64,000 nt of DNA, taken from assembly GCA_041665345.1 (NCBI GenBank), contig JBAYJA010000002.1, positions 97,252 through 161,251 of the forward strand, read 5' to 3'. The position numbers were made by a program, and so were the translations under genes. This document shows, one piece after another, positions 1 to 64,000 of the stretch. The notes beneath the pieces were generated by a model. The model searched no databases, had not been told where the DNA came from, and saw only the letters and a list, made by a program, of their open reading frames with translations. How positions within the stretch are numbered: position 1 is the first letter of the stretch; every line of letters begins with the position of its first letter. Source of the stretch: Patescibacteria group bacterium (GTDB lineage: Bacteria > Patescibacteriota > Patescibacteriia > PEXW01).

Positions 1-229
1 GCGCTTTTTTGTGCAAGTCGCACATGAACAGCGAATCGATCTGCCGGGCGATCGTCGGTTCGAATCTGAGCCGGGTATTCACCTCCCGAGCGGCCAGAGT
101 GTACTTTTCCTGCATGCCGAAGATTACCGCAAACACACTGTCGGCCTTCGCCTGCAAAGACACTTCTGGTGTTTCTATTCGCTTGCTGTAGCCGTTCGAC
201 AACAGGCTGCAAAGAAGAATCGTTGCCAT
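1..229 (-). CDS. Hypothetical protein, 5' portion (gene runs off window start)
   Basis: Reverse-strand ATG at 229 opens a frame with no stop through position 1 (76 codons read: MATILLCSLLSNGYSKRIETPEVSLQAKADSVFAV...). No strong RBS and no recognisable domain. Confidence 0.25.
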   Translation of the reverse strand, partial: MATILLCSLLSNGYSKRIETPEVSLQAKADSVFAVIFGMQEKYTLAAREVNTRLRFEPTIARQIDSLFMCDLHKKA

Positions 230-405
230 CGTGAGAATAAACCAAATGGGCGGGCAACTCCTTGCTAGCGTTGTGGATTTGGGTGACTCTACTTTCATGT
301 ATCCTCCTAAAGTTTCTGTGTTTCTTCCTCAACCTCAACTCATTCAGTATGAACGAATTGAGGAAAGGAGGCGAGCAAACGAAAGGTCTGCTCGCCCCAA
401 AAAAG

Positions 406-1782
406 CTACGATTTACTAAAACCAAAAAGGACGAAGGCGATAGTTAAACAACCAATGTACAGGAGGTAACTTTTTCGCCGTTGCTGGTAGTCTAATGCTC
501 GCCAATCGTATTCGCTCGCACGTTCCTTACGGAGTTTGAATTCCGTAAGCATGAGCGACCAAAAGTATACCAACAGCAAGAAGAAAAATCCAGTCTTGAA
601 AATGAAATTCACGACCCCGCCAAAACCAAAAACAAAAATTCCGAGACGGATAACGAATTCTTTTCGAGCCACGCGTGGCGTACTCTGCAGAAGTTTCCGA
701 ATAAATCGTCCTCCATCCAAAAACCCAAGCGGGATAAGGTTGATGAGTATGATCCAGCCATTGAGCAGCAGAATAATCTGAAACTCGCTGACCGTGAATT
801 GCTGGAGGAGAGTAAGCGCGCAGGATATTCCAACGAAAACGAACTGACCGTACACGCCGGCGAGGAAGATGTGCATTTGCTCGTACCAAGGAAGTTCTTC
901 TACTTGCGCTTCAATTTTCTTTGAGAAGATTACACCACCGATGAGTGGCGTGAAGACCATTAGACAGTACATACGGTGCCGCGCCATTGCAAGCCAATGT
1001 CCCATTTCATGGACCAGGAGAATGACAAAGAGCACCGCCGCTGCAAACGAAGCATTTTCAAACGGGAGTAAGTAACTTCGCATTGCATAAATACCAAACC
1101 AGGTTACTACGGCAGACCCAATAGCTAGCACGGGGTAGCCAATTTTCCTCGCGATCGCTCCTTTACCACGGCCCCTTAGCTGTTCAACAATTTTTTGGAT
1201 TGGATCCTCATCCATTACCCAGAAATAGTAGAGCAGGCCTAGCCAGCCATGGGCAATCCCAAATGCAATGAGATTTGGTTCATGTTGGTAGAGCAGGGAG
1301 AAGATGAATCCCAGAACAACCGTCGCCGGCATGAGCCAGCGGTTCGGGACATGTAGCAGCATAAATGCAATCGCTGTCACAATAGCGATGGGGATTGGCG
1401 ACCATCCTAAGCTAGTCATCTTCATGTTTAGGTAGCCCAGAATGAGAAACTGCTGCGCAAACCCGAAGAGCGGGTAGAGCAGAGCGCTTATGGTCATGTG
1501 GCTATTCCATTTAAGTGTTCTCGGGGTGCGGAGTGCTGCGAAGAGCAGCATAATAATAACCCCGACAACCATTAGCAGGATTACCGGTCGGATCCCAGCA
1601 AACCAGTCATCCGTACGGATGCCAAGCTGTGGCCAGGAAAGTCCGGAGGCTACTTGACTATAGCCGAACCAACCTACGACCAGGACGAGTATTCCCACTT
1701 TGACCACGATTTTTTCCTTCAGTGCTGAAGGAAGGCATGCGTAGACCAGCAGACCCACAAAAACGACGATCAACTCGATCAC
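406..1782 (-). CDS. M50 / site-2-protease-like membrane zinc metalloprotease
   Basis: 458-aa polytopic membrane protein with HEMGHWLAMARH (HExxH inside a hydrophobic stretch) and the downstream NLIPLGFLDGGRF (LDG) motif typical of the M50 family. GTG start at 1782 preceded by GAGGT. The leader hairpin module lies upstream (1783-1917). Confidence 0.55.
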   Translation of the reverse strand: MIELIVVFVGLLVYACLPSALKEKIVVKVGILVLVVGWFGYSQVASGLSWPQLGIRTDDWFAGIRPVILLMVVGVIIMLLFAALRTPRTLKWNSHMTISALLYPLFGFAQQFLILGYLNMKMTSLGWSPIPIAIVTAIAFMLLHVPNRWLMPATVVLGFIFSLLYQHEPNLIAFGIAHGWLGLLYYFWVMDEDPIQKIVEQLRGRGKGAIARKIGYPVLAIGSAVVTWFGIYAMRSYLLPFENASFAAAVLFVILLVHEMGHWLAMARHRMYCLMVFTPLIGGVIFSKKIEAQVEELPWYEQMHIFLAGVYGQFVFVGISCALTLLQQFTVSEFQIILLLNGWIILINLIPLGFLDGGRFIRKLLQSTPRVARKEFVIRLGIFVFGFGGVVNFIFKTGFFFLLLVYFWSLMLTEFKLRKERASEYDWRALDYQQRRKSYLLYIGCLTIAFVLFGFSKS

Positions 1783-1917
1783 TTTCTACCTCACTTTGTT
1801 TGTGTTTATTCTCCTTTCCACAGCACAAGATTGTTCTGCGTTGGAAAGGAGAGACAGGTCAGAAATATTCCAACCTGTCATCTTTGAAAGAGCGAAGCGA
1901 GTGTAATTGTCCCGCGT

Positions 1918-3402
1918 TTACTGCTGTTTTGTGATGCGGATTAGTCGGCGTGTTATATAGTAGTACACCTGCCGGCCGGTTCCACGAACGACAATGGAAA
2001 GCAGATACTTTCCGGTTTGCAGTTTTTTGGGTAACGTGATTTTCAGCTGTAGCGTTACATCCATTTGTGTGGCGGTGCGTTTTTCCCGCAGTAAGGTTTT
2101 GGCTTTCACCCCGGTGGGTTCGTCCTTTCCTTGCTCCATCACCGCCGGCATTGTCTGTTGCCACATCCCGCTTGGGTAGGGCTGGTTCAGGCTGTCCGCA
2201 ACCACGTAGGGTTGGCCAGTGATGATTGAACCTGGTGTGGTATTGGAAACGTCTGGCAGGCGTAGCAACGTTGCTCTTACCTCAAAAGTTCCTGTGTCAG
2301 GGAGCTTTACCTCAGCGTAGAGTGGTAAAATCGTACCAGGCGTAAACCAGGCTTCGGGGTTGTTGTACAGATTGGTACTGTCTCGGACAATGCCCGGCAG
2401 TACGTTGCCACCCATAGCGCTGCTTGACTGCAGGATGAGCACGTCGCTCAGGTGGTTTTTGACTGGAATGAGAATATCAAGCCAGAGGTTACCCACATTG
2501 AGGCTATGCCCAGCCACTGTAAGTCGTGCGTGGTAGTGGCCCGGTGGAATGTCCGTCAGCCGCAAGCACCCCATTGCTCGGATCAAGTGGCGATCCTGGC
2601 GCTGCGTTGCCTGAAGAAGGCCACGCAACATTTGGAGATTTGCGGTTGTACTGTCTGCACATATTTCATTTGCTTGCAGACTGTCGAAGAGCTGAACGCG
2701 CATGGTGAGCGTGCCAGCTTCCAGAGTGAGACCAGTGAACTGATTCCCCGGAACCCAGACCGTGAACCACGCCTCCGTACTTCCATCTGGCGACGGAAAT
2801 CTGGAAACTTGGACAAACGGCCACATTGGATACGCTGTGGGAAATCCTTCATCCATTGGAATGATTCTGGTTGGGTAGTGTTCGCCAGCTTTTGACTGAC
2901 AAGCAATCTCCAACCCTTGGCGCATTGTGGCTGTTGACCGCCAGATGTAAGTCCAGATTGAGCAGGTGTCATGACCGTTGGCACAAGTGCCAGGAACGAT
3001 GAGGACATTGCTCGGTAGTCCATTGATGATAAATAGTGCCCAACGCACGTCAGGCTCAACTGCATCAATGGACGTACCAAAGTAGTTGCTCTGCGCTGCT
3101 CCTTTGCAGGCGGCAAGAGTCTGCTGGACTTCCTGCCAACGCTCAGGGTGGTCTGCTGCCCACGCGTCAACACGTTCTTGGAAGTGCCGGAGGTCTGGCA
3201 TTTTTACCAAAACCTTCTTTACAAACTTCGCATCAAGAATTTGGAAGAGTGTATACATCTCTCTGACGTATGCATCTTGTATCGAATCCTGTACTGCAAA
3301 GCTTTTCACGCCAAACTTTTGTAATGGATGAAATTGCTGTGCTTGGCAAACATGCGTCATGCCAAGAATAAGCAAAGCCATGCCAAGGCATTTCGCTACC
3401 AT
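1918..3402 (-). CDS. Secreted hypothetical protein (494 aa)
   Basis: N-terminal signal peptide MVAKCLGMALLILGMTHVCQAQQ. RBS AAGGAGG 6 nt before the ATG. The conserved two-hairpin leader module lies upstream (3403-3545). Confidence 0.55.
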   Translation of the reverse strand: MVAKCLGMALLILGMTHVCQAQQFHPLQKFGVKSFAVQDSIQDAYVREMYTLFQILDAKFVKKVLVKMPDLRHFQERVDAWAADHPERWQEVQQTLAACKGAAQSNYFGTSIDAVEPDVRWALFIINGLPSNVLIVPGTCANGHDTCSIWTYIWRSTATMRQGLEIACQSKAGEHYPTRIIPMDEGFPTAYPMWPFVQVSRFPSPDGSTEAWFTVWVPGNQFTGLTLEAGTLTMRVQLFDSLQANEICADSTTANLQMLRGLLQATQRQDRHLIRAMGCLRLTDIPPGHYHARLTVAGHSLNVGNLWLDILIPVKNHLSDVLILQSSSAMGGNVLPGIVRDSTNLYNNPEAWFTPGTILPLYAEVKLPDTGTFEVRATLLRLPDVSNTTPGSIITGQPYVVADSLNQPYPSGMWQQTMPAVMEQGKDEPTGVKAKTLLREKRTATQMDVTLQLKITLPKKLQTGKYLLSIVVRGTGRQVYYYITRRLIRITKQQ

Positions 3403-3545
3403 CGTAGCCTCCTTTTGTGTTTTTGTTCTTTTTCAAAACATAGAGTTACCTTCTATGCTTTGAAAAAGAGGCGAGTGCTGGGATGGACCAGACACTCGTC
3501 CTCGAAGAGCGAATTTTTGTGCTGCGCACCTTTTTGAAGACTGAC

Positions 3546-3995
3546 CTATTCTAGATCATTCAGGATAACGAAAATTTTTCCTCTTTCGTCAATTCTGATT
3601 TCATCCATGGCCGGGTCATCATCCAGGTTTGCTTGCGCTCCCGCGACAAAAGTTTCGCCATTGTCTTTCGACGAAATGCAGAACATGTACGGGCTGTCGT
3701 TTGGGATCTGTACTTCTTGTGTTGGCTCGGATCCTGAACGGGGCTCCAGAGCAAGTGTGGGGATGCTACTATCGGCGCAAACGGTTGCAAAATCAGAACC
3801 GTAGTAGTAACCATGCTGTGTCTTGAAATCTTCTTGCGCCTTATATATTTGCATAAGGCACGCTTTGGCTTCTCTCTGCGGTGTGTGAACAATTATTGGA
3901 ATGATCAAGGTTGCTAAGATGCCGATGATGACAACGACGATCATGAGTTCGATGAGGGTGAACCCACCCTGGTTTTTGGTAATGTGATTGCTCAC
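3546..3995 (-). CDS. Type IV pilin / pseudopilin with prepilin N-terminal methylation motif
   Basis: Short leader ending in G, then FTLIELMIVVVIIGILA (Phe+1 and Glu+5 of class III signal peptides). GTG start with AAAGGAG RBS. Immediately downstream of signal peptidase I on the same strand. Confidence 0.75.
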   Translation of the reverse strand: MSNHITKNQGGFTLIELMIVVVIIGILATLIIPIIVHTPQREAKACLMQIYKAQEDFKTQHGYYYGSDFATVCADSSIPTLALEPRSGSEPTQEVQIPNDSPYMFCISSKDNGETFVAGAQANLDDDPAMDEIRIDERGKIFVILNDLE

Positions 3996-4042
3996 GCAAT
4001 CTCCTTTCGATTTTGGGTTATTGGTTTTGAATGACGTTAATA

Positions 4043-4666
4043 CTACAGGCCGCAGAAAATTCGTTCTGCATGGAGCCCGTTATTCCAGCTCCAGTACGTG
4101 CAGACTGCGAGGCCGACAATTTGGTCATTGGGAATTGCACCCAAGTATCGGCTGTCGAAGGAATCGTCACGGTTGTCGCCCATCACAAAAAAGTGATCAT
4201 TGGGTACGACGTAGGGACCAAAGAAGTCCCGAGGGGAATTTTGCTTGGGGTAAGTCTTGGTGTCCCCATGCACTGCCTGCGGAGGCAGCGGGATAAAGAC
4301 GTTATTGACGAATAGGTCTTTATTTCGTACTTCCACCGTGTCCCCAGCAAGGGCGACGCAGCGTTTCACAAAGTCCGTGTTGCGTTCCGGCACGTGGAAG
4401 ACCACAATGTCATCGACTGCTAATGTACCCAGCTTGTAAACAATGATAAAGTCACCGGTTTGCAAGGTTGGGGTCATTGAGTCGCTGCTGATTCGAGACG
4501 CTTGCGCGCAGTACACTCGACTAAGTGTCGCAACCACAACTCCAATTACCAGCCAAAGGCAAACGGGTTTCCACCAATTCTGTACAAATTGGAGGAATTT
4601 TGTGGTTTTGATTCTCGCTCGACCGCTTTCATATGGAGCAGTCCCTCGGGTTATTTTTTTTTCCAT
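4043..4666 (-). CDS. lepB: Signal peptidase I
   Basis: Catalytic-Ser box SDSMTPTL, box D KRCVALAGDTV and box E GDNRDDSFDSRY. N-terminal TM anchor. GGAGGT RBS 6 nt before the ATG. Confidence 0.8.
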   Translation of the reverse strand: MEKKITRGTAPYESGRARIKTTKFLQFVQNWWKPVCLWLVIGVVVATLSRVYCAQASRISSDSMTPTLQTGDFIIVYKLGTLAVDDIVVFHVPERNTDFVKRCVALAGDTVEVRNKDLFVNNVFIPLPPQAVHGDTKTYPKQNSPRDFFGPYVVPNDHFFVMGDNRDDSFDSRYLGAIPNDQIVGLAVCTYWSWNNGLHAERIFCGL

Positions 4667-4777
4667 TTTCCAACCTCCATTTTTTCATTTTTTTCTTTTT
4701 CTCAAACCAGGAATGCTCATGGGTTGGGAAAAGGGGAGGAAACACTTAGGTTTCCTCCAGAAGTGCGCTCTGCTTTC

Positions 4778-4906
4778 TTACTTGCTCACCCGGCAAGCAT
4801 GAAAAAGCGGTGCGAGCACAGCACCTGGCAGCGTTGCCGGTAGGCAGCCGACTACCAAAATTCCGGCGAAAAGGTACATGACGAAGTTGCTGAAAAATTT
4901 CAACAT
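4778..4906 (-). CDS. Small hydrophobic ORF (42 aa), not in the ORF track
   Basis: ATG at 4906 preceded by GGAGGAG. Reads MLKFFSNFVMYLFAGILVVGCLPATLPGAVLAPLFHACRVSK, stop TAA at 4778-4780. It sits behind a complete copy of the hairpin leader module (4926-5001), like its neighbours. Confidence 0.3.
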   Translation of the reverse strand: MLKFFSNFVMYLFAGILVVGCLPATLPGAVLAPLFHACRVSK

Positions 4907-5008
4907 TAGCTCCTCCTGATTGATGTTTTTTCTCTTTCCTCAGCCCACAGTATGGGCTAAGGAAAGAGGTAGACTTCGGGTGAAGCTGTCTACCAAAGCT
5001 TACTGAAA

Positions 5009-5269
5009 TTACCAACGATCCATTTTTGGGATCGGGACGTACGGGATGCACCCTGCGGTGGAAAGTTGGTACTTCCCGTCCTGCAGAATGCAGGATGAGC
5101 GAAAGCCACCAGAGGCTTCGTTGAGAACGACAACGTGAAGGCCTGATTTTGTAGTATTGCGCAGTTCAAAGATGAAATGCGGAATAGTAATTTTTTCTCC
5201 AATGCGCACTGGTTTGCCGTCACATTCGACTTTGCCGGATTTCACCGTAATGAACTTTACTCTGTCCAT
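5009..5269 (-). CDS. Hypothetical protein (86 aa)
   Basis: ATG with GGAGG RBS. The leader module lies upstream (5270-5392). No recognisable domain. Confidence 0.45.
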   Translation of the reverse strand: MDRVKFITVKSGKVECDGKPVRIGEKITIPHFIFELRNTTKSGLHVVVLNEASGGFRSSCILQDGKYQLSTAGCIPYVPIPKMDRW

Positions 5270-5392
5270 GTCTAACCTCCGATTTGTGTTTTTTTCTCTT
5301 CCTCAATCCTCGAATTTACTCGAATGCTGGGGAAGAGAGGCAGATGGTTAGTCTGCCTCTGGAAAATTCTAAATGAGCATTATGACCATTCA

Positions 5393-5968
5393 TTACACAA
5401 TGGCCGGTGACAGTTCCTTTCCGACTTCCGGGGCATCGTCTTGAGGACTGCTATCCACCAGAAGTGAGATACTTCTGCCAGCAAACAGCGCTACTGCGCC
5501 AAACCCAATGATTATGAGGAGCATGTTTAATTCCATTGGAAACATATTGAAGAATAGGTCCGAGGCTGTTTCAATGAAACACGCCCAATGAGCTACTCCG
5601 ATGATGCTGCAGTAGAAAATTGCAAAACCAATTATCCGCTGAAGTTCTTTACTGTTGATTTTGAACTTCCTGGCCGTCAGACCACATGCAAGCAGTCCTA
5701 CGGTCATGGCCAAAAACTGCCAAACCGTCGATGTGTAACTTTCCGTACGATCATGCGCGCGTAGAAAGTAGTCGCCGTTCGGTGCCTGATAGACTTGGTC
5801 GATCTGGTGGCGAAGACCTAGCACGCGGATTAAGCTCAATTGTTCAGTTTGCATGCCTGGAAAGTGCTGAATCTTGAACGTTTCATTCTCAGCCGGAAAT
5901 ACCATATAAAACATGGTAATCAGGCTGAATGCAAATACGATTGCAAGGGTGGTCATGAAGATTTTCAT
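5393..5968 (-). CDS. Polytopic membrane protein (191 aa)
   Basis: At least 4 hydrophobic helices. AAAGGA RBS. Leader module 6001-6076, nearly identical to the one at 4926-5001. Confidence 0.5.
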   Translation of the reverse strand: MKIFMTTLAIVFAFSLITMFYMVFPAENETFKIQHFPGMQTEQLSLIRVLGLRHQIDQVYQAPNGDYFLRAHDRTESYTSTVWQFLAMTVGLLACGLTARKFKINSKELQRIIGFAIFYCSIIGVAHWACFIETASDLFFNMFPMELNMLLIIIGFGAVALFAGRSISLLVDSSPQDDAPEVGKELSPAIV

Positions 5969-6155
5969 TTTTCTGTCCTTTCAGATATGTATTTTATTCG
6001 TTTTTTCTCTTTCCTCAGCCCACAGCATGAGCTAAGGAAAGAGGTAGACTTCGGGTGAAGCTGTCTACCAAAGCTTGTAATGTGCAAATTGGGTTTTAGT
6101 CCCCTCTGTCACCGAAAGCGTAGCAAAGTTTGTTTCATTTTCGCCACGACAGTTG

Positions 6156-6560
6156 CTAAATGGTTCTTTGCGGTTGCTCGTCAAGCGCTGGCCAGGGAAA
6201 TCCGCCAAGAGTATAAAATTTGGCGATGACGAAAGGTCTTGAGGTCCCTCGGTCGATGAGGTTCCCAGTCTCGATTGACGTATGATAATCGTAGTACGTT
6301 TCTTCGTACACCAGGGAATCGACGAAAAGCGTGTCGGGCTTTCTCTGCTCAAAGTGGTAATCAATAGGGACCCAGCTCACGGTAAAGGGTCTCGGGGGCT
6401 CGTATGCCTTGCCGGTACTGCGATCGACCAATACATCACACACGGTGATCGAATGCTGTTCGACCTTCATTCTGGGGTAGAGGTATCCCTGATCCCAGGC
6501 ATACCAAGTGGTAAGGGCAACCATTACCACCACGATAATAATGTTTACGACGTTTCGCAT
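6156..6560 (-). CDS. Membrane-anchored hypothetical protein, paralog of 7152-7787
   Basis: N-terminal TM then WYAWDQGYLYPR, shared with the 7152 gene. Leader module upstream (6561-6665). Confidence 0.5.
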   Translation of the reverse strand: MRNVVNIIIVVVMVALTTWYAWDQGYLYPRMKVEQHSITVCDVLVDRSTGKAYEPPRPFTVSWVPIDYHFEQRKPDTLFVDSLVYEETYYDYHTSIETGNLIDRGTSRPFVIAKFYTLGGFPWPALDEQPQRTI

Positions 6561-6665
6561 TTTTTATCCTTTCAAATAAGTGATTTACGTTTTTTTCTTT
6601 TCCTCACTAATTGATTATTCAAAAGTTGAGGAAAAGAGGCGAGTGAATGGTTCACTCGCCGGTGA

Positions 6666-6953
6666 TCAGCGTAGCCACATAATGGACAGGATCAGACTCA
6701 GCAGCCCGATGATGGTAAAGGTGATGATGAGCCAGATTGGGGTCTTGCCCTGTGGATTTTTGGGTAGTTGCGCCAGGATTTTGTGGCGCAACTTTTGTGC
6801 AGCGGGGAAGTCGATACTCAGAATTCCAATGCCAGCGAGCAGCACCAGAATGCCCGGACCTGGGCCAATGAGCATCACCAGGCCGGCAATGGTGACCACC
6901 AAGCCAGCTAAGATGCGCCCGACTTTCAGCGCTGCAGTCCAGACTCTTTTCAC
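6666..6953 (-). CDS. Small membrane protein (95 aa, 2-3 TM)
   Basis: GTG start at 6953 with GGGAGG RBS. Hydrophobic throughout. Confidence 0.45.
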   Translation of the reverse strand: MKRVWTAALKVGRILAGLVVTIAGLVMLIGPGPGILVLLAGIGILSIDFPAAQKLRHKILAQLPKNPQGKTPIWLIITFTIIGLLSLILSIMWLR

Positions 6954-7151
6954 GGTGCCTCCCTGTTGGTTTTCAGTTTAGGTTCCTTTTCCAGAGCACG
7001 ATACCATATGCTCGTACGCTAGAAAAGAGAGGGGTGGTCCAGCCGGCCACCCCAACAATTATGTTCAAAATGTACTTTGCAAAATTCCTCCTGGTAATTT
7101 TTCGCCACGGAGATCTATGCTCCACGACCAGGCCGACACAGTCCTGGGCGG

Positions 7152-7787
7152 TTACTCGTTATCGTTGCCGTTTGACTCATCCTCTTCCTGTTCACGTCGT
7201 ACTCGGGAGATTGCGATCGGTATGAGTAGTAGAAGTGGAACAGATCCTAGGGCCAGTGACGGGCTGCCAGAGTATTTATACTTCGGATCGAAGAATAAAT
7301 CCCCACCATTTGAGCACCCGACCCCCATAAGTAGGGCACTCTCAAGGGAAGTTGAATCAAACCAACTTTCTTTTGAAAGGCCAGTGGTCATTCCAAGGTC
7401 AGGAGATGAGTTCATAGGTTCAATTTTCCTGCCTAAGCATGTATGGAACTCAGCAATTGTGATCGCCTTGGTACTCCCGTTGACATGCAGGAGGCCATTT
7501 ATGAAATCCGCGTGTTCCGAGTAACCGTAGTCTTTCACATATTGGATTGTATCGACGTACACGGTGTCAGGAGTACCGCTATCAATCCTAAATAATGAAA
7601 TGAACGGAAATGGATCAAGAAAAGGTTGATAGGTTGCCCCGGTGTTCTTTTCGACGATGATGGCACTGTGGTGCCAGAATTTGCCAGTCTCCTCGAATCT
7701 GGGATAAAGGTACCCCTGATCCCAGGCGTACCAAACGCCAAATGTCAGAAAGATGGCAACAAGACCGATGTTGATGATTGTTCTCAC
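7152..7787 (-). CDS. Membrane-anchored hypothetical protein, paralog of 6156-6560 (start corrected)
   Basis: The track ORF begins at 7904 but reads through the intergenic repeat. GTG at 7787 is preceded by GGAGGA, giving VRTIINIGLVAIFLTFGVWYAWDQGYLYPR.., which aligns with the N-terminus of the paralog. Confidence 0.5.
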   Translation of the reverse strand: MRTIINIGLVAIFLTFGVWYAWDQGYLYPRFEETGKFWHHSAIIVEKNTGATYQPFLDPFPFISLFRIDSGTPDTVYVDTIQYVKDYGYSEHADFINGLLHVNGSTKAITIAEFHTCLGRKIEPMNSSPDLGMTTGLSKESWFDSTSLESALLMGVGCSNGGDLFFDPKYKYSGSPSLALGSVPLLLLIPIAISRVRREQEEDESNGNDNE

Positions 7788-8003
7788 TTTTTCCTCCTCA
7801 GGAAGTTTTTGTTTACTAAATGTGTGTTTCTCTTTCCCAATCCACAATCTCTTGCGGCCTAGGAAAGAGAGGGGTGTATGACAGCCAAACCACCCCTCTA
7901 ACAATTATGTTACAAATGTACTTTCAAAATTCCTCCCGGTTGATTTTTCGTATGGAGATCTATGCTCCACGACTGGCACGACACACGCCAGCCGATTATT
8001 CAC

Positions 8004-8282
8004 CTATGCCCGTGTCTGGTCTTGGTGCAAGCGTTTTCCCCACCATTCGAAAAGAAGTCCAAGCAGGATTGCTAATCCTGCAGAAGCAAAGAATGTCTGC
8101 AGAATTTCGACTACGCTGATCCCGGTTCCTTTGTTCGTTGTGAGATCGAGAACAATGCCAATCAGGAGCGCGGTTGTCCCGATGATTTTTTGACTCAGAT
8201 TTGAGACGCTGTATAGTCTCAATATGATGATTGCCAAGAATCCCACTACGAAGCTGAAAGTTAAACTAAATACAGTGGACAT
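8004..8282 (-). CDS. Small membrane protein (92 aa)
   Basis: ATG with AAGGAGGA RBS. 2-3 TM helices. Leader module of the 8357 / 9126 subfamily lies upstream. Confidence 0.45.
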   Translation of the reverse strand: MSTVFSLTFSFVVGFLAIIILRLYSVSNLSQKIIGTTALLIGIVLDLTTNKGTGISVVEILQTFFASAGLAILLGLLFEWWGKRLHQDQTRA

Positions 8283-8434
8283 GTGTCCTCCTTGTGAATA
8301 TTGTGGTTAAATTGTTTTTTCTCAACTGCAAAACAGAATTTTCATTCTGTTCTCTAGTCGAGGGGCAGCATATTAGAAGCTGCCCAACGAAGGTGCGAAA
8401 CTTTAGTCGACGGATAGTTATGAGTTTCTTCGAG

Positions 8435-9058
8435 TCATCTCCTCGGAAGAAGTTCACAATTACCGTCTTGAAATGCTAATACGTTTGTCAAACCCCCAGA
8501 TGGTTTGACCAAGATAGTTCGCTCATCATTTTTGCACGTTGGGTCTGGGACACTGCAACTAAATAATTTAAAATCTTCTGGCCCCTTTGGAAAGGTCGAA
8601 TCTTTGGCCGTTTCTTCATCGAGAATGACGAACAATACGTCCACTTGATCATCATGATTAAATTGTCCATGAATTTCCAGGTCGACGTTTTTCAAAACGT
8701 ATACGTTGCCCTCGGGGCAAAGCAATTTTGCTCCGTAGTAGCTTCTATCAAGAGTGGCGGTATATCCCCAGCATATTTTCTGCGGTAGGCCAATCTGGTA
8801 GAGCTCAGCGGCGCCTCCGAAGGAGATGCTATACATTGTTTGGCGATAAAGGTATTCCCTGGCATATTGCCAAACACTGTCCGGAACGCAGTTCAGCTCA
8901 ACATTCAGCGAGTCAGAAATTTGTTTTAGTTTCTGTTCCAGAATTTTTTCTTCATTCGCGACCACTTGCGCCTGTATCGTCGGCATCAGCGCCAACGAAT
9001 TCACCATGACGAACATGGCGACGAGGATTGCGAAGGTAATCAATCTTTTCATTTTCAC
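8435..9058 (-). CDS. Secreted hypothetical protein (207 aa)
   Basis: Signal peptide MKMKRLITFAILVAMFVMVNSLALMPTIQAQ. AAGGAG RBS. Confidence 0.5.
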   Translation of the reverse strand: MKMKRLITFAILVAMFVMVNSLALMPTIQAQVVANEEKILEQKLKQISDSLNVELNCVPDSVWQYAREYLYRQTMYSISFGGAAELYQIGLPQKICWGYTATLDRSYYGAKLLCPEGNVYVLKNVDLEIHGQFNHDDQVDVLFVILDEETAKDSTFPKGPEDFKLFSCSVPDPTCKNDERTILVKPSGGLTNVLAFQDGNCELLPRR

Positions 9059-9170
9059 TCCTTGTTCTTAGTTTTTATGATTGTTTGTTTCTCGACTTCA
9101 GTCCAGAATCAGTATTCTGCACTCAAGTCGAGGGGCAGCATTTTTTTTAGTGCTGCCCGACGAAAGGACA

Positions 9171-9731
9171 TTAGCCAGCAAGCGCTTGCTGCTGGATATT
9201 CACCGGCACATTGGGCACGGTGAAATAATGGTCGTGCGTAAGGAAAGAGATTCCCCTCACCCAGATTCGTACCGTTCCAGTACCAGGATTGCTGGATAGT
9301 CTTCTTTCGAAGATACCTGTTCCTGTCTGCAGTTCGAAATGGAGAGGCAGACTTTCGTTCTCAGATGCGTCAAGCACCATGTCGAACGAGGCGCTCTCCA
9401 TCCCGACTTCCATGAGGTAGTCGGTGATTTCTTGTTCGAGACCCTTAATGTATTGACGTTGTTTTTCGTGGGTCTCTTCCCGTTGCTTTCGGAACTCCTC
9501 GGCTTTGTCAGGGCCACCTATGACTCTGCCGAGCCAGTAGCCGCTAAAGACCGATTCGCCTGGAACCTTTTTTGTGATTTCAACCAGGTAAAAACCCGGT
9601 TGAGTAAAGGTCACCAAGTGTTTCGCATTTCGATCTGCGAACACCAGCGGACCTCTCATTTCAGGGTGGCCAATAACTCTGCCGTCCCATTCATCCTTGT
9701 GGAAATCCACGAGAATAATCTCAGTACTCAT
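9171..9731 (-). CDS. Hypothetical cytoplasmic protein (start trimmed to the RBS-supported ATG)
   Basis: GGAGGA RBS precedes the ATG at 9731 (MSTEIILVDFH...). The ORF-track start at 9770 lacks an RBS. Confidence 0.45.
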   Translation of the reverse strand: MSTEIILVDFHKDEWDGRVIGHPEMRGPLVFADRNAKHLVTFTQPGFYLVEITKKVPGESVFSGYWLGRVIGGPDKAEEFRKQREETHEKQRQYIKGLEQEITDYLMEVGMESASFDMVLDASENESLPLHFELQTGTGIFERRLSSNPGTGTVRIWVRGISFLTHDHYFTVPNVPVNIQQQALAG

Positions 9732-9981
9732 ACTTCCTCCGAATAATTTGTTGTTTCTTTCTCTTCTCACAGCGAGCCAGGTCTACGCAATCCCGCACAA
9801 CCCTGGAGAGAGGGAAGGAAGCGGCATGACGCAGAACCTGACTCAGTGTGAGGAGAGAAGGGAAGCCGTAAGCTGTAGAGCTGTAAGCCGTAAGGTCTGC
9901 AAGATGTACAGTATGCTTTACAGTAAAGGAGTTCCTTCTTCAGTAAAAAAGCGTTTTTATACTAGAGAAGAAGGGAGATGG

Positions 9982-10254
9982 TTAGATCTCCCGAGTTTTC
10001 CTGTAGTAAAAGAACTGGCCAAGGATGATCCCCGACAGCACTATTCCGATTGTATCCGGAATCAAAATGTAGAAATCGTTGATAGTAAGTGCATGCCAAG
10101 CTCTGCAGCTATACACGCACACAGTGAGAATGGCCAAGAAAAAGGCCGTTCCGCACCGGCGCTCTTTGCGATTTTTTAGGATCTGCATGGTAAGCCCAAT
10201 TAAGACCATCAGAATCGCAAAGGTCAGCGTTGCATATCCAGATATCTTTTCCAT
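9982..10254 (-). CDS. Small membrane protein (90 aa)
   Basis: GAGGA RBS. 3 TM helices. A TTCGTA-repeat tract lies immediately upstream (10271-10304). Confidence 0.45.
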   Translation of the reverse strand: MEKISGYATLTFAILMVLIGLTMQILKNRKERRCGTAFFLAILTVCVYSCRAWHALTINDFYILIPDTIGIVLSGIILGQFFYYRKTREI

Positions 10255-10410
10255 TGTGTATTCCTCTTTTTTCGTATATTCGTACTGATTCGTAATTCGT
10301 AAATTTTGTTTCTCTTCTTCAGGGCAAAAGTATGTTTCGCGCTAGAGAAGAGTAGGGAGGAGACGAGTTGAACGTCTGCCTCCCACTTTCAGAAATGTGC
10401 TTAGAAGACT

Positions 10411-11196
10411 TTAGAAGCTGAAGCCTACTTCAGCAAAGTCTACGTTACCATCTGGGGTAAAAGCCCGTAAGGCCTTTACCCGGATGTGTTTCGTGGCGTC
10501 GAGTCTGACGCCGAGCGCGCGGTTATGGACCTCGCCGTCGTTGACGGCGTAGAACAACCGGAAGGACTTATAGTCCAAGTTCACAATCCCAGACAACTGG
10601 TCCTCGCGACCACCGTTGTACCAGGTCTTGCCACCGTAGGCATTGACCTGGAAGGTGTGCCGAATGTTTACCTTTGGCGTTGTGAACCCCGCCGTTTTGG
10701 CAAAGTCTTCTTGCCACAGTAACTCAATACCGTGGAAGGTTAGAGCCGCTGAGAACTCGTTTGTCCGTACAGCGTACAGACTAAGTGCACCACGGTTATA
10801 CCCAACACCGATACCGTTGCCGATAAAGGTGTACGAGTTATGAACGGGGAACCATAACTTCCCGTTCAATTCATTTGGGGACGGCGTAATCTGGCCGGCT
10901 GCGGTGAACGTCGCACCGACGTAGAGAGTTGCCTCCCCATCGAAGATACTCTTCGGTACGCAGCCCTGAGCCGCGATTACCGTATTCGAAGCGAGGTCGT
11001 ATTGAAACTCGCCGCGGATACTGTCAACGTGGAGGGTCAGTTTGGAAACCGCCCACCGATTCGTGAACGACTTCACAGAATCATGCGGTGCCTGGGTCAT
11101 GATATACCCACCAAACTTGACGCTGTCCACTTGCGCGAACAGCGAAGTTGCCATCACAAGGACGGCAATGATCGAAATGATAACTGACTTAAACAT
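10411..11196 (-). CDS. Secreted beta-rich protein, possible outer-membrane beta-barrel
   Basis: Signal peptide MFKSVIISIIAVLVMATSLFAQV. Alternating hydrophobic pattern, and the C-terminus ...DFAEVGFSF ends in Phe (OMP-like signature). AAGGAGA RBS. Confidence 0.45.
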   Translation of the reverse strand: MFKSVIISIIAVLVMATSLFAQVDSVKFGGYIMTQAPHDSVKSFTNRWAVSKLTLHVDSIRGEFQYDLASNTVIAAQGCVPKSIFDGEATLYVGATFTAAGQITPSPNELNGKLWFPVHNSYTFIGNGIGVGYNRGALSLYAVRTNEFSAALTFHGIELLWQEDFAKTAGFTTPKVNIRHTFQVNAYGGKTWYNGGREDQLSGIVNLDYKSFRLFYAVNDGEVHNRALGVRLDATKHIRVKALRAFTPDGNVDFAEVGFSF

Positions 11197-11330
11197 TTAA
11201 TTCTCCTTGCCCAAAGCCCTGGGCGTTTTATGTCATTTCTTAAATTATCGTTCTCAAGATTCTAACCAGTGAATTACTTCATGGGTTAGAGAGTGAGGGG
11301 GAGGCAGAATGGAACTGGCTCCCCGTAATT

Positions 11331-11681
11331 TTACAATTTTAGCCTCCTTTGCAGAATTTCTAACCCCGTCTTTTGGTTTTTCACCAAAATGATCGGCAGT
11401 TGATTCTCCCGAATGATCTGAGAAATGCTTTCGCTGAGCCCGGCGATGATGAGAAGATTGCTACTCCCCAATATTTCCCGGCAACTCTGCAGGGAATTAA
11501 TCCCCTCAGTCGTCATTTTGCCCACACCCTCCATTGAGAGGACATAGGATACCCTCGTTTTCTTTCTGACCTCTTGAACTAGGAGTGCGCCTCCTAGTTT
11601 ATCGAGCGACCCTCGGCAGGTGATGATCCTGATATCTTCATCGCCAAAATTTTTCAATGAGAGCATGCAATCTCCTTGCAT
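11331..11681 (-). CDS. STAS-domain-like protein (116 aa)
   Basis: SpoIIAA-like size and pattern. AAGGAG RBS. Paired with the downstream STAS gene. Confidence 0.4.
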   Translation of the reverse strand: MQGDCMLSLKNFGDEDIRIITCRGSLDKLGGALLVQEVRKKTRVSYVLSMEGVGKMTTEGINSLQSCREILGSSNLLIIAGLSESISQIIRENQLPIILVKNQKTGLEILQRRLKL

Positions 11682-11783
11682 TTGTTCTTGATTATTTTCG
11701 TTCTCACTGTTTCAACCCATGAACCATTTCACGAGTTGGAGGATGAGGGGGAGCCAGAGTAGTACTGACTCCCCGAAATATCG

Positions 11784-12128
11784 TTACGGTAATGCCGCTA
11801 TTCTCTCAAGGGCCGCTTTCTCGTCTTGAGCGATCTCGAAGATAGCGGACAGCTGAGTGATCTCCATCATCTCTTGGATATACGACGCCAGATCAGTGAG
11901 AACAAAGCGTCTGTTTGCCAGCCGGCAAAGCTTGAGGCAGGTGACCAAGCAGCCAAGGCCCGCGGAGGTGATAAAATCAACTTCCTTGAGGCAAAGGAGG
12001 ATTGGACCCGTTCCTTGCTTTACGATTTCCTCGACCTTCCTTTGCAGTATTTCTCTGCTTAAGATGTCGATTCGACCTTTGCAATGAAGAATGGTCGCCG
12101 AACCTTCGTTTCGGATTGTGATTTCCAT
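11784..12128 (-). CDS. STAS domain anti-sigma-factor antagonist-like protein
   Basis: VDFITSAGLGCLV motif typical of SpoIIAA / RsbV STAS domains. 114 aa. Confidence 0.55.
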   Translation of the reverse strand: MEITIRNEGSATILHCKGRIDILSREILQRKVEEIVKQGTGPILLCLKEVDFITSAGLGCLVTCLKLCRLANRRFVLTDLASYIQEMMEITQLSAIFEIAQDEKAALERIAALP

Positions 12129-12149
12129 GTTTTTTCTCCAAACTTTGGA

Positions 12150-12419
12150 TTAAATAGTTCTGTACCAACTTGCCCCATTCATTAGTTGGACATAGCGAAC
12201 CGGACAATGTTTGCAAGTCCGGGTATGGTATTTCGTTTTTGGTTCAGATGAACCAGTTGGCTGTTTCGTGAACCCGTCAATAATTTTCGCTTCCTCAATT
12301 CGATAGGTCCATACGGCCCAGTGCAGGCGACCTCGGAAGTGAATATTCGGGTTGAGGACGCAGATGAATACGGCGACTAGGAAAGCCACAAATAGTGTCA
12401 CGGTGATAAATTCGAACAT
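12150..12419 (-). CDS. Small membrane protein (89 aa) with CxxC
   Basis: N-terminal TM. C-terminal TCKHCP. AAGGAGA RBS. Confidence 0.4.
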   Translation of the reverse strand: MFEFITVTLFVAFLVAVFICVLNPNIHFRGRLHWAVWTYRIEEAKIIDGFTKQPTGSSEPKTKYHTRTCKHCPVRYVQLMNGASWYRTI

Positions 12420-12557
12420 TTTTTCTCCTTGCCCATTTCTGAGTTTTTTGCTTGTTTACTTTTTTCTCACTTCTCAGCACACTGGAATGTCCTAAGAAGT
12501 GAGAGGCAGCCGGCGGTTAATGCGACGGCTGCCTTTCTCTTAAGGTTCGTTTTTTTG

Positions 12558-13061
12558 CTAGCCAATAGCTTTGTGGAAACGTTTCCAATATTCGTCGTCC
12601 ACACAGGGTTCGCCATCGTCGGTCATCGGAACTTCCAGACTAAGGGTCCAGAGCCCGTTGTATTTTTTGGTAGCGCGGATAACGCTACCGGTTTCACGAG
12701 ATTCGAAGAGGATACTCTTCACCGTCGCATTGGTGAAGACGTAGATCCCATCGGATTCGACGCTTGTTCCGTCGGGTCGTTGGACGAATTCAGTCCCGAA
12801 TAATTCCGGACACTTCGTTAAGTTGTCTTCCATCGTCCATTCTCTTGAGCCGTTCCAATGCGGCGTATTCCAGTACGCCTCCATGAGAACAAACGGGGTT
12901 GTTACCAACCCTTTGTCCTTGATAAATTGCGCAAACCTTTCTGCACAATCTTCAGGGATGACGGCAATGCCGCGTACAGCCACAGCAACAACCTCAAAAT
13001 CAACCTCATAAATTCTCTTTATGATACTGGTTGACACTTGAATCGAACTTTCCTGTAACAT
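12558..13061 (-). CDS. Hypothetical protein (start trimmed to M12)
   Basis: GGAGAAT RBS 5 nt before the ATG at 13061 (MLQESSIQ...). No recognisable domain. Confidence 0.45.
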   Translation of the reverse strand: MLQESSIQVSTSIIKRIYEVDFEVVAVAVRGIAVIPEDCAERFAQFIKDKGLVTTPFVLMEAYWNTPHWNGSREWTMEDNLTKCPELFGTEFVQRPDGTSVESDGIYVFTNATVKSILFESRETGSVIRATKKYNGLWTLSLEVPMTDDGEPCVDDEYWKRFHKAIG

Positions 13062-13180
13062 TTTATTCTCCTTTGCCTTCTCAGGCTTGCGCAAATATTG
13101 TTTTTCTCACTTCTCAGTACACCGTTATATGTCCTAAGAAGTGAGAGGCAGCCGGCGAAAAGCGTCGGCTGCCAAGTAAC

Positions 13181-13357
13181 CTACGTCCTGGTCTGATTGC
13201 TAATTTTTAGCACCAGAATCGTGGTGATGATTACCATCACCACACTCAGGATCGAGAAGGCCAGTGTGGCCTTCATGTTCTGCGCCATCATGGCGCAGAA
13301 CGCGAGAATCAGGGTAATAGAGTGGCAGACCAATATTCTGAAGATTTTTTCTAACAT
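13181..13357 (-). CDS. Small membrane protein (58 aa; start corrected)
   Basis: The track ORF start at 13441 lies inside a leader block shared with the non-coding 11716-11745. AAGGAGA RBS precedes the ATG at 13357 (MLEKIFRILVCHSITLILAF...). Confidence 0.4.
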   Translation of the reverse strand: MLEKIFRILVCHSITLILAFCAMMAQNMKATLAFSILSVVMVIITTILVLKISNQTRT

Positions 13358-13496
13358 TTTTTTCTCCTTGCCCATAGTCTTGGGCGGTATGTTTGTGTTT
13401 ATTGTTTCAATCTCATAGATCCAACCTATGAACCATTTCACGAGTTGGAGGATGAGAGGCAGCCGGCGAAAAGCGACGGCTGCCCTCGAAATAGAG

Positions 13497-13703
13497 CTAG
13501 CGACTTTTACTGATGATTACCTCAGCGGGGACGACGCCGAGAAGAAATTCTGCGAACACTGCGAAGAAGCAGTAGACCGCGATTTCCAACCAGATCAACC
13601 CACCACCGGAAATGCCGATCATTCCGGTGATTGCCATGATCATTGCAGTGGCTACCATGACGGTAAACCATACTGTAATGAAATCCCACTTCATTTTTCT
13701 CAT
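13497..13703 (-). CDS. Small membrane protein (68 aa; start trimmed)
   Basis: AAAGGA RBS before the ATG at 13703 (MRKMKWDFITVWFTVMV...). Most upstream gene of the co-directional array. Confidence 0.4.
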   Translation of the reverse strand: MRKMKWDFITVWFTVMVATAMIMAITGMIGISGGGLIWLEIAVYCFFAVFAEFLLGVVPAEVIISKSR

Positions 13704-14680
13704 TGTTTCCTTTCGTTGGATTTCCTCACTGTCACCCGCACCAGTCCCTCCGGACTCATGCGGGCGGACAGTGTGCCCGAACGACAAACTGTTCAGGACA
13801 CTAAATAAAACAGACCCTCTTCTTTTTATAGGAGAGAGTCTGTTATTGGGTTGTAATCATAAGAATAGATAAATGAATAGTGAAATAATTGCAAATTATC
13901 CAGTCGCTTGTCGCAGCTTTCGCCGCGTTGTTTACACCAACCCACTGGTAGCGGGTAAGGTGCTCTCTCCGTCGACCCCCCAAGCGAAGAGGAGACGACT
14001 ATGGCACTATTCGGTTTTCAACGTTCGGACAGGCCGCTGAAATAACCAGTTCTAGCGTAACGGGGGAGTATATACTGGATTGCCAATCCTGTCAATACCT
14101 AAAAAGGCTAAGGTTAGCCAAAAGGGCTTAGATTAGCCAAAAATACTTATGGTAGATTGTTACGTCCCGCCACCGAGGCGGGATCCCGCCTTCCTTTCCT
14201 CAGAAGTAGAAAGTGGCGGGAAATTACGAAATGAAAGGAGTTACGCCCCGCGGAGCGGGGTCCCGCTTCGCGGGAAATATACGAATTACGAATGGGGATA
14301 CGGATGAATGGAAGGGATGGCAGGACGGGTTTGATTCTTGGATAATGACTGGTTCAAGTAATACAAGGGTTTGCCTGGTAAGGACTACCTCCCCCTACCC
14401 CCTCCTTCGAAAGGAGGGGAGGGTGTTTTTGGTTATGTACAGACCAAGGTGTATTTGTACGTTTCCTCCCCTTTCGAAGGGGAGGACAGGTGGGGTAACC
14501 CTTACCGGGTGAAAGTATGAATATGAACCCAGCTTTCTCCTTACGCCATACTTCTGCTATGGGGTATTGACAAGCTCCAAATACCATGCTACCTTTAGTT
14601 GTTTTTCAGGTAGTGCCACGCAAGGTGCAAGGAGCAACAAGCGTGGTGTTGGGTGATTAACTTTCCAAGGAGGAATTTGC

Positions 14681-14782
14681 ATGAAGCAGGGGATTATTGT
14701 GACGCCGGATATGCGTATTATTCGCACTGGCGGCTCGATCAATGATAATGCCGACGCGCTCGTTCAAGCGCGCGAGAAGTAA
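14681..14782 (+). CDS. Small peptide gene (33 aa) with internal Gly-Gly
   Basis: AAGGAGG RBS 7 nt upstream of the ATG. MKQGIIVTPDMRIIRTGGSINDNADALVQAREK. An 11-bp stem hairpin (14797-14823) follows the stop. Not in the ORF track because it is under 60 aa. Confidence 0.3.
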   Translation: MKQGIIVTPDMRIIRTGGSINDNADALVQAREK

Positions 14783-14957
14783 AGTTCGTTCAGCATCGAG
14801 CCGGTTCCATGGAGGAACCGGCTCACATTTTATCCTCCTACGTCTCGATGACGAGACTTCGGAGGACAAGTCCCTCGTTTTGCTCACGGAACTTCGAGGG
14901 CGAGCCCTCCTTTCGAAGTTTGCCTAATCATTCACCCCTCCCTATACTCACCTCACT

Positions 14958-15779
14958 ATGCGTAAAAGTGTTCTCACAATCCTAACGATTGCAGCGCTCC
15001 TCCTTATTGGTGGAGGCGTGTGGGTTAGCAAAGGCGATGATATCCGCGCTCGGTTTTTTGACGACCAACCTGAGGAATTGCCAGTTGCGGTAGAGGCTGA
15101 CCCTGAGCTTGGGAACGAGAGCACCAATGTTGTGGTGAGTAATGCAAACACGAATGTTCCAGTGGTCGCCGGGGAAACTGTGGAAGCGGTGGCTAAACTA
15201 CCCAGCCAGTACAACCTGGCTGTGCCCTTTGTGCTCCAAGCGCCCACAGCAAACTGGGACGCCGTGCACAATGAAACCTGTGAAGAAGCTGCGGTGCTCA
15301 CCGTACACTACTTCTGGACAAAGGTGAAAGGTGCAACTGCCCCACAGATTGAGACACAGTACTCCAAAATGATTGCCTACGAGAACAAGACCTTTGGCGA
15401 CTTCAAAGACACCACTGCAGCGCAGACCGCCAAGATGATCAAAGATTTGTACGGCTACAAACGCGTGGATGTGCTGCCCATGAAATCACTGAACGACGCC
15501 AAAGTGCATGTGGCTGCTGGCCGGCCGGTGATTATCCCTTCCTCAGGGAAATTGCTGAAGAACCCGAATTTTAAAAATGGCGGTCCGCTGTACCACATGC
15601 TGGTCATCCGCGGCTGGATGAAAGATGGCCGGATTATTACCAATGACCCAGGGACGCGGAAGGGGAATGGGTACGTGTACAAACCAGACATTCTCTGGAA
15701 CGCCATCCATGATTGGAATGGTGGGAAGGTGACGACGGGGAAGAAGGTAATGATCGTCGTCTACCCGAACGGCAAGTAA
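14958..15779 (+). CDS. YvpB / C39-like (Peptidase_C39_2) cysteine peptidase domain protein, membrane-anchored
   Basis: N-terminal TM. LQAPTANWDAVHNETCEEAAVLTVHYF resembles the Q...GCEx(T/A)S catalytic-Cys region of YvpB-like C39_2 proteins, with a later His (LYHMLVIRGW). Confidence 0.5.
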   Translation: MRKSVLTILTIAALLLIGGGVWVSKGDDIRARFFDDQPEELPVAVEADPELGNESTNVVVSNANTNVPVVAGETVEAVAKLPSQYNLAVPFVLQAPTANWDAVHNETCEEAAVLTVHYFWTKVKGATAPQIETQYSKMIAYENKTFGDFKDTTAAQTAKMIKDLYGYKRVDVLPMKSLNDAKVHVAAGRPVIIPSSGKLLKNPNFKNGGPLYHMLVIRGWMKDGRIITNDPGTRKGNGYVYKPDILWNAIHDWNGGKVTTGKKVMIVVYPNGK

Positions 15780-15782
15780 AAA

Positions 15783-16440
15783 ATGTAATAAACAAGCGCG
15801 GGTCTCTGTGCCCGCGCGCAGGCAGAGACGCCTGCGCTTGGGTGTTTATTATTGTCATCCTGAATCCCGTAGCGGGATGAAGGATCTCCGAAGTTGGTAT
15901 ATTGTTCGGAGATTCTTCCGCCTACGTTCAGAAACTTCGGCGGACAGGTCGTAAGACTCAGAATGACAGAAGGAGGAGGGGGTAGGCCAAAGCCCTCGCT
16001 TTGGCCTTTGCTATAAGTTGCTTTTCCCCCTCAGCCACGAGCGACCCACCTACATTGTTGCGATTTCGGCCACTGGCCCAGTGGGCGGGCAGGGGGCTCG
16101 CGGCTACCCCACGTGGGTAGGCGTGGTCCCTTGACCTCGCCTAATGGAAATCCGCCCGGGTCAAGGGACCCGGGCTACCCAAGGTGTGTGCTTGTTTCAG
16201 GACTGTCCAGCAAGATCCTTCCGCCTACGTTAAGAAACTTCGGCCACTGGCTCAGAGGGCGTACAGGTCGAAGACTTGGGATGACAGAAGGAGTGGGTAG
16301 GCGGGGCTTTCATGCCCCGCCATGTACAAAGCCAATAATCCTTGAACCAAGTGCTGAGGCATAAAAGCCTCAGCTACCCCCTTGGTTTGTAAATACCAAA
16401 AAGCCCCGGGCAGATGCACGAGGCTTGGTTTGAATGAGCG
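15783..16440. repeat. Intergenic repeat cluster sharing several blocks with 22190-22520
   Basis: AGCGCGGGTCTCTGTGCCCGCGCGCAG (15793) matches 22388. GGCGGGGCTTTCATGCCCCGC (16296) matches 22207. A roughly 70-bp block at 16040-16110 is the reverse complement of 22240-22300. Confidence 0.5.
15854..15967. mobile_element. MITE-like element, family A (114 bp)
   Basis: Terminal inverted repeats TGTCATCCTGAATC ... GACTCAGAATGACA. The internal block CTTCCGCCTACGTTCAGAAACTTCGG recurs at 16200 and 41600. Confidence 0.45.
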
Positions 16441-16445
16441 TGTTG

Positions 16446-17072
16446 TTACTTGAAGATCTGGCCGACGTACGGCAGGAGCCAGCCCATGAGGAAACCAGCG
16501 GCTACGTAGTAGAATGTCCAAAGGGTATGGCCGAGCATTGCTCCTCTGAGGAATTCATTGATGTCCATCCCGTTTTCACCGGCTGCAATGTTGATATGGC
16601 CACAGTACGCTGCAAATTTTCCAATGCGACTTCTGAGTACGACATTTTGATCGGTTCGTAATGCGTTTAAAGCACCCTTATACCGTTCAGACGATCGCAC
16701 ATTGCCGAATGGAAGTCCAAGACGTCCGGCATTAAACCCAGCGAGTGAACCTGCAACCGCAGCCGCAACAATAGGTAATCCTGCTAAAAGGAACCACCAG
16801 CTTAATCCCTGACCAATGCCCCAACCTAAGAGAAGTGGGGCAAACATATTTGGTAATCCCGGAACGTAGTTTCCAACGAACACCCAGAAGATGAGCAGCA
16901 GACTGATAGTCAAGAAAAGAGGCGGATTTGCTTGTGCTACGTTGATTATAGATTGCGAGCTAAAAGCCGTAAGCAGAGCGAAACCGATGAAGAATATCCA
17001 CCACCCGGCGGTGCACCATTTCGGAAACGTGTCCCAAAACCACACGCCTTTCATGTTCGTTTCATTTGTCAA
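16446..17072 (-). CDS. Polytopic membrane protein
   Basis: 208-aa hydrophobic ORF. GGAGG lies 12 nt before the first ATG. The start is uncertain (alternative M7). Confidence 0.45.
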   Translation of the reverse strand: MTNETNMKGVWFWDTFPKWCTAGWWIFFIGFALLTAFSSQSIINVAQANPPLFLTISLLLIFWVFVGNYVPGLPNMFAPLLLGWGIGQGLSWWFLLAGLPIVAAAVAGSLAGFNAGRLGLPFGNVRSSERYKGALNALRTDQNVVLRSRIGKFAAYCGHINIAAGENGMDINEFLRGAMLGHTLWTFYYVAAGFLMGWLLPYVGQIFK

Positions 17073-17162
17073 AGTTACCTCCTATTTGAAATCAGTCATT
17101 TGTATTTCAACACACCGTACGTGGATTTTCAGTTTTTGTCAAGGACTTGGTATACTACCCCC

Positions 17163-18134
17163 ATGTTCCAGACCCGAACTTTTGCGTTGCCTGATGGTGA
17201 GGTTATTACCTTTGGGGACACCCGGCAAGGGGAGGCTGATACCCGGCCAGTGCTTCTGCTTCTGCCTGGCCAAAAGCGTCTGCCACCCGGGCAACTTTCT
17301 GGTGACTTCATTGCTGAACAAGTTGACTTCCTGCTGCCGGAGTTCCGGGTGATCATGTGGAACTACCGGTTCAATGACTATCCAGGTGAAAAGATAAATA
17401 TTCCTCGTCTGGCACAAGACCTAGTGGCATTTTTGGCTGCGGAAAAAATTGACCAGGTGTGTTTGTACGGCTACTCGTACGGCGGCATGGTCGCCATTCG
17501 CCTGGCCAGCCTGGTGCCGCAGAAAATCAAAGCCATGGTGCTGCTCAATGCGTTTCCCTACCTCTCCTTTACCTGGTTTGGCTTCAACCGGATTACCCTG
17601 CGGTTCCTGCTCCACCTGTCGGTTATTCCCAGCAATGTTTCTTCCCACATTCGGGAAAGCATGTACCCGTCCTTTCGCCAGCACCCCAATGGGTACCACG
17701 GTATCATTGGTCGCTTTTGCAATTGGCTGAGCCACCACGCCTTGGACACCATCTGGATTCACATCTGGAGTCCGCGCATTTGGTCTGCGCTCAAAGACGA
17801 CGTGCGGCCGTTGCTCCCTAGTATTACCGCACCAACGTTGATTTTGGGTGGGCGGGCAGACGCGGCCTGCTCCTTGGAATCCGCGCGGGAATTTAAGCAG
17901 GGTTTGCCCAACAGTCAGTTGGAAGTGCTGGATAGCGCCGGGCACTACACCGTGCGCATTTGGCCAGAGTCGTTCAACCGGCCCATCCGGTCGTTTCTGG
18001 TGCAGCAGTACGGACTGCCAGAAACCGCCATGCCTATTCCACACCGAACCCCGCCGGCACCCATGCCTGCGGTTCGCCTGCTGCGAACGCTCGTGGTACA
18101 GTATTGGGAGTGGCTTCGTTCCCGCTTTCGCTAA
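17163..18134 (+). CDS. Alpha/beta hydrolase fold protein
   Basis: GYSYGG nucleophile elbow (GxSxG). The start is trimmed to the ATG at 17163 because the upstream extension overlaps the convergent membrane gene. Confidence 0.65.
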   Translation: MFQTRTFALPDGEVITFGDTRQGEADTRPVLLLLPGQKRLPPGQLSGDFIAEQVDFLLPEFRVIMWNYRFNDYPGEKINIPRLAQDLVAFLAAEKIDQVCLYGYSYGGMVAIRLASLVPQKIKAMVLLNAFPYLSFTWFGFNRITLRFLLHLSVIPSNVSSHIRESMYPSFRQHPNGYHGIIGRFCNWLSHHALDTIWIHIWSPRIWSALKDDVRPLLPSITAPTLILGGRADAACSLESAREFKQGLPNSQLEVLDSAGHYTVRIWPESFNRPIRSFLVQQYGLPETAMPIPHRTPPAPMPAVRLLRTLVVQYWEWLRSRFR

Positions 18135-18141
18135 GCTGCAA

Positions 18142-19350
18142 ATGAATATTGGCATTGTTTCGGAATCGTACTACCCGGCAGTTGGGGGGATTTCCGAACA
18201 CATCCACAACTTGGCTGCCGCGCTTCGGTTGCGCGGGCACAGTGTGAAAATAATCACCACGTCCTATGGCGAGTACGCCGATGCGCCGTACAACAGCCCG
18301 GACGTTCTTCGGATTGGGAAAGTTTTCAATTTTCATAAGAACGGTTCGCAATCGCATGTGGCCACGGGTAAGCATTTAAGCCGGCAGCTGCGTGAGATTT
18401 TTGCCAAGGAGCAATTTGACGTTCTGCACATTCACGCGCCAGAGCAGCCCATGCTGTCCCAGCTGAGTTTGCTGAACTCCACTACGGTGAATGTGGGAAC
18501 CTTCCACGCGCAGTATGACCGCAGCTTACCCCTGGGTTTCCTTCGACCCTTGGTGGCGCCGGGCATGGCACGCTTGCATGCCCGCATTGTGGTTTCGGAT
18601 GCGGCGCAGCAGTCCATTGCTAAGTACTTTCCGGAAGGCGCGTACACCACCGTACCCAATGGAGTGGACGTGGCACACTTTGCCAGTGGCAAACCTTTGG
18701 CAGAGTACGCAGACCGGCCTAACATACTCTTCGTGGGAAATTTTGTGATTCGCAAAGGGTTTGTCCATTTGCTGGAAGCCTTTTTGCACTTGCGAAAAAC
18801 CTTGCCCAAAGTTCGTTTGCTGGCAGTAGGGGATGGGAATCTTCGGCCAACCTACGAGCGCGAGCTAGGTGACTTGGTGGGTAAAGATGTGATTTTCACT
18901 GGCCGCGTGCCAAATGAAGCCTTGCCCAACTACTACGCATCCGCGCAGGTCTACTGCTCTCCAGCAACCGGGCGGGAGAGCTTTGGCATTGTGCTGCTGG
19001 AAGCCATGGCCGCGGGTCGGCCCGTGGTCGCCTCAGATATTCCTGGGTACCGGGCAGTGGTTGGCGCTACCCAAGCCGCCCGCATGGTGCCGGTGGGTGA
19101 TACCCTGGGTTTTGCTGCTGCCTTGGCGGAAGTGCTGACCCAACCCGAAAAAGCCCAAGCCATGGCCGTGGCAGGGCAGCGGGCAGCCAAGCAGTATGCC
19201 TGGGAACATATTGCAGCGCAGGTGGAGCAGGTGTACCAGCAGGCCCGAGCCGTGTACCCAGCAACCGTGCCCGTGGTACCAGGGTACCGGTGGTTGAGCG
19301 CGCTCATCCGCAGCCGCAAGTGGAAGGTAGCGCGGGAGGTGGCGCAGTAA
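18142..19350 (+). CDS. Glycosyltransferase, family 4 (GT-B)
   Basis: N-terminus MNIGIVSESYYPAVGGISEH. C-terminal EGFGIVLLEAMAAGRPVVASD motif (E-x7-E region of GT4). Internal start chosen because it sits right after the hydrolase stop. Confidence 0.75.
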   Translation: MNIGIVSESYYPAVGGISEHIHNLAAALRLRGHSVKIITTSYGEYADAPYNSPDVLRIGKVFNFHKNGSQSHVATGKHLSRQLREIFAKEQFDVLHIHAPEQPMLSQLSLLNSTTVNVGTFHAQYDRSLPLGFLRPLVAPGMARLHARIVVSDAAQQSIAKYFPEGAYTTVPNGVDVAHFASGKPLAEYADRPNILFVGNFVIRKGFVHLLEAFLHLRKTLPKVRLLAVGDGNLRPTYERELGDLVGKDVIFTGRVPNEALPNYYASAQVYCSPATGRESFGIVLLEAMAAGRPVVASDIPGYRAVVGATQAARMVPVGDTLGFAAALAEVLTQPEKAQAMAVAGQRAAKQYAWEHIAAQVEQVYQQARAVYPATVPVVPGYRWLSALIRSRKWKVAREVAQ

Positions 19351-19997
19351 TGGACCTTACCGAATCCGTCCAGCACATTTTTGCAAGCTACGGTTTCTTT
19401 GGGTTGTACGCCATCGTGGCTTTTGAGGCATTTCAATTCGTCTTCTCCACACCCATTGGCCCCATCATTGTCTTCTTGGGTGGCTTGGCAAGCCAGGGAG
19501 CTTTTTCCGTACTCACACTCTGGCTGGTGGTGTACGCCGGGGTGGTCACCGGTGACAACCTGGGTTTTCTGGTTGGCCGAAAGTTTGGCCAACCCATTCT
19601 GCACCGTTTTGGCACGAAGCTGGTGAAGAAGGAAATGCTGGAAAAAGCAGAGAAGACTTTTTCTAAGTACGGCGCAGTGGCAATTTTTTTTACTAGGTTC
19701 ATCTTCGCCACCATTGCTGCGCCGCTGAACGTCCTCGCGGGCGCATCAGACTTGCCCTGGCGCCGGTACATTGTGGCAGAAATGGGCGGGCAAATAGTTT
19801 GGACCAGCTTGTACGTGTTCCTGGGCTACTTCTTTGGAAAGCAGGTGGAGCAGTACATCAGGGTGGTTGACGATGCGAATATAACCATACTCTCCCTCAG
19901 CGCACTGATCATCATTTTACTCATCATCTGGATTCTGGGCCGAGGGATTCACCAGCACGTCCAGCACCGTAAGCGCCTGCGCCATGGAAACCAGTAG
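19350..19997 (+). CDS. DedA family membrane protein
   Basis: FTRFIFATIAAPLNVLAG DedA signature. ATG overlaps the stop of the glycosyltransferase (TAATG). Confidence 0.7.
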   Translation: MDLTESVQHIFASYGFFGLYAIVAFEAFQFVFSTPIGPIIVFLGGLASQGAFSVLTLWLVVYAGVVTGDNLGFLVGRKFGQPILHRFGTKLVKKEMLEKAEKTFSKYGAVAIFFTRFIFATIAAPLNVLAGASDLPWRRYIVAEMGGQIVWTSLYVFLGYFFGKQVEQYIRVVDDANITILSLSALIIILLIIWILGRGIHQHVQHRKRLRHGNQ

Positions 19998-20595
19998 CTT
20001 CCTCCAATTCGTGACGACCTACGGGTACTTTGGGCTGTACGCGTTGGTGGCCGTGGAAGCGTTTGAGTTCATTTTTTCTTTCCCCCTCAGTCCGTTACTA
20101 GTAACACTGGGCGCCCTCAGTAGCCAAGGTACATTCATTTTTGTTTGGCTGTGGTTGGCTGCCTGGGCCGGTGCCATGACCGGGGACATGCTGGGGTACG
20201 CCCTGGGCCGGAAAGCTGGCCGGCCTATTTTGGAACGCCTGACCCGGCGGTGGCTGAAGCCCGTGGTGCTGGAAAAGTCCGAACACTTTTTTAACAAGTA
20301 CGGAGCGTGGGCCGTCTTTTTTGGCCGGTTCATTTTTGCGTCCCTCGCCGCGCCAATCAATTTGCTCGCTGGCGTTTCAAAAATGCGGTTCCGCACTTTT
20401 TTCATTGCTGATGCCCTAGGTCAAGCAGTGTGGGCAACGGCGTACCTCACCCTGGGGTACTTCGTGGGGCCAGTGGTCATTGATTGGATCGAACGCATTG
20501 CCCGGGTCGGCACCTCCATACCGGCACTGCTCATTGTCGCCTTTCTCCTGAGCTTGTTCTTGGTGCACTTGCGGAGGAAGAGGAGGGGAGTGTAA
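19984..20595 (+). CDS. DedA family membrane protein (tandem paralog)
   Basis: FFGRFIFASLAAPINLLAGVSKM. 14-nt overlap with the previous DedA. Confidence 0.7.
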   Translation: METSSFLQFVTTYGYFGLYALVAVEAFEFIFSFPLSPLLVTLGALSSQGTFIFVWLWLAAWAGAMTGDMLGYALGRKAGRPILERLTRRWLKPVVLEKSEHFFNKYGAWAVFFGRFIFASLAAPINLLAGVSKMRFRTFFIADALGQAVWATAYLTLGYFVGPVVIDWIERIARVGTSIPALLIVAFLLSLFLVHLRRKRRGV

Positions 20596-20787
20596 AAAAT
20601 TATTTACTTAAGTCGTCATGGTTCAAGACTGACGAGCGTTTTCCATTAGGGCTACCTCCCCCTACCCCCTCCTTCGAAAGGAGGGGAGGAGTTTCTTTAG
20701 TCACCCATACTCCTAGCTATCCCAAACCTTAACCCTCACACTATACTCGCCGCTACACCGAAACCCATGCCTCAGCTTGTGCCCCCC

Positions 20788-20816
20788 TTGACACATTCCA
20801 ATACCCATGCTAGTAT
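20788..20816 (+). promoter_or_regulatory. Sigma70-type promoter (TTGACA-17-TAGTAT)
   Basis: Canonical -35 TTGACA at 20788-20793, a 17-nt spacer, then -10 TAGTAT at 20811-20816. Confidence 0.45.
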
Positions 20817-20822
20817 GGCCTG

Positions 20823-21205
20823 TACGCTTCTGAAAGTAACTGCAGAGACTGCAAGAGGCGTAGCAAGTTACCCCTTTAAAAAGTAGAAAATATTTTGGAG
20901 TTTCGTGGTTGGATTTTCAAATCCAATACCACGCTGGTGCCCCACGAAAGGCACCCAAAGCCGTACTACGCTGAGTCGTTGGTACGCACATACTCGCTCG
21001 ATGATGGGTTCATACACCTGTCGATCAACTCCTCCCGAGCGATTCTACGCCTCGTCCATGCTGGCGACGCGCTGCTGATGGCCCCCATCTTGCGGCGTGA
21101 TGGGGGCCACTGAAAGTTTGTACGTAAGTACATAGGCAGCTCACCGAACAACGAGCAACAAAAAAAGATTGATCTTACCCGGATGCTACATGCTCCGGGT
21201 TTTTT
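20823..21205 (+). ncRNA. Candidate structured non-coding RNA (about 380 nt), class unknown
   Basis: Bounded by the strong promoter and an intrinsic terminator. Only an RBS-less TTG-start ORF lies inside. Several strong internal hairpins, for example TGGCCCCCATC...GATGGGGGCCA. Confidence 0.3.
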
Positions 21206-21207
21206 CT
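21178..21207 (+). terminator. Rho-independent terminator
   Basis: CCCGGATGCTACATGCTCCGGG followed by TTTTTT. Confidence 0.55.
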
Positions 21208-21488
21208 TTGCTTTATTCCGATAAATCACCCCGAGCAAAGCCCTTGAGTCGATCGAAAGGACGTAGTCCTTGAGCTTGTCGAAAGGGCGAGCGGAGCCAG
21301 TCGAGAGGACGCAGTCCCTGAGCGGAGTTGAAGGGTGAAGTTATTGACTTGTACAAGGTATAGTCGTAAGGTAGAACCATTCTTTAACAACTCATACTCA
21401 CGGATAATCTGTGGGAGAAATTAATCACATTAGTTGTCGTCTGCGCGTCATAAAAAGAAAGTGATGTGTGCAGGGCAAGGAGGTTTGT

Positions 21489-22112
21489 ATGGCCGAAGGT
21501 TGTGGCTTTGGGGAGTCTTGGAATAAGCCCCCAGATTGGTTGGCGTACACTGGTAAGAAGTACCGGCTCATGTTGGTGAAACTCGATGGCAGTCCAGAAT
21601 CACCTAAGCACAATTATGTTTTTCTTGGGTCACATACTGAAGTGCAGTGCCTGGACACAATCCATGAAGGGGTTGTCTGCGGTTGCACAACAGTAAGCAA
21701 TCCCTTTTGCAAAGGCGCATTGCAAATGTACATTCGATTGAAAGATGGATCCCCATCACTGGAGATTTCCTGTCATAGTTGTGCTATTCAATTTTTTCCA
21801 AAAATTTCTCTGGAGTATATGAAAACTTTTTGGGCAAAATATGAGCGCTGGGTAGCGGCAGGGGCAATGGAACCAAGGGATGTTCCATTTTTTACTCCAT
21901 TTATCACGTTACCCGAACATGGTGGCGAAAGTATCCCGGTTTTGGAAATTCCAGTTCGAATAAAAGCCATACCAGTACTCCTGGGATTACTTCCTTCTGA
22001 GTATAGTCTGCAGCGTTCACATGCGGCGCTTACCCGTCGGTATGCGGATTTGATTAAGCTAACCAAGCAAGACCGCGATGCTATTTCGTCGCATCTTGGT
22101 TACAGGGGTTAA
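21489..22112 (+). CDS. Cys-rich hypothetical protein (207 aa)
   Basis: AAGGAGG RBS 5 nt before the ATG at 21489 (MAEGCGFGESW...). Multiple Cys and His. A terminator hairpin at 22125-22155 follows. Confidence 0.5.
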   Translation: MAEGCGFGESWNKPPDWLAYTGKKYRLMLVKLDGSPESPKHNYVFLGSHTEVQCLDTIHEGVVCGCTTVSNPFCKGALQMYIRLKDGSPSLEISCHSCAIQFFPKISLEYMKTFWAKYERWVAAGAMEPRDVPFFTPFITLPEHGGESIPVLEIPVRIKAIPVLLGLLPSEYSLQRSHAALTRRYADLIKLTKQDRDAISSHLGYRG

Positions 22113-22623
22113 TGTACTTTTCAACCACCGTCTCATCTGAGTCGGTGGTTTTCATTTCTTCTGAGAAATCACCCTGAGGGGAGTAAGTCTAGGGGATGAA
22201 CCTGGTTATTCTTAGCGGGGCATGAAAGCCCCGCCTACCCACGTGAGGGTGGGTAGCCGTGAGCCCCCTGTCCGCCGAAATCGCAGCGATGTAGGCGGGT
22301 CGCTCGCGGCTTGGGGTAATGTATTGCAAAGACCAAAGCGAGGGCTTTGGTCTACCCACTTTTTTACAACGGACAAAAACAAAAGCAAACCCGAGCGCGG
22401 GTCTCCGTGCCCGCGCGCAGACAGGGACGCTTGGGCTTGGAGGAATAGGGGATATAAAAAACCTGGGTGGGGGAGTCACCCAAAAAAATGAACCCCGCGG
22501 CTTAGAAAAGCCGCTCTGGGGTGCATAGTATAAGTTTATTAGAAATGACTTACTAACTTTCCTCCTTCCCAATTCGTACATTCGTATTTTCGTAGTATCT
22601 ATTCGTAATTCGTAACGCCGCTC

Positions 22624-22663
22624 TTGACACCCTCTATTAGCACTCTATACTAACGAGTGCTAA
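22624..22663 (+). promoter_or_regulatory. Sigma70 promoter overlapping a perfect CIRCE operator (HrcA binding site)
   Basis: TTGACA (22624-22629), 16 nt, TATACT (22646-22651). CIRCE TTAGCACTC-N9-GAGTGCTAA at 22637-22663 lies immediately upstream of hrcA. Confidence 0.8.
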
Positions 22664-22668
22664 CACTT

Positions 22669-23364
22669 ATGCAAGCGCTCGAAACCCGTAAAAATCAGCT
22701 TTTCCAGGCCATTGTACGGCAGCACATTGCCCTGGGTGAACCCATTGGTTCAAAAGTCCTGGTGGAGCAGGCGGGTTTGGATTGCTCGTCTGCCACGGTC
22801 CGGAATGACTTGGCGGCGTTGGAGCAGGACGGGTATTTGACCCACCCCCACACCTCTGCCGGCCGCGTGCCCACGGAAAAAGGCTGGCGGATGTACTTGG
22901 AGCAGTTTATGCAGGAAGTGCCGGTACCCAAGAAGGCGCAGGACGCGTTGGGTAAGGCGAAGGCCGAAGGGTCAGATGAAAACCACAGCTTAAAGCAGGT
23001 GGCAAAAACCCTGGCTGAGCTTTCCCAGCAAACCGCCATCATTGGTTTTGGGCCAGATGACACGTACTACACGGGTCTGTCTCATCTTTTCAATAAGCCA
23101 GAATTCGCCGAACTGGATCTCATGCAGCACTTGTCCGAAGTCATTGACCATTTGGACACTGCCATGCGCAAGCTCATGAAGAGCAGCACTGCAGAAGACG
23201 TGCGTGTCCTTGTGGGTTCCGACAATCCCATTGATGAACGCTGCAGCCTGCTGGTGATCCGGCCTCCAAATGTTGATGACCGCGTGTTTGCCCTGCTGGG
23301 TCCCATGCGCATGGACTACGACCGCCTCCTTCCTCTCGTCCGCTTTACCCGCACGTTAATTTAA
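22669..23364 (+). CDS. hrcA: Heat-inducible transcription repressor HrcA
   Basis: Sits directly behind CIRCE and upstream of grpE-dnaK. N-terminal wHTH-like region and typical length. ATG at 22669 is preferred over the GTG at 22657, which lies inside CIRCE. Confidence 0.85.
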   Translation: MQALETRKNQLFQAIVRQHIALGEPIGSKVLVEQAGLDCSSATVRNDLAALEQDGYLTHPHTSAGRVPTEKGWRMYLEQFMQEVPVPKKAQDALGKAKAEGSDENHSLKQVAKTLAELSQQTAIIGFGPDDTYYTGLSHLFNKPEFAELDLMQHLSEVIDHLDTAMRKLMKSSTAEDVRVLVGSDNPIDERCSLLVIRPPNVDDRVFALLGPMRMDYDRLLPLVRFTRTLI

Positions 23365-23370
23365 TTCTGT

Positions 23371-23853
23371 ATGACTGACGCACCTGCGCAGCCGAAGCTT
23401 GAAGAAACCGAACTGGAGAAAATGCAGAAGCAGAACCAAGAGTACTTGGATGGCTGGAAGCGCGCCAAGGCAGACTACCTGAACCTGAAGCGGGACAGTG
23501 AAAAGGAGAAAATGGAAATTGTGCAGTTTGCCAACGCGGGTTTGCTCATTGAGCTCTTTCCCATCTACGACAACCTGAAAACTGCCCTGAAGCACATCCC
23601 CGAAGGCCAGCAGAAGGAAGCCTGGGCCCAAGGGTTCCAGCATATCCTCCGGCAGTTCAAAGATTTTCTGGGCACGCTGAAGGTGGAAGAGATTGCTACG
23701 GAAGGGAAAATGTTCGACCCGCTGCTGCACGAAGCCGTAGGCAAGGAGAAGCGTGAAGGCATTCCCAGCGGGCAAATCTTGGACGAGCAGCAATCCGGCT
23801 TCACCCTGCAGGGGAAAGTGATCAGACATGCGAAGGTGACTGTCTGTGAGTAA
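23371..23853 (+). CDS. grpE: Nucleotide exchange factor GrpE
   Basis: Coiled-coil N-terminus and conserved C-terminal beta domain. Positioned between hrcA and dnaK. Confidence 0.85.
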   Translation: MTDAPAQPKLEETELEKMQKQNQEYLDGWKRAKADYLNLKRDSEKEKMEIVQFANAGLLIELFPIYDNLKTALKHIPEGQQKEAWAQGFQHILRQFKDFLGTLKVEEIATEGKMFDPLLHEAVGKEKREGIPSGQILDEQQSGFTLQGKVIRHAKVTVCE

Positions 23854-23967
23854 AAATTACGAATTACGAAAACGGTTACGAAATACGAAAAAAGATACGA
23901 ATATACGAATTACGAATAGAGAGCGGAGGTAACTTTCATCAATATTTCACCCCTTAACCAAATACAT

Positions 23968-24387
23968 ATGCCAATAGTCAAATGGACACCAGCAGGAAAC
24001 ATCTTCGATGACATGGACAGTATGTTCAACGATGCCTGGCTCCCCGTAATGCGCCAAAACTTTGCGCCAGCCGCAGACGTGTACGAGGACAAGGACAACG
24101 TGGTGGTGGAAATGCCCCTAGCGAACATTGATCCGCAGAAAGTGGACATCACCGTGGAGAACAACGTGCTTACCGTCTCCGGGAAGTCTGAGCACAAGTC
24201 CGAAGTGGATGAGAAGAGCTACTACCGTAAGGAAATCCGCACTGGTTCCTTCAGCCGCGCCATTGCCCTGCCCAAGAGCGTGCGTGGTGACAAAGCCGAA
24301 GCGAGCTATGATAAGGGTGTCCTGAAAATCGTCGTTCCCAAGGCGGAGGAAGCCAAACCGAAAACAATTAAGATCCAAGTGAAATAA
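23968..24387 (+). CDS. Hsp20 / alpha-crystallin small heat-shock protein
   Basis: Alpha-crystallin domain pattern (VYEDKDNVVVEMPLANIDPQKVDITVENNVLTVSGK...). 139 aa. Confidence 0.85.
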   Translation: MPIVKWTPAGNIFDDMDSMFNDAWLPVMRQNFAPAADVYEDKDNVVVEMPLANIDPQKVDITVENNVLTVSGKSEHKSEVDEKSYYRKEIRTGSFSRAIALPKSVRGDKAEASYDKGVLKIVVPKAEEAKPKTIKIQVK

Positions 24388-24597
24388 GCACGACGAATTA
24401 CCACCCCGGCCTCGAGTACGAGGCCGCCCCTCCTCGACGAGGAGGGGATAGGGAGGTGGAAAGTGCCACCAGCGTGATGATTGTCACCTCTTGTATCCCC
24501 TCCTTGCATAAGGAGGGGACAAAGGGGAGGTAATTCTCTCTATCTCCAACCTCTACCCATACTTCAATCCTTACCTAAACCTTCAATCTCTCCAAAC

Positions 24598-24939
24598 ATG
24601 CCCCAATTCCAGTTTCCAACCTTTAACCAGGAAAGTAAGCCAGACCATCTGCGCTTGGATGGGCATTGCCCAAACTGCGGCAAGTTGTTCGACTTCCGGA
24701 AGACCCAGGTGTTGGCGGAGGAGCAGGGCGTAACCCTCATGTACCTGAAGTGCAGCCAGTGCGCGTTGGCCGCCGTGGCGACGATGACCATGTCACCCCA
24801 AGGGTTGATGTTCCGCGGCTTGGTTACAGACCTGACGGCCCAAGACGTGCTGAAGTTCAAAGACCAAGGCAGCGTGTCGTCCGATGACATTGTGGATCTG
24901 CATATGCATTTGGACTCTGATTCGCTCACATTCTCGTAA
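24598..24939 (+). CDS. Zinc-ribbon (CxxC...CxxC) small protein inside the heat-shock operon
   Basis: HCPNCGKLF ... LKCSQCAL. Start trimmed to the ATG at 24598 after a hairpin repeat. No clear RBS. Confidence 0.4.
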   Translation: MPQFQFPTFNQESKPDHLRLDGHCPNCGKLFDFRKTQVLAEEQGVTLMYLKCSQCALAAVATMTMSPQGLMFRGLVTDLTAQDVLKFKDQGSVSSDDIVDLHMHLDSDSLTFS

Positions 24940-25090
24940 AATAGGATTTCGGTGTGGCGGCGAGTATAGGCATAGGGTGGAGGTGAAGGCAGCAGAAGCC
25001 CAAACCTTATCTCCACACCCATACTCGCCGCTCCAACGCAAACCAAACCAGTAAGTTGTCATTCCTTTACTCATTAATCTAACAACTAGT

Positions 25091-27001
25091 ATGTCCAAGA
25101 TCCTCGGTATCGACCTCGGTACAACCAACTCCTGCATGGCCATCATTGAAGGTGGTGAGCCAAAAGTTTTGGAGAACAAAGAAGGGAACCGCACCACGCC
25201 TTCTGTCGTTGCAGTATCCAAAACCGGCGAACGTCTGGTTGGCCAAGTGGCCAAGCGCCAGGCCGTTGTCAACCCAGAAAACACTCTCTATTCCATTAAG
25301 CGGCTCATTGGTCGGCACTGGAATGATGAAGAAGTCCAGCGCGACCAGAAAGTTCTGCCCTTCAAACTCAAGCAATCTGGCGATGGCGTGAAAGTGATTT
25401 TGCAAGGCAAAGAGTATGCTCCGCAGGAAATTTCAGCCATGGTTTTGCAGAAAATGAAGGAAGACGCGGAAACCAAGCTGGGTGAGAAAATCACCGAAGC
25501 AGTGATTACCGTCCCGGCCTACTTTGACGACAGTCAGCGCCAAGCCACCAAAGACGCGGGTGAAATTGCCGGCCTCAAAGTCAAGCGCATTATCAACGAG
25601 CCAACCGCAGCCGCGCTCGCCTATGGTTTCAACAAGAAGAAGGACGAGAAAATTGCAGTGTACGACCTAGGCGGCGGCACATTCGACATTTCCATTCTGG
25701 AAGTCAGCAATGACACCGTGGAAGTGAAAGCCACCAACGGGGACACCCACCTGGGCGGCGACGACTTTGACCAAATCATTATCCACTGGATAATTGACGA
25801 GTTTAAGAAAGACCAGGGGATTGACCTTGGCCAAGATCAGATGGCTTTGCAGCGCTTGAAGGAATCTGCGGAAAAAGCCAAGCACGAGCTTTCCACCACC
25901 GCGGAAACGGAAATCAACCAACCTTTCATTACCACGGACGCATCCGGCCCCAAGCACTTGGCCCTCAAACTCACCCGCGCCAAACTGGAGCAGCTGGTGG
26001 GCGATCTCGTTGAGAAAACCTTGGAACCAACCAAGAAAGCTTTGGCTGATGCCGGCCTGAAAGCCAGCGACATCAATGAAGTCATCATGGTCGGTGGTAT
26101 GACCCGCATGCCTCTGGTGCAATCCACCGTGGAAAAATTCTTTGGCAAAAAGCCGCACCTGGGTGTGAACCCAGACGAAGTGGTAGCCATCGGCGCCGCA
26201 GTTCAAGCCGGTGTGCTGCAAGGTGAAGTCCGCGACGTGCTGTTGCTGGATGTCACCCCGCTCACCCTGGGCTTAGAAACCCTGGGCGGTGTGTCCACAC
26301 CTTTGATTGACCGCAACACCACCATTCCAACCAGCAAATCCCAAGTGTTCTCCACAGCCGCGGACAACCAGACCAGCGTGGAAATTCACGTGCTGCAAGG
26401 GGAGCGACCCATGGCCAATGACAACAAGTCCCTGGGCCGGTTCATCCTCAGCGGCATTCCGCCGTCACCCCGCGGCGTGCCCCAGGTGGAAGTCACCTTT
26501 GACATTGACGCCAACGGCATCCTGAACGTGAAAGCCAAGGACAAGGCTAGCAACAAGGAGCAGAGCATTACCATCACCGCGTCGTCCGGCTTGTCCAAGG
26601 ACGAGGTGGAGAAGATGAAGCAGGAAGCGCAGGTTCACGCCGAAGAGGACAAGAAGAAGCGCGAGCTCATTGACATGCGTAACATGGCCGACAGCCTGGT
26701 CTTCACCGCGGAGAAGAGTCTCAAAGACGCGGGCGACAAAGTCCCAGCCGACGTGAAGAAGGAAATTGAGGAAAAAATGGAAGCCGTGAAAAAGGTGAAG
26801 GATGGGGATGATAAGGATGCCATCAAGAAAGCCACGGATGACCTGGGGCAGACGATACAGAAGATTGGTCAGGCGATGTATAAAGGTAGCGAGCAGGCGA
26901 GTAAGCAAGCTGGCGAGTCAGCAGGAGGGGAGAAGTCTGGCGAAGCACCCAAGGATGATAAAGGTCCGGTGGATGCGAAGTACGAGGAGGTGAAGAAGTA
27001 A
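25091..27001 (+). CDS. dnaK: Molecular chaperone DnaK (Hsp70)
   Basis: [16 protein letters not shown], the full Hsp70 signature set and a C-terminal EEVKK-like tail. 636 aa. Confidence 0.95.
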
Positions 27002-27008
27002 TTTGGTA

Positions 27009-27030
27009 GGGGCGCCGAAAGGCGCCCTTT
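27009..27030 (+). terminator. Rho-independent terminator after dnaK
   Basis: GGGGCGCC-GAAA-GGCGCCC followed by TTT. Confidence 0.5.
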
Positions 27031-27042
27031 AACACTTCATAT

Positions 27043-27615
27043 ATGATTGAATTAAAAATTACCGAAGAAGTTCGATCCTACTATTCAGAACTGCAGGGGT
27101 ATCTCTCGCAATTTCCTATTGCCAAGAGTCCAAGTGATGTAAGTGATGATTTTTCAATGGTTGAACGACTCAATGGGGTCATTGATAAATTGCAGACTTT
27201 ATGTAATGAGGATTTGAGCCGCTTCAAGGTTAGCAGCCCGCCAGGATACGATTCACAGTACTTTCTTATTTCTCAGTACCGTACATTGGTTGGTGGTTTA
27301 ATTTCTCGACTGCACGCCAAGTTTTTTTCAAATGAACCCCCACCATTTTCTGGAATGCCAAGCACAGTGAATCACTTTTCTCAAAGTCAAACACAAAACC
27401 AGTCACAAAATATGCAGCTAGTTATGGAGGTAACTGAGATAATAACAAAAAGTCTGGCCAATACTGATATTCCCCAAGATGAAAAAACGTTTTTGCAGAA
27501 GGTAAAGGAAATTTTACCAACAATCAATGGAGGATTAGACTTAGTACAGAAAGTGAGTGCAATTGCTGCACAATTAGGTATGAGCATTGAAGCGGTGAGT
27601 AGACTCCTTCGTTAG
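27043..27615 (+). CDS. Hypothetical protein (190 aa), AT-rich island, partner of the SIR2-like gene
   Basis: Markedly lower GC than the flanks. No TM and no recognisable motif. 31 nt upstream of the SIR2_2 gene on the same strand. Confidence 0.5.
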   Translation: MIELKITEEVRSYYSELQGYLSQFPIAKSPSDVSDDFSMVERLNGVIDKLQTLCNEDLSRFKVSSPPGYDSQYFLISQYRTLVGGLISRLHAKFFSNEPPPFSGMPSTVNHFSQSQTQNQSQNMQLVMEVTEIITKSLANTDIPQDEKTFLQKVKEILPTINGGLDLVQKVSAIAAQLGMSIEAVSRLLR

Positions 27616-27645
27616 TTTTTGATAAACCTCTAGAGATATAAAACC

Positions 27646-28767
27646 ATGAAGTTATTCATTTTTGGTGCGGGGGCTTCAAGAGGATCAACTAATAAGAATG
27701 TAGAGCATAATTCATTGCAGGCGCCCTTAGCTAATGAATTATTGGATGATATCTACAAATCTTATGCTGATGCTTTAGATTTAAATATTGATGTTCTAAG
27801 GGCGGATTATAAAAAGTATAAAGAGGAGGCATTACTAAATAAACAAGTGGTTAGCTTAGAAACCTGGATGACTGATTTATGGCATAAAGCACATGCGGGC
27901 GCTGGAAGTCTTACATCTGAAATCATTACATCATACAGAGGGTTTCTTGGACGGTTTGCGCATTACTTAAGGTGGATGCTCCAAGAAATTTCACAATTGA
28001 AGAGTAACTCAGAATTGTATCGTTTACTATTGATTAAACTACATGAGGAAGGTGTAAATGGTGTTGAACATGCATATGTAAATTTTAATTACGATACACT
28101 ATTTGATATTGCATATGATGATATTTGGGGGACAACGCTCTCTGACATTGATTCTTACACCTCACATCGAATTTTAAAGCCTCACGGCTCGATTAATTGG
28201 TTTGCTCAAAAGAGAGATCAAGATGGTGGAATACCTTCAAAACATGCTGATAACGATGAAAGGAATAGATATCGCGTCGCGTCGCGGAATCTCTTTAATG
28301 GGAGTCCAGTGGACCTTAAAGATCATAGGACTTATGATCCAAAGAGTACGCTATTACATAATTCCAGTTTTATTGGTAGCTCTGATTTTAAAGGGGACTA
28401 TTTTCAGCCACTAATTTTTTTGCCACTTTCGGAAAAGATGTTTGACCACATTCCTGAGTTAAGCAAAAAGATTGAAAAGGCTGCATCAGAAATACTACCA
28501 AATGTTGATCAGGTTTATTTGATTGGCTATCAGGCAAATGATAAACTGATTCATGAATGGATAAGTACATATATTAAGAAGGCGGTTCTACATGTTGTGA
28601 GTAATACAGAGGATTCATGTAATGCCTTAATGAGTAAAATGCAAGAAATGCATAAAGATGTGTTTGAAAAGGGAACGGTAACATATGATGCAAATGACAC
28701 TTCGTTTAAAAATGGCTTCTATAATTTTGTTGAGAGTTATGGTAACAAACAACAAAAAGAAACTTAG
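27646..28767 (+). CDS. SIR2_2-family (sirtuin-like) protein, candidate NAD+-depleting defence effector
   Basis: N-terminal KLFIFGAGASRGS (GAGxS Rossmann motif), VNFNYDTLFD (the (T)NYD motif) and ILKPHGSINW (HGS motif). This is the three-motif signature of the SIR2_2 family found in Thoeris ThsA, DSR and SIR2-HerA systems. The gene is AT-rich. Confidence 0.6.
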   Translation: MKLFIFGAGASRGSTNKNVEHNSLQAPLANELLDDIYKSYADALDLNIDVLRADYKKYKEEALLNKQVVSLETWMTDLWHKAHAGAGSLTSEIITSYRGFLGRFAHYLRWMLQEISQLKSNSELYRLLLIKLHEEGVNGVEHAYVNFNYDTLFDIAYDDIWGTTLSDIDSYTSHRILKPHGSINWFAQKRDQDGGIPSKHADNDERNRYRVASRNLFNGSPVDLKDHRTYDPKSTLLHNSSFIGSSDFKGDYFQPLIFLPLSEKMFDHIPELSKKIEKAASEILPNVDQVYLIGYQANDKLIHEWISTYIKKAVLHVVSNTEDSCNALMSKMQEMHKDVFEKGTVTYDANDTSFKNGFYNFVESYGNKQQKET

Positions 28768-28905
28768 AGAAAATTGGATGAAGCTTAGGAGCATGGAAAA
28801 CTACAAAAGCGTATTATTTAGGAATCGTTAGCAGATAAGGCGATTTTGTAATTTTCTTCCTCCGCCCCGCCCGCTGCGTGGGAGAAATAATGCTAGAATA
28901 GAAGC

Positions 28906-29379
28906 ATGCATAAAGACTTAAGTAAGCTTTCACGGGATATTATTGAGAGCAACCAGTATATGGTGGTTGGGACTGTTGATGCAGCCGGAAAGCCTTGGGT
29001 GTCCCCGGTGGTGTATGCATACGATAAGGAGTGGAATTTTTACTTTGTGAGTATTCCATCTTCGCGGCACGGAAAGAATATTGGCAAACAGGGGAAAGTA
29101 GCCGTTGCCATTTATGATTCACGTCAGCGTTCAGGAGAAGGGGTTGGTGTCCAACTTGATGCCGTTGCAGAGATGTTGCCACTCTCGGAGAGTGTGTCTG
29201 CAGCTAGAGTGTACTTCACCCGAAAATATCCGTACGGGAAAATTCGGCAGGTTTTCTTAATAGCGTTTAAACGGCTCATAGAACGGAAGTTGTATCGATT
29301 TTACAAAGTCACACCAAAGAAGGTGTACTTGAATGACCCAAACGCAGACACTGATGTCCGTGTGGAAGTGAAGTTATAA
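28906..29379 (+). CDS. Pyridoxamine 5'-phosphate oxidase-like FMN-binding family protein
   Basis: General-stress-26 / PNPOx-like pattern (YMVVGTVDAAGKPWVSPVVYAYD...KVAVAIYD). The GC-rich motif plus extended -10 (TGCTAGAAT) lie immediately upstream. Confidence 0.5.
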   Translation: MHKDLSKLSRDIIESNQYMVVGTVDAAGKPWVSPVVYAYDKEWNFYFVSIPSSRHGKNIGKQGKVAVAIYDSRQRSGEGVGVQLDAVAEMLPLSESVSAARVYFTRKYPYGKIRQVFLIAFKRLIERKLYRFYKVTPKKVYLNDPNADTDVRVEVKL

Positions 29380-29464
29380 AAATTCCTGAGGGTAGGTAAT
29401 GTGAAGCATTTTTTTCGCCCCGCCCCGCCCGCTGCGTGGGGAGAAAGTTTGGTATACTTGAAAT

Positions 29465-29974
29465 ATGAAAACTATCCTTACTCTTCGGCAGAAAGACGTT
29501 TACCCACGTTCTAAGGTAAAGAAGATAACGTACCATACTCGTACAGCTGCCCGCGCTATACTTTTTGATAGTCAAAACCGTATTGCCCTGGAATACGTGA
29601 GTTTACGGAACTACTACAAGTTGCCTGGCGGTGGGGTGGAAAAGGGTGAAAGTATTTTGCTTGGCCTACGTCGTGAATGTATGGAGGAAGCGGGGTGTGC
29701 CATCAAACCCGGGAAAGCCATTGGGAAAATTGTGGAGTATCGTGACCTATACAAGATTCACCAAGTTTCGTACTGCTACTTTGCAAAGGTGGTTGGGAAG
29801 AAAGGGAAGACCGCGTTCACCGGGAGTGAGAAGACAAACAAGTTTAAATTGTTATGGGTGCCGCTGGGAAAGGCAATTGCTCTCTCACGCAAAGCCAAAC
29901 CCTCGACGTACGAAAGTGGGTTTATCATCAAACGAGATTTGCAGTTCTTAGAAACGGCGAAGAGTTTGTTGTAA
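29465..29974 (+). CDS. NUDIX hydrolase
   Basis: Nudix box GGGVEKGESILLGLRRECMEEAGC. Upstream are the CGCCCCGCCCGCTGCGTGGGG motif and TGGTATACT, with the ATG only 6 nt after the -10. Confidence 0.6.
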   Translation: MKTILTLRQKDVYPRSKVKKITYHTRTAARAILFDSQNRIALEYVSLRNYYKLPGGGVEKGESILLGLRRECMEEAGCAIKPGKAIGKIVEYRDLYKIHQVSYCYFAKVVGKKGKTAFTGSEKTNKFKLLWVPLGKAIALSRKAKPSTYESGFIIKRDLQFLETAKSLL

Positions 29975-30115
29975 TACCCCGCCTCGCCCGCTGCGGCCCA
30001 CCTACGTCCACGACTTCGTCGGGACTCCGGCGCTACAGGTGGGTGTGGTACCATGGGGATATTAAAATCTATCTAAATTCTGGTAATACAATTCACTATT
30101 GCTTGAATTCACAAT

Positions 30116-30418
30116 ATGAAATCTAATACGATAAAAATAGAAAAGAAGAGGTATTTGCTCTGCCCTCAATGTCATACTTATACACGGATGAAGATGAGTA
30201 TGAATAATCCGTCGTGGTTTTTAAAACATTTTTTCATTGGTCGCTTTGCCTCAACCGTCATGGCTTCTGAAAGGAATAGTGATAAGTGGGGCGTTAATTG
30301 TAAAAAGTGTGGGAATAGAGAAGGTCTTGCAATGATGTTTCTCAAAACTGAAGTAGGTTCCAATAAAGTTGAACTAGCATATTACACGGAAGCTAATGAA
30401 AGAGTCAGCTTGATTTAA
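30116..30418 (+). CDS. Small zinc-ribbon-like protein
   Basis: CPQCHTY ... CKKCGN. AT-rich. Confidence 0.35.
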   Translation: MKSNTIKIEKKRYLLCPQCHTYTRMKMSMNNPSWFLKHFFIGRFASTVMASERNSDKWGVNCKKCGNREGLAMMFLKTEVGSNKVELAYYTEANERVSLI

Positions 30419-30501
30419 GTACTCCCCCCGCCCCGCCCGCTGCGAGCAGGGGAGTAAGAAAAGACCCGGCCAAAGTGGTCGGGTCATGCGTGCGTTTATG
30501 T

Positions 30502-30945
30502 TTACTTGCCAAACGACACATCGAGGAGCGCGTTGTGCAGGTCCGGATTGTTACACGTGATAAAATCAATTTTGTGTAAACTGTTTGGATACTTCTGCAG
30601 GAATGTCTGCCGGCCTTCCATCATTTTAACTGCAGTCTTTTTCGCAACTGCTTTTTTCCTGAAGGTGCGTTTTCCAACATGGACAATTCTGAGTGATGCT
30701 TCCTGGAATCGGCTGGAAGAAGCTGCTTGGAGACAGTGAATGACAATGGTGGGAAGCTTCTCAATTTCACTGTCCGTCACAAAGGTTGCGTGCATTATTT
30801 TGTCACCGTCATTCTTCTGACGACCAATGACAATAACTGAATGCTGCATATCCAAGGATTGTTGTGCATTGAGTGTGTCATCAGTTACACGCTGAAGAAG
30901 AAACTCTGTGAGTTTCTCATCACCGAAAATAATTCCTAATTCCAT
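30502..30945 (-). CDS. Hypothetical protein (147 aa)
   Basis: Minus-strand ORF with a terminator hairpin (rc of 30455-30485) followed by a T-run. No recognisable domain. Confidence 0.4.
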   Translation of the reverse strand: MELGIIFGDEKLTEFLLQRVTDDTLNAQQSLDMQHSVIVIGRQKNDGDKIMHATFVTDSEIEKLPTIVIHCLQAASSSRFQEASLRIVHVGKRTFRKKAVAKKTAVKMMEGRQTFLQKYPNSLHKIDFITCNNPDLHNALLDVSFGK

Positions 30946-31037
30946 ATTTGTAAAGACCTCCGTTTTGTTTTATATTCTTTAATTGAATACTGTAGATCAT
31001 AACCAACTTTCTGTCAACCCGCCCCGCCCCGCCGTAG

Positions 31038-31577
31038 GTGTATACTTCCCCTATGCCATACGATGATATAGCAAAGGTGCTGGATATACAGTTCAGTGGG
31101 AGCCCTGAGATAGTAGCCAAATTCAGGGAGCGCTTAGAAGAAGGGAAATGGACCCGTGACGAGAATCCGCAGTCGCATTTTTGCGCCTACTTTTTGCCAT
31201 ACAATCCAGAGACTAAAGAGGTGTTCATTGTGCACCACAAAAAGTCAGGACTGTGGATTGCCCCAGGTGGCCACATTGATGAGGGCGAAACACTCTTCCA
31301 GACGCTCAACCGTGAGATTGAAGAAGAGCTTGGCGTCAAGCAGTTTTTTTCTTCCAGCCAAATGCCTTTCCTGCTGACCATTACGCCAATTGAGATGCAG
31401 ACCCATCCGTGCAAAATGCATTATGATATTTGGTATCTTGTGCAGACAAATGGTAAAAATTTTCAGATTGACCCCAAGGAATTTTTGGCTACCAAGTGGT
31501 TGAGCATAGAAGCTGCCAGAAAGTACGTCACCGATCCGCCAAATCTCAAAGCTCTAGAAATGATTGAGCAATCCTAA
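31038..31577 (+). CDS. NUDIX hydrolase
   Basis: Nudix box GGHIDEGETLFQTLNREIEEELGV. Upstream GC-rich motif plus GGTGTATACT extended -10. Apparently leaderless. Confidence 0.6.
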   Translation: MYTSPMPYDDIAKVLDIQFSGSPEIVAKFRERLEEGKWTRDENPQSHFCAYFLPYNPETKEVFIVHHKKSGLWIAPGGHIDEGETLFQTLNREIEEELGVKQFFSSSQMPFLLTITPIEMQTHPCKMHYDIWYLVQTNGKNFQIDPKEFLATKWLSIEAARKYVTDPPNLKALEMIEQS

Positions 31578-31667
31578 CCTCGCCCCGCCCGCTGCGTGGG
31601 GGGATACGTAACTTTATATAGTTATGCCATTTGACAAACTTTATAAAGTTTGTTATTCTGGGTGTAT

Positions 31668-32585
31668 ATGACCATTCAGCAGAAATTACAGACCATTCAG
31701 GCCCTTACCGGCAAAACGCAGGAAACACTTGCCAAGGTGCTGGGCGTAAGCTTTCCGGCATTCAACGCCTGGTCTACCGGCAAGGCGCAGCCACGACCAA
31801 GTGCGCTCGCTCGCATTAACGCGCTGTACGTACACGTTGGCGGTAGAATGACGCCTCAGGCTTCTGGCCTGGAGGCGAAGAAGCTGACTATCCAACACCT
31901 TTCCCGCAAGCACCCAAACGTGCTGAAGAAGATTTTGGCACGCAAAGACTTGCACGATTCATTCATGTTGGCATTAACATTTCATACAAACCGTATTGAA
32001 GGTAGCACGGTGACCGAAGATGAAACTGCAGCAATTTTGTTTGACCACCAGGTCTTACGGAATCGCACTTTGGTGGAGCAGCAGGAGGTAAAAAATCACC
32101 AAGCCGCCTTAGACTATCTGCTGCACCATTTGCAGAGTGGGAAGCGTATTGATGAAGTTCTCATTTTGCGTTTGCATGGTATTTTGCTCAATGCCATTCA
32201 GACTGATGCGGGGTCATATCGTCAACATGCAGTCCGGATTGTTGGCGCAAACGTGCCTACGGCGAATTATTTGAAAGTGCCGGTGCTTATGAAGTCTTTG
32301 GCTTCTGGGTTAGAAAAGAAAGTGGCAGATAGTATTTCTGCCACTGCTGACGTCCACGCGCGCTTTGAACAGGTCCATCCTTTTGCCGATGGTAATGGAC
32401 GCATTGGGCGTTTGCTGATTACTGCAATGCTGTTGCGGGCGAACATTGCTCCCGCAATCATTGAGCAGCGTCAACGTCGCACCTACATGCGTAGTCTAAA
32501 TGTTGCCCAAACGACATCGGATAGCATCCCATTGCAGGAGTTTCTCAGTGATGCGGTATTGAAAGGGTACGCGCTACTTGTGTAG
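31668..32585 (+). CDS. Fic / Doc family protein with N-terminal HTH
   Basis: Fic motif HPFADGNGRIGR. N-terminal XRE-like HTH (TQETLAKVLGVSFPAFNAWSTGKAQP). Confidence 0.75.
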   Translation: MTIQQKLQTIQALTGKTQETLAKVLGVSFPAFNAWSTGKAQPRPSALARINALYVHVGGRMTPQASGLEAKKLTIQHLSRKHPNVLKKILARKDLHDSFMLALTFHTNRIEGSTVTEDETAAILFDHQVLRNRTLVEQQEVKNHQAALDYLLHHLQSGKRIDEVLILRLHGILLNAIQTDAGSYRQHAVRIVGANVPTANYLKVPVLMKSLASGLEKKVADSISATADVHARFEQVHPFADGNGRIGRLLITAMLLRANIAPAIIEQRQRRTYMRSLNVAQTTSDSIPLQEFLSDAVLKGYALLV

Positions 32586-32730
32586 TTTCGTATAGTTTTT
32601 TTTGTAGTCAACCCCCCCCACCTACGCAATAGCTACGGTGGGCAGGCGCCCCGCCCGCTGCGTGGGGTTGCAATTATTTTTATCTTTGCCTATAGTGCGT
32701 TGATAACGCTCTTTCCATGTGGAGGTTTCC

Positions 32731-33153
32731 ATGCCTGAAGATGAGAAGCCGAGCAGCTTGCCAGGGAACGAGAGGTACATCGTTGATTTTCTCTACGTCC
32801 AGAAGGGTTGGTTCTCCTGTTTAGGACCAATTCGGAAGTATCGTCTCCTTGGTGATGTTCTGGGTTTTCGAAAGGGACAGATAGTAGATGATCAAGAATT
32901 GCAACACGCATGTGTCGCTGCTTTACAGGCACGGCCAAGAAAGGCTCCAGGACATTCTGACAGCAATGATACTGATTACGAGCTTCCCACAGTGACGTGC
33001 CCACGTTGTGGAGCAGAAGTGTATCGGCTGATTGCATGTCATTGGTGTGAAAACAGCATTTGCACGCACTGTTGCTATGAAGATGAACTGTACGGAAAGT
33101 TCTGTGATGAGAGCTGCTATAGCGGCCGTTGGAATTCTGATAATTACGATTAA
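32731..33153 (+). CDS. Cys-rich zinc-finger-like protein
   Basis: CPRCGAEVYRLIACHWCENSICTHCCYEDELYGKFCDESCYSGRW. GGAGG RBS before the ATG at 32731. Confidence 0.45.
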   Translation: MPEDEKPSSLPGNERYIVDFLYVQKGWFSCLGPIRKYRLLGDVLGFRKGQIVDDQELQHACVAALQARPRKAPGHSDSNDTDYELPTVTCPRCGAEVYRLIACHWCENSICTHCCYEDELYGKFCDESCYSGRWNSDNYD

Positions 33154-33271
33154 AGACTAGGCAATGCTTAGTCTTTTTTTCTTTAAATTTTTCAAGAAAC
33201 TGACATACCTTGGCACGGGGAAATAAGAAAAGACCCATCTGGTGAAGATGGGCTTTTCAAAGGGCATCCAA

Positions 33272-33658
33272 TTACACCCTCGATCTTTTCAATTGGTATA
33301 ATTTTAGGGCAAAATGCAGGAGGGCGGTTCCAAGATACGCAGTCAATACCCATTTTGTTGCATCTGATATTCCCCAGATAAGGATGTGAGTGAACGTCAC
33401 GGCAAGGGCAAGGTTCATGAGTGTGCAGGTTGCAAACGGTAGTGCGGCAAATGTTCTGGTTGTAAAGTAACGCGTTTGACGCAGCTCTCTCACGGCGAAT
33501 CCGAGCATGAACCCAGACACGATGAGGAAGAAACAAGCCACTGCGAGCATTGCCCAATGGTCTTGCATGGGCGGAGTAAAGTATCGCTTGCACCCCAGAA
33601 CCCCGGCGAGCCCAGCAGCAATGGAAAAAAGAAAGAAAATACGAGTCGAGTCTTTCAA
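33272..33658 (-). CDS. Membrane protein (128 aa, 4 TM)
   Basis: Hydrophobic ORF. A terminator hairpin with GAAAAGACCCATCTGGTG..ATGGGCTTTTC lies downstream at 33225-33260. Confidence 0.45.
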   Translation of the reverse strand: MKDSTRIFFLFSIAAGLAGVLGCKRYFTPPMQDHWAMLAVACFFLIVSGFMLGFAVRELRQTRYFTTRTFAALPFATCTLMNLALAVTFTHILIWGISDATKWVLTAYLGTALLHFALKLYQLKRSRV

Positions 33659-33804
33659 TTGGTAACCTCCAATGTAAAAATTTTTATGTTCCCAATAACC
33701 TATATCGTTAGAGTTGTTTTGTCAACCCCCGCCAGCTGTGATTCGGGATAAGAAAAGACCCATCTGGTGAGGATGGGCTTTTCAAAGAGAGTGTTGTGTT
33801 TGGG

Positions 33805-34224
33805 TTAAACCTTGGGTTGCGGATTGGCCTTGAGCGCTTTTTCCTTTGCTTGAAACGCAGCGAGTGCTCCTTCACCACCTTTTTTCGTGATAGCGTCGTG
33901 CAAGTGCTGAGTTGTCCAATCACCGTAGGTGACCATTCCGCAGATGTGATTCATCCGGAGGTGGTAGAGCGCACCTGGGAAAACCCCGCAGGGAATATCA
34001 TTCAGACGGATGAATTCATCTACACCCTCGCTCATCGGACAAGCCGAGCAGATGAGCTTGTCGTAGAGATCCTGGTAGAACACGCGTTTGCATTTGTCAT
34101 ACCAGTCAAAGTAGTAGGTCTTCCCTTCAGGTGCCGGCGGACGTTCTTGGCCATTTTCTACTTTTGGCATCTGGGTGGGCAGGATGACATTGAATTTTTC
34201 CGCGACTTCCAGCGCGAGTTTCAT
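33805..34224 (-). CDS. Hypothetical Cys/His-rich protein (139 aa)
   Basis: ATG overlaps the stop of an upstream 54-aa ORF (ATGA). A terminator-like repeat lies downstream (33750-33785). Confidence 0.4.
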   Translation of the reverse strand: MKLALEVAEKFNVILPTQMPKVENGQERPPAPEGKTYYFDWYDKCKRVFYQDLYDKLICSACPMSEGVDEFIRLNDIPCGVFPGALYHLRMNHICGMVTYGDWTTQHLHDAITKKGGEGALAAFQAKEKALKANPQPKV

Positions 34225-34385
34225 GGAGAGCTCGTCGGCTTCACATACCTGGCCATGATGCTTCCGTCTTTGTCCTCGATACGCCCATGACTCATGTCAT
34301 GCCGTGTATGCCAGGAAAAACCACCCAGCGACTCTATTGCTTGCCAGTACTCCAGCTCTGTTTCGGGCTGTTTTTCAAGCTTCAT
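34221..34385 (-). CDS. Small ORF (54 aa), translationally coupled to 33805-34224, or an N-terminal fragment of a frameshifted gene
   Basis: GGAGGA RBS 4 nt before the ATG at 34385. The stop TGA overlaps the downstream ATG. Confidence 0.3.
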   Translation of the reverse strand: MKLEKQPETELEYWQAIESLGGFSWHTRHDMSHGRIEDKDGSIMARYVKPTSSP

Positions 34386-34512
34386 TGTATCCTCCTTAGT
34401 TATTTCAAGTTTCTATTTCGTAGTAGTTTTTCAGATAATGTAATAACTGTCAACCCCCCACCTACGCAGCAGCTATGGTGGGCAGGCGCCCCGCCCGCTG
34501 TAGCGTCCCTTC

Positions 34513-34675
34513 TGTCATTGCGAGCTCCAGCAGGAGCGTGGCAATCCCGATGAACTTCGGAACCAGGCTTGTACAATAGCCTGGCTCTTGATACAACGGG
34601 ATTGCCCGCCTGCATCGCCTCTGCGATTTCGGCGGGCAGGCCGCGTCACTCGATGACTCGTTCCTCGCAATGACA
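34513..34675. mobile_element. MITE-like element, family B (TGTCATTGCGAG ... CTCGCAATGACA)
   Basis: Terminal inverted repeats with internal sub-palindromes (GTGGCAATCCCG / CGGGCAGGCCGCG). The right inverted repeat overlaps the ATG of the GIY-YIG gene. An inverted copy lies at 61426-61539 and a half copy at 43819-43873. Confidence 0.5.
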
Positions 34676-34987
34676 AATGAAAACGTGCAAGAACGGTATT
34701 ACTATGTCTACATCATGACCAACGAGCGCAACACGACGCTCTACACTGGCGTGACCAATGATTTGCCCCGGCGGGTCATGGAGCATAAGGAGAAGACATT
34801 TCCCAAAAGCTTCAGTGCCAAGTACAACCTGACCAAGCTGGTGTACTACGAAGCTGGTGAAGATATCAGCGGCGCCATTGAACGGGAGAAGCAAATAAAA
34901 TCCTGGTCGCGAAAGAAGAAGGAGGAAGTCATCACCAGCGTCAATCCCACGTGGAAGGATTTGACTGCAGAGCTACTTGAGGGATAA
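34670..34987 (+). CDS. GIY-YIG nuclease superfamily protein (UPF0213-like)
   Basis: YYYVYIMTNERNTTLYTGVTNDLPRRVMEHKEK is the canonical GIY-YIG N-terminal motif. 105 aa. Confidence 0.7.
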   Translation: MTNENVQERYYYVYIMTNERNTTLYTGVTNDLPRRVMEHKEKTFPKSFSAKYNLTKLVYYEAGEDISGAIEREKQIKSWSRKKKEEVITSVNPTWKDLTAELLEG

Positions 34988-35486
34988 GGAAAGACCAAGA
35001 AACTGGGGGACTTTTACGGTCCCCATGCGTTTACATTTCTTGTAATAAAAAACACCCGGCTAGGAAAACCTTTAAGGAGGTTCTCAGAGCCGGGGTGGCA
35101 CGACAGGAGTCGCGGAAGTCAAAAGAACGATAGTTCTCATTTACTATTGTATCAGCTTCGTGGAAATATGCAAATCGGATGATTTTTGGGTAGCTGCTAA
35201 ATTGCTTTGATTAACGGAGGTAATAGTTTTGTAAATAAAAGACCGGGTTTCACGAATGAAACCCGGGGTGATACTGCTCTTGCAATCCAGCCAGAACCAA
35301 CTAGTGAATGGGAATGATGCTCAAGTGAACCTGAGTCTCGCTACCTCACCAAGGTGAGGGTCTCGGCAAAAACTTCTCAACGGTTCAGGGATACAAAACC
35401 CCATTCAAATGCGGAAACTATTACTGGTGAAAGGAGCAGCATTAAATATTTTGATAAACCGAGACTAACTTACTCCTGGGCAACTG

Positions 35487-35837
35487 TCAAGGTGCAAGCT
35501 TGTCGGTCAGGACAGGCGGATATAGAGGTTGGGATATTGCCCCGCTTTCAACTTCCGCAAGTATCACGGTATACCCCAGTGCTTGCAGGGCGAGCAAGAA
35601 CGCAGTTACCTTCCGTGGCGGTTTATTGCTAATCATTTGCGCAAGTAAACGGAAGGCGGTTCGTTTTGACATTTTGCCACGTACTTGCAGTTCGTTGGCA
35701 ATATCCGCAACCGCGCCAAACTTTTGAGCTCTTTTATTGTCGATGACTGTCCTGAACTGCTGCAGGAGCTCTGGCAGGGGCTGCGTTAAATCAAGCGGTT
35801 GCAATACCGTGGGTTGGACAATTTGTGTTTCTTCCAT
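35487..35837 (-). CDS. Hypothetical protein (116 aa)
   Basis: Minus-strand ORF. No recognisable domain. Confidence 0.35.
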   Translation of the reverse strand: MEETQIVQPTVLQPLDLTQPLPELLQQFRTVIDNKRAQKFGAVADIANELQVRGKMSKRTAFRLLAQMISNKPPRKVTAFLLALQALGYTVILAEVESGAISQPLYPPVLTDKLAP

Positions 35838-35986
35838 TTTTCTCTCCAGGTGAACAATTTTCCTCTAGTGTAGGCTTGGTGTGAAGATTGTCAAGCTTCC
35901 GTGTGGCAAATATTCACTTGACGAAGTTGCACGAACGTTCTACAGTGGTGGGAAAATAAGCACTTTAAAAATTGGAGGAAATGTAT

Positions 35987-36514
35987 ATGTTCTCAGAAAG
36001 TATTCCTGATGAGGAGCGTCAGCGATTACAAGAAATTCCAAAATTCTTCATTATAACTGCGCTCATTGGGGCAGCGCTGACGGCTTACGCATTGCATCAT
36101 TTCCCCGCAATACTTCAAGCTTCACTCCTAGATCGTTTGCTCATGCTGTGCCTCCTAAGTTCATCGACGCTATTTGTCAGTGCCAATGGATGTTTGGTTG
36201 AGTATAGACGAACTCTTATACATTTAGCCATTTTCGTTGGTGTGAATCTCTCAGTGTATTTTGGATGCCGTGCATACTTTATTTCCCCGGAGGAATTGAG
36301 CACCTTCTTTGTCCTCCTGTACTCAGGAATTGCAATTGTACTGGCAAGTTTACTCACGCAATCAAGCGTCATGCGGATCACGACGAGAGACGGTTCATAC
36401 GCCAAAATGTTCAAGCAGCATATCATGCCACGGGTGCGAAGATTACTGTTTCGTTCCTTTATGATGGCGGTTGGACTTCAGATTGCGGTTTACCTATACT
36501 TTGCAATTTTGTAA
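35987..36514 (+). CDS. Membrane protein
   Basis: GGAGGA RBS 7 nt before the ATG at 35987. Multiple TM helices. Confidence 0.45.
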   Translation: MFSESIPDEERQRLQEIPKFFIITALIGAALTAYALHHFPAILQASLLDRLLMLCLLSSSTLFVSANGCLVEYRRTLIHLAIFVGVNLSVYFGCRAYFISPEELSTFFVLLYSGIAIVLASLLTQSSVMRITTRDGSYAKMFKQHIMPRVRRLLFRSFMMAVGLQIAVYLYFAIL

Positions 36515-36620
36515 ACAAACGAGAGTAGTCGTCCTCAAGTTTTTTGTTTGACATTGGCAGCAGATATGCTAAAAAACGAATATAACCAAAAACCACAAAA
36601 GATGAGAAAGGAGATGAAAG

Positions 36621-37025
36621 ATGAGAAGATCATTACTCACGGATCCAGGCAATTGGTGGCACGATGATTACCAACGGTACCCAATTCTGGCGTATGCTGC
36701 TCTCTGCCTGCTGATTCTCTGGCTAAAACTCAGTAACGCATTCCCCATGAGTTGGGAACAGGGGCTACTACCCCTCATTGCTGTGGGTATAGTGACCATC
36801 CTCTACTACATTGGCAAGGGGTTGAATCACACTATCCCAGACGCGGTGCTGTGCCTAGGTATGCGCTGGCGTCAACTGGCGCCCGGAAATACCATGATCA
36901 CACAATCGGCCAATGGGCTACGGGTTGCACTCACAAACCTTAGTTGGTCGGTAACGCCCTTCAAGGCATACGGTCAGAAAATGACCGAAAGTCGCAGTCG
37001 GCAAGGTTTCTGGTTAAAACCATAG
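36621..37025 (+). CDS. Membrane protein (134 aa)
   Basis: AGGAGATGAAAGATG context. Hydrophobic N-terminal half. Confidence 0.4.
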   Translation: MRRSLLTDPGNWWHDDYQRYPILAYAALCLLILWLKLSNAFPMSWEQGLLPLIAVGIVTILYYIGKGLNHTIPDAVLCLGMRWRQLAPGNTMITQSANGLRVALTNLSWSVTPFKAYGQKMTESRSRQGFWLKP

Positions 37026-37108
37026 TACGTATTTTTTTTGAGGCTGTCGCACGACGGCCTCTTTTCTATTATACTCATTCCATCTATCCACCAACTATTT
37101 TCTCATAT

Positions 37109-37381
37109 ATGCAACTCAAAGATTTTATTACCTACACGCTCACCAGCATTGCCCAAGGCGTGGATGAGGCAAATAAGTACACGGGTCAGCAGTTCCAAAT
37201 TGTGCGGACGGGCAAAGAATCCTACGTGGATTTTGACGTGGCCGTCACCTCCACCAAAGAGAAGAAGGGGAAAGCGGGGATTGTGGTGTGGGTGGTGGGT
37301 GCCGGCGGTGAACGAAACCGCAAGACCCAACAGGTGAGTAGGATTAAGTTCAAGGTGAATTATCGGGGGAAGAAGCTGTAA
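37109..37381 (+). CDS. Small hypothetical protein (about 90 aa)
   Basis: ATG at 37109 downstream of a terminator hairpin (37040-37063) and a TATACT -10. No RBS, possibly leaderless. Confidence 0.3.
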   Translation: MQLKDFITYTLTSIAQGVDEANKYTGQQFQIVRTGKESYVDFDVAVTSTKEKKGKAGIVVWVVGAGGERNRKTQQVSRIKFKVNYRGKKL

Positions 37382-37535
37382 AGGCGTAGAGAATTTTTAC
37401 AAACCAGAGCGCCCTCTCCAGGGCGCGATGCATGTTTTTGGTGCACGGTATCGGTTGTGTGTTATATGTTGTTTGTTGGTTGTTGATAAAAAAGACCCAC
37501 CTGGTTTGGGTGGGTCTGGCCTGCTTTACGTTATA

Positions 37536-37781
37536 CTACCTTACACAAAGCCAATAGTTCACCGCATCGTATGATGGCCGCCGTAGGAGGAGAGTGGTCT
37601 GCTGTCCCTTTTTGATAAAGGTGTCTGGACCGCTGTCACGGACATCGATGGTCATTTTCAGGACCTCAGCATGGGTGAATTGTCGCGTTGGATCATCCAC
37701 GCAGTGCAAGTGCATCGTGTTTACGCGAATTTCAATTGCTTGAATAGTACTTGATAAGAAAAGGACTTCATTTGTGGACAC
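37536..37781 (-). CDS. Small protein (81 aa), paralog of 37914-38162
   Basis: Shares the ...DAVN(Y/D)WL C-terminal motif with its neighbour. Followed by a strong intrinsic terminator (GACCCACCC..GGTGGGTC then T6). Confidence 0.45.
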   Translation of the reverse strand: MSTNEVLFLSSTIQAIEIRVNTMHLHCVDDPTRQFTHAEVLKMTIDVRDSGPDTFIKKGQQTTLLLRRPSYDAVNYWLCVR

Positions 37782-37913
37782 AGTACCTCCTGGTTTTTTT
37801 TGTGTTCAGCAGAGTGTAGCATTAGGTTGCAAACCGTCAAGCGCACATAAAAAAGACCCACCCTCCTCCGCCACTGCTTTGGAGGGCAGGCCAGGTAAGG
37901 GTGGGTTTGATAC

Positions 37914-38162
37914 TTACACTTTTCCTTTTAACCAGTCATTGACTGCATCGGCGGTTTCCTTGCAAAGGCTAAGAGAGTCAATACCATTGCGTTGCAAAAG
38001 CATGTCACGGCCAGTCGAGTTCACGGTAATCTTCATTTTCCGCACTTCCTCGATGAGTCCTTTCCATTCTGTATGGTGGGCGGTAATCAGTATTATGTGT
38101 TTTGGAAACACACTGACCGAAAGAATTGTCGCAATGGAAAAAAGTGAATCTGGTTTTTTCAC
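37914..38162 (-). CDS. Small protein (82 aa), tandem paralog
   Basis: Part of a tandemly duplicated unit of about 380 bp (gene plus conserved upstream block TGTTCAGCAGAGTGTAGCATT... plus terminator). Confidence 0.45.
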   Translation of the reverse strand: MKKPDSLFSIATILSVSVFPKHIILITAHHTEWKGLIEEVRKMKITVNSTGRDMLLQRNGIDSLSLCKETADAVNDWLKGKV

Positions 38163-38323
38163 ACGGTTCCTCCTTGGTTTTGGTGTTCAGCAGAGTGTAG
38201 CATTCGGCTACTAGCCGTCAAGGCGTGTAAAAAAAGACCCACCCTCCTTCGCTGCTGCTTTGGAGGGCAGGTCGAGGAGTGGTGAGTCTTTATAATGTGC
38301 TTCACGAGCACGTGACGCTACTT

Positions 38324-38575
38324 TCAGCCGGGCCATTCGTTGGCCCAGGCGGAGAGGAGCTTGGTGGTGTCGTAGGTCAGATGAAAGGTGCACCTTGATC
38401 CTTCTTCAACCACACGCTCATTCTCATTGGTTGTGTGAATGCTGACCATATTCGAACATTGACCAACAGAAAGTTCGAATTCGCGGCCATCTGTGCACTG
38501 AATGGTTACAGTGTCTTTCCCGGGAGCGATGTTGAGTACAGGGTGTTCTTTTTTTCTAACGTCCGTGTCAGCCAT
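38324..38575 (-). CDS. Small hypothetical protein (83 aa)
   Basis: ORF with a terminator downstream (38225-38290) and the same conserved upstream block. Confidence 0.4.
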   Translation of the reverse strand: MADTDVRKKEHPVLNIAPGKDTVTIQCTDGREFELSVGQCSNMVSIHTTNENERVVEEGSRCTFHLTYDTTKLLSAWANEWPG

Positions 38576-38698
38576 GGTTCCTCCACTTGATTTTTATGTG
38601 GTCTTTTTGTATAATCTGCTTTCGTCTCCCTATCCTACGTCGCCGGTTTCGCAGCGTCAATATGCTACACTGGCAGTAGGTGTAACCCCCTTTTTCCT

Positions 38699-38989
38699 AT
38701 GAACCAAGCCCAACAATTGCAAATAAAAATTGATGACATCACCATGAAAGGTGTGTACGCCAACATGATGAGCATTGCCCACACCAAGGAAGAATTTGTT
38801 TTGGATTTCCTGCACATTGCGGCAGCGCAGCAGCAGGGCATTGCCGTGGCGCGGGTGGTTGTTTCCCCTGGGCACGCCAAGCGCATTTTGAGCGCCATCA
38901 AGGAAAACCTGGAAAAGTACGAAGCGGCTTTTGGGAAAATTGAAGCCGCCAAGGAGCCAACCTCTGGTGGGGTTGGGTTCCAGGCGTAA
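38699..38989 (+). CDS. DUF3467-like small protein
   Basis: KGVYANMMSIAHTKEEFVLDF pattern, reminiscent of the DUF3467 family. 96 aa. Confidence 0.4.
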   Translation: MNQAQQLQIKIDDITMKGVYANMMSIAHTKEEFVLDFLHIAAAQQQGIAVARVVVSPGHAKRILSAIKENLEKYEAAFGKIEAAKEPTSGGVGFQA

Positions 38990-39006
38990 CCTACATTTGG
39001 AGTAGT

Positions 39007-40194
39007 ATGGCCACCCCCTCCTCACTCGCGCAAAAAATGACCAAATCCACAGCACCAACACCAAGTCCACTGACGTGGAAATTTGTGGTTATGGGTGTGG
39101 TGCCGGTGGTGAGTAGCGTGCTGTTGTGGTGGACGCTGCACATAGCGTTGCTTGGACCCAATGACGCGCTGACCACGGTTGAGCGCCTGATGCAGTACAG
39201 CGTGAGTTTGATTTTTTTCTGTATTACCCTGGCCTTGTTTGGCGTCTTTGCTATGGCCGCTGGCCGTCGGCGCTGGTGGGCTTCGCTCGTTTCCGGTGCG
39301 CTGAGTTCCATCACCTTGCTCCCATTCTTCCCGTGGCGCTGGGCAACCTTGGCTGCTGCGCTCATTACCTTGTGTGGGTATGCACTGTGGTCATGGAACG
39401 TGGCTGGGGATGTGGCCATCCGGCGGAAGTTCCAACCACATTACACCATCCATGCCGGATTTGGCACAGGGTTGATTCTCCTCCTGGTGGGAGTGTCGAT
39501 GTGCTACTATACTTCGTTGGGTCAAAAAGATGCTTCTGCTGCGACATTCCGGGAAAATTTGATTAGCTCTGGTCGTGAGGGAATTGATTCTGTGCTGGCG
39601 AATCAAGTGGAGGGGTACCGGGGAGAAATGACCTTGGATGAATTTTTGGGTTTGGTGGCAACGGATAAGCTTGGGGAATTTGTCCTCCCTCAGGTGACGG
39701 AGACATTGGACAATGACCGAGCCAAGCAGGAAGCGTACAGGAAATTGCAGACTGAATTGCGGAAGCTGAACCCTAGTTTGCCAGCCACGCAGACAAATGC
39801 AATGGGCGCTGAGCTGGACAAGCAACTGGAAGCTGAACGGCAAGCGCTGTTGCAGGCAACGTTGGCTAAACTCAGTGATGTGCAGCGGCAACTCTTAGAT
39901 GAAGCACGCCATGAATTTGTGCAAACTTTTCGCATTCAGGCTGCCGGTACGGAAACGATGGACGCGGTCATTGATAAAATTCTCTTACGAAATATTTCCA
40001 CCTACGTGGATCCGTACGAAGATTTCTTGCCACCGTTGCTTGCGCTCTCTTTCTTCTTTGTCATTGAGCTGATTAGTATTATCTACCGGTATATCATTTT
40101 TGCTTTGGCGCCGCTCATTGCCTGGGTGTACCAGAAAATGGGTGCCCTGCGCTTGCGGGTGGTTCAGGCAGATGTTGAGGAAGTGGTGGTGTAG
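39007..40194 (+). CDS. Polytopic membrane protein (395 aa)
   Basis: N-terminal helices, a central coiled-coil-like region and a C-terminal TM. Ends 6 nt before dnaJ. Confidence 0.5.
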
Positions 40195-40199
40195 CGCGT

Positions 40200-41324
40200 A
40201 TGGAAAAAGACTACTACTCCATTCTTGGGATTTCTCGCTCCGCGAGTGCGGATGAGGTGAAGAAAGCCTTTCGGAAGAAAGCGCACGAATTTCACCCTGA
40301 CAAATCCCACGGTGACGAGGCAAAGTTTAAGGAAGTGAATGAGGCGTACCAGGTTTTGTCGAACCAGGAAAAGCGCCAGCAGTATGACCAGTACGGCCAA
40401 ACCTTTGACGATGCTCGCCGGCAGGGTGGTGGCCCTGGTGCGGGTGCTGGGTTTGGCGGTTTTGGTGGATTTGGCCAGGGCGGGTTCCAAGGCAACGTGG
40501 ATATGGGCGACCTGGGAGATATGTTTGGTGACCTATTTGGCTTTGGGGGTGGGCGGAGTCGTCGCAGCACCCGGCAACGTGGTGGTGCAGATATCCAGGC
40601 AGACATCCAGCTCACTTTCCGGGAGGCATCGTTTGGCGTGGAAAAGCAATTTGAACTATTGAAAGAAGTTGTGTGCGATCACTGCAAAGGTAACGGGGCA
40701 GAACCTGGTGCCAAGGTAGAAACGTGCAGTACGTGCAAGGGTCAAGGTCAGGTGCAGCGCGTGGTGAATTCCATGTTCGGCCAAATGGCGCAGACTGTCG
40801 TTTGTCCAACTTGCGAAGGGCAAGGGAGTGTCCCAACCCAGAAGTGTCGGACGTGTGGGGGTGATGGCCGAGTCCGTCGTGAAACCATGATCAAAGTTTC
40901 GGTCCCGGCTGGGATTGATGACGGTGAGCGCATACGCCTCACTGGTCAAGGGGAGGCAGGTGAACGTGGGGCAGCGGCAGGGGATTTGTACCTCCGTATT
41001 CGGGTAACACCGGATGCACGGTACGAACGGGATGGGGCAAACGTGGTTTCCACCGCCCACATTACTTTTTCCCAGGCAGCACTTGGAGCGAAAGTCGACG
41101 TCGAAACTTTGGATGGCGCAGTGGTCATGAAAATTCCCTCAGGAACCCAGAGCGGCAAAGTGTTCCGCTTGAAAGACAAAGGCATTCCGCATCTGCGCAA
41201 ACGCGGCCGGGGGGATCACCTGGTCACCGTTGTCGTTGACGTGCCCACGAAGTTATCCGGTAAACGCAAAGCACTACTGAAACAACTTGCAGAAATTGAG
41301 GGGAGTGAGGTAGAGGAGGGGTAG
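40200..41324 (+). CDS. dnaJ: Molecular chaperone DnaJ
   Basis: J-domain with HPD (DYYSILGI...FHPDK), a G/F-rich region and four CxxCxGxG zinc-finger repeats. Confidence 0.9.
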
Positions 41325-41514
41325 AGGTATAAAGCTGCTCCGACGCTTTGGTCGGAGCCCCGAGTGAGTCAGACGAATCGAGGGGTAGAGATCTTGGAAG
41401 CCTGTGGCAATTCCGCTAGAACACAGAACTGTCAGTTACCTCACCTCAAGCAGCAGCTTCTCTAAGCTGCGGTGTTATTAAGACCAAAGTGAGAACTTGG
41501 ACCTACCTTTTTTC

Positions 41515-41652
41515 TGTCATCCTGAATCATATGACCTGTCCACCGAAGCAGCAGCGTAGGTGGGAGGATCCCCAGGCTATGGATAAACTTCAGAGATTCT
41601 CCCGCCTACGTTAAGAAACTTCGGCTGACTGGTCGTCAGACTCAGAATGACA
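41515..41652. mobile_element. MITE-like element, family A (138 bp)
   Basis: TGTCATCCTGAATC ... GACTCAGAATGACA termini, with the internal block CTCCCGCCTACGTTAAGAAACTTCGG. Confidence 0.45.
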
Positions 41653-41825
41653 AAGGGGAAGGAGAAAGTTTTGGTTTTGGATGGTGGATGGAAGATGAGA
41701 AATGCAACTAAATAGCCTAAACCTATACCTCTCCCAAACCTCCACCCTCTAACTCCACACGCCGCGACACCTAAAACCTACCAACACACTTGCGAAACTA
41801 GTGAGAATCCATTAGGGTATGAAAA

Positions 41826-42200
41826 ATGGTTACAGCGAACATTGGAGAGGAGAAAACTTTGATAAAGATTAAAGACGGCATTGTGTACCTGAGTGTGCAG
41901 GAAATCGCAAAACGCCTGGGCGTGACCACACGGACAGTTGCACGGTGGAAAAAACTCGGCTATGTCGAAGTGTTTTGCGGGAATCCTACCAAACCTCATG
42001 CACCAGAGACCGCCGTGAAGTATCCCTTACCATTTCAGCGTGTCTTCCCGGCTGATTGCCACAAGTACCTTGCCATTGATGACGCGAATCGGTTGTTCCT
42101 ATTGCATGGCATTCACCCACTGGTTTTTGCAGCCCCGAAGGTGTATGAACTGCAGGAGTTGCTCAAAGAGCTGGCGAAGGGCAAGCAGAAGTCTGAATAG
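41826..42200 (+). CDS. HTH DNA-binding protein (MerR / excisionase-like)
   Basis: LSVQEIAKRLGVTTRTVARW helix-turn-helix. Tandem terminator hairpins follow (42248-42285 and 42298-42330). Confidence 0.4.
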   Translation: MVTANIGEEKTLIKIKDGIVYLSVQEIAKRLGVTTRTVARWKKLGYVEVFCGNPTKPHAPETAVKYPLPFQRVFPADCHKYLAIDDANRLFLLHGIHPLVFAAPKVYELQELLKELAKGKQKSE

Positions 42201-42340
42201 CCAAGAAGTGGTATTCCGCAAGTACTCTCCCACACCCGTGGGAGTACCATCACCCGCAGCGCCTGTTTGGAAATCAGGGCTGCGGTGTTTTTTTACACAA
42301 ACACCCGCCCTGAATTTGTCAGAGGGCGGGTGGAAATGTA

Positions 42341-43027
42341 CTAAGCAAGTTTTAGGCGGCCAATCCGCTGCAACGCCAGGAAGGTAATCCCAATGGATAT
42401 TTCTTCTGGAACACGTCCTGCGCTGATGAGTTTCAGCCAATCAGCTAAGGGGATCAACATGACTTTCAAATATTCATTTTCATCGAGCTTGATGTGTTCA
42501 ATAACAATTGGCTCTTCGGCATACCCCAGGAACGGAAAGTAGCGCTGGGTGTTTCCTCTGGTGCTTAATGGAATCCCATCGGTGGAGAGTGGGTGGAGGT
42601 TTGCTAGGATGATTCCTGTTTCCTCTTCGAATTCCCTTTTTGCGCAAGCTGCCATGTCGCCATGGTCAACGGCAGAAACGACACCAGTAGGCGGGACTAA
42701 AGATATAACCTCAGCCCCATGCCTCCACTCAACAATGATTGGCAATACATCGCCTGGCAGAATGCAGAAAACTGTTGAACAGTTTTCTGCAACGGTACGG
42801 AAACCCCGGAATGTAGCCCCATTAGGTTTTTCTAAGGTCAGCACTTCCGTTTTGGGTGAAAACTCAAGTTCGTGGATTTGCTCCTCACTCAATTGGCCTT
42901 GGCGGTAGCGGTCAAAATCAACTGGCGGGGCTAGATGCTTCCAGGGACGAATTCCTGAGTGAAGAAGGTATTCGTCAAGTTGATACGAACGGACAATAGG
43001 CATTCCCCACTGCATTTCAAATTGCAT
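42341..43027 (-). CDS. NUDIX hydrolase
   Basis: Nudix box residues REFEEETGI within GDMAACAKREFEEETGIIL. Confidence 0.55.
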   Translation of the reverse strand: MQFEMQWGMPIVRSYQLDEYLLHSGIRPWKHLAPPVDFDRYRQGQLSEEQIHELEFSPKTEVLTLEKPNGATFRGFRTVAENCSTVFCILPGDVLPIIVEWRHGAEVISLVPPTGVVSAVDHGDMAACAKREFEEETGIILANLHPLSTDGIPLSTRGNTQRYFPFLGYAEEPIVIEHIKLDENEYLKVMLIPLADWLKLISAGRVPEEISIGITFLALQRIGRLKLA

Positions 43028-43158
43028 TGCTGCTCCTTTGTAGACTCGTTTATATTTCCAAATATCGTATACCTTTTCCTATCCGATGTCAATGGAAGTA
43101 CTAGTGTACATTGAGAAAAAAAATGGTATACTCATACCATCGTCAGGAGGAAACGAAC

Positions 43159-43725
43159 ATGGACACAACTTCCATTGGAGGAGTAGCACAAAGTGCATTC
43201 AGCAGTATCAACTGGGCACAGCCCACCTGGGACTTGTTCATTATCATGTTCTTCATTATTGCTGCGTTCCTCTATGGGCTCAGTTTGGGCCGGGATCGAA
43301 TCATAGTCATCATGGTGTCCATCTACATGGCCTTGGCCATTGTCAGCGCGGCACCATTCCTGGGTCCAACCACAACGATAGTTCTCAACACCCCAGTGGT
43401 CATTAAGATCAGCGTCTTTTTGGGAATCTTCGTGCTGCTGTTCTTCTTCATGTCTCGGTCTGCCTTGCTCCGTACCATTGCCTCGTCCGATGATAAAGGC
43501 AAATGGTGGCAGGTGCTCATTTACTCCATTCTCCACATTGGTTTACTGGTCAGCGTGACGCTGAATTACTTGCCCTCTGGAGCTGTGGAAAAATTAGCGC
43601 CGCTTACCCGCGCAGTCTTTGCTACCCCCAACGCTCGCTTTGGCTGGGTGATTGCCCCCATCATTGCCATGGTTCTCTTTGGCGGTGCGGCCAAGGAGAA
43701 GAAGAAGTTTAAGTACGAGGTGTAG
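43159..43725 (+). CDS. Membrane protein
   Basis: AGGAGGA RBS 8 nt before the ATG at 43159. 5-6 TM helices. Confidence 0.5.
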   Translation: MDTTSIGGVAQSAFSSINWAQPTWDLFIIMFFIIAAFLYGLSLGRDRIIVIMVSIYMALAIVSAAPFLGPTTTIVLNTPVVIKISVFLGIFVLLFFFMSRSALLRTIASSDDKGKWWQVLIYSILHIGLLVSVTLNYLPSGAVEKLAPLTRAVFATPNARFGWVIAPIIAMVLFGGAAKEKKKFKYEV

Positions 43726-43949
43726 GGAGGTAGCAAGATAGCAAGATGGCGAGTTAGCGCGCTGGTATGAAGGCGCTTTTTTGTCTACCACAGGTGGTAA
43801 GGTGAATTATTTTACCCTCTGTCATTGCGAGGAACGAGTCATCGAGTGGCGTGGCAATCTTGCTGTCACACGGAATAAGTATAAAAAAAGCCGCCCGGTG
43901 GTGCCAGGCGGTGGTACTTCAATGGAAGGTTGAGTAATGGGGCAGACAG

Positions 43950-44345
43950 TTATGCAGTGGCCTGATTTGGTCTCGACAATTTGTAACTGATAGCAGCGAG
44001 TATGGCTCCTAAGACCAGGCAAAATGCTGCAACGTGCCATTCAAACGGGAGTTGTTCGTGTAGCACTCTCCGGTTATAGACAAGGATGTTGTCGAAAACC
44101 AGATTTATAGTGCAGAGACTGAGCGCCACAATGCCAATGAGGCAGGAAACTGCTTTCCGGTTGCTCCCGTCAACCCTTACGAGCAGGGTAATGAGCATCG
44201 AAAGCGAGAGAAGCAAACCGCCGTTCGTCATGAGCTGGTAGTGCTCATTTTTTGGAAGCAGGGCGTCTGTACTAAATATGAGCACGGACCCAATCAGCGA
44301 TAATGCAGTGAGCCGAAAAACAATGTACATCTCTTTCATGTACAA
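43950..44345 (-). CDS. Membrane protein (131 aa)
   Basis: 4 TM helices. Followed on the minus strand by a conserved terminator (rc of AAAAAAAGCCGCCCGGTGGTGCCAGGCGG). Confidence 0.45.
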   Translation of the reverse strand: MYMKEMYIVFRLTALSLIGSVLIFSTDALLPKNEHYQLMTNGGLLLSLSMLITLLVRVDGSNRKAVSCLIGIVALSLCTINLVFDNILVYNRRVLHEQLPFEWHVAAFCLVLGAILAAISYKLSRPNQATA

Positions 44346-44439
44346 TTCCTTTCCTAAAGATCATTTTTTCCATCTTAGAGTCCGTTTTGGCATTTGTCAA
44401 ATAATAAAACCGCCCAGTTGAGCCAGGCGGCAAAGGTGA

Positions 44440-44811
44440 TTACACCTGTAGATTACCAAAGCAATCTATGTGGAGGGTAACGTTACTTTCACTGTATCCC
44501 TTCCCCTCGATTTCCAGAAGAGAACCTTGCATTCGAAGCTTAGCATCCCCAACTGCTACTAAGCAGAAATCCCCATCATTTTCTAGACCATAGTAGTAAT
44601 AGAAGTTTATTTTTTTATCCTTGGTCAAGAGAATGTAAAAGAATAAATTGGGAAGGACATAGGACCCATTACCACCAAGCGTTACTGATCCGGAGAAAGC
44701 AATCGCTTGGTTTTTTTCAGCAGCCTCTACAAAAGCTAGTGGCCAATCGTAGGGGTCGAGATCAGACCGAACTGCTGGAATTCCCATGCTTGAATTTCCT
44801 TTAGTGTTCAC
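44440..44811 (-). CDS. Hypothetical protein (123 aa)
   Basis: ORF followed by the terminator variant CCGCCCAGTTGAGCCAGGCGG. Confidence 0.4.
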   Translation of the reverse strand: MNTKGNSSMGIPAVRSDLDPYDWPLAFVEAAEKNQAIAFSGSVTLGGNGSYVLPNLFFYILLTKDKKINFYYYYGLENDGDFCLVAVGDAKLRMQGSLLEIEGKGYSESNVTLHIDCFGNLQV

Positions 44812-44909
44812 TCATTCCTCCTTTACAGAACTTTTTTTCAGCCTAGCTCTGTACATAAAGAACGTCAAATAGAAAAAGCCGCCCGGATTTTTCCAGGCGG
44901 CGAATGCTG

Positions 44910-45260
44910 CTACAGAATTTGGATCATTCCTTTTGTATCTAGACATAAAACGATCAATGTATCGTCAACAGTCTTGCCGATTATGTACAGGTCATCGTCT
45001 AGTTCTTGAACAAGAGAAACCCTGCGGTAATAGACAGTGAAAAGATCCCCTCGTTGATTATCTAACGTTAAAGTGACTCGGAGACCTTTTTTTCTAAAGC
45101 CTAGCTCCCTTTCTAGTATTAGGGTTGTGCCGCTATCTTTAGTCTCGAGTTGCAGCGTTTCTACGGAGATGGTTTTGTCCCCTTGCTTCCCGATTTCCTT
45201 GTCGTGTTTTACAAATTGTTTGCTAAAGTAGGCCTCGATGATCTGTTTAAATTTTTCCAT
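44910..45260 (-). CDS. Hypothetical protein (116 aa)
   Basis: ORF followed by the terminator variant GCCGCCCGGATTTTTCCAGGCGGC. Confidence 0.4.
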   Translation of the reverse strand: MEKFKQIIEAYFSKQFVKHDKEIGKQGDKTISVETLQLETKDSGTTLILERELGFRKKGLRVTLTLDNQRGDLFTVYYRRVSLVQELDDDLYIIGKTVDDTLIVLCLDTKGMIQIL

Positions 45261-45366
45261 TTTTCCTCCAATTTCTTTGTGCCTACCTTAGAATAAGAGG
45301 AATAATTTGTCAAAAAAGGACCGCCCGGTGGTGCCAGGCGGCTTCAATGAAAGAAACTGCTGCGTA

Positions 45367-45810
45367 TTAGCCCTGAACGTCATCCTCAACGCTGAAACTG
45401 CCATCTCGGTAGAAGTAAACGGCTCGTTCCACGCCTGGGAGAGGCTCAGTGATAACGGCCAGTTCATTTTCGGGGTCATTGAGATTAGGGTATTCAATGG
45501 CCACGATTCTTTCGACGGATGCGTGACTTAGAGCAGCTTCGTCGGCCGCTTTGGGTGACCCAGGAATGAGCGCGCACAAGCGCTGGGTAAATCTGAGTCC
45601 AAAAGAGCCTTTCTGTTTACCATAATGAATGCAAACCAGCAGGCTGATTCCTTCCAAGCGCTTGTGTTGCATTGGTACCAAGAAACTTGCAAGTCGGAAG
45701 CCTCCTGGAAGTTCTTCGGAAAAATGTGTGAATCCGCCATTTTTCTCGAAAAATGTTTTTAATTCCTTAACAATGCGCTCGGGACTCAAAGGAGTTCTCA
45801 AGAAATCCAT
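45367..45810 (-). CDS. Hypothetical protein (147 aa)
   Basis: ORF followed by the terminator CCGCCCGGTGGTGCCAGGCGG, identical to the copies at 43892 and 45900. Confidence 0.4.
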   Translation of the reverse strand: MDFLRTPLSPERIVKELKTFFEKNGGFTHFSEELPGGFRLASFLVPMQHKRLEGISLLVCIHYGKQKGSFGLRFTQRLCALIPGSPKAADEAALSHASVERIVAIEYPNLNDPENELAVITEPLPGVERAVYFYRDGSFSVEDDVQG

Positions 45811-45932
45811 ATGTACCTTTCTTTCGCTGTTTATATTTGTTAATACATGAAATTAGCATAGTTGTCGTTTTCTGTCAATACTTTTTAGTAGAGCAGAAAA
45901 CCGCCCGGTGGTGCCAGGCGGTCGATTCTTGT

Positions 45933-46358
45933 TTAAGGTACACTGAGAATGTATGTAGCTTGCCGGTTCTGCACTAAGCAGATTTGGAAGGAGGCTGACA
46001 TGCCCATAAAAGTTCCGCGGATTTTAAGCCAGCGGCAAACAAGTTTTGACTGCTTGGTCCAATTTTGATTGGAAATGAGAAATGGAGGTTTTGTGCGTTT
46101 TAGTTGGCGTACCTCGTTGACAGAGTAGATTAGAGATCTCTTGGTATTTTTCGAATCAAACTCACAAGCAGTGAGAGTAAGTAGCCCACCAAGGAAATAA
46201 ACAGTAAACTTTCCGTGATGCCTATACTTACTTTGGAAGGGGACTGTTGCTGTGAAAATATCTTTTTCAGTTTTTTTCACCTTGAAGAATGCCTGTAGTT
46301 GCTTGATAATTTCGGTATCTTCCATTTTTTTTGGAAAATTTCGCTTTTGCTTCTGCAT
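45933..46358 (-). CDS. Hypothetical protein (141 aa)
   Basis: ORF followed by the same terminator. Confidence 0.4.
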   Translation of the reverse strand: MQKQKRNFPKKMEDTEIIKQLQAFFKVKKTEKDIFTATVPFQSKYRHHGKFTVYFLGGLLTLTACEFDSKNTKRSLIYSVNEVRQLKRTKPPFLISNQNWTKQSKLVCRWLKIRGTFMGMSASFQICLVQNRQATYILSVP

Positions 46359-46443
46359 CTGACTATCCTTATTTTTAGGGTACTTTCTTGTTTAGCTTGG
46401 AAATGTAGCTTACTATAGAGGTAACGTCAATTGCTTTTCAAAT

Positions 46444-47823
46444 ATGCCCCTCAAACTCTTCAATACCCTCACCCGGAAGGTGGAGGAATTCAAACCCATC
46501 AACCCACCCCACGTGGGATTCTACGCCTGCGGACCAACAGTATACGGCCGGGCCCACCTGGGGAATTTACGCACGTACCTATTTGTGGATGTGCTCCATC
46601 GCACACTAGAAAATAGTGGATTTGATGTTGACTTCGTCATGAATATCACAGACGTTGGTCATCTTACGTCAGACGCAGACGAGGGTGAGGATAAGATGGA
46701 AAAAGGCGCGGCGCGAGACCATGTGAGTGTGTGGGACGTTGCGAAAAAGTACACAGAGCTTTTTAAAGAAGATATGCAAGAGCTGCACATTTGGGAGCCA
46801 GACCAATGGCTACGGGCCACGGATAATATCCCAGAGCAAATTGCACTCATTGAGCGGCTGGAGGCTGAAGGGTACACGTACAAGACCTCAGATGGGGTGT
46901 ACTTTGATACGAGTAAGTTCTCAAAGTACGGTGCCCTGGCCAAGCTGAATCTCAAAGGGCAGAAAGCCGGAGCTCGGGTGGCGGAGAATCAGGAGAAGCG
47001 AAACCCAACAGACTTTGCCTTGTGGAAGTTTTCACCTCGGGATAGCCAGCGCCAAATGGAGTGGGAGAGCCCGTGGGGGATTGGTTTCCCAGGTTGGCAC
47101 CTGGAGTGCAGCGCCATGAGCATGAAAGCCCTTGGTTCCAGTTTTGATTTGCACGCTGGTGGAGTGGATCACATTCCCGTGCACCACACCAATGAGATTG
47201 CCCAGAGTGAAGCAGCAACGGGGAAGCCATTTGTGCGCACCTGGGTGCACGGAGAATTTTTGCTCATTGATGATGGGAAGATGTCAAAATCTTTAGACAA
47301 TACGTACACGCTGGAAAATTTGGAAGAGAAGAAATTGAGCCCACTGGCGTTCCGCTTGTATTGCCTTGGCGCGCACTACCGCAGTAAATTGAATTTTACG
47401 TGGGAGGCTTTAGCGAAGACCCAAAAGGTGTTGGAAGATTTGCATCAACGCATTGCTGCACTGGATGGCGCGCCCAATATCGGCATTCGGAAGTATGAGG
47501 AAAAGTTTTTTGCGGCTATGCAGAACGATCTGAACACGCCCCAAGCTCTGGCAGTACTGTGGGAACTCCTCAAGAGTAATGAACCTGCAGCAGCCAAACG
47601 TGCTTCTGTGGTCAAGATGGATGAAATATTGGGACTGGGTTTGGCAACCATTGAACCACTGGTTCTGGTTATTCCTGCGGCTATTCAAAAGCTGGTTGCT
47701 GAGCGGGAGGCTGCACGCAAGGCAAAGGACTGGGCAAAGAGTGACGAACTGCGGAAGCAAATTGAGCAAGCCGGTTTTTCACTCAAGGACACCGCGGACG
47801 GCCAGGTGCTGGGCAAGGGGTAA
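46444..47823 (+). CDS. cysS: Cysteine--tRNA ligase
   Basis: HIGH-class motif (GRAHLGN), KMSKS (GKMSKSLDN) and a class I Rossmann fold. 459 aa. Confidence 0.9.
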   Translation: MPLKLFNTLTRKVEEFKPINPPHVGFYACGPTVYGRAHLGNLRTYLFVDVLHRTLENSGFDVDFVMNITDVGHLTSDADEGEDKMEKGAARDHVSVWDVAKKYTELFKEDMQELHIWEPDQWLRATDNIPEQIALIERLEAEGYTYKTSDGVYFDTSKFSKYGALAKLNLKGQKAGARVAENQEKRNPTDFALWKFSPRDSQRQMEWESPWGIGFPGWHLECSAMSMKALGSSFDLHAGGVDHIPVHHTNEIAQSEAATGKPFVRTWVHGEFLLIDDGKMSKSLDNTYTLENLEEKKLSPLAFRLYCLGAHYRSKLNFTWEALAKTQKVLEDLHQRIAALDGAPNIGIRKYEEKFFAAMQNDLNTPQALAVLWELLKSNEPAAAKRASVVKMDEILGLGLATIEPLVLVIPAAIQKLVAEREAARKAKDWAKSDELRKQIEQAGFSLKDTADGQVLGKG

Positions 47824-47911
47824 AAAAGAACTCCATTTGCTGTGTAGGAGTTTGACGAAACGACTTTTTTGTGGTATCATATAGATACTTCAACAGATAA
47901 AAAGCAAAAAT

Positions 47912-48988
47912 ATGTCGGAAATACCTCAGTCTTCGTCTGCAGTTGCAACGAAGCAACGCATTGGGCTTGCAGTGAGTCTGTACGTCGGTTTTGCGGTACT
48001 CACTGCCGGAGCTGTGGGCGGATCTTTGGCTGCAGCGCTTTTTATTAAACCAGGAACACCAACGCCTACGCCAATTCCAATGAAAGTAAGTTACGTGCAG
48101 ACAGCATCAGTGCAGCTGCAATCAGCAGGGAGCCCGACAATAAGTTTTTTTACCTGGGAAGGTGTTAATCGAGTCGACTTTGGTGCTTTGTTTGGATCAA
48201 CAACGATTTTTACTCCTGGGAACCAGGCAACAAGTCGGCTTCCACTAGGTGTTACCGTTACAAATCCTCATCCTGCAATGGTTGTGGTCATTGCGGCAAA
48301 TGCAACGGAGAGCGGAAATGTCTATTCACTCATTCCCACAGCCCATGCGCAGGTTCAGGTTGGTACTGCTTCGAGTATCTGCATACCCGCAGTGAATGCA
48401 GCGAATTCAGGTGCGCTCATAAATATCAATACAAATACGAATCAATCTACGACGACGTACTACATTGATGCAAATGGAAACGCTTATGCGAATCCGAATT
48501 TAACTGGAGTCCTCAATCCAGTACCATGTGAAACTGTGCTTCAGAAAGCAATGATAGCTGACGGCATGACTGGCGCAACGTTAAATGCAGCATATCCTTC
48601 CGATGCCAGTCCAATGCTGGGTTTGTATGCTGGTGGGTATCCCATTGGCGCTCTTACCAGCAATACAACCACAGTGACGCCAGTTGAGGATCCAAACAAT
48701 GATCATCCATACCCTGGCGCGAAAAGCCCTTTGACCATGATTTTGGGAAGTACGCAAACGCAACCCATCTCCGCCCCCTCGCGCGTGCTGCAGCCACGGC
48801 TGACGGTCGGGACTGTGGTTTCAAGTAGTCAGGATTTGTGCATTCCTACATTTACTTTACCTGGTTCTGGTGGATCAGAGGGGAATGCAGTGGCATTTTT
48901 CTACGATCGATTTGGTAATCCCTATACGGATATTTTCCTCAGTCAGCGAGCAGCGTGCATTTTACCGCCAACTCCAGTGAATCAGTAA
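47912..48988 (+). CDS. Membrane-anchored secreted protein, Thr/Asn/Pro-rich (358 aa)
   Basis: N-terminal TM or signal-anchor. Low-complexity T/N/P-rich ectodomain. Confidence 0.5.
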   Translation: MSEIPQSSSAVATKQRIGLAVSLYVGFAVLTAGAVGGSLAAALFIKPGTPTPTPIPMKVSYVQTASVQLQSAGSPTISFFTWEGVNRVDFGALFGSTTIFTPGNQATSRLPLGVTVTNPHPAMVVVIAANATESGNVYSLIPTAHAQVQVGTASSICIPAVNAANSGALININTNTNQSTTTYYIDANGNAYANPNLTGVLNPVPCETVLQKAMIADGMTGATLNAAYPSDASPMLGLYAGGYPIGALTSNTTTVTPVEDPNNDHPYPGAKSPLTMILGSTQTQPISAPSRVLQPRLTVGTVVSSSQDLCIPTFTLPGSGGSEGNAVAFFYDRFGNPYTDIFLSQRAACILPPTPVNQ

Positions 48989-49050
48989 AATCCTCATAGT
49001 ATGTACAAAACCCCTTCCCAAGTGGAGGGGGTTTTGCTATAGATACGTGC

Positions 49051-50025
49051 ATGGAGAACTTCTGGAACACACTCCCGAAGCCGATTTTAGCGCTGGCCCC
49101 CATGGCTGGGGTGACCGACTCGGCCTTCCGGCAAATGTGCAAACTTGGCGGCGCTGATGTGCTGTATACGGAGTTTGTGTCCACAGACGCGATTGTCTAC
49201 GAGAGTAAGAAGACCTTTGCCATGCTGAAGTTTAATCCCAGCGAGCAGCCTGTGGTTTGCCAGGTGTTTGGAAAAAAACCGGAACATTACTACAAGAGCG
49301 CCAAGGTGTTGGCCGAGCTTGGGTTTGCTGGCGTGGATATTAATTTTGGCTGCCCAGCGTACAAAGTGGTGAAGCATGGTGGGGGAGTGACGCTCATGCG
49401 TGATTTGAAAGTTGTACGAGAATTAGTCCAGGCAACCTGTGAGGGTTCGCCCATTCCGGTATCCGTTAAAATACGCGCCAGTATTTGCAAAGAAGGTTGT
49501 GCGGTGGACGATCCAGAAGGGCAGGTGACGGCTTTGGACCTGGTGGAGGCAATTAAAGATTTACCCGTAGCGACCGTGATGGTGCATGGCCGGAGCTTTG
49601 AACGTCCCTTTGACGGCAGCCCCAATGTGGAGGTAATAACTCAGGTCGTAAAAGCCTTTCCAGGGGTGGTTTTGGCTAATGGCGGGGTTTATTCGCCTGA
49701 AGAGGCAAAGGCTCTCCTAGAGCAAACTGGGGCCGCTGGCGTGGCTATTGCACGGGGTTCCTGGGGCCGGCCCTGGCTTTTCCAGCAGGTAAAGGACTAC
49801 CTAAAAACAGGGGCATACCAAGCCCCGGATTGGGAGGAATTGCAGCGGCGGATGCAGACGCATGCACAGATTGCTTTTGCGTCCACAGGGAGCCACGGGC
49901 TCATTGAACTGCGAAAGCACCTTGCCTGGTACGTGAAGGGTTTGGACAATGCCAAGGAGTTGCGCTCCAAGTTGGTACGGGTCACAACACTCGCGGAGGT
50001 AGAAAGTGCTTTAGAGGATGCATAA
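49051..50025 (+). CDS. dus: tRNA-dihydrouridine synthase
   Basis: LALAPMAGVTDSAFRQMC Dus N-terminal motif. TIM-barrel flavoenzyme pattern. Confidence 0.85.
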   Translation: MENFWNTLPKPILALAPMAGVTDSAFRQMCKLGGADVLYTEFVSTDAIVYESKKTFAMLKFNPSEQPVVCQVFGKKPEHYYKSAKVLAELGFAGVDINFGCPAYKVVKHGGGVTLMRDLKVVRELVQATCEGSPIPVSVKIRASICKEGCAVDDPEGQVTALDLVEAIKDLPVATVMVHGRSFERPFDGSPNVEVITQVVKAFPGVVLANGGVYSPEEAKALLEQTGAAGVAIARGSWGRPWLFQQVKDYLKTGAYQAPDWEELQRRMQTHAQIAFASTGSHGLIELRKHLAWYVKGLDNAKELRSKLVRVTTLAEVESALEDA

Positions 50026-50053
50026 AAAGGCGACCGGGGGTCGCCTTTTCAAT

Positions 50054-50257
50054 TTACAACGTAAATGTCACATCGGCCTTACATACTTCGTTCGGGCATG
50101 ATGCCGTGTAAAAGTCACCGTCGCGTTGGTCAGAGGTGAATTTTACTTTATCACCAGCTTCTAACCTGAACTCACATTTACACGTTCGGCAATCTAGTTT
50201 TTTGCCCACCCAAGGCTCGCGTGGATTCAATCTTCCTTCTTTTAGGATTTTTGTCAT
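50054..50257 (-). CDS. Small Cys-rich protein (67 aa)
   Basis: GGAGGAAAA RBS 4 nt before the ATG. CRTCKC ... C ... C pattern. Confidence 0.4.
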   Translation of the reverse strand: MTKILKEGRLNPREPWVGKKLDCRTCKCEFRLEAGDKVKFTSDQRDGDFYTASCPNEVCKADVTFTL

Positions 50258-50349
50258 TTTTCCTCCATTGATTTTAATTTTTTCGTCAGCACGAGTTTAG
50301 TATAGGTCTTAGACAATGTCAATAGGTTCTCTCTAAACCCTTTTTTCAC

Positions 50350-51061
50350 TGTCATTCTGAGTCCTCCAGCAGGAGGGCGAAGAATCTCCGAAGCTCGTCG
50401 TTACCATCAGGCAGATGCCGTCACGGACATACTACGTCTATATCCTCACCAATAAGCATCACACGGTGTTGCATACTGGGGTGACGAATGACCTGGAGCG
50501 ACGGGTGACCCTGTCCGCCCACGTAGCAAAATTGGTTTAATTTGAAAAAAGCTTGAAGCATATAGTACAGACTTGACTCGGTAAGGGTTGCCCTCTTCAC
50601 CACCGGGGTGCTTCCGATGGGCCGCACCCGTCTCCGACCCCTTGGAAAGGGGAGGACAGATACTAAGACACCTTGGTCAGGAATGAGCCACAAACTTGTC
50701 CCCTCCTTGCAAAAGGAGGGGGTTGGGGGTGGTAACCCTTCCCGGGGTGACACTGTTATACAAACCAAGTAGGCAAAATGGCCACAGCCTGTTTCTGTAT
50801 TACCGGAAGATTGCCACGTCCCGCATGTGCGGGACTCGCAATGACAGAATAGAGAGAAGGAGAGGGATCGAAATATAGTACCAAGACTGCAGAACGTCTC
50901 CCTCGCCCTCTGAGGGAGAGGGAACAAGGGAGAGGGGGCACCCTCATGGGTCGATCACATCTAAAAAACCAAGCACGAAGAAAGAGCACGGTTAGTCTTC
51001 TTGGTTCCGTGTAACAGCAAGATTCTTCGACGCAGACTCCTCAGAATGACAAGAGAGAAAA
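50350..51061. mobile_element. Composite repeat region: family-A inverted repeats enclosing a GIY-YIG remnant and a family-B right inverted repeat
   Basis: TGTCATTCTGAGTC at 50350 and GACTCCTCAGAATGACA at 51045-51061. Inside are CTCGCAATGACA (50838) and the hairpin repeats shared with 14380-14520. Confidence 0.4.
50411..50539 (+). pseudogene. Truncated GIY-YIG nuclease remnant (43 codons)
   Basis: MPSRTYYVYILTNKHHTVLHTGVTNDLERRV matches the N-terminus of the intact GIY-YIG gene at 34670, but terminates after the motif. Confidence 0.5.
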
Positions 51062-51139
51062 CAAAAGTCCGACCTTGCGGTCGGGCTTTTGGGTATACCT
51101 GAGAAACGGTACACTTTTATTTTTTTCGCACGCTGATAC

Positions 51140-51616
51140 TTACTGAGTTAAAAGGCCGGCTACTGTTTGCACACTGAAGTCGCCAGTGCCTTCGGTGGTG
51201 ATGCTCACCCACCCACTGCCACCCCAACTTGCGGGGATGCTCTTGTTAACGCAGCTTGCTACCTTCGAATTCAAATCTTGCAGCTTGCTGGCGTCAGAGT
51301 ACTTGGTGACTAATGCTGTGGTCTTCGCTGCTGCCGTGGTCTTCGCGTCAGCTAGGGCTGCGGTGTTCTCTGCTTGAACGGTTGCAATGAGACAACCATG
51401 CCCAGCTGCCCACGCGCCCTGCGTGTAGACCGCTTCTTGCGCCTTGGCATCCTTATCACGGAAAGCGGCAAGGTTTGGACCAATTTCATCTGTAGCATTA
51501 TTAATTGCCCAGATGAAGAAAATGCCTAGCAAGAACACGAAGATGAAAGCGACAGCCAACACGATAGGGGAGCCGTAGGTCAGCTTTGGGTCAAAAAGTG
51601 TTTCGTTTTTTGCCAT
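51140..51616 (-). CDS. Membrane-anchored protein (158 aa)
   Basis: N-terminal TM. Ala/Thr-rich ectodomain. Confidence 0.45.
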   Translation of the reverse strand: MAKNETLFDPKLTYGSPIVLAVAFIFVFLLGIFFIWAINNATDEIGPNLAAFRDKDAKAQEAVYTQGAWAAGHGCLIATVQAENTAALADAKTTAAAKTTALVTKYSDASKLQDLNSKVASCVNKSIPASWGGSGWVSITTEGTGDFSVQTVAGLLTQ

Positions 51617-51678
51617 AATTCTTCACCTCCTTCCAATTGTAACTGCTTTGTTGTGTTCGTTTTCAGCGGGGAACCTAC

Positions 51679-52638
51679 TCAGCCTTTGGCGGCCATCCGT
51701 GCTTCTTCCAAAGGTAGTTCCACAAAATCTTTCACCACAATCCGTAGGTCTTCCAGTGTAACCTCTGTGGGTCCAGTATTCTTCTTCCCCACTTCAATTT
51801 GTGCTAGGTGGACACGGGAACCGGCTTCATCCAGTACATCAATTGCTTTGTCAGGGAACACGCGATCTCGTAGGTGTTCCTTTGCTAGCTGGATTATAGC
51901 TTCCAGCACGGCATCTGAATAGCGGACGTTGTGGTACGTTTCGTACTTGCCTTTGAGACCCCGCATAATTTCCAGAGTTTGCTCTGGGGACGGTTCATCA
52001 ATGAGCACAGGCTGAAACCGGCGTTCAAGGGTTTGGTCTTTCTCCACGTACTTCTGGTACTCTTCCAGGGTTGTTGCACCAACCACCTGCAATTCACCCC
52101 GGGCCAGGGCAGGCTTCAAAATGTCCGCTGCATCAATGGCGCCTGTGGCTTCACCCGCTTCTGCCAAAGTGTGGAGCTCATCAATGAACAAGACAATGTG
52201 TCGTTCCGCGGCAATGATTTCATCCACCAGAGCCTTCAATCGCTTTTCAAATTCCCCACGGTACTTGGTGCCCGCAACTAATCCAGAAAGGTCCAGAGCA
52301 AGCACGCGTTTGTGCTTCAGGGTTTCTGGTACATTCCCGCTGGCAATTTCGTTGGCCAACTCTTCTACAATTGCCGTTTTGCCCACTCCGGATTTGCCAA
52401 TTAGTACAGGGTTATTCTTCGTGCGACGGGAGAGAATTTCGATAACGCGGTAGATCTCGTGCTTCCGACCAATCACTGGATCCAGTTTGCCAGCAGTGGC
52501 CAAAGCGGTGAGGTCTTTGGCGTACAAATCCAAAATGCGGCCAGAGGACTTTACATTCACATCACCTTGACGACGCAACAGTAAAAAGGTGAGCAGGATT
52601 GCTAAAGCAATGATGCCAACAATTGTATAGGGGCTCAT
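51679..52638 (-). CDS. ClpB-like AAA+ ATPase, D1 domain only, with N-terminal TM anchor
   Basis: [20 protein letters not shown] (Walker A), LFIDELHTL (Walker B), sensor and arginine-finger region, and the ClpB pre-D1 linker [23 protein letters not shown]. It lacks the M-domain and D2 and begins with the hydrophobic [21 protein letters not shown]. Confidence 0.6.
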
Positions 52639-52796
52639 ATACGAATTTTCCAGACGAGATAGGTGAGCCCAAACCCCAGCAGGACGCTGCCTGTGAAGGT
52701 GAGTGTCGCAATGCGGAAAGCAAGACTCACTCGGCTGAGGGTGGTCATCGCAGCAGTGGCTTGCGTTTGTACGGCAACGTCGGTCATAGGAAGCAT
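52635..52796 (-). CDS. Small membrane ORF (53 aa) overlapping the start of the ClpB-like gene
   Basis: ATG-initiated hydrophobic ORF whose stop overlaps the downstream ATG (TATATGA). Confidence 0.25.
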
Positions 52797-52805
52797 AGCT
52801 TTATC

Positions 52806-53741
52806 TTACAACCAACGCTTACGTTTGAAAATGTAGACCGAGAGTCCAGTGATAATTGCCAGCAGGCCAAGCAAACCGTAGAAGCCATTGTCCGTATCCA
52901 CCAGGGGAGTGCGGGCAAGTCGCGCGGCGATTATTGTCGTTGCAAGTGTGAGGGTGAAAATGATCACGGAGATCGTGGTATACGTCTTCATGATGTCATT
53001 CAACCGGAAGGAGATGAGTGATTCATTGGTCTGCTGTAGAGCCTCCACCGATTCTTTGAATGCTTCCAAGTGATCCCAAATTTCTTTGGTACGTTCCACT
53101 GCATTATTGAGCAGCGCATTTGCGGTTTCAGGTTCGGTAAGTTGTAGCACGCGGTTTGCAACTTCCATCTTCTTCACCACATTCTTGTGCGCCTGCATGA
53201 TCTTGCGGAAGTCGGTGATGTTCCGGCGGGTGACCAGAATTTCTTTCACCATCGACTTTTCCGATCCACGGAAAATCAGCCGTTCAATGGCATGCAAGTC
53301 CATGGAAATATGGTCGAGCATGGGCAAACAGGCATTCAGTTGTCTGTTCGTAAGCTCGGCGGTCAACAGCAGTGGATTATCCAGGTGCGCTTGTGGGTGC
53401 GCGTTCAGGGCTTTTACTTCTGTAAACAGATGCTGTACAGAATGCAGCCGTTCATCATGGATGGTGATGATCAGGTCTTTCTGAATGAAGAAGTCAATTT
53501 CCGTGGGCTCAATTTCTCGCGTCTTCCGGTTGAAGACCGGGAAGAGGAGTACCAGGAAGGCATACTTTTCATGTATCTCGAGCTTCGGCCGCTGGCCATT
53601 ACTCACGCAGTCTTTGATATCCAAAGCTTGGAAGTACGGAAAATGCTCCCGGAGGTAGGAGACCTCAGGGGTGTCGTCTGCAGTTGCGCCCGTGATATTT
53701 ATCCAGCGGAAAGAACCCGCTGAAACTTCACGAATTGCCAT
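52806..53741 (-). CDS. CorA-like divalent cation transporter (non-canonical, GMN motif not seen)
   Basis: CorA-like architecture: a large cytoplasmic N-domain, two C-terminal TM helices and the C-terminal FKRKRWL. The YGMNF signature is replaced by ...DTDNGFYG. Confidence 0.55.
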   Translation of the reverse strand: MAIREVSAGSFRWINITGATADDTPEVSYLREHFPYFQALDIKDCVSNGQRPKLEIHEKYAFLVLLFPVFNRKTREIEPTEIDFFIQKDLIITIHDERLHSVQHLFTEVKALNAHPQAHLDNPLLLTAELTNRQLNACLPMLDHISMDLHAIERLIFRGSEKSMVKEILVTRRNITDFRKIMQAHKNVVKKMEVANRVLQLTEPETANALLNNAVERTKEIWDHLEAFKESVEALQQTNESLISFRLNDIMKTYTTISVIIFTLTLATTIIAARLARTPLVDTDNGFYGLLGLLAIITGLSVYIFKRKRWL

Positions 53742-53866
53742 ATAGAAGAGTGATTTTTCTTTTTGATATATATATCATAGCACGAATTGGTAATAAATGC
53801 AAGTTTGTATTGTAATATGAAAATCCTCACCTTGTGGGGGTGAGGATTTGGATAAGGATCTATATG

Positions 53867-54295
53867 TTACCAGGGAGGGCAAATTGAATTTGCGTACAAG
53901 TTTACTTTGGCAGAGTGTTCATCTCTTCGGAGCACGTCGCATCCTTCGCAAGTAGACCAGGTGACCACTGCCCGAATTTCTACGGTACCCCGGGCATCAT
54001 TTGCTAGCCAGGTGTTGCTCACTTCCTTTCCAGCAACGAAGTACTTTATTTTGCTTACGTATCCCTGGGTTTCAAAAACTGGTACGTATACAAACGCAAC
54101 ACCTCCTTCTGACCAAGGAACAGAATACAACTGTCCCTCATAGAGGCTTTTTCTCGTACCGTTTTCAAAAACCAATTTCAAGCCGCCGTAGCTTGGGAGA
54201 TCAGTGTTTTGAATTGTCAACCCGCCTTGAATAACCATTGAACAACCGGCTATGCAAAAGCAGCAGATCAGCATGAAAAGAAATAAATGTTTCAT
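53867..54295 (-). CDS. Lipoprotein (142 aa)
   Basis: Signal peptide with lipobox IAGC. Confidence 0.45.
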   Translation of the reverse strand: MKHLFLFMLICCFCIAGCSMVIQGGLTIQNTDLPSYGGLKLVFENGTRKSLYEGQLYSVPWSEGGVAFVYVPVFETQGYVSKIKYFVAGKEVSNTWLANDARGTVEIRAVVTWSTCEGCDVLRRDEHSAKVNLYANSICPPW

Positions 54296-54298
54296 GGC

Positions 54299-54712
54299 TT
54301 ACCTCACACCTACTTCCAAAGTAATTTCCAAGTACTCGTGTGGATCGAGTAGAACAGTCCACTCATATGATTGTCCTGCATAGTCTAAGACAATAAACAA
54401 ACTCGTGGCACCCGGAGGTGCATGTCCAACGAAACTACTGGTGGTGAGGTCGATTGATTTATATCTTGGTTGTACAGTTGCAGGAGAATAGGTGACACCC
54501 AAATGTCCACCATAGATGTCCCGTCCACTTGGGGTTTTGAAGTGAATTTTGAAGTTCGGCCGAAAGTGAATGCCCTGCGTTTCCATTCGTGCATCGAGAG
54601 ATGCGCTTTTACCAATCGAGCCAGGAATGGTTTTCCAAAGTTTCGCCACGGCACAACCATCAATCCACCATGCGCACATGCACAGCAATGCAATGAAAAT
54701 TAAATTTTTCAT
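54299..54712 (-). CDS. Lipoprotein (137 aa)
   Basis: Signal peptide with lipobox-like IDGC. Confidence 0.45.
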   Translation of the reverse strand: MKNLIFIALLCMCAWWIDGCAVAKLWKTIPGSIGKSASLDARMETQGIHFRPNFKIHFKTPSGRDIYGGHLGVTYSPATVQPRYKSIDLTTSSFVGHAPPGATSLFIVLDYAGQSYEWTVLLDPHEYLEITLEVGVR

Positions 54713-54812
54713 GTTCTCTTTTCCTTTCAGTTTTTTTGTTTTTCAAATCAAGCTACCTTACCTTAGATATGGTGAAATGTCAAGGTTGAGTGGGAGGTGA
54801 AAAAATGGTATA

Positions 54813-55361
54813 ATGTGTTCACCTATGCCTGTCCAAAATGCTGCTACACCAGGAGTGCCCATGCCGGAAAAAGAGCCGGAGGATATTTTTGCCTTTCAAG
54901 GGGAAACTCCAGCTACGCCAGAAGGTCGGGTGGAGGTACGCGTTGAACAACCTGTAGAAAAACGTGAGACTCGGCCAGAAGTTGCTCCAGTAAAGGAACA
55001 GCCCGAAGTTCCTGTTGCACATGAGACACCTACCACCCAACCTGTAACGAACCAAGCGTTGCCAGTGCAAGCGGCTGACCAGCGGCTCATTCAGGTGGAG
55101 AAGATTTTAGCTGAAGGATTGGAGGAGATTTACAAAACCTTGCCGTCGGCTGAGCAACAGCGTTTTCGGATTGAAGGGGAAAAGGCGGCACACGAAGTTG
55201 CCACGCTGATGGGGCAAGTCAAAGTGCGGGTGCAGCAAATCATCACGGTTATCAGAAAGTGGCTTTCCGTTTTGCCTGGGGTGAACAAGTACTTCATTGA
55301 GCAGGAAGCAAAAATTAAAGCACAACGCATTCTGCTTCTCCGTGACCCAGAAAAGTTGTGA
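54813..55361 (+). CDS. Pro/Glu-rich protein with C-terminal coiled-coil
   Basis: PEV/PV repeats. The stop overlaps the GTG start of the downstream coupling-protein gene. Confidence 0.4.
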   Translation: MCSPMPVQNAATPGVPMPEKEPEDIFAFQGETPATPEGRVEVRVEQPVEKRETRPEVAPVKEQPEVPVAHETPTTQPVTNQALPVQAADQRLIQVEKILAEGLEEIYKTLPSAEQQRFRIEGEKAAHEVATLMGQVKVRVQQIITVIRKWLSVLPGVNKYFIEQEAKIKAQRILLLRDPEKL

Positions 55362-57913
55362 TTGGCGCTTTTTTCATTTCCGCAGCACACGCCCAGTTTC
55401 TGGATGAGCCGGCGGTCGTTGAAACCAGCTTCCCGTGGCTGGTCGTTGTACTTGTGGTGATTGTCGTCCTTTTGGTGTTGGTTGGACTCGTCCTGCTCCG
55501 GCAGCGCCGTCGGAAGGGCACGCCAGGGAATTTGCAAAAAGTATTTTTGCGCGTGACTTTACCCAAAGAGCAGCAAGAAGAGGAGAATGGCCAGGCTGCT
55601 TCTCGTGTGCAGCAAATGCAGGAGCAGATTAGCGTTGGTGAATCCTTCCTCTCCTTTTTGGCAAATATGCGAGCGCAGCGGTGGTACGCCACCTTGGGTC
55701 AAGGCCGTAGCGATCACTTCAGTTTGGAAATTGCCGCCATCAACGGTGAGATTTGCTTCTACGTGGTGGTGCCGCAGGTGATGCAGGAATTCATGGTGCA
55801 GCAAATCCACGCCCAGTACCCCAGCGCGGAAGTCCTGCCAGTGCCGGAGTACAATCCATTCCAACCCCGAGCTGTGACTTTGGGTGCGGCAATTGGCGTT
55901 TCTAAGAATCCACTGTTGCCTATTCTAACCTACCGGCGCATGGATGTGGATCCACTTGCCGGTCTGTTGAACATTCTGGGGAAGCTTGGGCAGGGTGAGT
56001 CTGTGGTCATTCAGTACGTCTGCCGTTCTTCTCACCCCCGGTGGCACGCTCGTGCAGGTTCGATGATTCGCGGCATTCGGGAGGGGAAGAGTACGTCGGT
56101 TGCCGGTGGGTTAGCAAAGTCGGTTGCGTCTGAGGTTATTCACACCTTCATCCCCAAAGGGAAGAAAGATGATTTGGCAGATATTCCCAAGCAACTCTCG
56201 CCCGTACAGGAGGAGCTTATTAACCGGATTCAGGAGAAGAGCGCAAAGCCTGCGTTTGACGTGAATGTCCGCATTATCGTTTCCTGCCAGAATGCGCATA
56301 CTGCCACTGCGCGCCTGCAAAATGTGGTGGACGCCTTTGGACAGTACACAGCGTCGGATACAGGGAATGGGTTTCGGAAGCGGAGCTCAGGAACCAATGA
56401 TACAATTGTCCGTTCCTTCATCTATCGGGCTTTTGATGCAAAGCGTTTTGCCTTCCATCGCATCATGTCCTTACTTACTACAGAGGAAATGGCGAGTATG
56501 TGGCACTTGCCACTGGCGAGTACGGAAACGCCAAACGTGCGCTGGATTTTGTACCGTACCGCGCCACCCCCACTTACGATTCCTAAATCTGGCATCCTGT
56601 TGGGCATCAGCCGGTACCGTGGGGATGAAACGCCTATTCGGATAGCGCGGGAAGACCGGCGACGGCATGCCTACGTGATTGGAAAATCTGGTGTAGGAAA
56701 ATCTGTGCTCATGGCGAACATGGCCTTGCAGGACATTGCCAATGGTGACGGCGTCTGCGTGGTGGATCCACACGGAGATTTGGTGATGGATATTCTTGCT
56801 CGGCTGCCCGTAAACCGGAAAGACGACGTCATCTACTTCAATCCTTCTGATACTGAACACCCGGTGGGTTTGAACATGCTGGAGGCGGATACGCCCGAGG
56901 AGCAGGATTTTGCCGTGCAGGAAATGATTGCAATTTTCATGAAGCTGTTCCCGCCGGAAGTCATTGGTCCCATGTTTGAGCACAACATGCGGAATGTGAT
57001 GCTCACGCTCATGGCGGACAAAGAAAACCCCGGGACGATTGTAGAAATTCCACGCATGTTTACCGACCCAGCTTTTCAGAAAATGAAGGTAGCAAATGTA
57101 ACTGATCCAATTGTCCGGTCCTTCTGGGAAAAGGAAATGGCCAAGACTAGTGATTTCCACAAGAGTGAAATGCTGGGCTACTTGATTAGCAAAGTTGGGC
57201 GCTTCGTAGAAAATGCCATGATGCGGAATGTGATTGGCCAGCCGCGCAGTGGCTTTGACTTCCGGAAGATAATGGATGAAGGGAAAATTCTCCTGGTAAA
57301 CTTGTCCAAGGGAACGACTGGCGAAGTGAATGCAAACCTGTTGGGGTTAATTATTGTAAGCAAACTGCAGATGACGGCTTTGCGCCGGGCAAATCTACCT
57401 CAGGAGCAGCGCCGAGATTTCTTTCTGCACATTGATGAATTTCAAAACTTCATTACCGACTCTGTGGCGACAATCCTCTCTGAAGCTCGGAAGTACCGTT
57501 TGAATCTCACCATTGGCCACCAGTACGTTGGCCAGCTGGTGCAAGGCGCGGACACGAAGATTCGCGATGCGGTCTTTGGGAACGTCGGCACCATCATTGC
57601 CTTCCGGGTGGGTGTGGAAGATGCCGAGACCTTTGCTCAAGCCTTTGCTCCAACCTTCAGTGCGTACGACGTCACGAATGTGGAAAAGTACACGGCGATT
57701 GTGAAGTTACTGGTGGACAATGCCTCATCTAAGCCATTTACCATGCAAACTTTGGCATTGAATCCTGAAGTGCCAGGCCAGGCGCAACAGCTCATTGAGC
57801 TGTCACGCATGCGGTACGGTCGCGCTCGTCAGCAGGTGGAAAGTGAAATTTTGGAACGTTCCAAGTTGGGCGTGAGCGCCCCGCCACCAATGGTCGCGGA
57901 GAAGAAGGCGTAG
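55358..57913 (+). CDS. Type IV secretion / conjugation coupling protein-like ATPase (VirD4 / TraG / TraD family)
   Basis: N-terminal TM segments. Walker A GKSGVGKS. Walker B-like HIDEFQNF. Large all-alpha domain. 851 aa. Confidence 0.6.
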   Translation: MIGAFFISAAHAQFLDEPAVVETSFPWLVVVLVVIVVLLVLVGLVLLRQRRRKGTPGNLQKVFLRVTLPKEQQEEENGQAASRVQQMQEQISVGESFLSFLANMRAQRWYATLGQGRSDHFSLEIAAINGEICFYVVVPQVMQEFMVQQIHAQYPSAEVLPVPEYNPFQPRAVTLGAAIGVSKNPLLPILTYRRMDVDPLAGLLNILGKLGQGESVVIQYVCRSSHPRWHARAGSMIRGIREGKSTSVAGGLAKSVASEVIHTFIPKGKKDDLADIPKQLSPVQEELINRIQEKSAKPAFDVNVRIIVSCQNAHTATARLQNVVDAFGQYTASDTGNGFRKRSSGTNDTIVRSFIYRAFDAKRFAFHRIMSLLTTEEMASMWHLPLASTETPNVRWILYRTAPPPLTIPKSGILLGISRYRGDETPIRIAREDRRRHAYVIGKSGVGKSVLMANMALQDIANGDGVCVVDPHGDLVMDILARLPVNRKDDVIYFNPSDTEHPVGLNMLEADTPEEQDFAVQEMIAIFMKLFPPEVIGPMFEHNMRNVMLTLMADKENPGTIVEIPRMFTDPAFQKMKVANVTDPIVRSFWEKEMAKTSDFHKSEMLGYLISKVGRFVENAMMRNVIGQPRSGFDFRKIMDEGKILLVNLSKGTTGEVNANLLGLIIVSKLQMTALRRANLPQEQRRDFFLHIDEFQNFITDSVATILSEARKYRLNLTIGHQYVGQLVQGADTKIRDAVFGNVGTIIAFRVGVEDAETFAQAFAPTFSAYDVTNVEKYTAIVKLLVDNASSKPFTMQTLALNPEVPGQAQQLIELSRMRYGRARQQVESEILERSKLGVSAPPPMVAEKKA

Positions 57914-57923
57914 GGCAGTATTT

Positions 57924-60857
57924 ATGAAAGGATCCAGAAAACGTATGCACCAGGAAACTGAAGTTACAACGCGAGGTCTTACATTGACCCAGGTGACTGC
58001 GGGAATTTACCTGGTGACCAGTGTCCTTGCAACTGGGGCTATTGCTGCAGCATTACTGGTGCAGTTGTCTACGAAAACACCCGCGACAAAGCCTGCTCTG
58101 ACCGCCTGTACTCCAGTAGCTGTCCAGACACCCATGCAGCTAGCGAATGCATCCACTACCACCCGCAAAGCAATTACCACCTCTTTTCAGGTGGTAAACC
58201 AAAAGGTGCTAGATGCCCAAGCAGCAAAGCTCACTGATGCACAGCTCATCCAAGCGGCAAAGAATCGGAAAGAGTACTTTTTGAAAATGGCCGCCTTGGA
58301 TCCCGCCAGCTTGCTCAAGAACCTCTCCTCAGCATCCGTCAGAAATCGTTTAGCAGGAATAAGCACGAATTGTGTGGAGCAGAAAGAAATTGCGGAAGGA
58401 GTTGTGGAAATCCAAATTGCTGAAGATCTCATTGGGGAACGAGACTGGCATTTTTACGCGCTCAAACAAGCAGACGGTACACGCCTCCAGTTATTCCCAG
58501 CGAAAGGGGAACTAAAAATTTCCGCTGGCTCGCAAATTCGGGTGCAGGGTTTCAAACTTGATGATAAAGTAGTTTTTGATGCAACGCGCGATATAGCCGC
58601 AGTTCCGTCAGCAAGCCCTGATGATAGTGGGTATGTAGTGCAAAACTATCGCAGTCCTAGTGTTGTGCAGGGTGAGCAAAAGACTTTGGTTATTCTGGGA
58701 ACTTTTGCAAATAGCAGCACGCCAACCGGGGACGTGAGTGTGGTAAATGTGCAAGAGAAAATGCAAGAGGTGAATAATTACTTTGTGGAAGTTTCAAACC
58801 AGCGGATGAACATTGCTGCACTGCAAGCCGATGGTCAAGCAGCAGATGTCCGAGGTTGGTACAATTTAGATATTCCAGAAAGTTGCGATCGAAATATTGT
58901 TGTTGCCTCTGCGATTCGTGCTGCCGATGCTGAAATTGATTTCAGCGCTTATTATAACGTCATTGTCTACGCCCCAATTGAAACTTTACCCTGTGGGTTC
59001 AGCGGTGTGGCATCGCTAGGTGGCAATGAGCAAATGGTAACAAATGATGGCACAGTTTCTTTAGCAATGGCATGGATAATATTCAAAACTGAATTTTTCC
59101 CAATGTACTTCATGGGGACGACCACCCATGAGATGGGGCATCTTATAGGCCTGCAGCATGCAGCACGTCTTTACAATAGAACTTTTCCATTAAATGATGG
59201 GACAGACATTATTGGACAATATGGAGATCCGTACGATGTTATGGGTAATGTACAAAGGCACGGGTCCTTTAATGGCCCACATAAAGAATTTTTAGGCTGG
59301 ATGCAACCTGAGAATAGTAGGACGGTGTTGGCTAGTGGGGACTACACTATTTACCCTTTAGAATTCAATGGCGGCGGTACCCAACTTGTAAAGATTCCAC
59401 GCTCCTCAAATCAGTTTATTACTATTGAATACCGACAGCCGATTGGTGTCGATTTTGACTTGCCAGTGAGCGTTTACACCGGTGGACTTGTGCATTTAAT
59501 GAATCAGGATAACACCATGACCACGATGCTTGATGTTGATGACCCAACGAGCGATGAAAGTTACGTACTGGGGATTGGGCAATCAGTAACTGACCCACGT
59601 TCTGGGACGGTTATTCAGGTTTTGAGTGCAACGAGTGAAAGTTTACAAATACGTGTGAACATTGGGAATGTTGATTTTATACCACCTGTATTTTCCCATA
59701 ATTTCATTAGTGGATCTAGCATTTCGGGACCTTTCCAGATAATGGTTTCAGCTACTGACGAATCTCAGATTGAAAAAGTTGTTGTTGAGTTGGATGGTCT
59801 TAATATTCTGCTGTGTGAAGATTTTTCATTCCCATACCAGTGTACTTGCAGTCTTCCAGAAGATTTATCCGATGGTAATTATTACCTGCGAATAAAAGTT
59901 TTCGATCGTGTTGGGAATATCGGGATAAAATACGTTTCGTTCCTGTCCACCCAACATGGTGACGTGGGTTTGTTTTCAGATATTCCAAATGGTGCGTACA
60001 TAAAAAATGGTATGCCCGCAACACTTCTAGTGCGTGGGATTACCCCTTTGTCTCTCCCTGGATCAAGTGTAGATATGTGCCTCATGCCATCTAGCGGAGT
60101 AGTCCCAATTTATTGCCGGTATGATTATGATGCTCCATTTACGTATACGCTTTCGACCACAGGGATTAGTAATGGATATCATCGCGTACGTTTTTCTTTT
60201 TATGATGAGGTTTTTCACTACTGGGAACTAACACGAAATGTGGTTATTGACACAATTGCGCCATTTGGCTCATTTAGTTACCCCGATCCTGGAGTGGTGA
60301 TATCAGACAATATTTTTACGAGCCAGGTTTACTATGAAGATCAATTTGGTACTGAGAAGATAGAGTTCTTTAAGGGAGACGAACAAGAGCCATTAGTCAC
60401 CATTCATATTCCTCAAGATTTCACTTACTTAAATTTACACGATTTTCCTGAAGGGGAAACAACATTACGTGCAAAAATTTATGATTTTTCTGGAAATACC
60501 CGGGACGTAGAAACAACTTTTCGGGTAATGTACAATCGTCCTTGTGGTGATGTTGATGCTTCTGGTGTCACAGATATCACCGATGCTGTTTTTTTAATAA
60601 ACTACCTGTTCGGTGGTTCATCCCAGAATCCCTCCCCGTACAGATTTGGAGATCCTGACGGGAGTGGATTCATTTCTGTTTCTGATGCGGTGTACCTCAT
60701 CAATTACATCTTTGGGGGTGGACCAGCCCCGGTCTGTGGGTTGCAAGGCTTTGTGAAAAAAGCGCCGGATATGACCGAAGGGTGGACTTTGGAATCCTTC
60801 AAGCAGAAGTATCCGCAGGCCTTTACCAGCCAGGCTGAGGGCAAGCCGCAAGATTGA
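57924..60857 (+). CDS. Secreted metzincin-like zinc metalloprotease with C-terminal dockerin repeats
   Basis: N-terminal TM or signal. HEMGHLIGLQH equals the HExxHxxGxxH metzincin signature. C-terminus DVDASGVTDITDAVFLINYLFGG / DPDGSGFISVSDAVYLINYIFGG are two dockerin-type Ca-binding repeats. 977 aa. Confidence 0.6.
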   Translation: MKGSRKRMHQETEVTTRGLTLTQVTAGIYLVTSVLATGAIAAALLVQLSTKTPATKPALTACTPVAVQTPMQLANASTTTRKAITTSFQVVNQKVLDAQAAKLTDAQLIQAAKNRKEYFLKMAALDPASLLKNLSSASVRNRLAGISTNCVEQKEIAEGVVEIQIAEDLIGERDWHFYALKQADGTRLQLFPAKGELKISAGSQIRVQGFKLDDKVVFDATRDIAAVPSASPDDSGYVVQNYRSPSVVQGEQKTLVILGTFANSSTPTGDVSVVNVQEKMQEVNNYFVEVSNQRMNIAALQADGQAADVRGWYNLDIPESCDRNIVVASAIRAADAEIDFSAYYNVIVYAPIETLPCGFSGVASLGGNEQMVTNDGTVSLAMAWIIFKTEFFPMYFMGTTTHEMGHLIGLQHAARLYNRTFPLNDGTDIIGQYGDPYDVMGNVQRHGSFNGPHKEFLGWMQPENSRTVLASGDYTIYPLEFNGGGTQLVKIPRSSNQFITIEYRQPIGVDFDLPVSVYTGGLVHLMNQDNTMTTMLDVDDPTSDESYVLGIGQSVTDPRSGTVIQVLSATSESLQIRVNIGNVDFIPPVFSHNFISGSSISGPFQIMVSATDESQIEKVVVELDGLNILLCEDFSFPYQCTCSLPEDLSDGNYYLRIKVFDRVGNIGIKYVSFLSTQHGDVGLFSDIPNGAYIKNGMPATLLVRGITPLSLPGSSVDMCLMPSSGVVPIYCRYDYDAPFTYTLSTTGISNGYHRVRFSFYDEVFHYWELTRNVVIDTIAPFGSFSYPDPGVVISDNIFTSQVYYEDQFGTEKIEFFKGDEQEPLVTIHIPQDFTYLNLHDFPEGETTLRAKIYDFSGNTRDVETTFRVMYNRPCGDVDASGVTDITDAVFLINYLFGGSSQNPSPYRFGDPDGSGFISVSDAVYLINYIFGGGPAPVCGLQGFVKKAPDMTEGWTLESFKQKYPQAFTSQAEGKPQD

Positions 60858-61399
60858 GCGTGTTTATACCCATCCTGCTATTTTTAGTATTTCTGCTCGT
60901 CGCCACCGCTGCTTACGCCGGGTACCGGGCTGCACCGTGGTTACCCACCCGCGCAGCTGATGCGCAACGGTTGGTGGATTTGGCCGGGGTCCAAAGTGGT
61001 GACGTAGTTTACGAGCTTGGAGCAGGTGATGGGCGGGTGTTGCTCCCATTCACAAAAACCCAAGCAAAGTCCATTGTTGGTTTTGAGATATCCCTTGTCC
61101 CATATTTGATTGGGCTTTTTCGGATCCGAAAATTTCGGCCCAGGGTTGCGTTGCGCTTCCGGGATTTCTTCAAAGTCTCGTTCAATGAGGCGCAGGTTGT
61201 TTACTGCTTTCTTACCCCCAAAGCTATGGCAGCGCTGGCGCCGAAGTTCCGGCAGGAATTACAACCAGGGACGCGGGTGCTCTCTTACGCTTTTCCCATT
61301 CCTGGTTGGGAGCCGGAGCAGGTGAGTAAGCCCACGCCGGAGCAGATGGCGATTTATAAGTACATCGTGGGGGAGAGCCGTAGAGCTGTAGAGCGGTAG
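60854..61399 (+). CDS. Class I SAM-dependent methyltransferase with N-terminal TM
   Basis: Motif I VVYELGAGDGRVLL. ATGA overlap with the upstream gene. Confidence 0.5.
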   Translation: MSVFIPILLFLVFLLVATAAYAGYRAAPWLPTRAADAQRLVDLAGVQSGDVVYELGAGDGRVLLPFTKTQAKSIVGFEISLVPYLIGLFRIRKFRPRVALRFRDFFKVSFNEAQVVYCFLTPKAMAALAPKFRQELQPGTRVLSYAFPIPGWEPEQVSKPTPEQMAIYKYIVGESRRAVER

Positions 61400-61425
61400 G
61401 CAGAGAGATCTGTGTACGTGCTATT

Positions 61426-61539
61426 TGTCGTTGCGAGGAACGAGTCATCGAGTGACGCGGCAATCCCGTTGAACTTTGGAACCAAACTGGTTCTATATAC
61501 GTCGGGATTGCCACGCTCCTGCTGGAGCTCGCAATGACA
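61426..61539. mobile_element. MITE-like element, family B, inverted orientation (114 bp)
   Basis: TGTCGTTGCGAGGAACGAGTCATCGAGTGACGCGGCAATCCCG ... CGGGATTGCCACGCTCCTGCTGGAGCTCGCAATGACA, matching the 34513-34675 element in reverse complement. Confidence 0.5.
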
Positions 61540-61620
61540 GAGGGAGGGGCTTGACCCCTCTCCAATCCCCATGGTACATTCTGCCTAGGAAAACACACCT
61601 CCACATCCTCTAATAAACAT

Positions 61621-62298
61621 ATGCCAGAACAAACCCCAGACCCCATAGCAATCGTCAAACAGCTGCTCGCTGAGGCCAAAGCCTCCCTCCAGTCCGCCGA
61701 GCAGGTTTTAGCGTCCCTTGGGGGCGAAGCCGGTGAAGCGGTGAACATTGCCGCCCTGGCGCGGAAGGCGGGTTCTTCGTCTATAACCGGTGACAGCCGG
61801 GTGATTGAAGGGCTTTTTGATGGCCAGCACATGGTTGGCCCAGATGGGAAGCAGTACTCGGTGCCGGCAAACTACGCCTCAAAGTCGAAGCTCGTTGAAG
61901 GCGATAAATTGAAGCTCACCATTACCGGTGACGGTTCCTTCATCTACAAGCAGATTGGCCCAACGGAACGCGTTCGGGTGGTTGGCAAGTTGGTACGGGA
62001 TGAGCAGACAGATGAATTCCAAGTTGTGGCTAACGGTGTGAATTACCGGGTGCTGCTCGCCAGTATTACCTACTTCAAAGGTGACGTGGGTGATGACGTG
62101 GTCATTCTCCTACCCGAAGGTCGGCAAGCGCGCTGGGCAGCCGTAGAAAATATCATTAAGAAGATTCCTGGGCAAGAGTATGTTCCGCCAGTGGTTGACC
62201 CTGTGGTTGCCCCACGGGAAATGCTACCCGATGTATCTGAAGATGAGCCAGTTGCAGTGCAGAGTCCAGAGTCGCAGGATAAGATTGACGAGATTTAA
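61621..62298 (+). CDS. Hypothetical protein (225 aa)
   Basis: No recognisable motif. A terminator hairpin at 62310-62340 follows. Confidence 0.45.
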   Translation: MPEQTPDPIAIVKQLLAEAKASLQSAEQVLASLGGEAGEAVNIAALARKAGSSSITGDSRVIEGLFDGQHMVGPDGKQYSVPANYASKSKLVEGDKLKLTITGDGSFIYKQIGPTERVRVVGKLVRDEQTDEFQVVANGVNYRVLLASITYFKGDVGDDVVILLPEGRQARWAAVENIIKKIPGQEYVPPVVDPVVAPREMLPDVSEDEPVAVQSPESQDKIDEI

Positions 62299-62368
62299 TC
62301 ACTTTCTTGGAATAGCAAAACCGCTCCTTCCGGAGCGGTTTTGCATTTGAAGGTTTCAGGAACCTGGA

Positions 62369-62680
62369 TTACCAGGAATTGCGACCCCCACCGAAGTTAC
62401 CACCACCGCCACCGGTGCGTGGAGGGCGGTTCTCCATCGGGCGCGCTTCGTTGACGGTCAACGTGCGGCCTTCGAAGTCCTTACCGTTCCACAGCTCGAT
62501 AGCTTTTGCAGCATCTTCATCGGCTGCCATTTCCACGAAGCCGAAGCCTCGGGAGCGGCCAGTGACTTTGTCCGTGATGATTGTCGCGGACGTCACAGCA
62601 CCGGCTTGTTCAAACGCTTGACGAAGGCCATCCTCCGTCGTGTTGTAGGGGATGCCCCCCACGTAGAGTTTCTTTGCCAT
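62369..62680 (-). CDS. RRM-type RNA-binding protein with Gly-rich tail
   Basis: RNP2 LYVGGI, RNP1 RGFGFVEM, C-terminal GGGGNFGGGRNSW. Confidence 0.8.
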   Translation of the reverse strand: MAKKLYVGGIPYNTTEDGLRQAFEQAGAVTSATIITDKVTGRSRGFGFVEMAADEDAAKAIELWNGKDFEGRTLTVNEARPMENRPPRTGGGGGNFGGGRNSW

Positions 62681-62805
62681 TGTTGCTTGTATATTCTAAA
62701 ACGAAAACGTAAGTCGACCGATTCTCGCACACTTGTCGAACTCTTTGGCAAGAGGGACACACGTGGAGAACTTACGCAGAAAGTATACAGGAATGGGAGA
62801 AATTG

Positions 62806-63210
62806 TCAATCCCCATGGCTTGCACCCCGTTTGCTGGGCTTTACATGTTTTACGTACTCCGTAATGAGGTAGAGGCAGAGCACCGTACCCGTAATAATTG
62901 GTAGGTCTTCAGGGAGGTGGTAGGGGTTTGTGGCAGGAGCAAAGGTCATAACACAGGTCAATCCAATGAGGGTGACCAGCCAGAGGAGCACGAAAAGTTC
63001 GCCTTTGAGGTTTTTGCTTGAGAAGTGTTTGCGGAGCCGGGAAATTTCTTTGTCACCCACGTAGGTAGCAACGAGGGTAACGTAGAGCGTTGAAAGAGCA
63101 GTGGGGACGTGAAATTCTTGATGGGTAAAAAATTCCACTAGCACTAAAAGCCACACCACGATACTCAGGGTATCGAAAAGGAAGAGAAAGGTGCGGAGGC
63201 GATACATCAC
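62806..63210 (-). CDS. Membrane protein (134 aa, 4 TM)
   Basis: Hydrophobic ORF. Confidence 0.4.
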   Translation of the reverse strand: MMYRLRTFLFLFDTLSIVVWLLVLVEFFTHQEFHVPTALSTLYVTLVATYVGDKEISRLRKHFSSKNLKGELFVLLWLVTLIGLTCVMTFAPATNPYHLPEDLPIITGTVLCLYLITEYVKHVKPSKRGASHGD

Positions 63211-63231
63211 GCAGGCAGCAGGTTACTCCGG

Positions 63232-64000
63232 TTAGAGTTGCTCAGTTGTCTGTTGGGTAGCCGTGAAAACTTGGGGGTACTTTCCTTTGAATTGTTCGTA
63301 CGTCATCCCCTGCGTTGGATTCACTGCACGTTTGACGCTGGTGCTCCCGGTTGGGCATTTTGGTGCTGACCCACCGGCGAAGATGTAGTTGATGAGGTAC
63401 ACCGCATCGGTGATGCTCACTTCGCCTGAGGCATCTACATCACCTTGGCTTAAGGGTGTTGGTACTGACCCACCGGCGAAGATGTAGTTGATGAGGTACA
63501 CCGCATCGGTGATGGTGACTAGGTTGTCTCCGTCAACGTCTCCATTCGTTCGGGTTGTGCCGTCCGTACAGCTGGTGTCAACATTGCACGCTTGGTTTGG
63601 TGACCCATCAGCGCACATACCCACGCAGGCTGGGTCGGCGGTGCTTCCATCTGCAGTTGGGAGGCAAAGGGTAGGAATTGTGGGACGTAAGGTTTGGTTC
63701 TGTTTCACATGTGGCCACTGCGCACTACGTACAGAGGTCGCAATCTCTCCATCCCAGCGGAAGATGTAGCTTGTATTTGTCGCCGGAACCAAGATTTCAG
63801 GCTTTCCGTCAACGTCGAAATCCGCTACTACTGGTGGGCGATAACCAGTAATCGATGCATTGGTTGCGTATGGGGAACCCGAAGTATGCTGGCCATCTGC
63901 ATTTAATATCGCAACTTGGCAATTGGTTTGGGTGGACGAATTCGTGGTCACCACAATCTCTGGGGATAGATCTCCGTTTACATCGTTTAATAATACATTT
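63232..64000 (-). CDS. Secreted FG-GAP-like / dockerin-repeat protein, C-terminal part (gene continues past window end)
   Basis: The frame stays open upstream of the annotated start to position 64000 (...DVNGDLSPEIVVTTNSS...). FG-GAP-like DFDVDGKPEILVPA. Two dockerin repeats: DVDGDNLVTITDAVYLINYIFAGG and DVDASGEVSITDAVYLINYIFAGG. Confidence 0.5.
   Translation of the reverse strand, partial: NVLLNDVNGDLSPEIVVTTNSSTQTNCQVAILNADGQHTSGSPYATNASITGYRPPVVADFDVDGKPEILVPATNTSYIFRWDGEIATSVRSAQWPHVKQNQTLRPTIPTLCLPTADGSTADPACVGMCADGSPNQACNVDTSCTDGTTRTNGDVDGDNLVTITDAVYLINYIFAGGSVPTPLSQGDVDASGEVSITDAVYLINYIFAGGSAPKCPTGSTSVKRAVNPTQGMTYEQFKGKYPQVFTATQQTTEQL

Follow-up and report, generated by a model that had tools for sequence, protein, structure and literature searches.

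A C-rich intergenic repeat that probably marks cassette junctions in a hypervariable island of a Patescibacteria chromosome

Results

The window, a stretch of 64,000 nucleotides, is part of a Patescibacteria chromosome and carries a hypervariable island between dnaK and a DUF3467-X-dnaJ block (Table 1), with many defence-type genes in its array. Relatives whose DnaK proteins are 89–91% identical keep both hrcA-grpE-hsp20-dnaK and DUF3467-X-dnaJ, while the genes in between are unrelated. L019 and L020 share solely a 35-nt GC-rich junction element in the island (94% identity), and more distant relatives have other GC-rich elements at equivalent junctions.

Part of this island, a sub-array at 28862–34500, bears a C-rich core, (C)CGCCCCGCCCGCTGCG, in nine copies, all on one strand, at 28.86–34.50 kb, with none elsewhere in the window. 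The conserved core of the repeat is ~17 nt long and always lies on the plus strand, whichever way the neighboring genes point; five plus-strand genes are followed by a copy that starts 0–36 nt past their stop codon. All eight copies listed in the original prediction were recovered on the plus strand, displaced by 0–7 nt, and an additional degenerate copy (33727–33740) had been absent from that list. With up to three mismatches allowed, the 22-mer matched at 28862, 29420, 30428, 31580 and 32646 (expected, 0); with up to one mismatch, CCCCGCCCGCTG matched at 28865, 29423, 29982, 30431, 31583, 32649, 33727 and 34489 (expected, 0.32). The 10-nt core GCCCGCTGCG occurs exactly at six sites (expected, 0.14) and, together with its degenerate copies, is confined to one strand of 5.6 kb, with none in the window's other 58 kb. 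A further 16 kb, which brought the scan to 80 kb of the 1.08-Mb genome, held one core copy, adjoining a truncated GIY-YIG gene. Two independent arrays with this exact core were available for comparison: L023, a related array whose dnaK has 89% nucleotide identity to that of the window, and L021, an array fragment.

A longer version of the motif had been predicted at two sites and is found at both (32614–32660 and 34454–34500; 94% identity across 47 nt, repeat family D19). In copy 7, a REP-like hairpin, CCACC-N14-GGTGG (32618–32641), is followed by GCAGGCG and then the core. This hairpin belongs to a dispersed family, CCNCC-loop-GGN'GG-RCAGG, with at least nine copies on both strands at 14–42 kb and with compensatory changes. 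Only the long-version hairpin shows REP-like behavior.

The imperfect dyad ascribed to the motif (CCCGC-TGC-GTGGG) can be made out in four of the window copies, but its GTGGG half is absent from most copies in the window, L021 and L023. C-arm/G-arm hairpins are possible for some copies (−12 to −16 kcal/mol); the motif folded no better than shuffled sequence (z, −0.35 to −1.64), its left and right arms showed no co-adaptation (p = 0.60), and cognate arms were no more complementary than non-cognate ones. The left and right flanks act as independent modules.

Table 1. Features of the island and its motif-bearing sub-array (window coordinates)
Feature	Position	Strand	Description
Hypervariable island	27043–38698		Between dnaK (25091–27001) and DUF3467-X-dnaJ block (38699–41324)
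Truncated 5' gene remnant	28800–28868	+	Fused to copy 1; intact in L023 (6275–6661)
Copy 1	28862–28883	+	Core GCCCGCTGCG at 28869–28878; left border of PNPOx cassette
PNPOx-like gene promoter	28891–28908	+	Extended −10 TGCTAGAAT, N6, ATG; predicted leaderless start
Copy 2	29416–29441	+	Border of PNPOx and NUDIX1 cassettes
NUDIX1 promoter	29450–29467	+	Extended −10 TGGTATACT, N6, ATG; predicted leaderless start
Copy 3	29976–30049	+	Variant CCCCGCCTCGCCCGCTGCG, core 29986–29995; then CCCACCT...AGGTGGG hairpin
Copy 4	30424–30455	+	Between convergent gene 3' ends; no promoter
147-aa gene promoter	30989–31017	−	TTGACA-17-TACAGT; −35 adjoins copy 5
Copy 5	31018–31035	+	Degenerate CCGCCCCGCCCCGCCGTA; between divergent promoters
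NUDIX2 promoter	31041–31055	+	−10 TATACT, N6, ATG; predicted leaderless start
Copy 6	31580–31601	+	Left border of Fic cassette; Fic −35 begins 29 nt downstream
HTH-Fic gene promoter	31631–31670	+	TTGACA-17-TATTCT, 8 nt to ATG; same geometry in L023
Copy 7, long version	32606–32667	+	Core 32653–32662
Cys-rich gene promoter	32668–32696	+	TTGCAA-17-TATAGT; −35 adjoins copy 7
Copy 8	33727–33740	+	Degenerate CCCCGCCAGCTGTG; right border of two-gene block 32668–33726
Copy 9, long version	34455–34500	+	Ended after GCTG by GIY-YIG element
GIY-YIG element	34501–34987	+	Inserted in copy 9; ORF 34670–34987

The extended −10 promoters with leaderless starts that were predicted beside the motif do look genuine, judged from their sequence. 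When 139 kb from this genome and four relatives were searched for TGnTAnnnT, a spacer, ATG and an ORF of 60 aa or more, a spacer of 6 nt gave 10 matches, versus 0–3 at each other spacer from 2 to 12. The geometry is tighter than the 6–12 nt originally proposed: TAGAAT, TATACT and TATACT are separated by exactly 6 nt from their respective ATGs at 28906, 29465 and 31053. The PNPOx-like gene of L021 starts with TGCTAAAAT-ACAGGT-ATG, and NUDIX1 in L023 keeps the N6 spacing despite a different spacer sequence (TGAAAT versus ACAGCC). The leaderless promoters at core gene 17163 and L023 2755 lack the motif's core. One and the same promoter module, TGCTAGAATACAGATATG, stands before APH in L019 and HD_4 in L020, which are unrelated genes, and cassettes in the window have separate canonical terminators at 30462–30490, 33152–33176, 33233–33253 and 33758–33778.

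The motif was also said to occupy the −35 position. This holds for three of the nine copies (1, 2 and 5) but not for the others, one of which lies between convergent gene ends (30428), while others abut a minus-strand −35 or lie 0–34 nt upstream of a canonical −35. From the window to L023, the core-to-promoter distance changes from 16 to 61 nt at NUDIX1 and from 34 to 68 nt at Fic.

Homologous blocks between the window and L023 end at 28872, 29450, 29995, 30429, 31018, 31598, 32662, 33748 and 34459, so that nine of nine motif copies lie at a breakpoint; the sole motif-free intergenic space in the sub-array (33153–33272), an internal control, has none. Four clean events separate the two arrays. 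Near copies 1 and 2, the PNPOx cassette is missing from L023, whose block ends at 28872. Between copies 3 and 4, L023 is without the 100-aa gene and retains one motif copy, with the block of the 147-aa minus-strand gene starting at 30429. Between copies 5 and 6, NUDIX2 is swapped for an unrelated 131-aa gene, the block ending at 31018. Between copies 7 and 8, the 140(+)/128(−) gene pair is missing, and the one hybrid copy left has the left half of copy 7 followed by the right flank of copy 8. The NUDIX1 block runs from 29450 to 29995, in copy 3, and the Fic block starts at 31598, with a 33-nt insertion in L023 after GCTGCGT. The point at which homology switches is just 3' of GCTGCG.

GCCCGCTGCG is identical in four of five orthologous junctions between cassettes that are 79–92% identical, and copy 7 matches L023 5486–5510 at 25 of 25 nt next to cassettes of ~80% identity. 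Divergence is uneven among cassettes, at 91.7% identity for the 147-aa minus-strand gene versus 79–82% for its neighbors, which suggests cassette-wise exchange. In L021, the PNPOx protein has 96% amino acid identity to that of the window. From copy 1 onward the two nucleotide sequences stay homologous across promoter, gene and 3'UTR, up to a point inside copy 2 after TTTTTTTCGCCCCGCC; the genes that flank this cassette are unrelated between the two.

The GIY-YIG element in copy 9 has a 160-nt leader delimited by inverted repeats GTCATTGCGAG (34514–34524) and CTCGCAATGAC (34664–34674). Immediately 3' of the core, the window, L021, L023 and L027 all carry such elements or fragments of them, and gene truncations stop exactly at the core edge at L027 18663 and at window position 34500. 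MITE-like modules associated with GIY-YIG elements are scattered across the window.

Discussion

We consider it probable that the motif is a cassette-junction repeat combined with portable promoter/terminator modules, and not a regulator site. The alignments show recombination at the core by which units enter, leave or replace one another, and the switch falls just 3' of GCTGCG. A unit would consist of one gene (in one case a convergent pair) plus its own expression signals, either an extended −10 with a leaderless mRNA or a −35/−10 promoter with a Shine-Dalgarno and an intrinsic terminator, and would close, on the plus strand, with the C-rich core. The core would then adjoin promoters because each cassette begins with one; a position at −35 is not required.

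As the route of exchange we favor recombination between short direct repeats, or with matching repeats on incoming DNA, as has been proposed for the mobile regulatory cassettes that T4-type phages carry, the promoter-early stem-loop (PeSL) elements (Arbiol et al. 2010, PMC2839356; Comeau et al. 2014, PMC4122927). Several points count against this reading. The shared core of ~10–22 nt is short for RecA-dependent recombination, this exact core occurs in just two independent arrays for comparison, the strict conservation of GCCCGCTGCG would equally fit recognition by a recombinase, nuclease or DNA-binding regulator, and truncations exactly at the core edge resemble site-directed cutting more than homologous exchange.

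The core could instead serve a dedicated site-specific system for recognition and crossover, one that would insert and excise cassettes in integron fashion but without attC or IntI, and for which a tyrosine or serine recombinase, an HUH nuclease and the co-resident GIY-YIG nuclease are candidates. Such a system would account for the single orientation with one copy per cassette at the plus-strand 3' end, for the precise switch point and independent flanks, and for a 10-nt core that is invariant in surroundings diverged by ~20%; the truncated genes and GIY-YIG elements next to the core also fit. We nevertheless regard it as rather unlikely, and less likely than a PeSL-like working. The island, the scanned window ORFs and the Pfam lists for ~80 kb plus relatives yielded no integrase, recombinase or transposase domain, canonical attC R''/R' pairs were not found, and no DNA-binding domain was detected in the ~100-aa GIY-YIG proteins. 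The GC-rich elements of more distant relatives differ, as do the junction repeats of other arrays in the window: a second array (43.8–46.4 kb) has its own, a terminator hairpin adjoining the next −35, which points to a general mode of regulatory modules rather than to one dedicated site.

That the motif is an insulator or terminator hairpin blocking read-through between cassettes, with its border position incidental, seems improbable. Its place shortly after the stop codons of five plus-strand genes, the hairpins that some copies could fold and the terminator action of polyG/polyC PeSL stem-loops (PMC2839356) would suit this role; yet none of the copies scored as terminator-like on the plus strand, the 3' flank is purine-rich with no U-tract, folding is no better than that of shuffles, cognate arms show no more complementarity than non-cognate ones, and cassettes that need termination have their own canonical terminators. 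Still less probable is a selfish REP- or MITE-like repeat dispersed in non-essential spacers, with no role in cassette turnover. The long version does hold a truly dispersed hairpin family, and MITE-like modules do occur across the window, but the core itself is local and one-stranded (six exact copies plus degenerate ones within 5.6 kb) and stands at every synteny breakpoint.

Least probable of all, in our estimate, is the reading first put forward, an operator at −35 through which a transcription factor would control the island genes together. Copies 1, 2 and 5 do overlap the −35 of extended −10 promoters, the motif-to-−10 spacing of copies 1 and 2 is nearly equal (10–11 nt), the core is strongly conserved, and HTH proteins are encoded close by. 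The idea of a site defining a regulon is nonetheless not supported, because the copies lie at breakpoints of cassette gain, loss or replacement, without exception, because their distances to promoters are inconsistent in the window and unconserved at orthologous promoters, and because their strand is constant irrespective of gene direction. The copy at 30428 has no promoter at all, leaderless promoters occur without the core, most copies lack one dyad half and their arms are not co-adapted, and distant relatives use other GC-rich elements at such junctions.

Among known systems, the cassette-junction repeat is like PeSLs in that short repeated intergenic modules, reaching from the stop of one small accessory gene to the start of the next, cluster in hyperplastic regions that separate conserved core blocks, combine a strong promoter with a G/C-tract element, and contain the insertion, deletion and replacement breakpoints between close relatives. 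Here, however, the host is a bacterial chromosome and not a phage, conservation lies in a 17-nt C-rich core and not in the promoter, stem-loop formation is without statistical support, and many promoters are of the extended −10 leaderless type without a Shine-Dalgarno.

Integrons and CALINs are likewise arrays of mostly single-gene cassettes with one same-orientation site at the downstream end of each, of variable length (here 22–62 nt, from short to long versions), and presence or absence of a cassette between relatives leaves one site. The attC sites of integrons carry R''/R' core pairs (RYYYAAC...GTTRRRY) and are much longer than the repeat described here, which lacks such pairs; IntI was not found in the DNA examined, and the cassettes have their own promoters and terminators and lie in both orientations. 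REP/BIME and Neisseria dRS3/NIME-type repeats are also GC-rich, intergenic, located at gene ends and hotspots of recombination, whereas the core is restricted to one array and one strand orientation, and its repeats divide whole expressed genes; the likeness to REP is limited to the long-version hairpin. Minimal mobile elements occupy a fixed slot between conserved genes and hold different genes in different strains, and the island resembles them as a fixed chromosomal slot with differing genes.

A hypervariable slot within the heat-shock cluster

The window lies within a 1.076-Mb contig (1,075,605 bp; ENA ERZ27249449, k141_1145919) of a Patescibacteria genome and carries hrcA, grpE, hsp20 and dnaK (25091-27001), followed by approximately 11.7 kb of small accessory genes, a DUF3467 gene, a gene for a 395-aa protein, and dnaJ (40200-41324). 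Three relatives whose DnaK is 89-91% identical (L017, L019 and L020) have this same frame but wholly different genes between dnaK and DUF3467, indicating that the interval is a hypervariable slot. The cassettes found in it encode SIR2-like and PNPOx-like proteins, a Fic protein of the SoFic/PDC-S04 type, NUDIX proteins of the PDC-S07 type, Trypco2, and a GIY-YIG nuclease.

Several local features of the slot were recorded. GC content falls to 37-39% at 27001-29000, over a 190-aa gene and the 373-aa SIR2-like gene, compared with about 50% elsewhere, which is consistent with recent foreign origin; three different genes occupy this position in L023, a related array. At 33805-34385, a minus-strand gene that forms a single 193-aa ORF in L023 is broken into ORFs of 139 and 54 aa, which probably reflects either pseudogene formation by frameshift or an error in sequencing. 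Lastly, a segment of about 113 nt is duplicated with 82% identity (37778-37890 and 38161-38271) across the boundaries between neighboring small minus-strand genes, and contains the hairpin CCTCC...GGAGGGCAGGC.

A C-rich repeat lies at the cassette junctions

The GC-rich repeated motif of the original prediction is real. A 22-mer query allowing up to three mismatches matched the window at 28862, 29420, 30428, 31580 and 32646, where none was expected; the 12-mer CCCCGCCCGCTG with up to one mismatch gave eight matches (0.32 expected), and the 10-nt core GCCCGCTGCG gave six exact matches (0.14 expected). Every copy in the window is on the + strand within a single 5.6-kb region, 28.86-34.50 kb. An anchored listing of 13 copies revealed high conservation through CGCCCCGCCCGCTGCG and abrupt loss of conservation directly 3' of it. 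Across the approximately 80 kb of this genome inspected, the core occurs only in the island and in one further copy, again all on the + strand (Table). Within this DNA it thus lacks the dispersal in both orientations that typifies REP/BIME elements genome-wide, a pattern displayed instead by the hairpin that precedes the core in its long version.

Searches for exact 20-mers in GTDB species genomes, JGI metagenomes and IMG/VR returned either nothing or single chance matches to unrelated GC-rich contigs (57-78% GC), so these searches did not trace the motif. Rfam assigned no family in the window at its gathering threshold, and the island yielded only a spurious miRNA match (E = 0.46).

Coordinates of repeat elements in the window and related contigs
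Feature	Contig	Position	Remark
Degenerate motif copies	window	31018-31035; 33727-33740	+ strand
Long version of motif	window	32614-32660; 34454-34500	94% identity over 47 nt
Isolated junction-core copy (CCTCCTGCCCGCTGCG), tRNA-like sequence and truncated GIY-YIG gene	L027	18555-18630	about 6 kb past the window's right end; tRNA-like sequence on minus strand
REP-like hairpin	window	14465; 15918; 22298(-); 32618; 34458; 34606; 37865; 38243; 41563(-)	
REP-like hairpin	other contigs	L019 15162; L021 65 and 1732; L023 2637	
GIY-YIG element	window	34501-34987	
GIY-YIG element, solo or fragment copies	window	15881-15973; 41565-41657; 43813-43863; 61423-61544	
GIY-YIG element, solo or fragment copies	other contigs	L021 121-160; L023 2690-2745; L027 18615-18815	
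Local repeat families (examples)	window	4925-5001/6000-6076; 7047-7140/7893-7985; 8288-8374/9058-9144; 11246/11696/13405	first pair 97% identical
Terminator module TAAGAAAAGACCCATCTGGTGAGGATGGGCTTTTCAAAGAGAGTG	window	33223-33262; 33748-33787	near-identical; 3' end of minus-strand genes
Terminator module TAAGAAAAGACCCATCTGGTGAGGATGGGCTTTTCAAAGAGAGTG	other contigs	L019 17188-17234; L023 5518-5567	near-identical; 3' end of minus-strand genes

Cassettes are exchanged at the core

Two comparison arrays carry this exact core: L021 (SRR15237813), a fragment with a relative of the PNPOx gene, and L023 (SRR28495930), which was reached via a cluster member of the first NUDIX gene (NUDIX1) and shows 89% nucleotide identity in dnaK. 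Three further sequences (L002, L003 and L025) are from the same strain (99.9-100% identical) and are uninformative about variation. L021 harbors a 96%-identical PNPOx gene between unrelated genes; its nucleotide homology to the window starts at copy 1, spans the promoter, gene and 3'UTR, and stops inside copy 2.

Blastn blocks shared with L023 end in the window at 28872, 29450, 29995, 30429, 31018, 31598, 32662, 33748 and 34459, which places each of the nine motif copies at a breakpoint. The sole motif-free intergenic space of the stretch (33153-33272) contains no breakpoint. Three cassettes are missing from L023: PNPOx (copies 1-2); the 100-aa gene (29996-30444, copies 3-4), in whose place one CGCCCTGCCCGCTGCG links NUDIX1 to the minus-strand 147-aa cassette, 147(-); and the convergent pair 140(+)/128(-) (copies 7-8), where a single hybrid junction, GTGGGCAGGCGCCCCGCCCGCTGCG|AAGGAAAGGATATAAGAAAAGACCC, is found. 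The second NUDIX gene (NUDIX2, copies 5-6) is replaced there by a 131-aa gene with its own -35/-10 promoter and Shine-Dalgarno site. Most orthologous junctions have exactly the same core, and one junction matches at 25 of 25 nt, while the cassettes are 79-92% identical and their divergence is uneven: 147(-) is 91.7% identical and its neighbors approximately 80%. A truncated 5' remnant, comprising a promoter remnant and the first ~18 codons of a gene of which L023 has an intact version (6275-6661), is fused to copy 1 at 28800-28868; the same truncation is found in L023 itself, at 2561-2628. Gains, losses and replacements of cassettes have the core as their border.

Junction elements also occur in islands without this core. 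The otherwise unrelated islands of L019 and L020 have only a 35-nt GC-rich junction element in common (94% identity). In more distant relatives the GC-rich elements at the junctions are of other kinds (CTTCCCCCTGCGGCCCTTCTGCGGCAGGCGGGGG and related sequences), positioned 3-15 nt away from a -10 of the same type. Both findings speak against an operator.

These comparisons bear on a phylum of tiny genomes, the Patescibacteria (CPR), in which the acquisition and turnover of accessory and defense genes are, to our knowledge, poorly understood. A fixed slot within the conserved heat-shock cluster (hrcA-grpE-dnaK-dnaJ) behaves like a platform for single-gene cassettes that have portable promoters (often leaderless, by prediction), are bounded by a short conserved repeat, and are gained, lost and swapped between close relatives. 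Such a platform is tractable, in a phylum about which little is understood, and a new recombination system may be hidden in it.

Operator, hairpin and terminator readings of the repeat are not supported

The proposal that the motif occupies the -35 position as an operator defining a regulon was not supported by comparison with L023. Its distance to the promoter is not conserved: from core to -10 of NUDIX1 there are 16 nt in the window and 61 nt in L023, because a fragment of the GIY-YIG inverted repeat intervenes; from core to -35 of Fic there are 34 versus 68 nt, and the 147(-) gene differs likewise (0 versus 23 nt). Copy 4 has no promoter at all, and the strand of the motif is constant regardless of gene orientation. 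Helix-turn-helix candidates for a regulator are a protein encoded at 41826-42200 and the N-terminus of Fic. The imperfect dyad that was also proposed is mostly missing, its GTGGG half being present in a minority of 18 copies, and the arms are not co-adapted: complementarity of cognate left and right arms averaged -7.5 kcal/mol, compared to -7.7 kcal/mol for non-cognate pairs (permutation p = 0.60). Hairpins are possible, with folding energies of z = -0.35 to -1.64 relative to shuffled sequences; these are non-significant unless a real terminator is included, and together with the arm test they gave no support for the hairpin or dyad as a maintained feature, a reading that we set aside.

An intrinsic terminator was rejected as well, given the missing U-tract, the purine-rich 3' flank, and a scan that called no + strand copy terminator-like. 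The sole minus-strand call touching a copy (31585-31566, copy 6) is weak (six pairs, three of them G-C, and a tail of mixed A/T) and leaves the GCCCGCTGCG core uncovered. Likeness to Chi (GCTGCGTGG compared to E. coli GCTGGTGG) fails at the TGG part, which is unconserved in L021 and L023, and Chi-like dispersal is not seen. Most copies contain too few G or C runs for a G-quadruplex or i-motif, and this reading was rejected too.

Promoters with fixed spacing predict leaderless transcripts

The second part of the original prediction, that extended -10 promoters drive leaderless genes, holds at the computational level. We counted TGnTAnnnT-N(x)-ATG followed by an ORF of ≥60 aa in 139 kb comprising the window, L017, L019, L020, L021 and L023. 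Ten matches had x = 6, compared with 0-3 at each other value from 2 to 12. In three + strand genes of the window (28906, 29465 and 31053) the -10 hexamer ends exactly 6 nt before the ATG. The genes following N6 promoters are unrelated, and include PNPOx, NUDIX, APH, RibD_C-domain and HD_4-domain genes as well as a core abhydrolase gene at 17163; the promoter module TGCTAGAATACAGATATG is identical before APH in L019 and HD_4 in L020. In the L023 ortholog of NUDIX1 the N6 spacing is retained despite a changed spacer sequence.

The -10 hexamer occupies positions -12 to -7, so a 6-nt spacing makes the A of the ATG the +1 nucleotide, and leaderless transcripts are predicted. This prediction is well supported computationally: these promoters exhibit the features of the leaderless class, namely a -10 ending 6 nt (about 5-8) before the start codon, an upstream TGn, and no room for a Shine-Dalgarno site. 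The minus-strand cassettes have TTGACA-17-TAnnnT promoters, GGAGG Shine-Dalgarno sites and canonical terminators. The TGnTAnnnT-N6-ATG signal provides a testable prediction of leaderless expression in the phylum and a practical rule for calling gene starts.

Homology-driven exchange versus a dedicated enzyme

A literature search on CPR cassette arrays, integrons and leaderless genes found no description of such a feature. Integron attC sites are 57-141 nt long and have inverted core sites, RYYYAAC ... GTTRRRY. The junction repeat resembles them in that sites have the same orientation and cassettes are gained and lost at them. However, a scan for the attC pattern gave no matches at 26-40 kb and four chance matches elsewhere in the window, no IntI was seen in the DNA examined, and the cassettes, which lie in both orientations, bring promoters of their own; we therefore rejected an integron. 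A tRNA-linked island was also rejected, as the window contains no tRNA.

By analogy, the repeat appears to work most like the promoter-early stem-loop (PeSL) cassettes of T4-type phages. In both, repeats that contain a promoter lie between small accessory genes of a hypervariable region, and the breakpoints of indels and replacements between relatives fall within them. The differences are that the present repeats are on a bacterial chromosome, that their conserved part is the C-rich core rather than the promoter, and that many of the promoters are predicted to be leaderless. Exchange would proceed by recombination between direct repeats, or between these and matching repeats on incoming DNA. 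We favor such a homology-driven, PeSL-like exchange of regulatory modules (PMC2839356, PMC4122927) because a second array (43.8-46.4 kb) uses a different junction repeat, because further local repeat families exist at 3.4-13.5 kb, and because no recombinase was found: integrase domains were absent from the Pfam lists for 18.9-39.4 kb and flanks, and from 10 larger window ORFs scanned. In that case, a principle known from phage PeSLs would extend to a cellular chromosome.

The same junctions have properties that point to a dedicated recombination enzyme acting at the core, an explanation that we judge unlikely but worth weighing. Only very short homology is shared, the 10 nt of the core do not vary, and the switch occurs at a precise point; in L027, a sequence of the same genome that reaches beyond the window, the end of a truncated gene coincides exactly with the core edge; and in four independent places a GIY-YIG element, or a fragment of one, follows the core immediately on its 3' side. 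An enzyme-driven process would constitute a new cassette-recombination system. In its most specific form, which we consider a little less likely still, the 17-nt core would be the recognition and cleavage site of a new, non-integron cassette-capture system of Patescibacteria, with cutting or strand exchange just 3' of GCTGCG by an enzyme encoded elsewhere or by the small GIY-YIG nuclease, building arrays of self-expressed defense-type genes at a fixed chromosomal slot.

Other repeats and portable elements

In the long version of the motif, the core is preceded by a hairpin, CCNCC-loop-GGN'GG-RCAGG. It belongs to a REP-like family (CCNCC, an 11-23-nt loop, GGN'GG, then RCAGGYSS) that is dispersed on both strands with at least nine copies in the window, and whose central stem pair exhibits compensatory changes (A-T, G-C and T-A). 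The copy at 34606 lies within the leader of the GIY-YIG element. At the orthologous junction upstream of copy 1, the window has the short form and L023 the long one, whose extra segment lies between CCCGCCC direct repeats, indicating that short and long forms interconvert.

A 160-nt module bounded by the inverted repeats GTCATTGCGAG and CTCGCAATGAC lies upstream of the small GIY-YIG gene (34670-34987), whose start codon falls inside the right repeat. This module is multi-copy and MITE-like, and breaks short-read assemblies (L002, from the same strain, ends in it).

The second array (43800-46450) consists of five minus-strand genes with no detected mutual sequence similarity and a common terminator hairpin, CCGCCCGGTGGTGCCAGGCGG, that abuts the -35 of the neighboring promoter; L017 has only one gene in the corresponding slot. 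Several further intergenic repeat families are located between small minus-strand genes at 3400-13500, and their presence suggests that junction repeats specific to each array are general in this genome. The module TAAGAAAAGACCCATCTGGTGAGGATGGGCTTTTCAAAGAGAGTG appears to be a portable terminator: the two genes bearing it that we checked (window 33805-34224 and L019 17254-17679) have no similarity to each other (BLASTP E = 3.1).

Follow-up and report, generated by a model that had tools for sequence, protein, structure and literature searches.

The window, a stretch of 64,000 nucleotides from a Patescibacteria metagenome-assembled genome (MAG), carries on its forward strand at 34685..34987 a gene, here called ssn, for a single-domain GIY-YIG nuclease, with an opposed pair of short repeats (34513-34675) immediately upstream. 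The Pfam GIY-YIG family (PF01541) matches the translation of 34670-34984 with E=1.3e-16 over residues 10-84 of 105, and no second domain is present. The longest open reading frame opens at an ATG at 34670, inside the right repeat, and would encode 105 aa; it was on this ATG that the initial annotation had the repeat overlapping the start of the gene. While the overlap holds for the longest frame, the real start is probably a GTG of the same frame at 34685, which lies 9 nt beyond the repeat and gives a protein of 100 aa. This codon is preferred because two related genomes have an ATG at the same position and because ssn homologs start about five residues before YYVY, and the ATG at 34670 was rejected as the likely start on the same two grounds. 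Over 8000 homologs of the protein were found. Tyr14, Tyr25 and Glu73 are invariant or nearly so in 26 of them, align with the YVY, LYIG and REKQ motifs of the corresponding Neisseria ORF, and correspond by spacing to the residues mutated in SsnA of Neisseria meningitidis (Y6, Y17 and E64; Chenal et al, Nat Commun 2025, PMC11893778).

The pair beside the gene is made up of two half-sites of what is called below the B type. The left one (34513..34546, + strand) reads T-GTC-ATTGC-GAG-CTCCagcaGGAG-cgtg-GCAAT-C, with an exact head and an exact complementary partner; its minimum free energy (MFE) structure as DNA consists of the basal stem and an apical hairpin (z=-2.2), and it is kept in the related genomes L002 and L008 with a different apical hairpin there. 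A spacer at 34547..34599, partly conserved among the window, L002 and L008, leads to the right half-site (34600..34675, - strand), which lies in the opposite orientation and has a long branched apical region (folding z=-2.9) with an extra 36-nt hairpin that is missing in L002, in L008 and in the copy at 61426. No sigma-70-like promoter was found by consensus scan within the pair.

A tolerant scan that demanded a complementary partner gave 13 convincing half-sites in the window, with starts, in forward (F) or reverse (R) orientation, at 15854F, 15911R, 16214R (degenerate), 34514F, 34600R, 41516F, 41595R, 43821F, 50351F, 50809R, 51021R, 61427F (one mismatch) and 61506R. Four opposed pairs can be made out among them; three half-sites stand alone, and the other two, at 50350...51051, are a disrupted pair with a GIY-YIG remnant in between. 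All copies are intergenic. Searches with the termini alone also bear out the two inverted-repeat families, A and B, that had been proposed. The B terminus, TGTCATTGCGAG, is present exactly at 34513(+), 34664(-), 43820(+), 50835(-) and 61528(-) and with one mismatch at 61426(+); at two mismatches or fewer it gave 11 hits where 5.6 were expected, a number reached in 0/100 shuffles. The A terminus, TGTCATYCTGARTC, is exact at 15853(+), 15955(-), 41515(+), 41639(-) and 50350(+) and degenerate at 16273(-) and 51038(-), and its nine hits, against 1.4 expected, were likewise reached by none of 100 shuffles.

Two of the pairs are of the A type. That at 15853..15968 has its ATCCT/AGGAT half on the left (15853-15886, +) and its ATTCT/AGAAT half on the right (15911-15968, -), with folding z of -3.8 and -2.3 respectively, and that at 41515..41652 likewise combines an ATCCT half (41515-41570, +) with an ATTCT half (41595-41652, -). 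The second B-type pair, at 61426..61539, is inverted with respect to the pair at 34513, to which it is 88% and 98% complementary; one half, at 61426-61465 (+), has the head GTCGTTGCGAG and a G-T in the stem, and the other is at 61506-61539 (-). The degenerate A copy and the B half copy listed earlier both exist, with corrected extents: the former is a single half-site at 16214..16286 (-) with the head GTCATCCCAAG and one stem mismatch, and the latter a single half-site at 43820..43859 (+) with an exact TGTCATTGCGAG head and an apical part 94% identical to that of 34640-34675.

The remaining half-sites belong to a composite region that the initial annotation had described as a 712-bp family-A copy containing a truncated GIY-YIG frame and a nested insertion. 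Its left end at 50350 stands, and its right end is at 51051 rather than 51061. Two A-type half-sites, both ATTCT, lie at its edges, on the left at 50350..50386 (+, exact TGTCATYCTGARTC head) and on the right at 51021..51051 (-), where the basal stem was not recovered as the MFE structure. The GIY-YIG remnant between them is real (PF01541 E=1e-5 for 50415-50537; 69% identity over residues 3-31 by tblastn), the frame being 50415..50540 (+) and not 50411-50539. It is an ssn pseudogene of 41 codons, in which homology covers only the first 31 or so residues, too few to be informative as to an A or B protein clade. A B-type half-site with an exact TGTCATTGCGAG head lies within the composite at 50809..50846 (-, folding z=-3.4). 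Rather than a nested insertion, the whole is more simply seen as a decayed hairpin-ssn-hairpin unit inside which lie one additional B-type hairpin and some unrelated hairpin modules. Apart from the intact gene and this remnant, tblastn found no further ssn copies in the window, and ARAGORN found no tRNA or tmRNA there.

All of these half-sites share one anatomy, in which (T/C)GTC is followed by a 5-nt stem arm beginning with A, by GAG, by a variable insert of 8-70 nt that is usually a hairpin of its own, by c-G-(a/t)-(a/g), by the complementary arm and by C-(T/C)-C. Families A and B, which a common terminal hexamer had already suggested to be linked, are indeed related, being one hairpin whose sole difference is in compensated stem changes (ATYCT/AGRAT versus ATTGC/GCAAT). 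Covariation was assessed in 478 heads, taken from the window and some 80 further loci with nothing but the 5′ pattern as the criterion. From the 5′ variant of the stem the exact downstream complement can be predicted, with ATTGC followed by GCAATC in 90% of cases (n=206), ATTCT by AGAATC in 93% and ATCCT by AGGATC in 75%, and the rarer variants are likewise followed by their exact complements (ACTGC 78%, ATCGC 86%, ATTCC 71%, ATGCT 83%, ATCCC 80%, ACCCT 60%). As each variant predicts its own complement and the off-diagonal frequencies in the covariation table are near 0, this is strong evidence for intrastrand pairing, with the stem preserved through at least nine compensated variants. Support from folding is only moderate, the expected fold being the MFE structure in 7 of 12 window half-sites (z from -1.6 to -3.8) and absent from the other five, so that the argument is carried by the covariation and not by thermodynamics.

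The same stems do not fit the description of the repeats as terminal inverted repeats. In the A-type pairs of the window the left half (ATCCT/AGGAT) and the right half (ATTCT/AGAAT) are each complementary to themselves and not to their partner, so that a pair consists of two independent hairpins rather than a simple inverted repeat. The pattern extends to 65 gene-less F..R pairs, among which the A-type pairs are ATTCT+ATCCT heterodimers in 15 cases out of 15 and the B-type pairs are mostly homodimers. The bases outside the stem were tallied in 413 hairpins that had been located by stem, GAG and partner, the tag not being required, which makes the resulting logo non-circular. Upstream of the stem the first tag position is T in 57% and C in 23%, followed by G in 84%, T in 83% and C in 83%, and the first position after the stem is C in 81%. 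Each half forms a hairpin when the nucleic acid is single-stranded, and all of the window copies conform in having a 5′ (C/T)GTC tag that is unpaired, a stem that opens with AT and, following it, a C that is again unpaired. The GTC and the AT stem start are conserved recognition features. [quoted passage not shown]

SsnA of N. meningitidis is a 94-aa single-domain GIY-YIG protein (CDD cd10448) that binds the NTS hairpin (CGTCATTCCCGCGMAVGCGGGAATCYRG) as single-stranded DNA only, with no binding to double-stranded DNA, RNA or the reverse strand, and that cuts single-stranded DNA just upstream of the hairpin without cutting double-stranded DNA (PMC11893778). Binding depends critically on the C that follows the palindrome, cleavage on the three nucleotides that precede it, the loop is dispensable and can be extended, and activity is lost when the sequence of the stem is changed with its structure kept. 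The enzyme reduces transformation by NTS-bearing DNA, and Ssn homologs across bacteria are flanked by related motifs, termed Ssn-related motifs (SRMs; PMC11893778). When the window protein was searched against a Neisseria gonorrhoeae chromosome by tblastn, a single place matched (E=4e-17, 91% coverage). The ORF at this locus is SsnA-like, is preceded by seven or more copies of NTS and is followed by copies of dRS3, and pairwise comparison with it gave 42% identity over 91 aa (E=8e-27); the reference is thus the NTS-flanked locus of N. gonorrhoeae, in which the start is apparently frameshifted, and not the N. meningitidis protein itself. Against this ORF the window protein falls within the limits used to define Ssn homologs, E<1e-10 and at least 75% coverage (PMC11893778). 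It also has the size and composition of the family (a single GIY-YIG domain, about 94-150 aa, catalytic Tyr, Tyr and Glu), and the pair of hairpins 9 nt upstream of its gene, kept in L002 and L008, agrees with the flanking of ssn genes by cognate repeats. The UPF0213 structures 1zg2 and 1ywl are only weakly similar (E about 1e-4, compared with 8e-27 for the Neisseria ORF), and membership of a UPF0213/Slx1-like group was rejected for this reason.

The GTC and the 3′ C that are conserved here are the very positions found by experiment to be critical for SsnA and, taken together with the homology of the protein, indicate that the window holds an Ssn/SRM locus; the variable apical region fits the dispensable and extendable loop of the SsnA substrate. 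It is very probable, therefore, that the region is an Ssn/SRM system in which the gene encodes an SsnA-like GIY-YIG endonuclease and families A and B are hairpins of the kind that such an enzyme recognises. The likeness extends to the general layout. In both, the gene encodes a single-domain protein of some 95-105 aa and has short hairpin repeats as its flanks; the hairpins carry (C/T)GTC on the 5′ side, open their stem with AT, leave the C that follows it unpaired and vary in the loop, and the repeats are scattered intergenically, often as opposed pairs. An undescribed system, which had been considered, was dropped in view of this match. The system is one already described and not a new kind, and it places a repeat-rich region of a CPR genome within known biochemistry, the site-specific cleavage of single-stranded DNA at hairpins. 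What is new here is the host, a Patescibacteria MAG, a bulged and branched class of hairpin outside the SRM motif, and protein clades that track the type of stem. The main text of PMC11893778 makes no mention of Patescibacteria, Bacteroidetes or the CGTC-REP work discussed below, and no follow-up work on Ssn was found in the open-access literature searched.

The connection between the repeats and the GIY-YIG gene that had been noticed in the window proves to be real and general. Homologous loci were collected from 80 species-representative genomes spanning Pseudomonadota, Bacteroidota, Chloroflexota, Cyanobacteria, Bacillota, several CPR lineages and others, and identical 11-mers flank the ssn homologs in these genomes. 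A half-site lies within 200 nt of the gene at 71 of the 80 loci, and the density of half-sites is 5.9 per kb within this distance compared with 0.25 per kb elsewhere, a 24-fold enrichment. The commonest arrangement is F-gene-R (27/80 loci), though F-F (10), R-R (9) and R-F (8) also occur. In its canonical form the unit is about 0.4 kb long and consists of GTCATTGCGAGGAGCGAAGCGACGAAGCAATCTC, an ORF of ~290 bp and the perfect inverse, and ends of this kind, inverted hairpins of ~34 bp, are found on both sides of the ORF in Chryseobacterium, Woesebacteria, Melainabacteria, a gammaproteobacterial MAG (L059) and others. In a second recurrent arrangement, seen in the window and in L002 and L008, a complete pair lies just upstream of the gene, and pair and gene are conserved together in these two related CPR genomes.

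The published SRM motif, HGTCWYN(0-2)YYVSBRHN(0-5)WNVSBRGN(0-2)RNCYNB, has no match in the window and three in 454 kb of homologous loci, whereas the NTS used as a control does match. The motif fails here because the GAG after the 5-bp stem violates its YYVSB positions, and it thereby misses a large cross-phylum class of Ssn-associated hairpins. In place of the continuous 8-9 bp stem and 3-5 nt loop of the published substrates, the window hairpins have a 5-bp basal stem, the GAG internal loop and an apical part of 8-70 nt, a geometry that, to judge from the motif matches, differs from all Ssn substrates tested so far. The window differs further in that two types of stem occur in a single genomic region, where the gene of one type is intact and that of the other dead, and in its host, which belongs to a group not named in the main text of PMC11893778.

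Another counterpart to the repeats is found in the CGTC-tagged REPs, which have the tag CGTC, or often TGTC, AT at the start of the stem and a short tail, occur mostly as dimers, with heterodimers in some families, and are present in five phyla, including dRS3 of Neisseria and RPE-4/-6 of Rickettsia (Di Nocera et al, BMC Genomics 2013, PMC3733652). The window repeats share the TGTC variant of the tag, AT at the first two stem positions, the short unpaired tail, the intergenic location and the spread over several phyla, and here too opposed dimers predominate and some families form heterodimers. They differ in that their stems are bulged and branched, instead of the continuous stems of 8-9 bp with 4-5 nt loops described in PMC3733652, and in that their tail is C(T/C)C rather than CCA-like. 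No enzyme was found for the CGTC REPs, which 'apparently lack a dedicated transposase' (PMC3733652), whereas the associated enzyme is evident here. The CGTC REPs of 2013 and the Ssn nucleases of 2025, unconnected in the open-access literature searched, are in this way joined.

The initial annotation had suggested that one enzyme mobilises both families, which now appears doubtful. The Ssn protein clades track the stem type of the neighbouring hairpins, with a nearest neighbour of like stem type found for all 14 of the A-type proteins and for 53 of the 54 B-type ones. This agrees with the finding that Neisseria SsnA is sensitive to the stem and loses its activity when the stem is changed (PMC11893778). 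In the window the B type is accompanied by the intact ssn gene and the A type by the remnant only, and as the only cognate gene nearby is dead, the A-type hairpins may be orphans, unless another ssn gene exists elsewhere on the contig. The tracking of stem by clade should be useful in picking new pairs of enzyme and substrate for single-stranded DNA tools, and in asking about the mobility of the unit.

If the window enzyme behaves as that of Neisseria does, it would bind the hairpin only in single-stranded DNA and only on the strand reading 5′-GTC, with the C after the stem serving binding and the GTC serving catalysis. The cut would fall a few nucleotides upstream, in this case within the pyrimidine-rich sequence bordering each pair on the outside, and its biological effect would be the cleavage of single-stranded DNA carrying the repeat, be it incoming transforming DNA or intermediates of replication and repair. 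The role in transformation seen in Neisseria may not carry over to a CPR organism. CPR bacteria are thought to depend on DNA uptake, and given this supposed dependence a nuclease that restricts single-stranded DNA could matter for the dynamics of their genomes. The hairpin-ssn-hairpin architecture, for its part, suggests that the unit descends from a selfish IS-like element or has persisted as one.

This last point can be taken further, to a reading that extends the Ssn/SRM explanation rather than strictly opposing it, in which the pairs are active non-autonomous transposons, MITE- or REPIN-like, and the ~0.4-kb hairpin-ssn-hairpin unit is an autonomous IS with the GIY-YIG protein as its single-stranded DNA transposase, analogous to IS200/IS605 or REP/RAYT with a different chemistry. 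We regard this as possible, though rather unlikely. The architecture is IS-like, as remarked by Chenal et al for NTS-ssnA-NTS together with the parallel to REP/RAYT (PMC11893778), and in distant phyla the ORF is enclosed by perfect inverted ends of ~34 bp, the proteins being 55-65% identical across phyla and the end 11-mers identical. Arrays and tandemly duplicated heads lie beside genes (L014, L034, L054), many homologs are on very short contigs, as expected of multicopy repeats, and 1.19 Mb of ssn-free CPR contigs have gene-less pairs at a density of 0.035 per kb, where chance would give roughly a tenth of this. Except for the gene-adjacent pair, the positions of the copies also differ between the window and its relatives L002, L003 and L008. 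A neighbouring gene has a decayed paralog in L002, and within this paralog lies a second copy of ssn, surrounded by five SRM-like hairpins that are all without the GTC tag.

Against this stands the lack of the usual marks of insertion. The 65 gene-less pairs are no different in target-site duplications from a control with re-paired flanks, and none is seen at the four window pairs. No clean pair of filled and empty sites was found among L002, L003 and L008, which are divergent and have larger indels: the copy at 41515 is missing after dnaJ at the syntenic position in L008 and L003, but within a 0.9-kb indel, and that at 43820 is missing at the syntenic site in L003, but at the edge of a 2.6-kb indel. 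A metagenome scan with a neighbouring 851-aa protein found nearest relatives that are only 70% identical. The unit is at one locus in six species of Chryseobacterium, pointing to long vertical residence. GIY-YIG enzymes hydrolyse DNA and form no covalent intermediate, and given this hydrolysis strand transfer would need other factors. For SsnA, moreover, it is cleavage that has been shown, not transposition (PMC11893778), and the GIY-YIG enzyme of the window, judged by its homology, is of a characterised kind of single-stranded DNA endonuclease rather than a demonstrated transposase. Active MITE-like transposition is thus possible but unproven.

The label of MITE given to the repeats at first is not upheld, with no target-site duplications beyond the control and no clean empty site. 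In common with bacterial MITEs the pairs are about 70-165 bp long and non-coding, with inverted ends that they share with a gene-carrying unit; they differ in the missing duplications, in that their ends are hairpins complete in themselves and need not be alike, and in that the associated protein is not a DDE transposase. With REP/REPIN-RAYT systems they share hairpins with a short conserved unpaired tag, opposed intergenic pairs, recognition of the hairpin in single-stranded DNA, a small gene flanked by its own repeats and, in this case, the absence of target-site duplications. The gene associated with REPINs encodes a HUH Y1 transposase, related to those of IS200/IS605 and acting by covalent tyrosine catalysis, whereas here it encodes a hydrolytic GIY-YIG enzyme; the tag is GTC here and GTAG there, and ssn genes can be multicopy and 55-65% identical across phyla.

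A wider proposal brings these strands together, namely that the GAG-class hairpins, missed by the published motif, are the main cross-phylum form of Ssn substrate, that the ~0.4-kb unit and the gene-less pairs are a still-active, very small mobile element driven through single-stranded DNA by the GIY-YIG enzyme, and that nuclease clades and stems co-diversify in the manner of guide and target. As a whole we consider it unlikely. If the element were indeed driven by its GIY-YIG enzyme, this would be a mechanism of transposition or propagation without described precedent.

It is very unlikely that the repeats are regulatory or structural palindromes of the host, such as terminators, mRNA stabilisers or RNA elements, to which the GIY-YIG gene is only incidentally close. 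The intergenic location of every copy would agree with such a role, as would the many other intergenic hairpin families in the window and the CGTC REPs, which are mostly downstream of genes and for which roles in RNA have been proposed (PMC3733652). An incidental proximity is, however, at odds with the 24-fold enrichment around ssn genes in 80 genomes and with the tracking of stem type by the protein clades. Terminators have no need of the unpaired GTC and C that are conserved, no T-tract follows the window hairpins, no Rfam family matches the window at gathering thresholds, and the RNA form of the hairpin is not bound by SsnA (PMC11893778). A free-standing homing endonuclease, with the hairpin pairs as targets and a cut empty pair repaired from a gene-containing copy, is highly improbable, since despite the homing endonucleases included in the GIY-YIG class and the frequent position of the gene between the two halves of a would-be pair (27/80 loci), all combinations of orientation occur, the pair in the window lineage is complete without the gene, which lies outside it, the protein lacks a DNA-binding domain and Neisseria SsnA does not cut double-stranded DNA (PMC11893778).

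The apical hairpin in the left half of the pair at 41515 is similar to another repeat family of the window, which is rich in intergenic hairpin families besides those described here.

Among the 65 gene-less pairs of opposed half-sites (single SRM-like hairpins with a 5′ (T/C)GTC tag) at all loci, every A-type pair (15/15) is a heterodimer of one hairpin with an ATTCT stem and one with an ATCCT stem, and these heterodimers span CPR, Bacillota and cyanobacterial contigs. On one strand, a G-T wobble could allow the two A-type halves to base-pair with one another. Gene-less pairs of the B type, with ATTGC stems, are mostly homodimers.

The outer flank of every half-site in the window is pyrimidine-rich on the strand carrying 5′-GTC and GAAGGAGG-like on the opposite strand, as at 34498-34512, 41500-41514, 15969-15985 and 61540-61556. 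This bias is weaker in the wider set of half-sites, where T occupies position -1 in 67% and the flank is G-poor. By analogy, the pyrimidine-rich outer flank would be expected to be the region cut by an enzyme like SsnA, the characterised Neisseria relative. In the arrays of pairs around ssn, the single-domain GIY-YIG nuclease gene, at three other homologous loci (L014, 2440-3830; L034, 360-820; L054, 3330-3375) only the outer, tag-side 11-20 nt of the half-site, the head, is tandemly duplicated, for instance as GCTCAGGATGAC repeated three times at a spacing of about 10 nt, which suggests repeated end-processing or slippage on the cleavage side.

A second intact ssn paralog lies at 257-574 of the related CPR locus L002, surrounded (1-720) by five SRM-like hairpins, all five of which have lost the GTC tag. 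Gene and hairpins both sit inside a paralog, now in fragments, of the gene preceding the main ssn copy (L002 9476-9871). The ssnA-like locus of N. gonorrhoeae lies within 1880219-1883488 of NZ_CP119142.1, a 2.17-Mb chromosome labelled as a plasmid; the ORF of this strain lacks an in-frame ATG upstream of the conserved VYILAS motif, apparently through a frameshift at its start.

Other hairpin families are also present in the window. The family CCCCTCCTT-GCAA/CGAA-AAGGAGGGG and its neighbours are found at 14361-14504, 20648-20687, 24497-24522 and 50638-50759, one copy occupying the interior (50560-50800) of the decayed ssn composite at 50350-51051. Hairpin modules D20, I5, I8 and I11 of the repeat survey (e.g. 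GGGTAGGCGGGGCTTTCATGCCCCGCC) are shared in mixed orientation by the intergenic clusters at 15795-16390, within which the A-type pair at 15853 is located, and 22200-22440; this mosaic build resembles BIMEs or NIMEs, and the clusters border a segment of about 6 kb with hydrolase and glycosyltransferase genes. The terminator-like hairpin CCGCCCGGTGGTGCCAGGCGG, preceded by an A-rich run, occurs four times in 43874-45921, once after every small minus-strand gene of a block that is missing in the relative L003.

Upstream of the ssn-adjacent pair (34513-34675), the G+C-rich motif CCCCGCCC(C)GCTGCGTGGG recurs at intervals of about 450-1150 nt (28852, 29410, 29969, 30418, 31570, 32636 and 34476), each copy directly 5′ of consecutive small genes (PNPOx, NUDIX, Fic and hypotheticals) and the copy at 34454-34500 adjoining the pair. 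Because the motif recurs upstream of successive small genes, 28852-34500 has the look of a cassette array. Long direct repeats (58-87 nt, with 70-97% identity) pair 4925-5001 with 6000-6076, 7047-7140 with 7893-7985 and 8288-8374 with 9058-9144. They are found between small minus-strand genes arranged in tandem and probably represent duplicates of the region upstream of paralogous genes. The segment 55358-61399 encodes a type IV secretion coupling-protein-like ATPase with TrwB/TraG domains and, after it, an Ig-domain/dockerin protein of 977 aa. Another dockerin protein (63232-63954) carries a 99-nt internal tandem duplication at 63360-63520, and dockerin segments also form inverted repeats (60576-60730 and 63362-63513).
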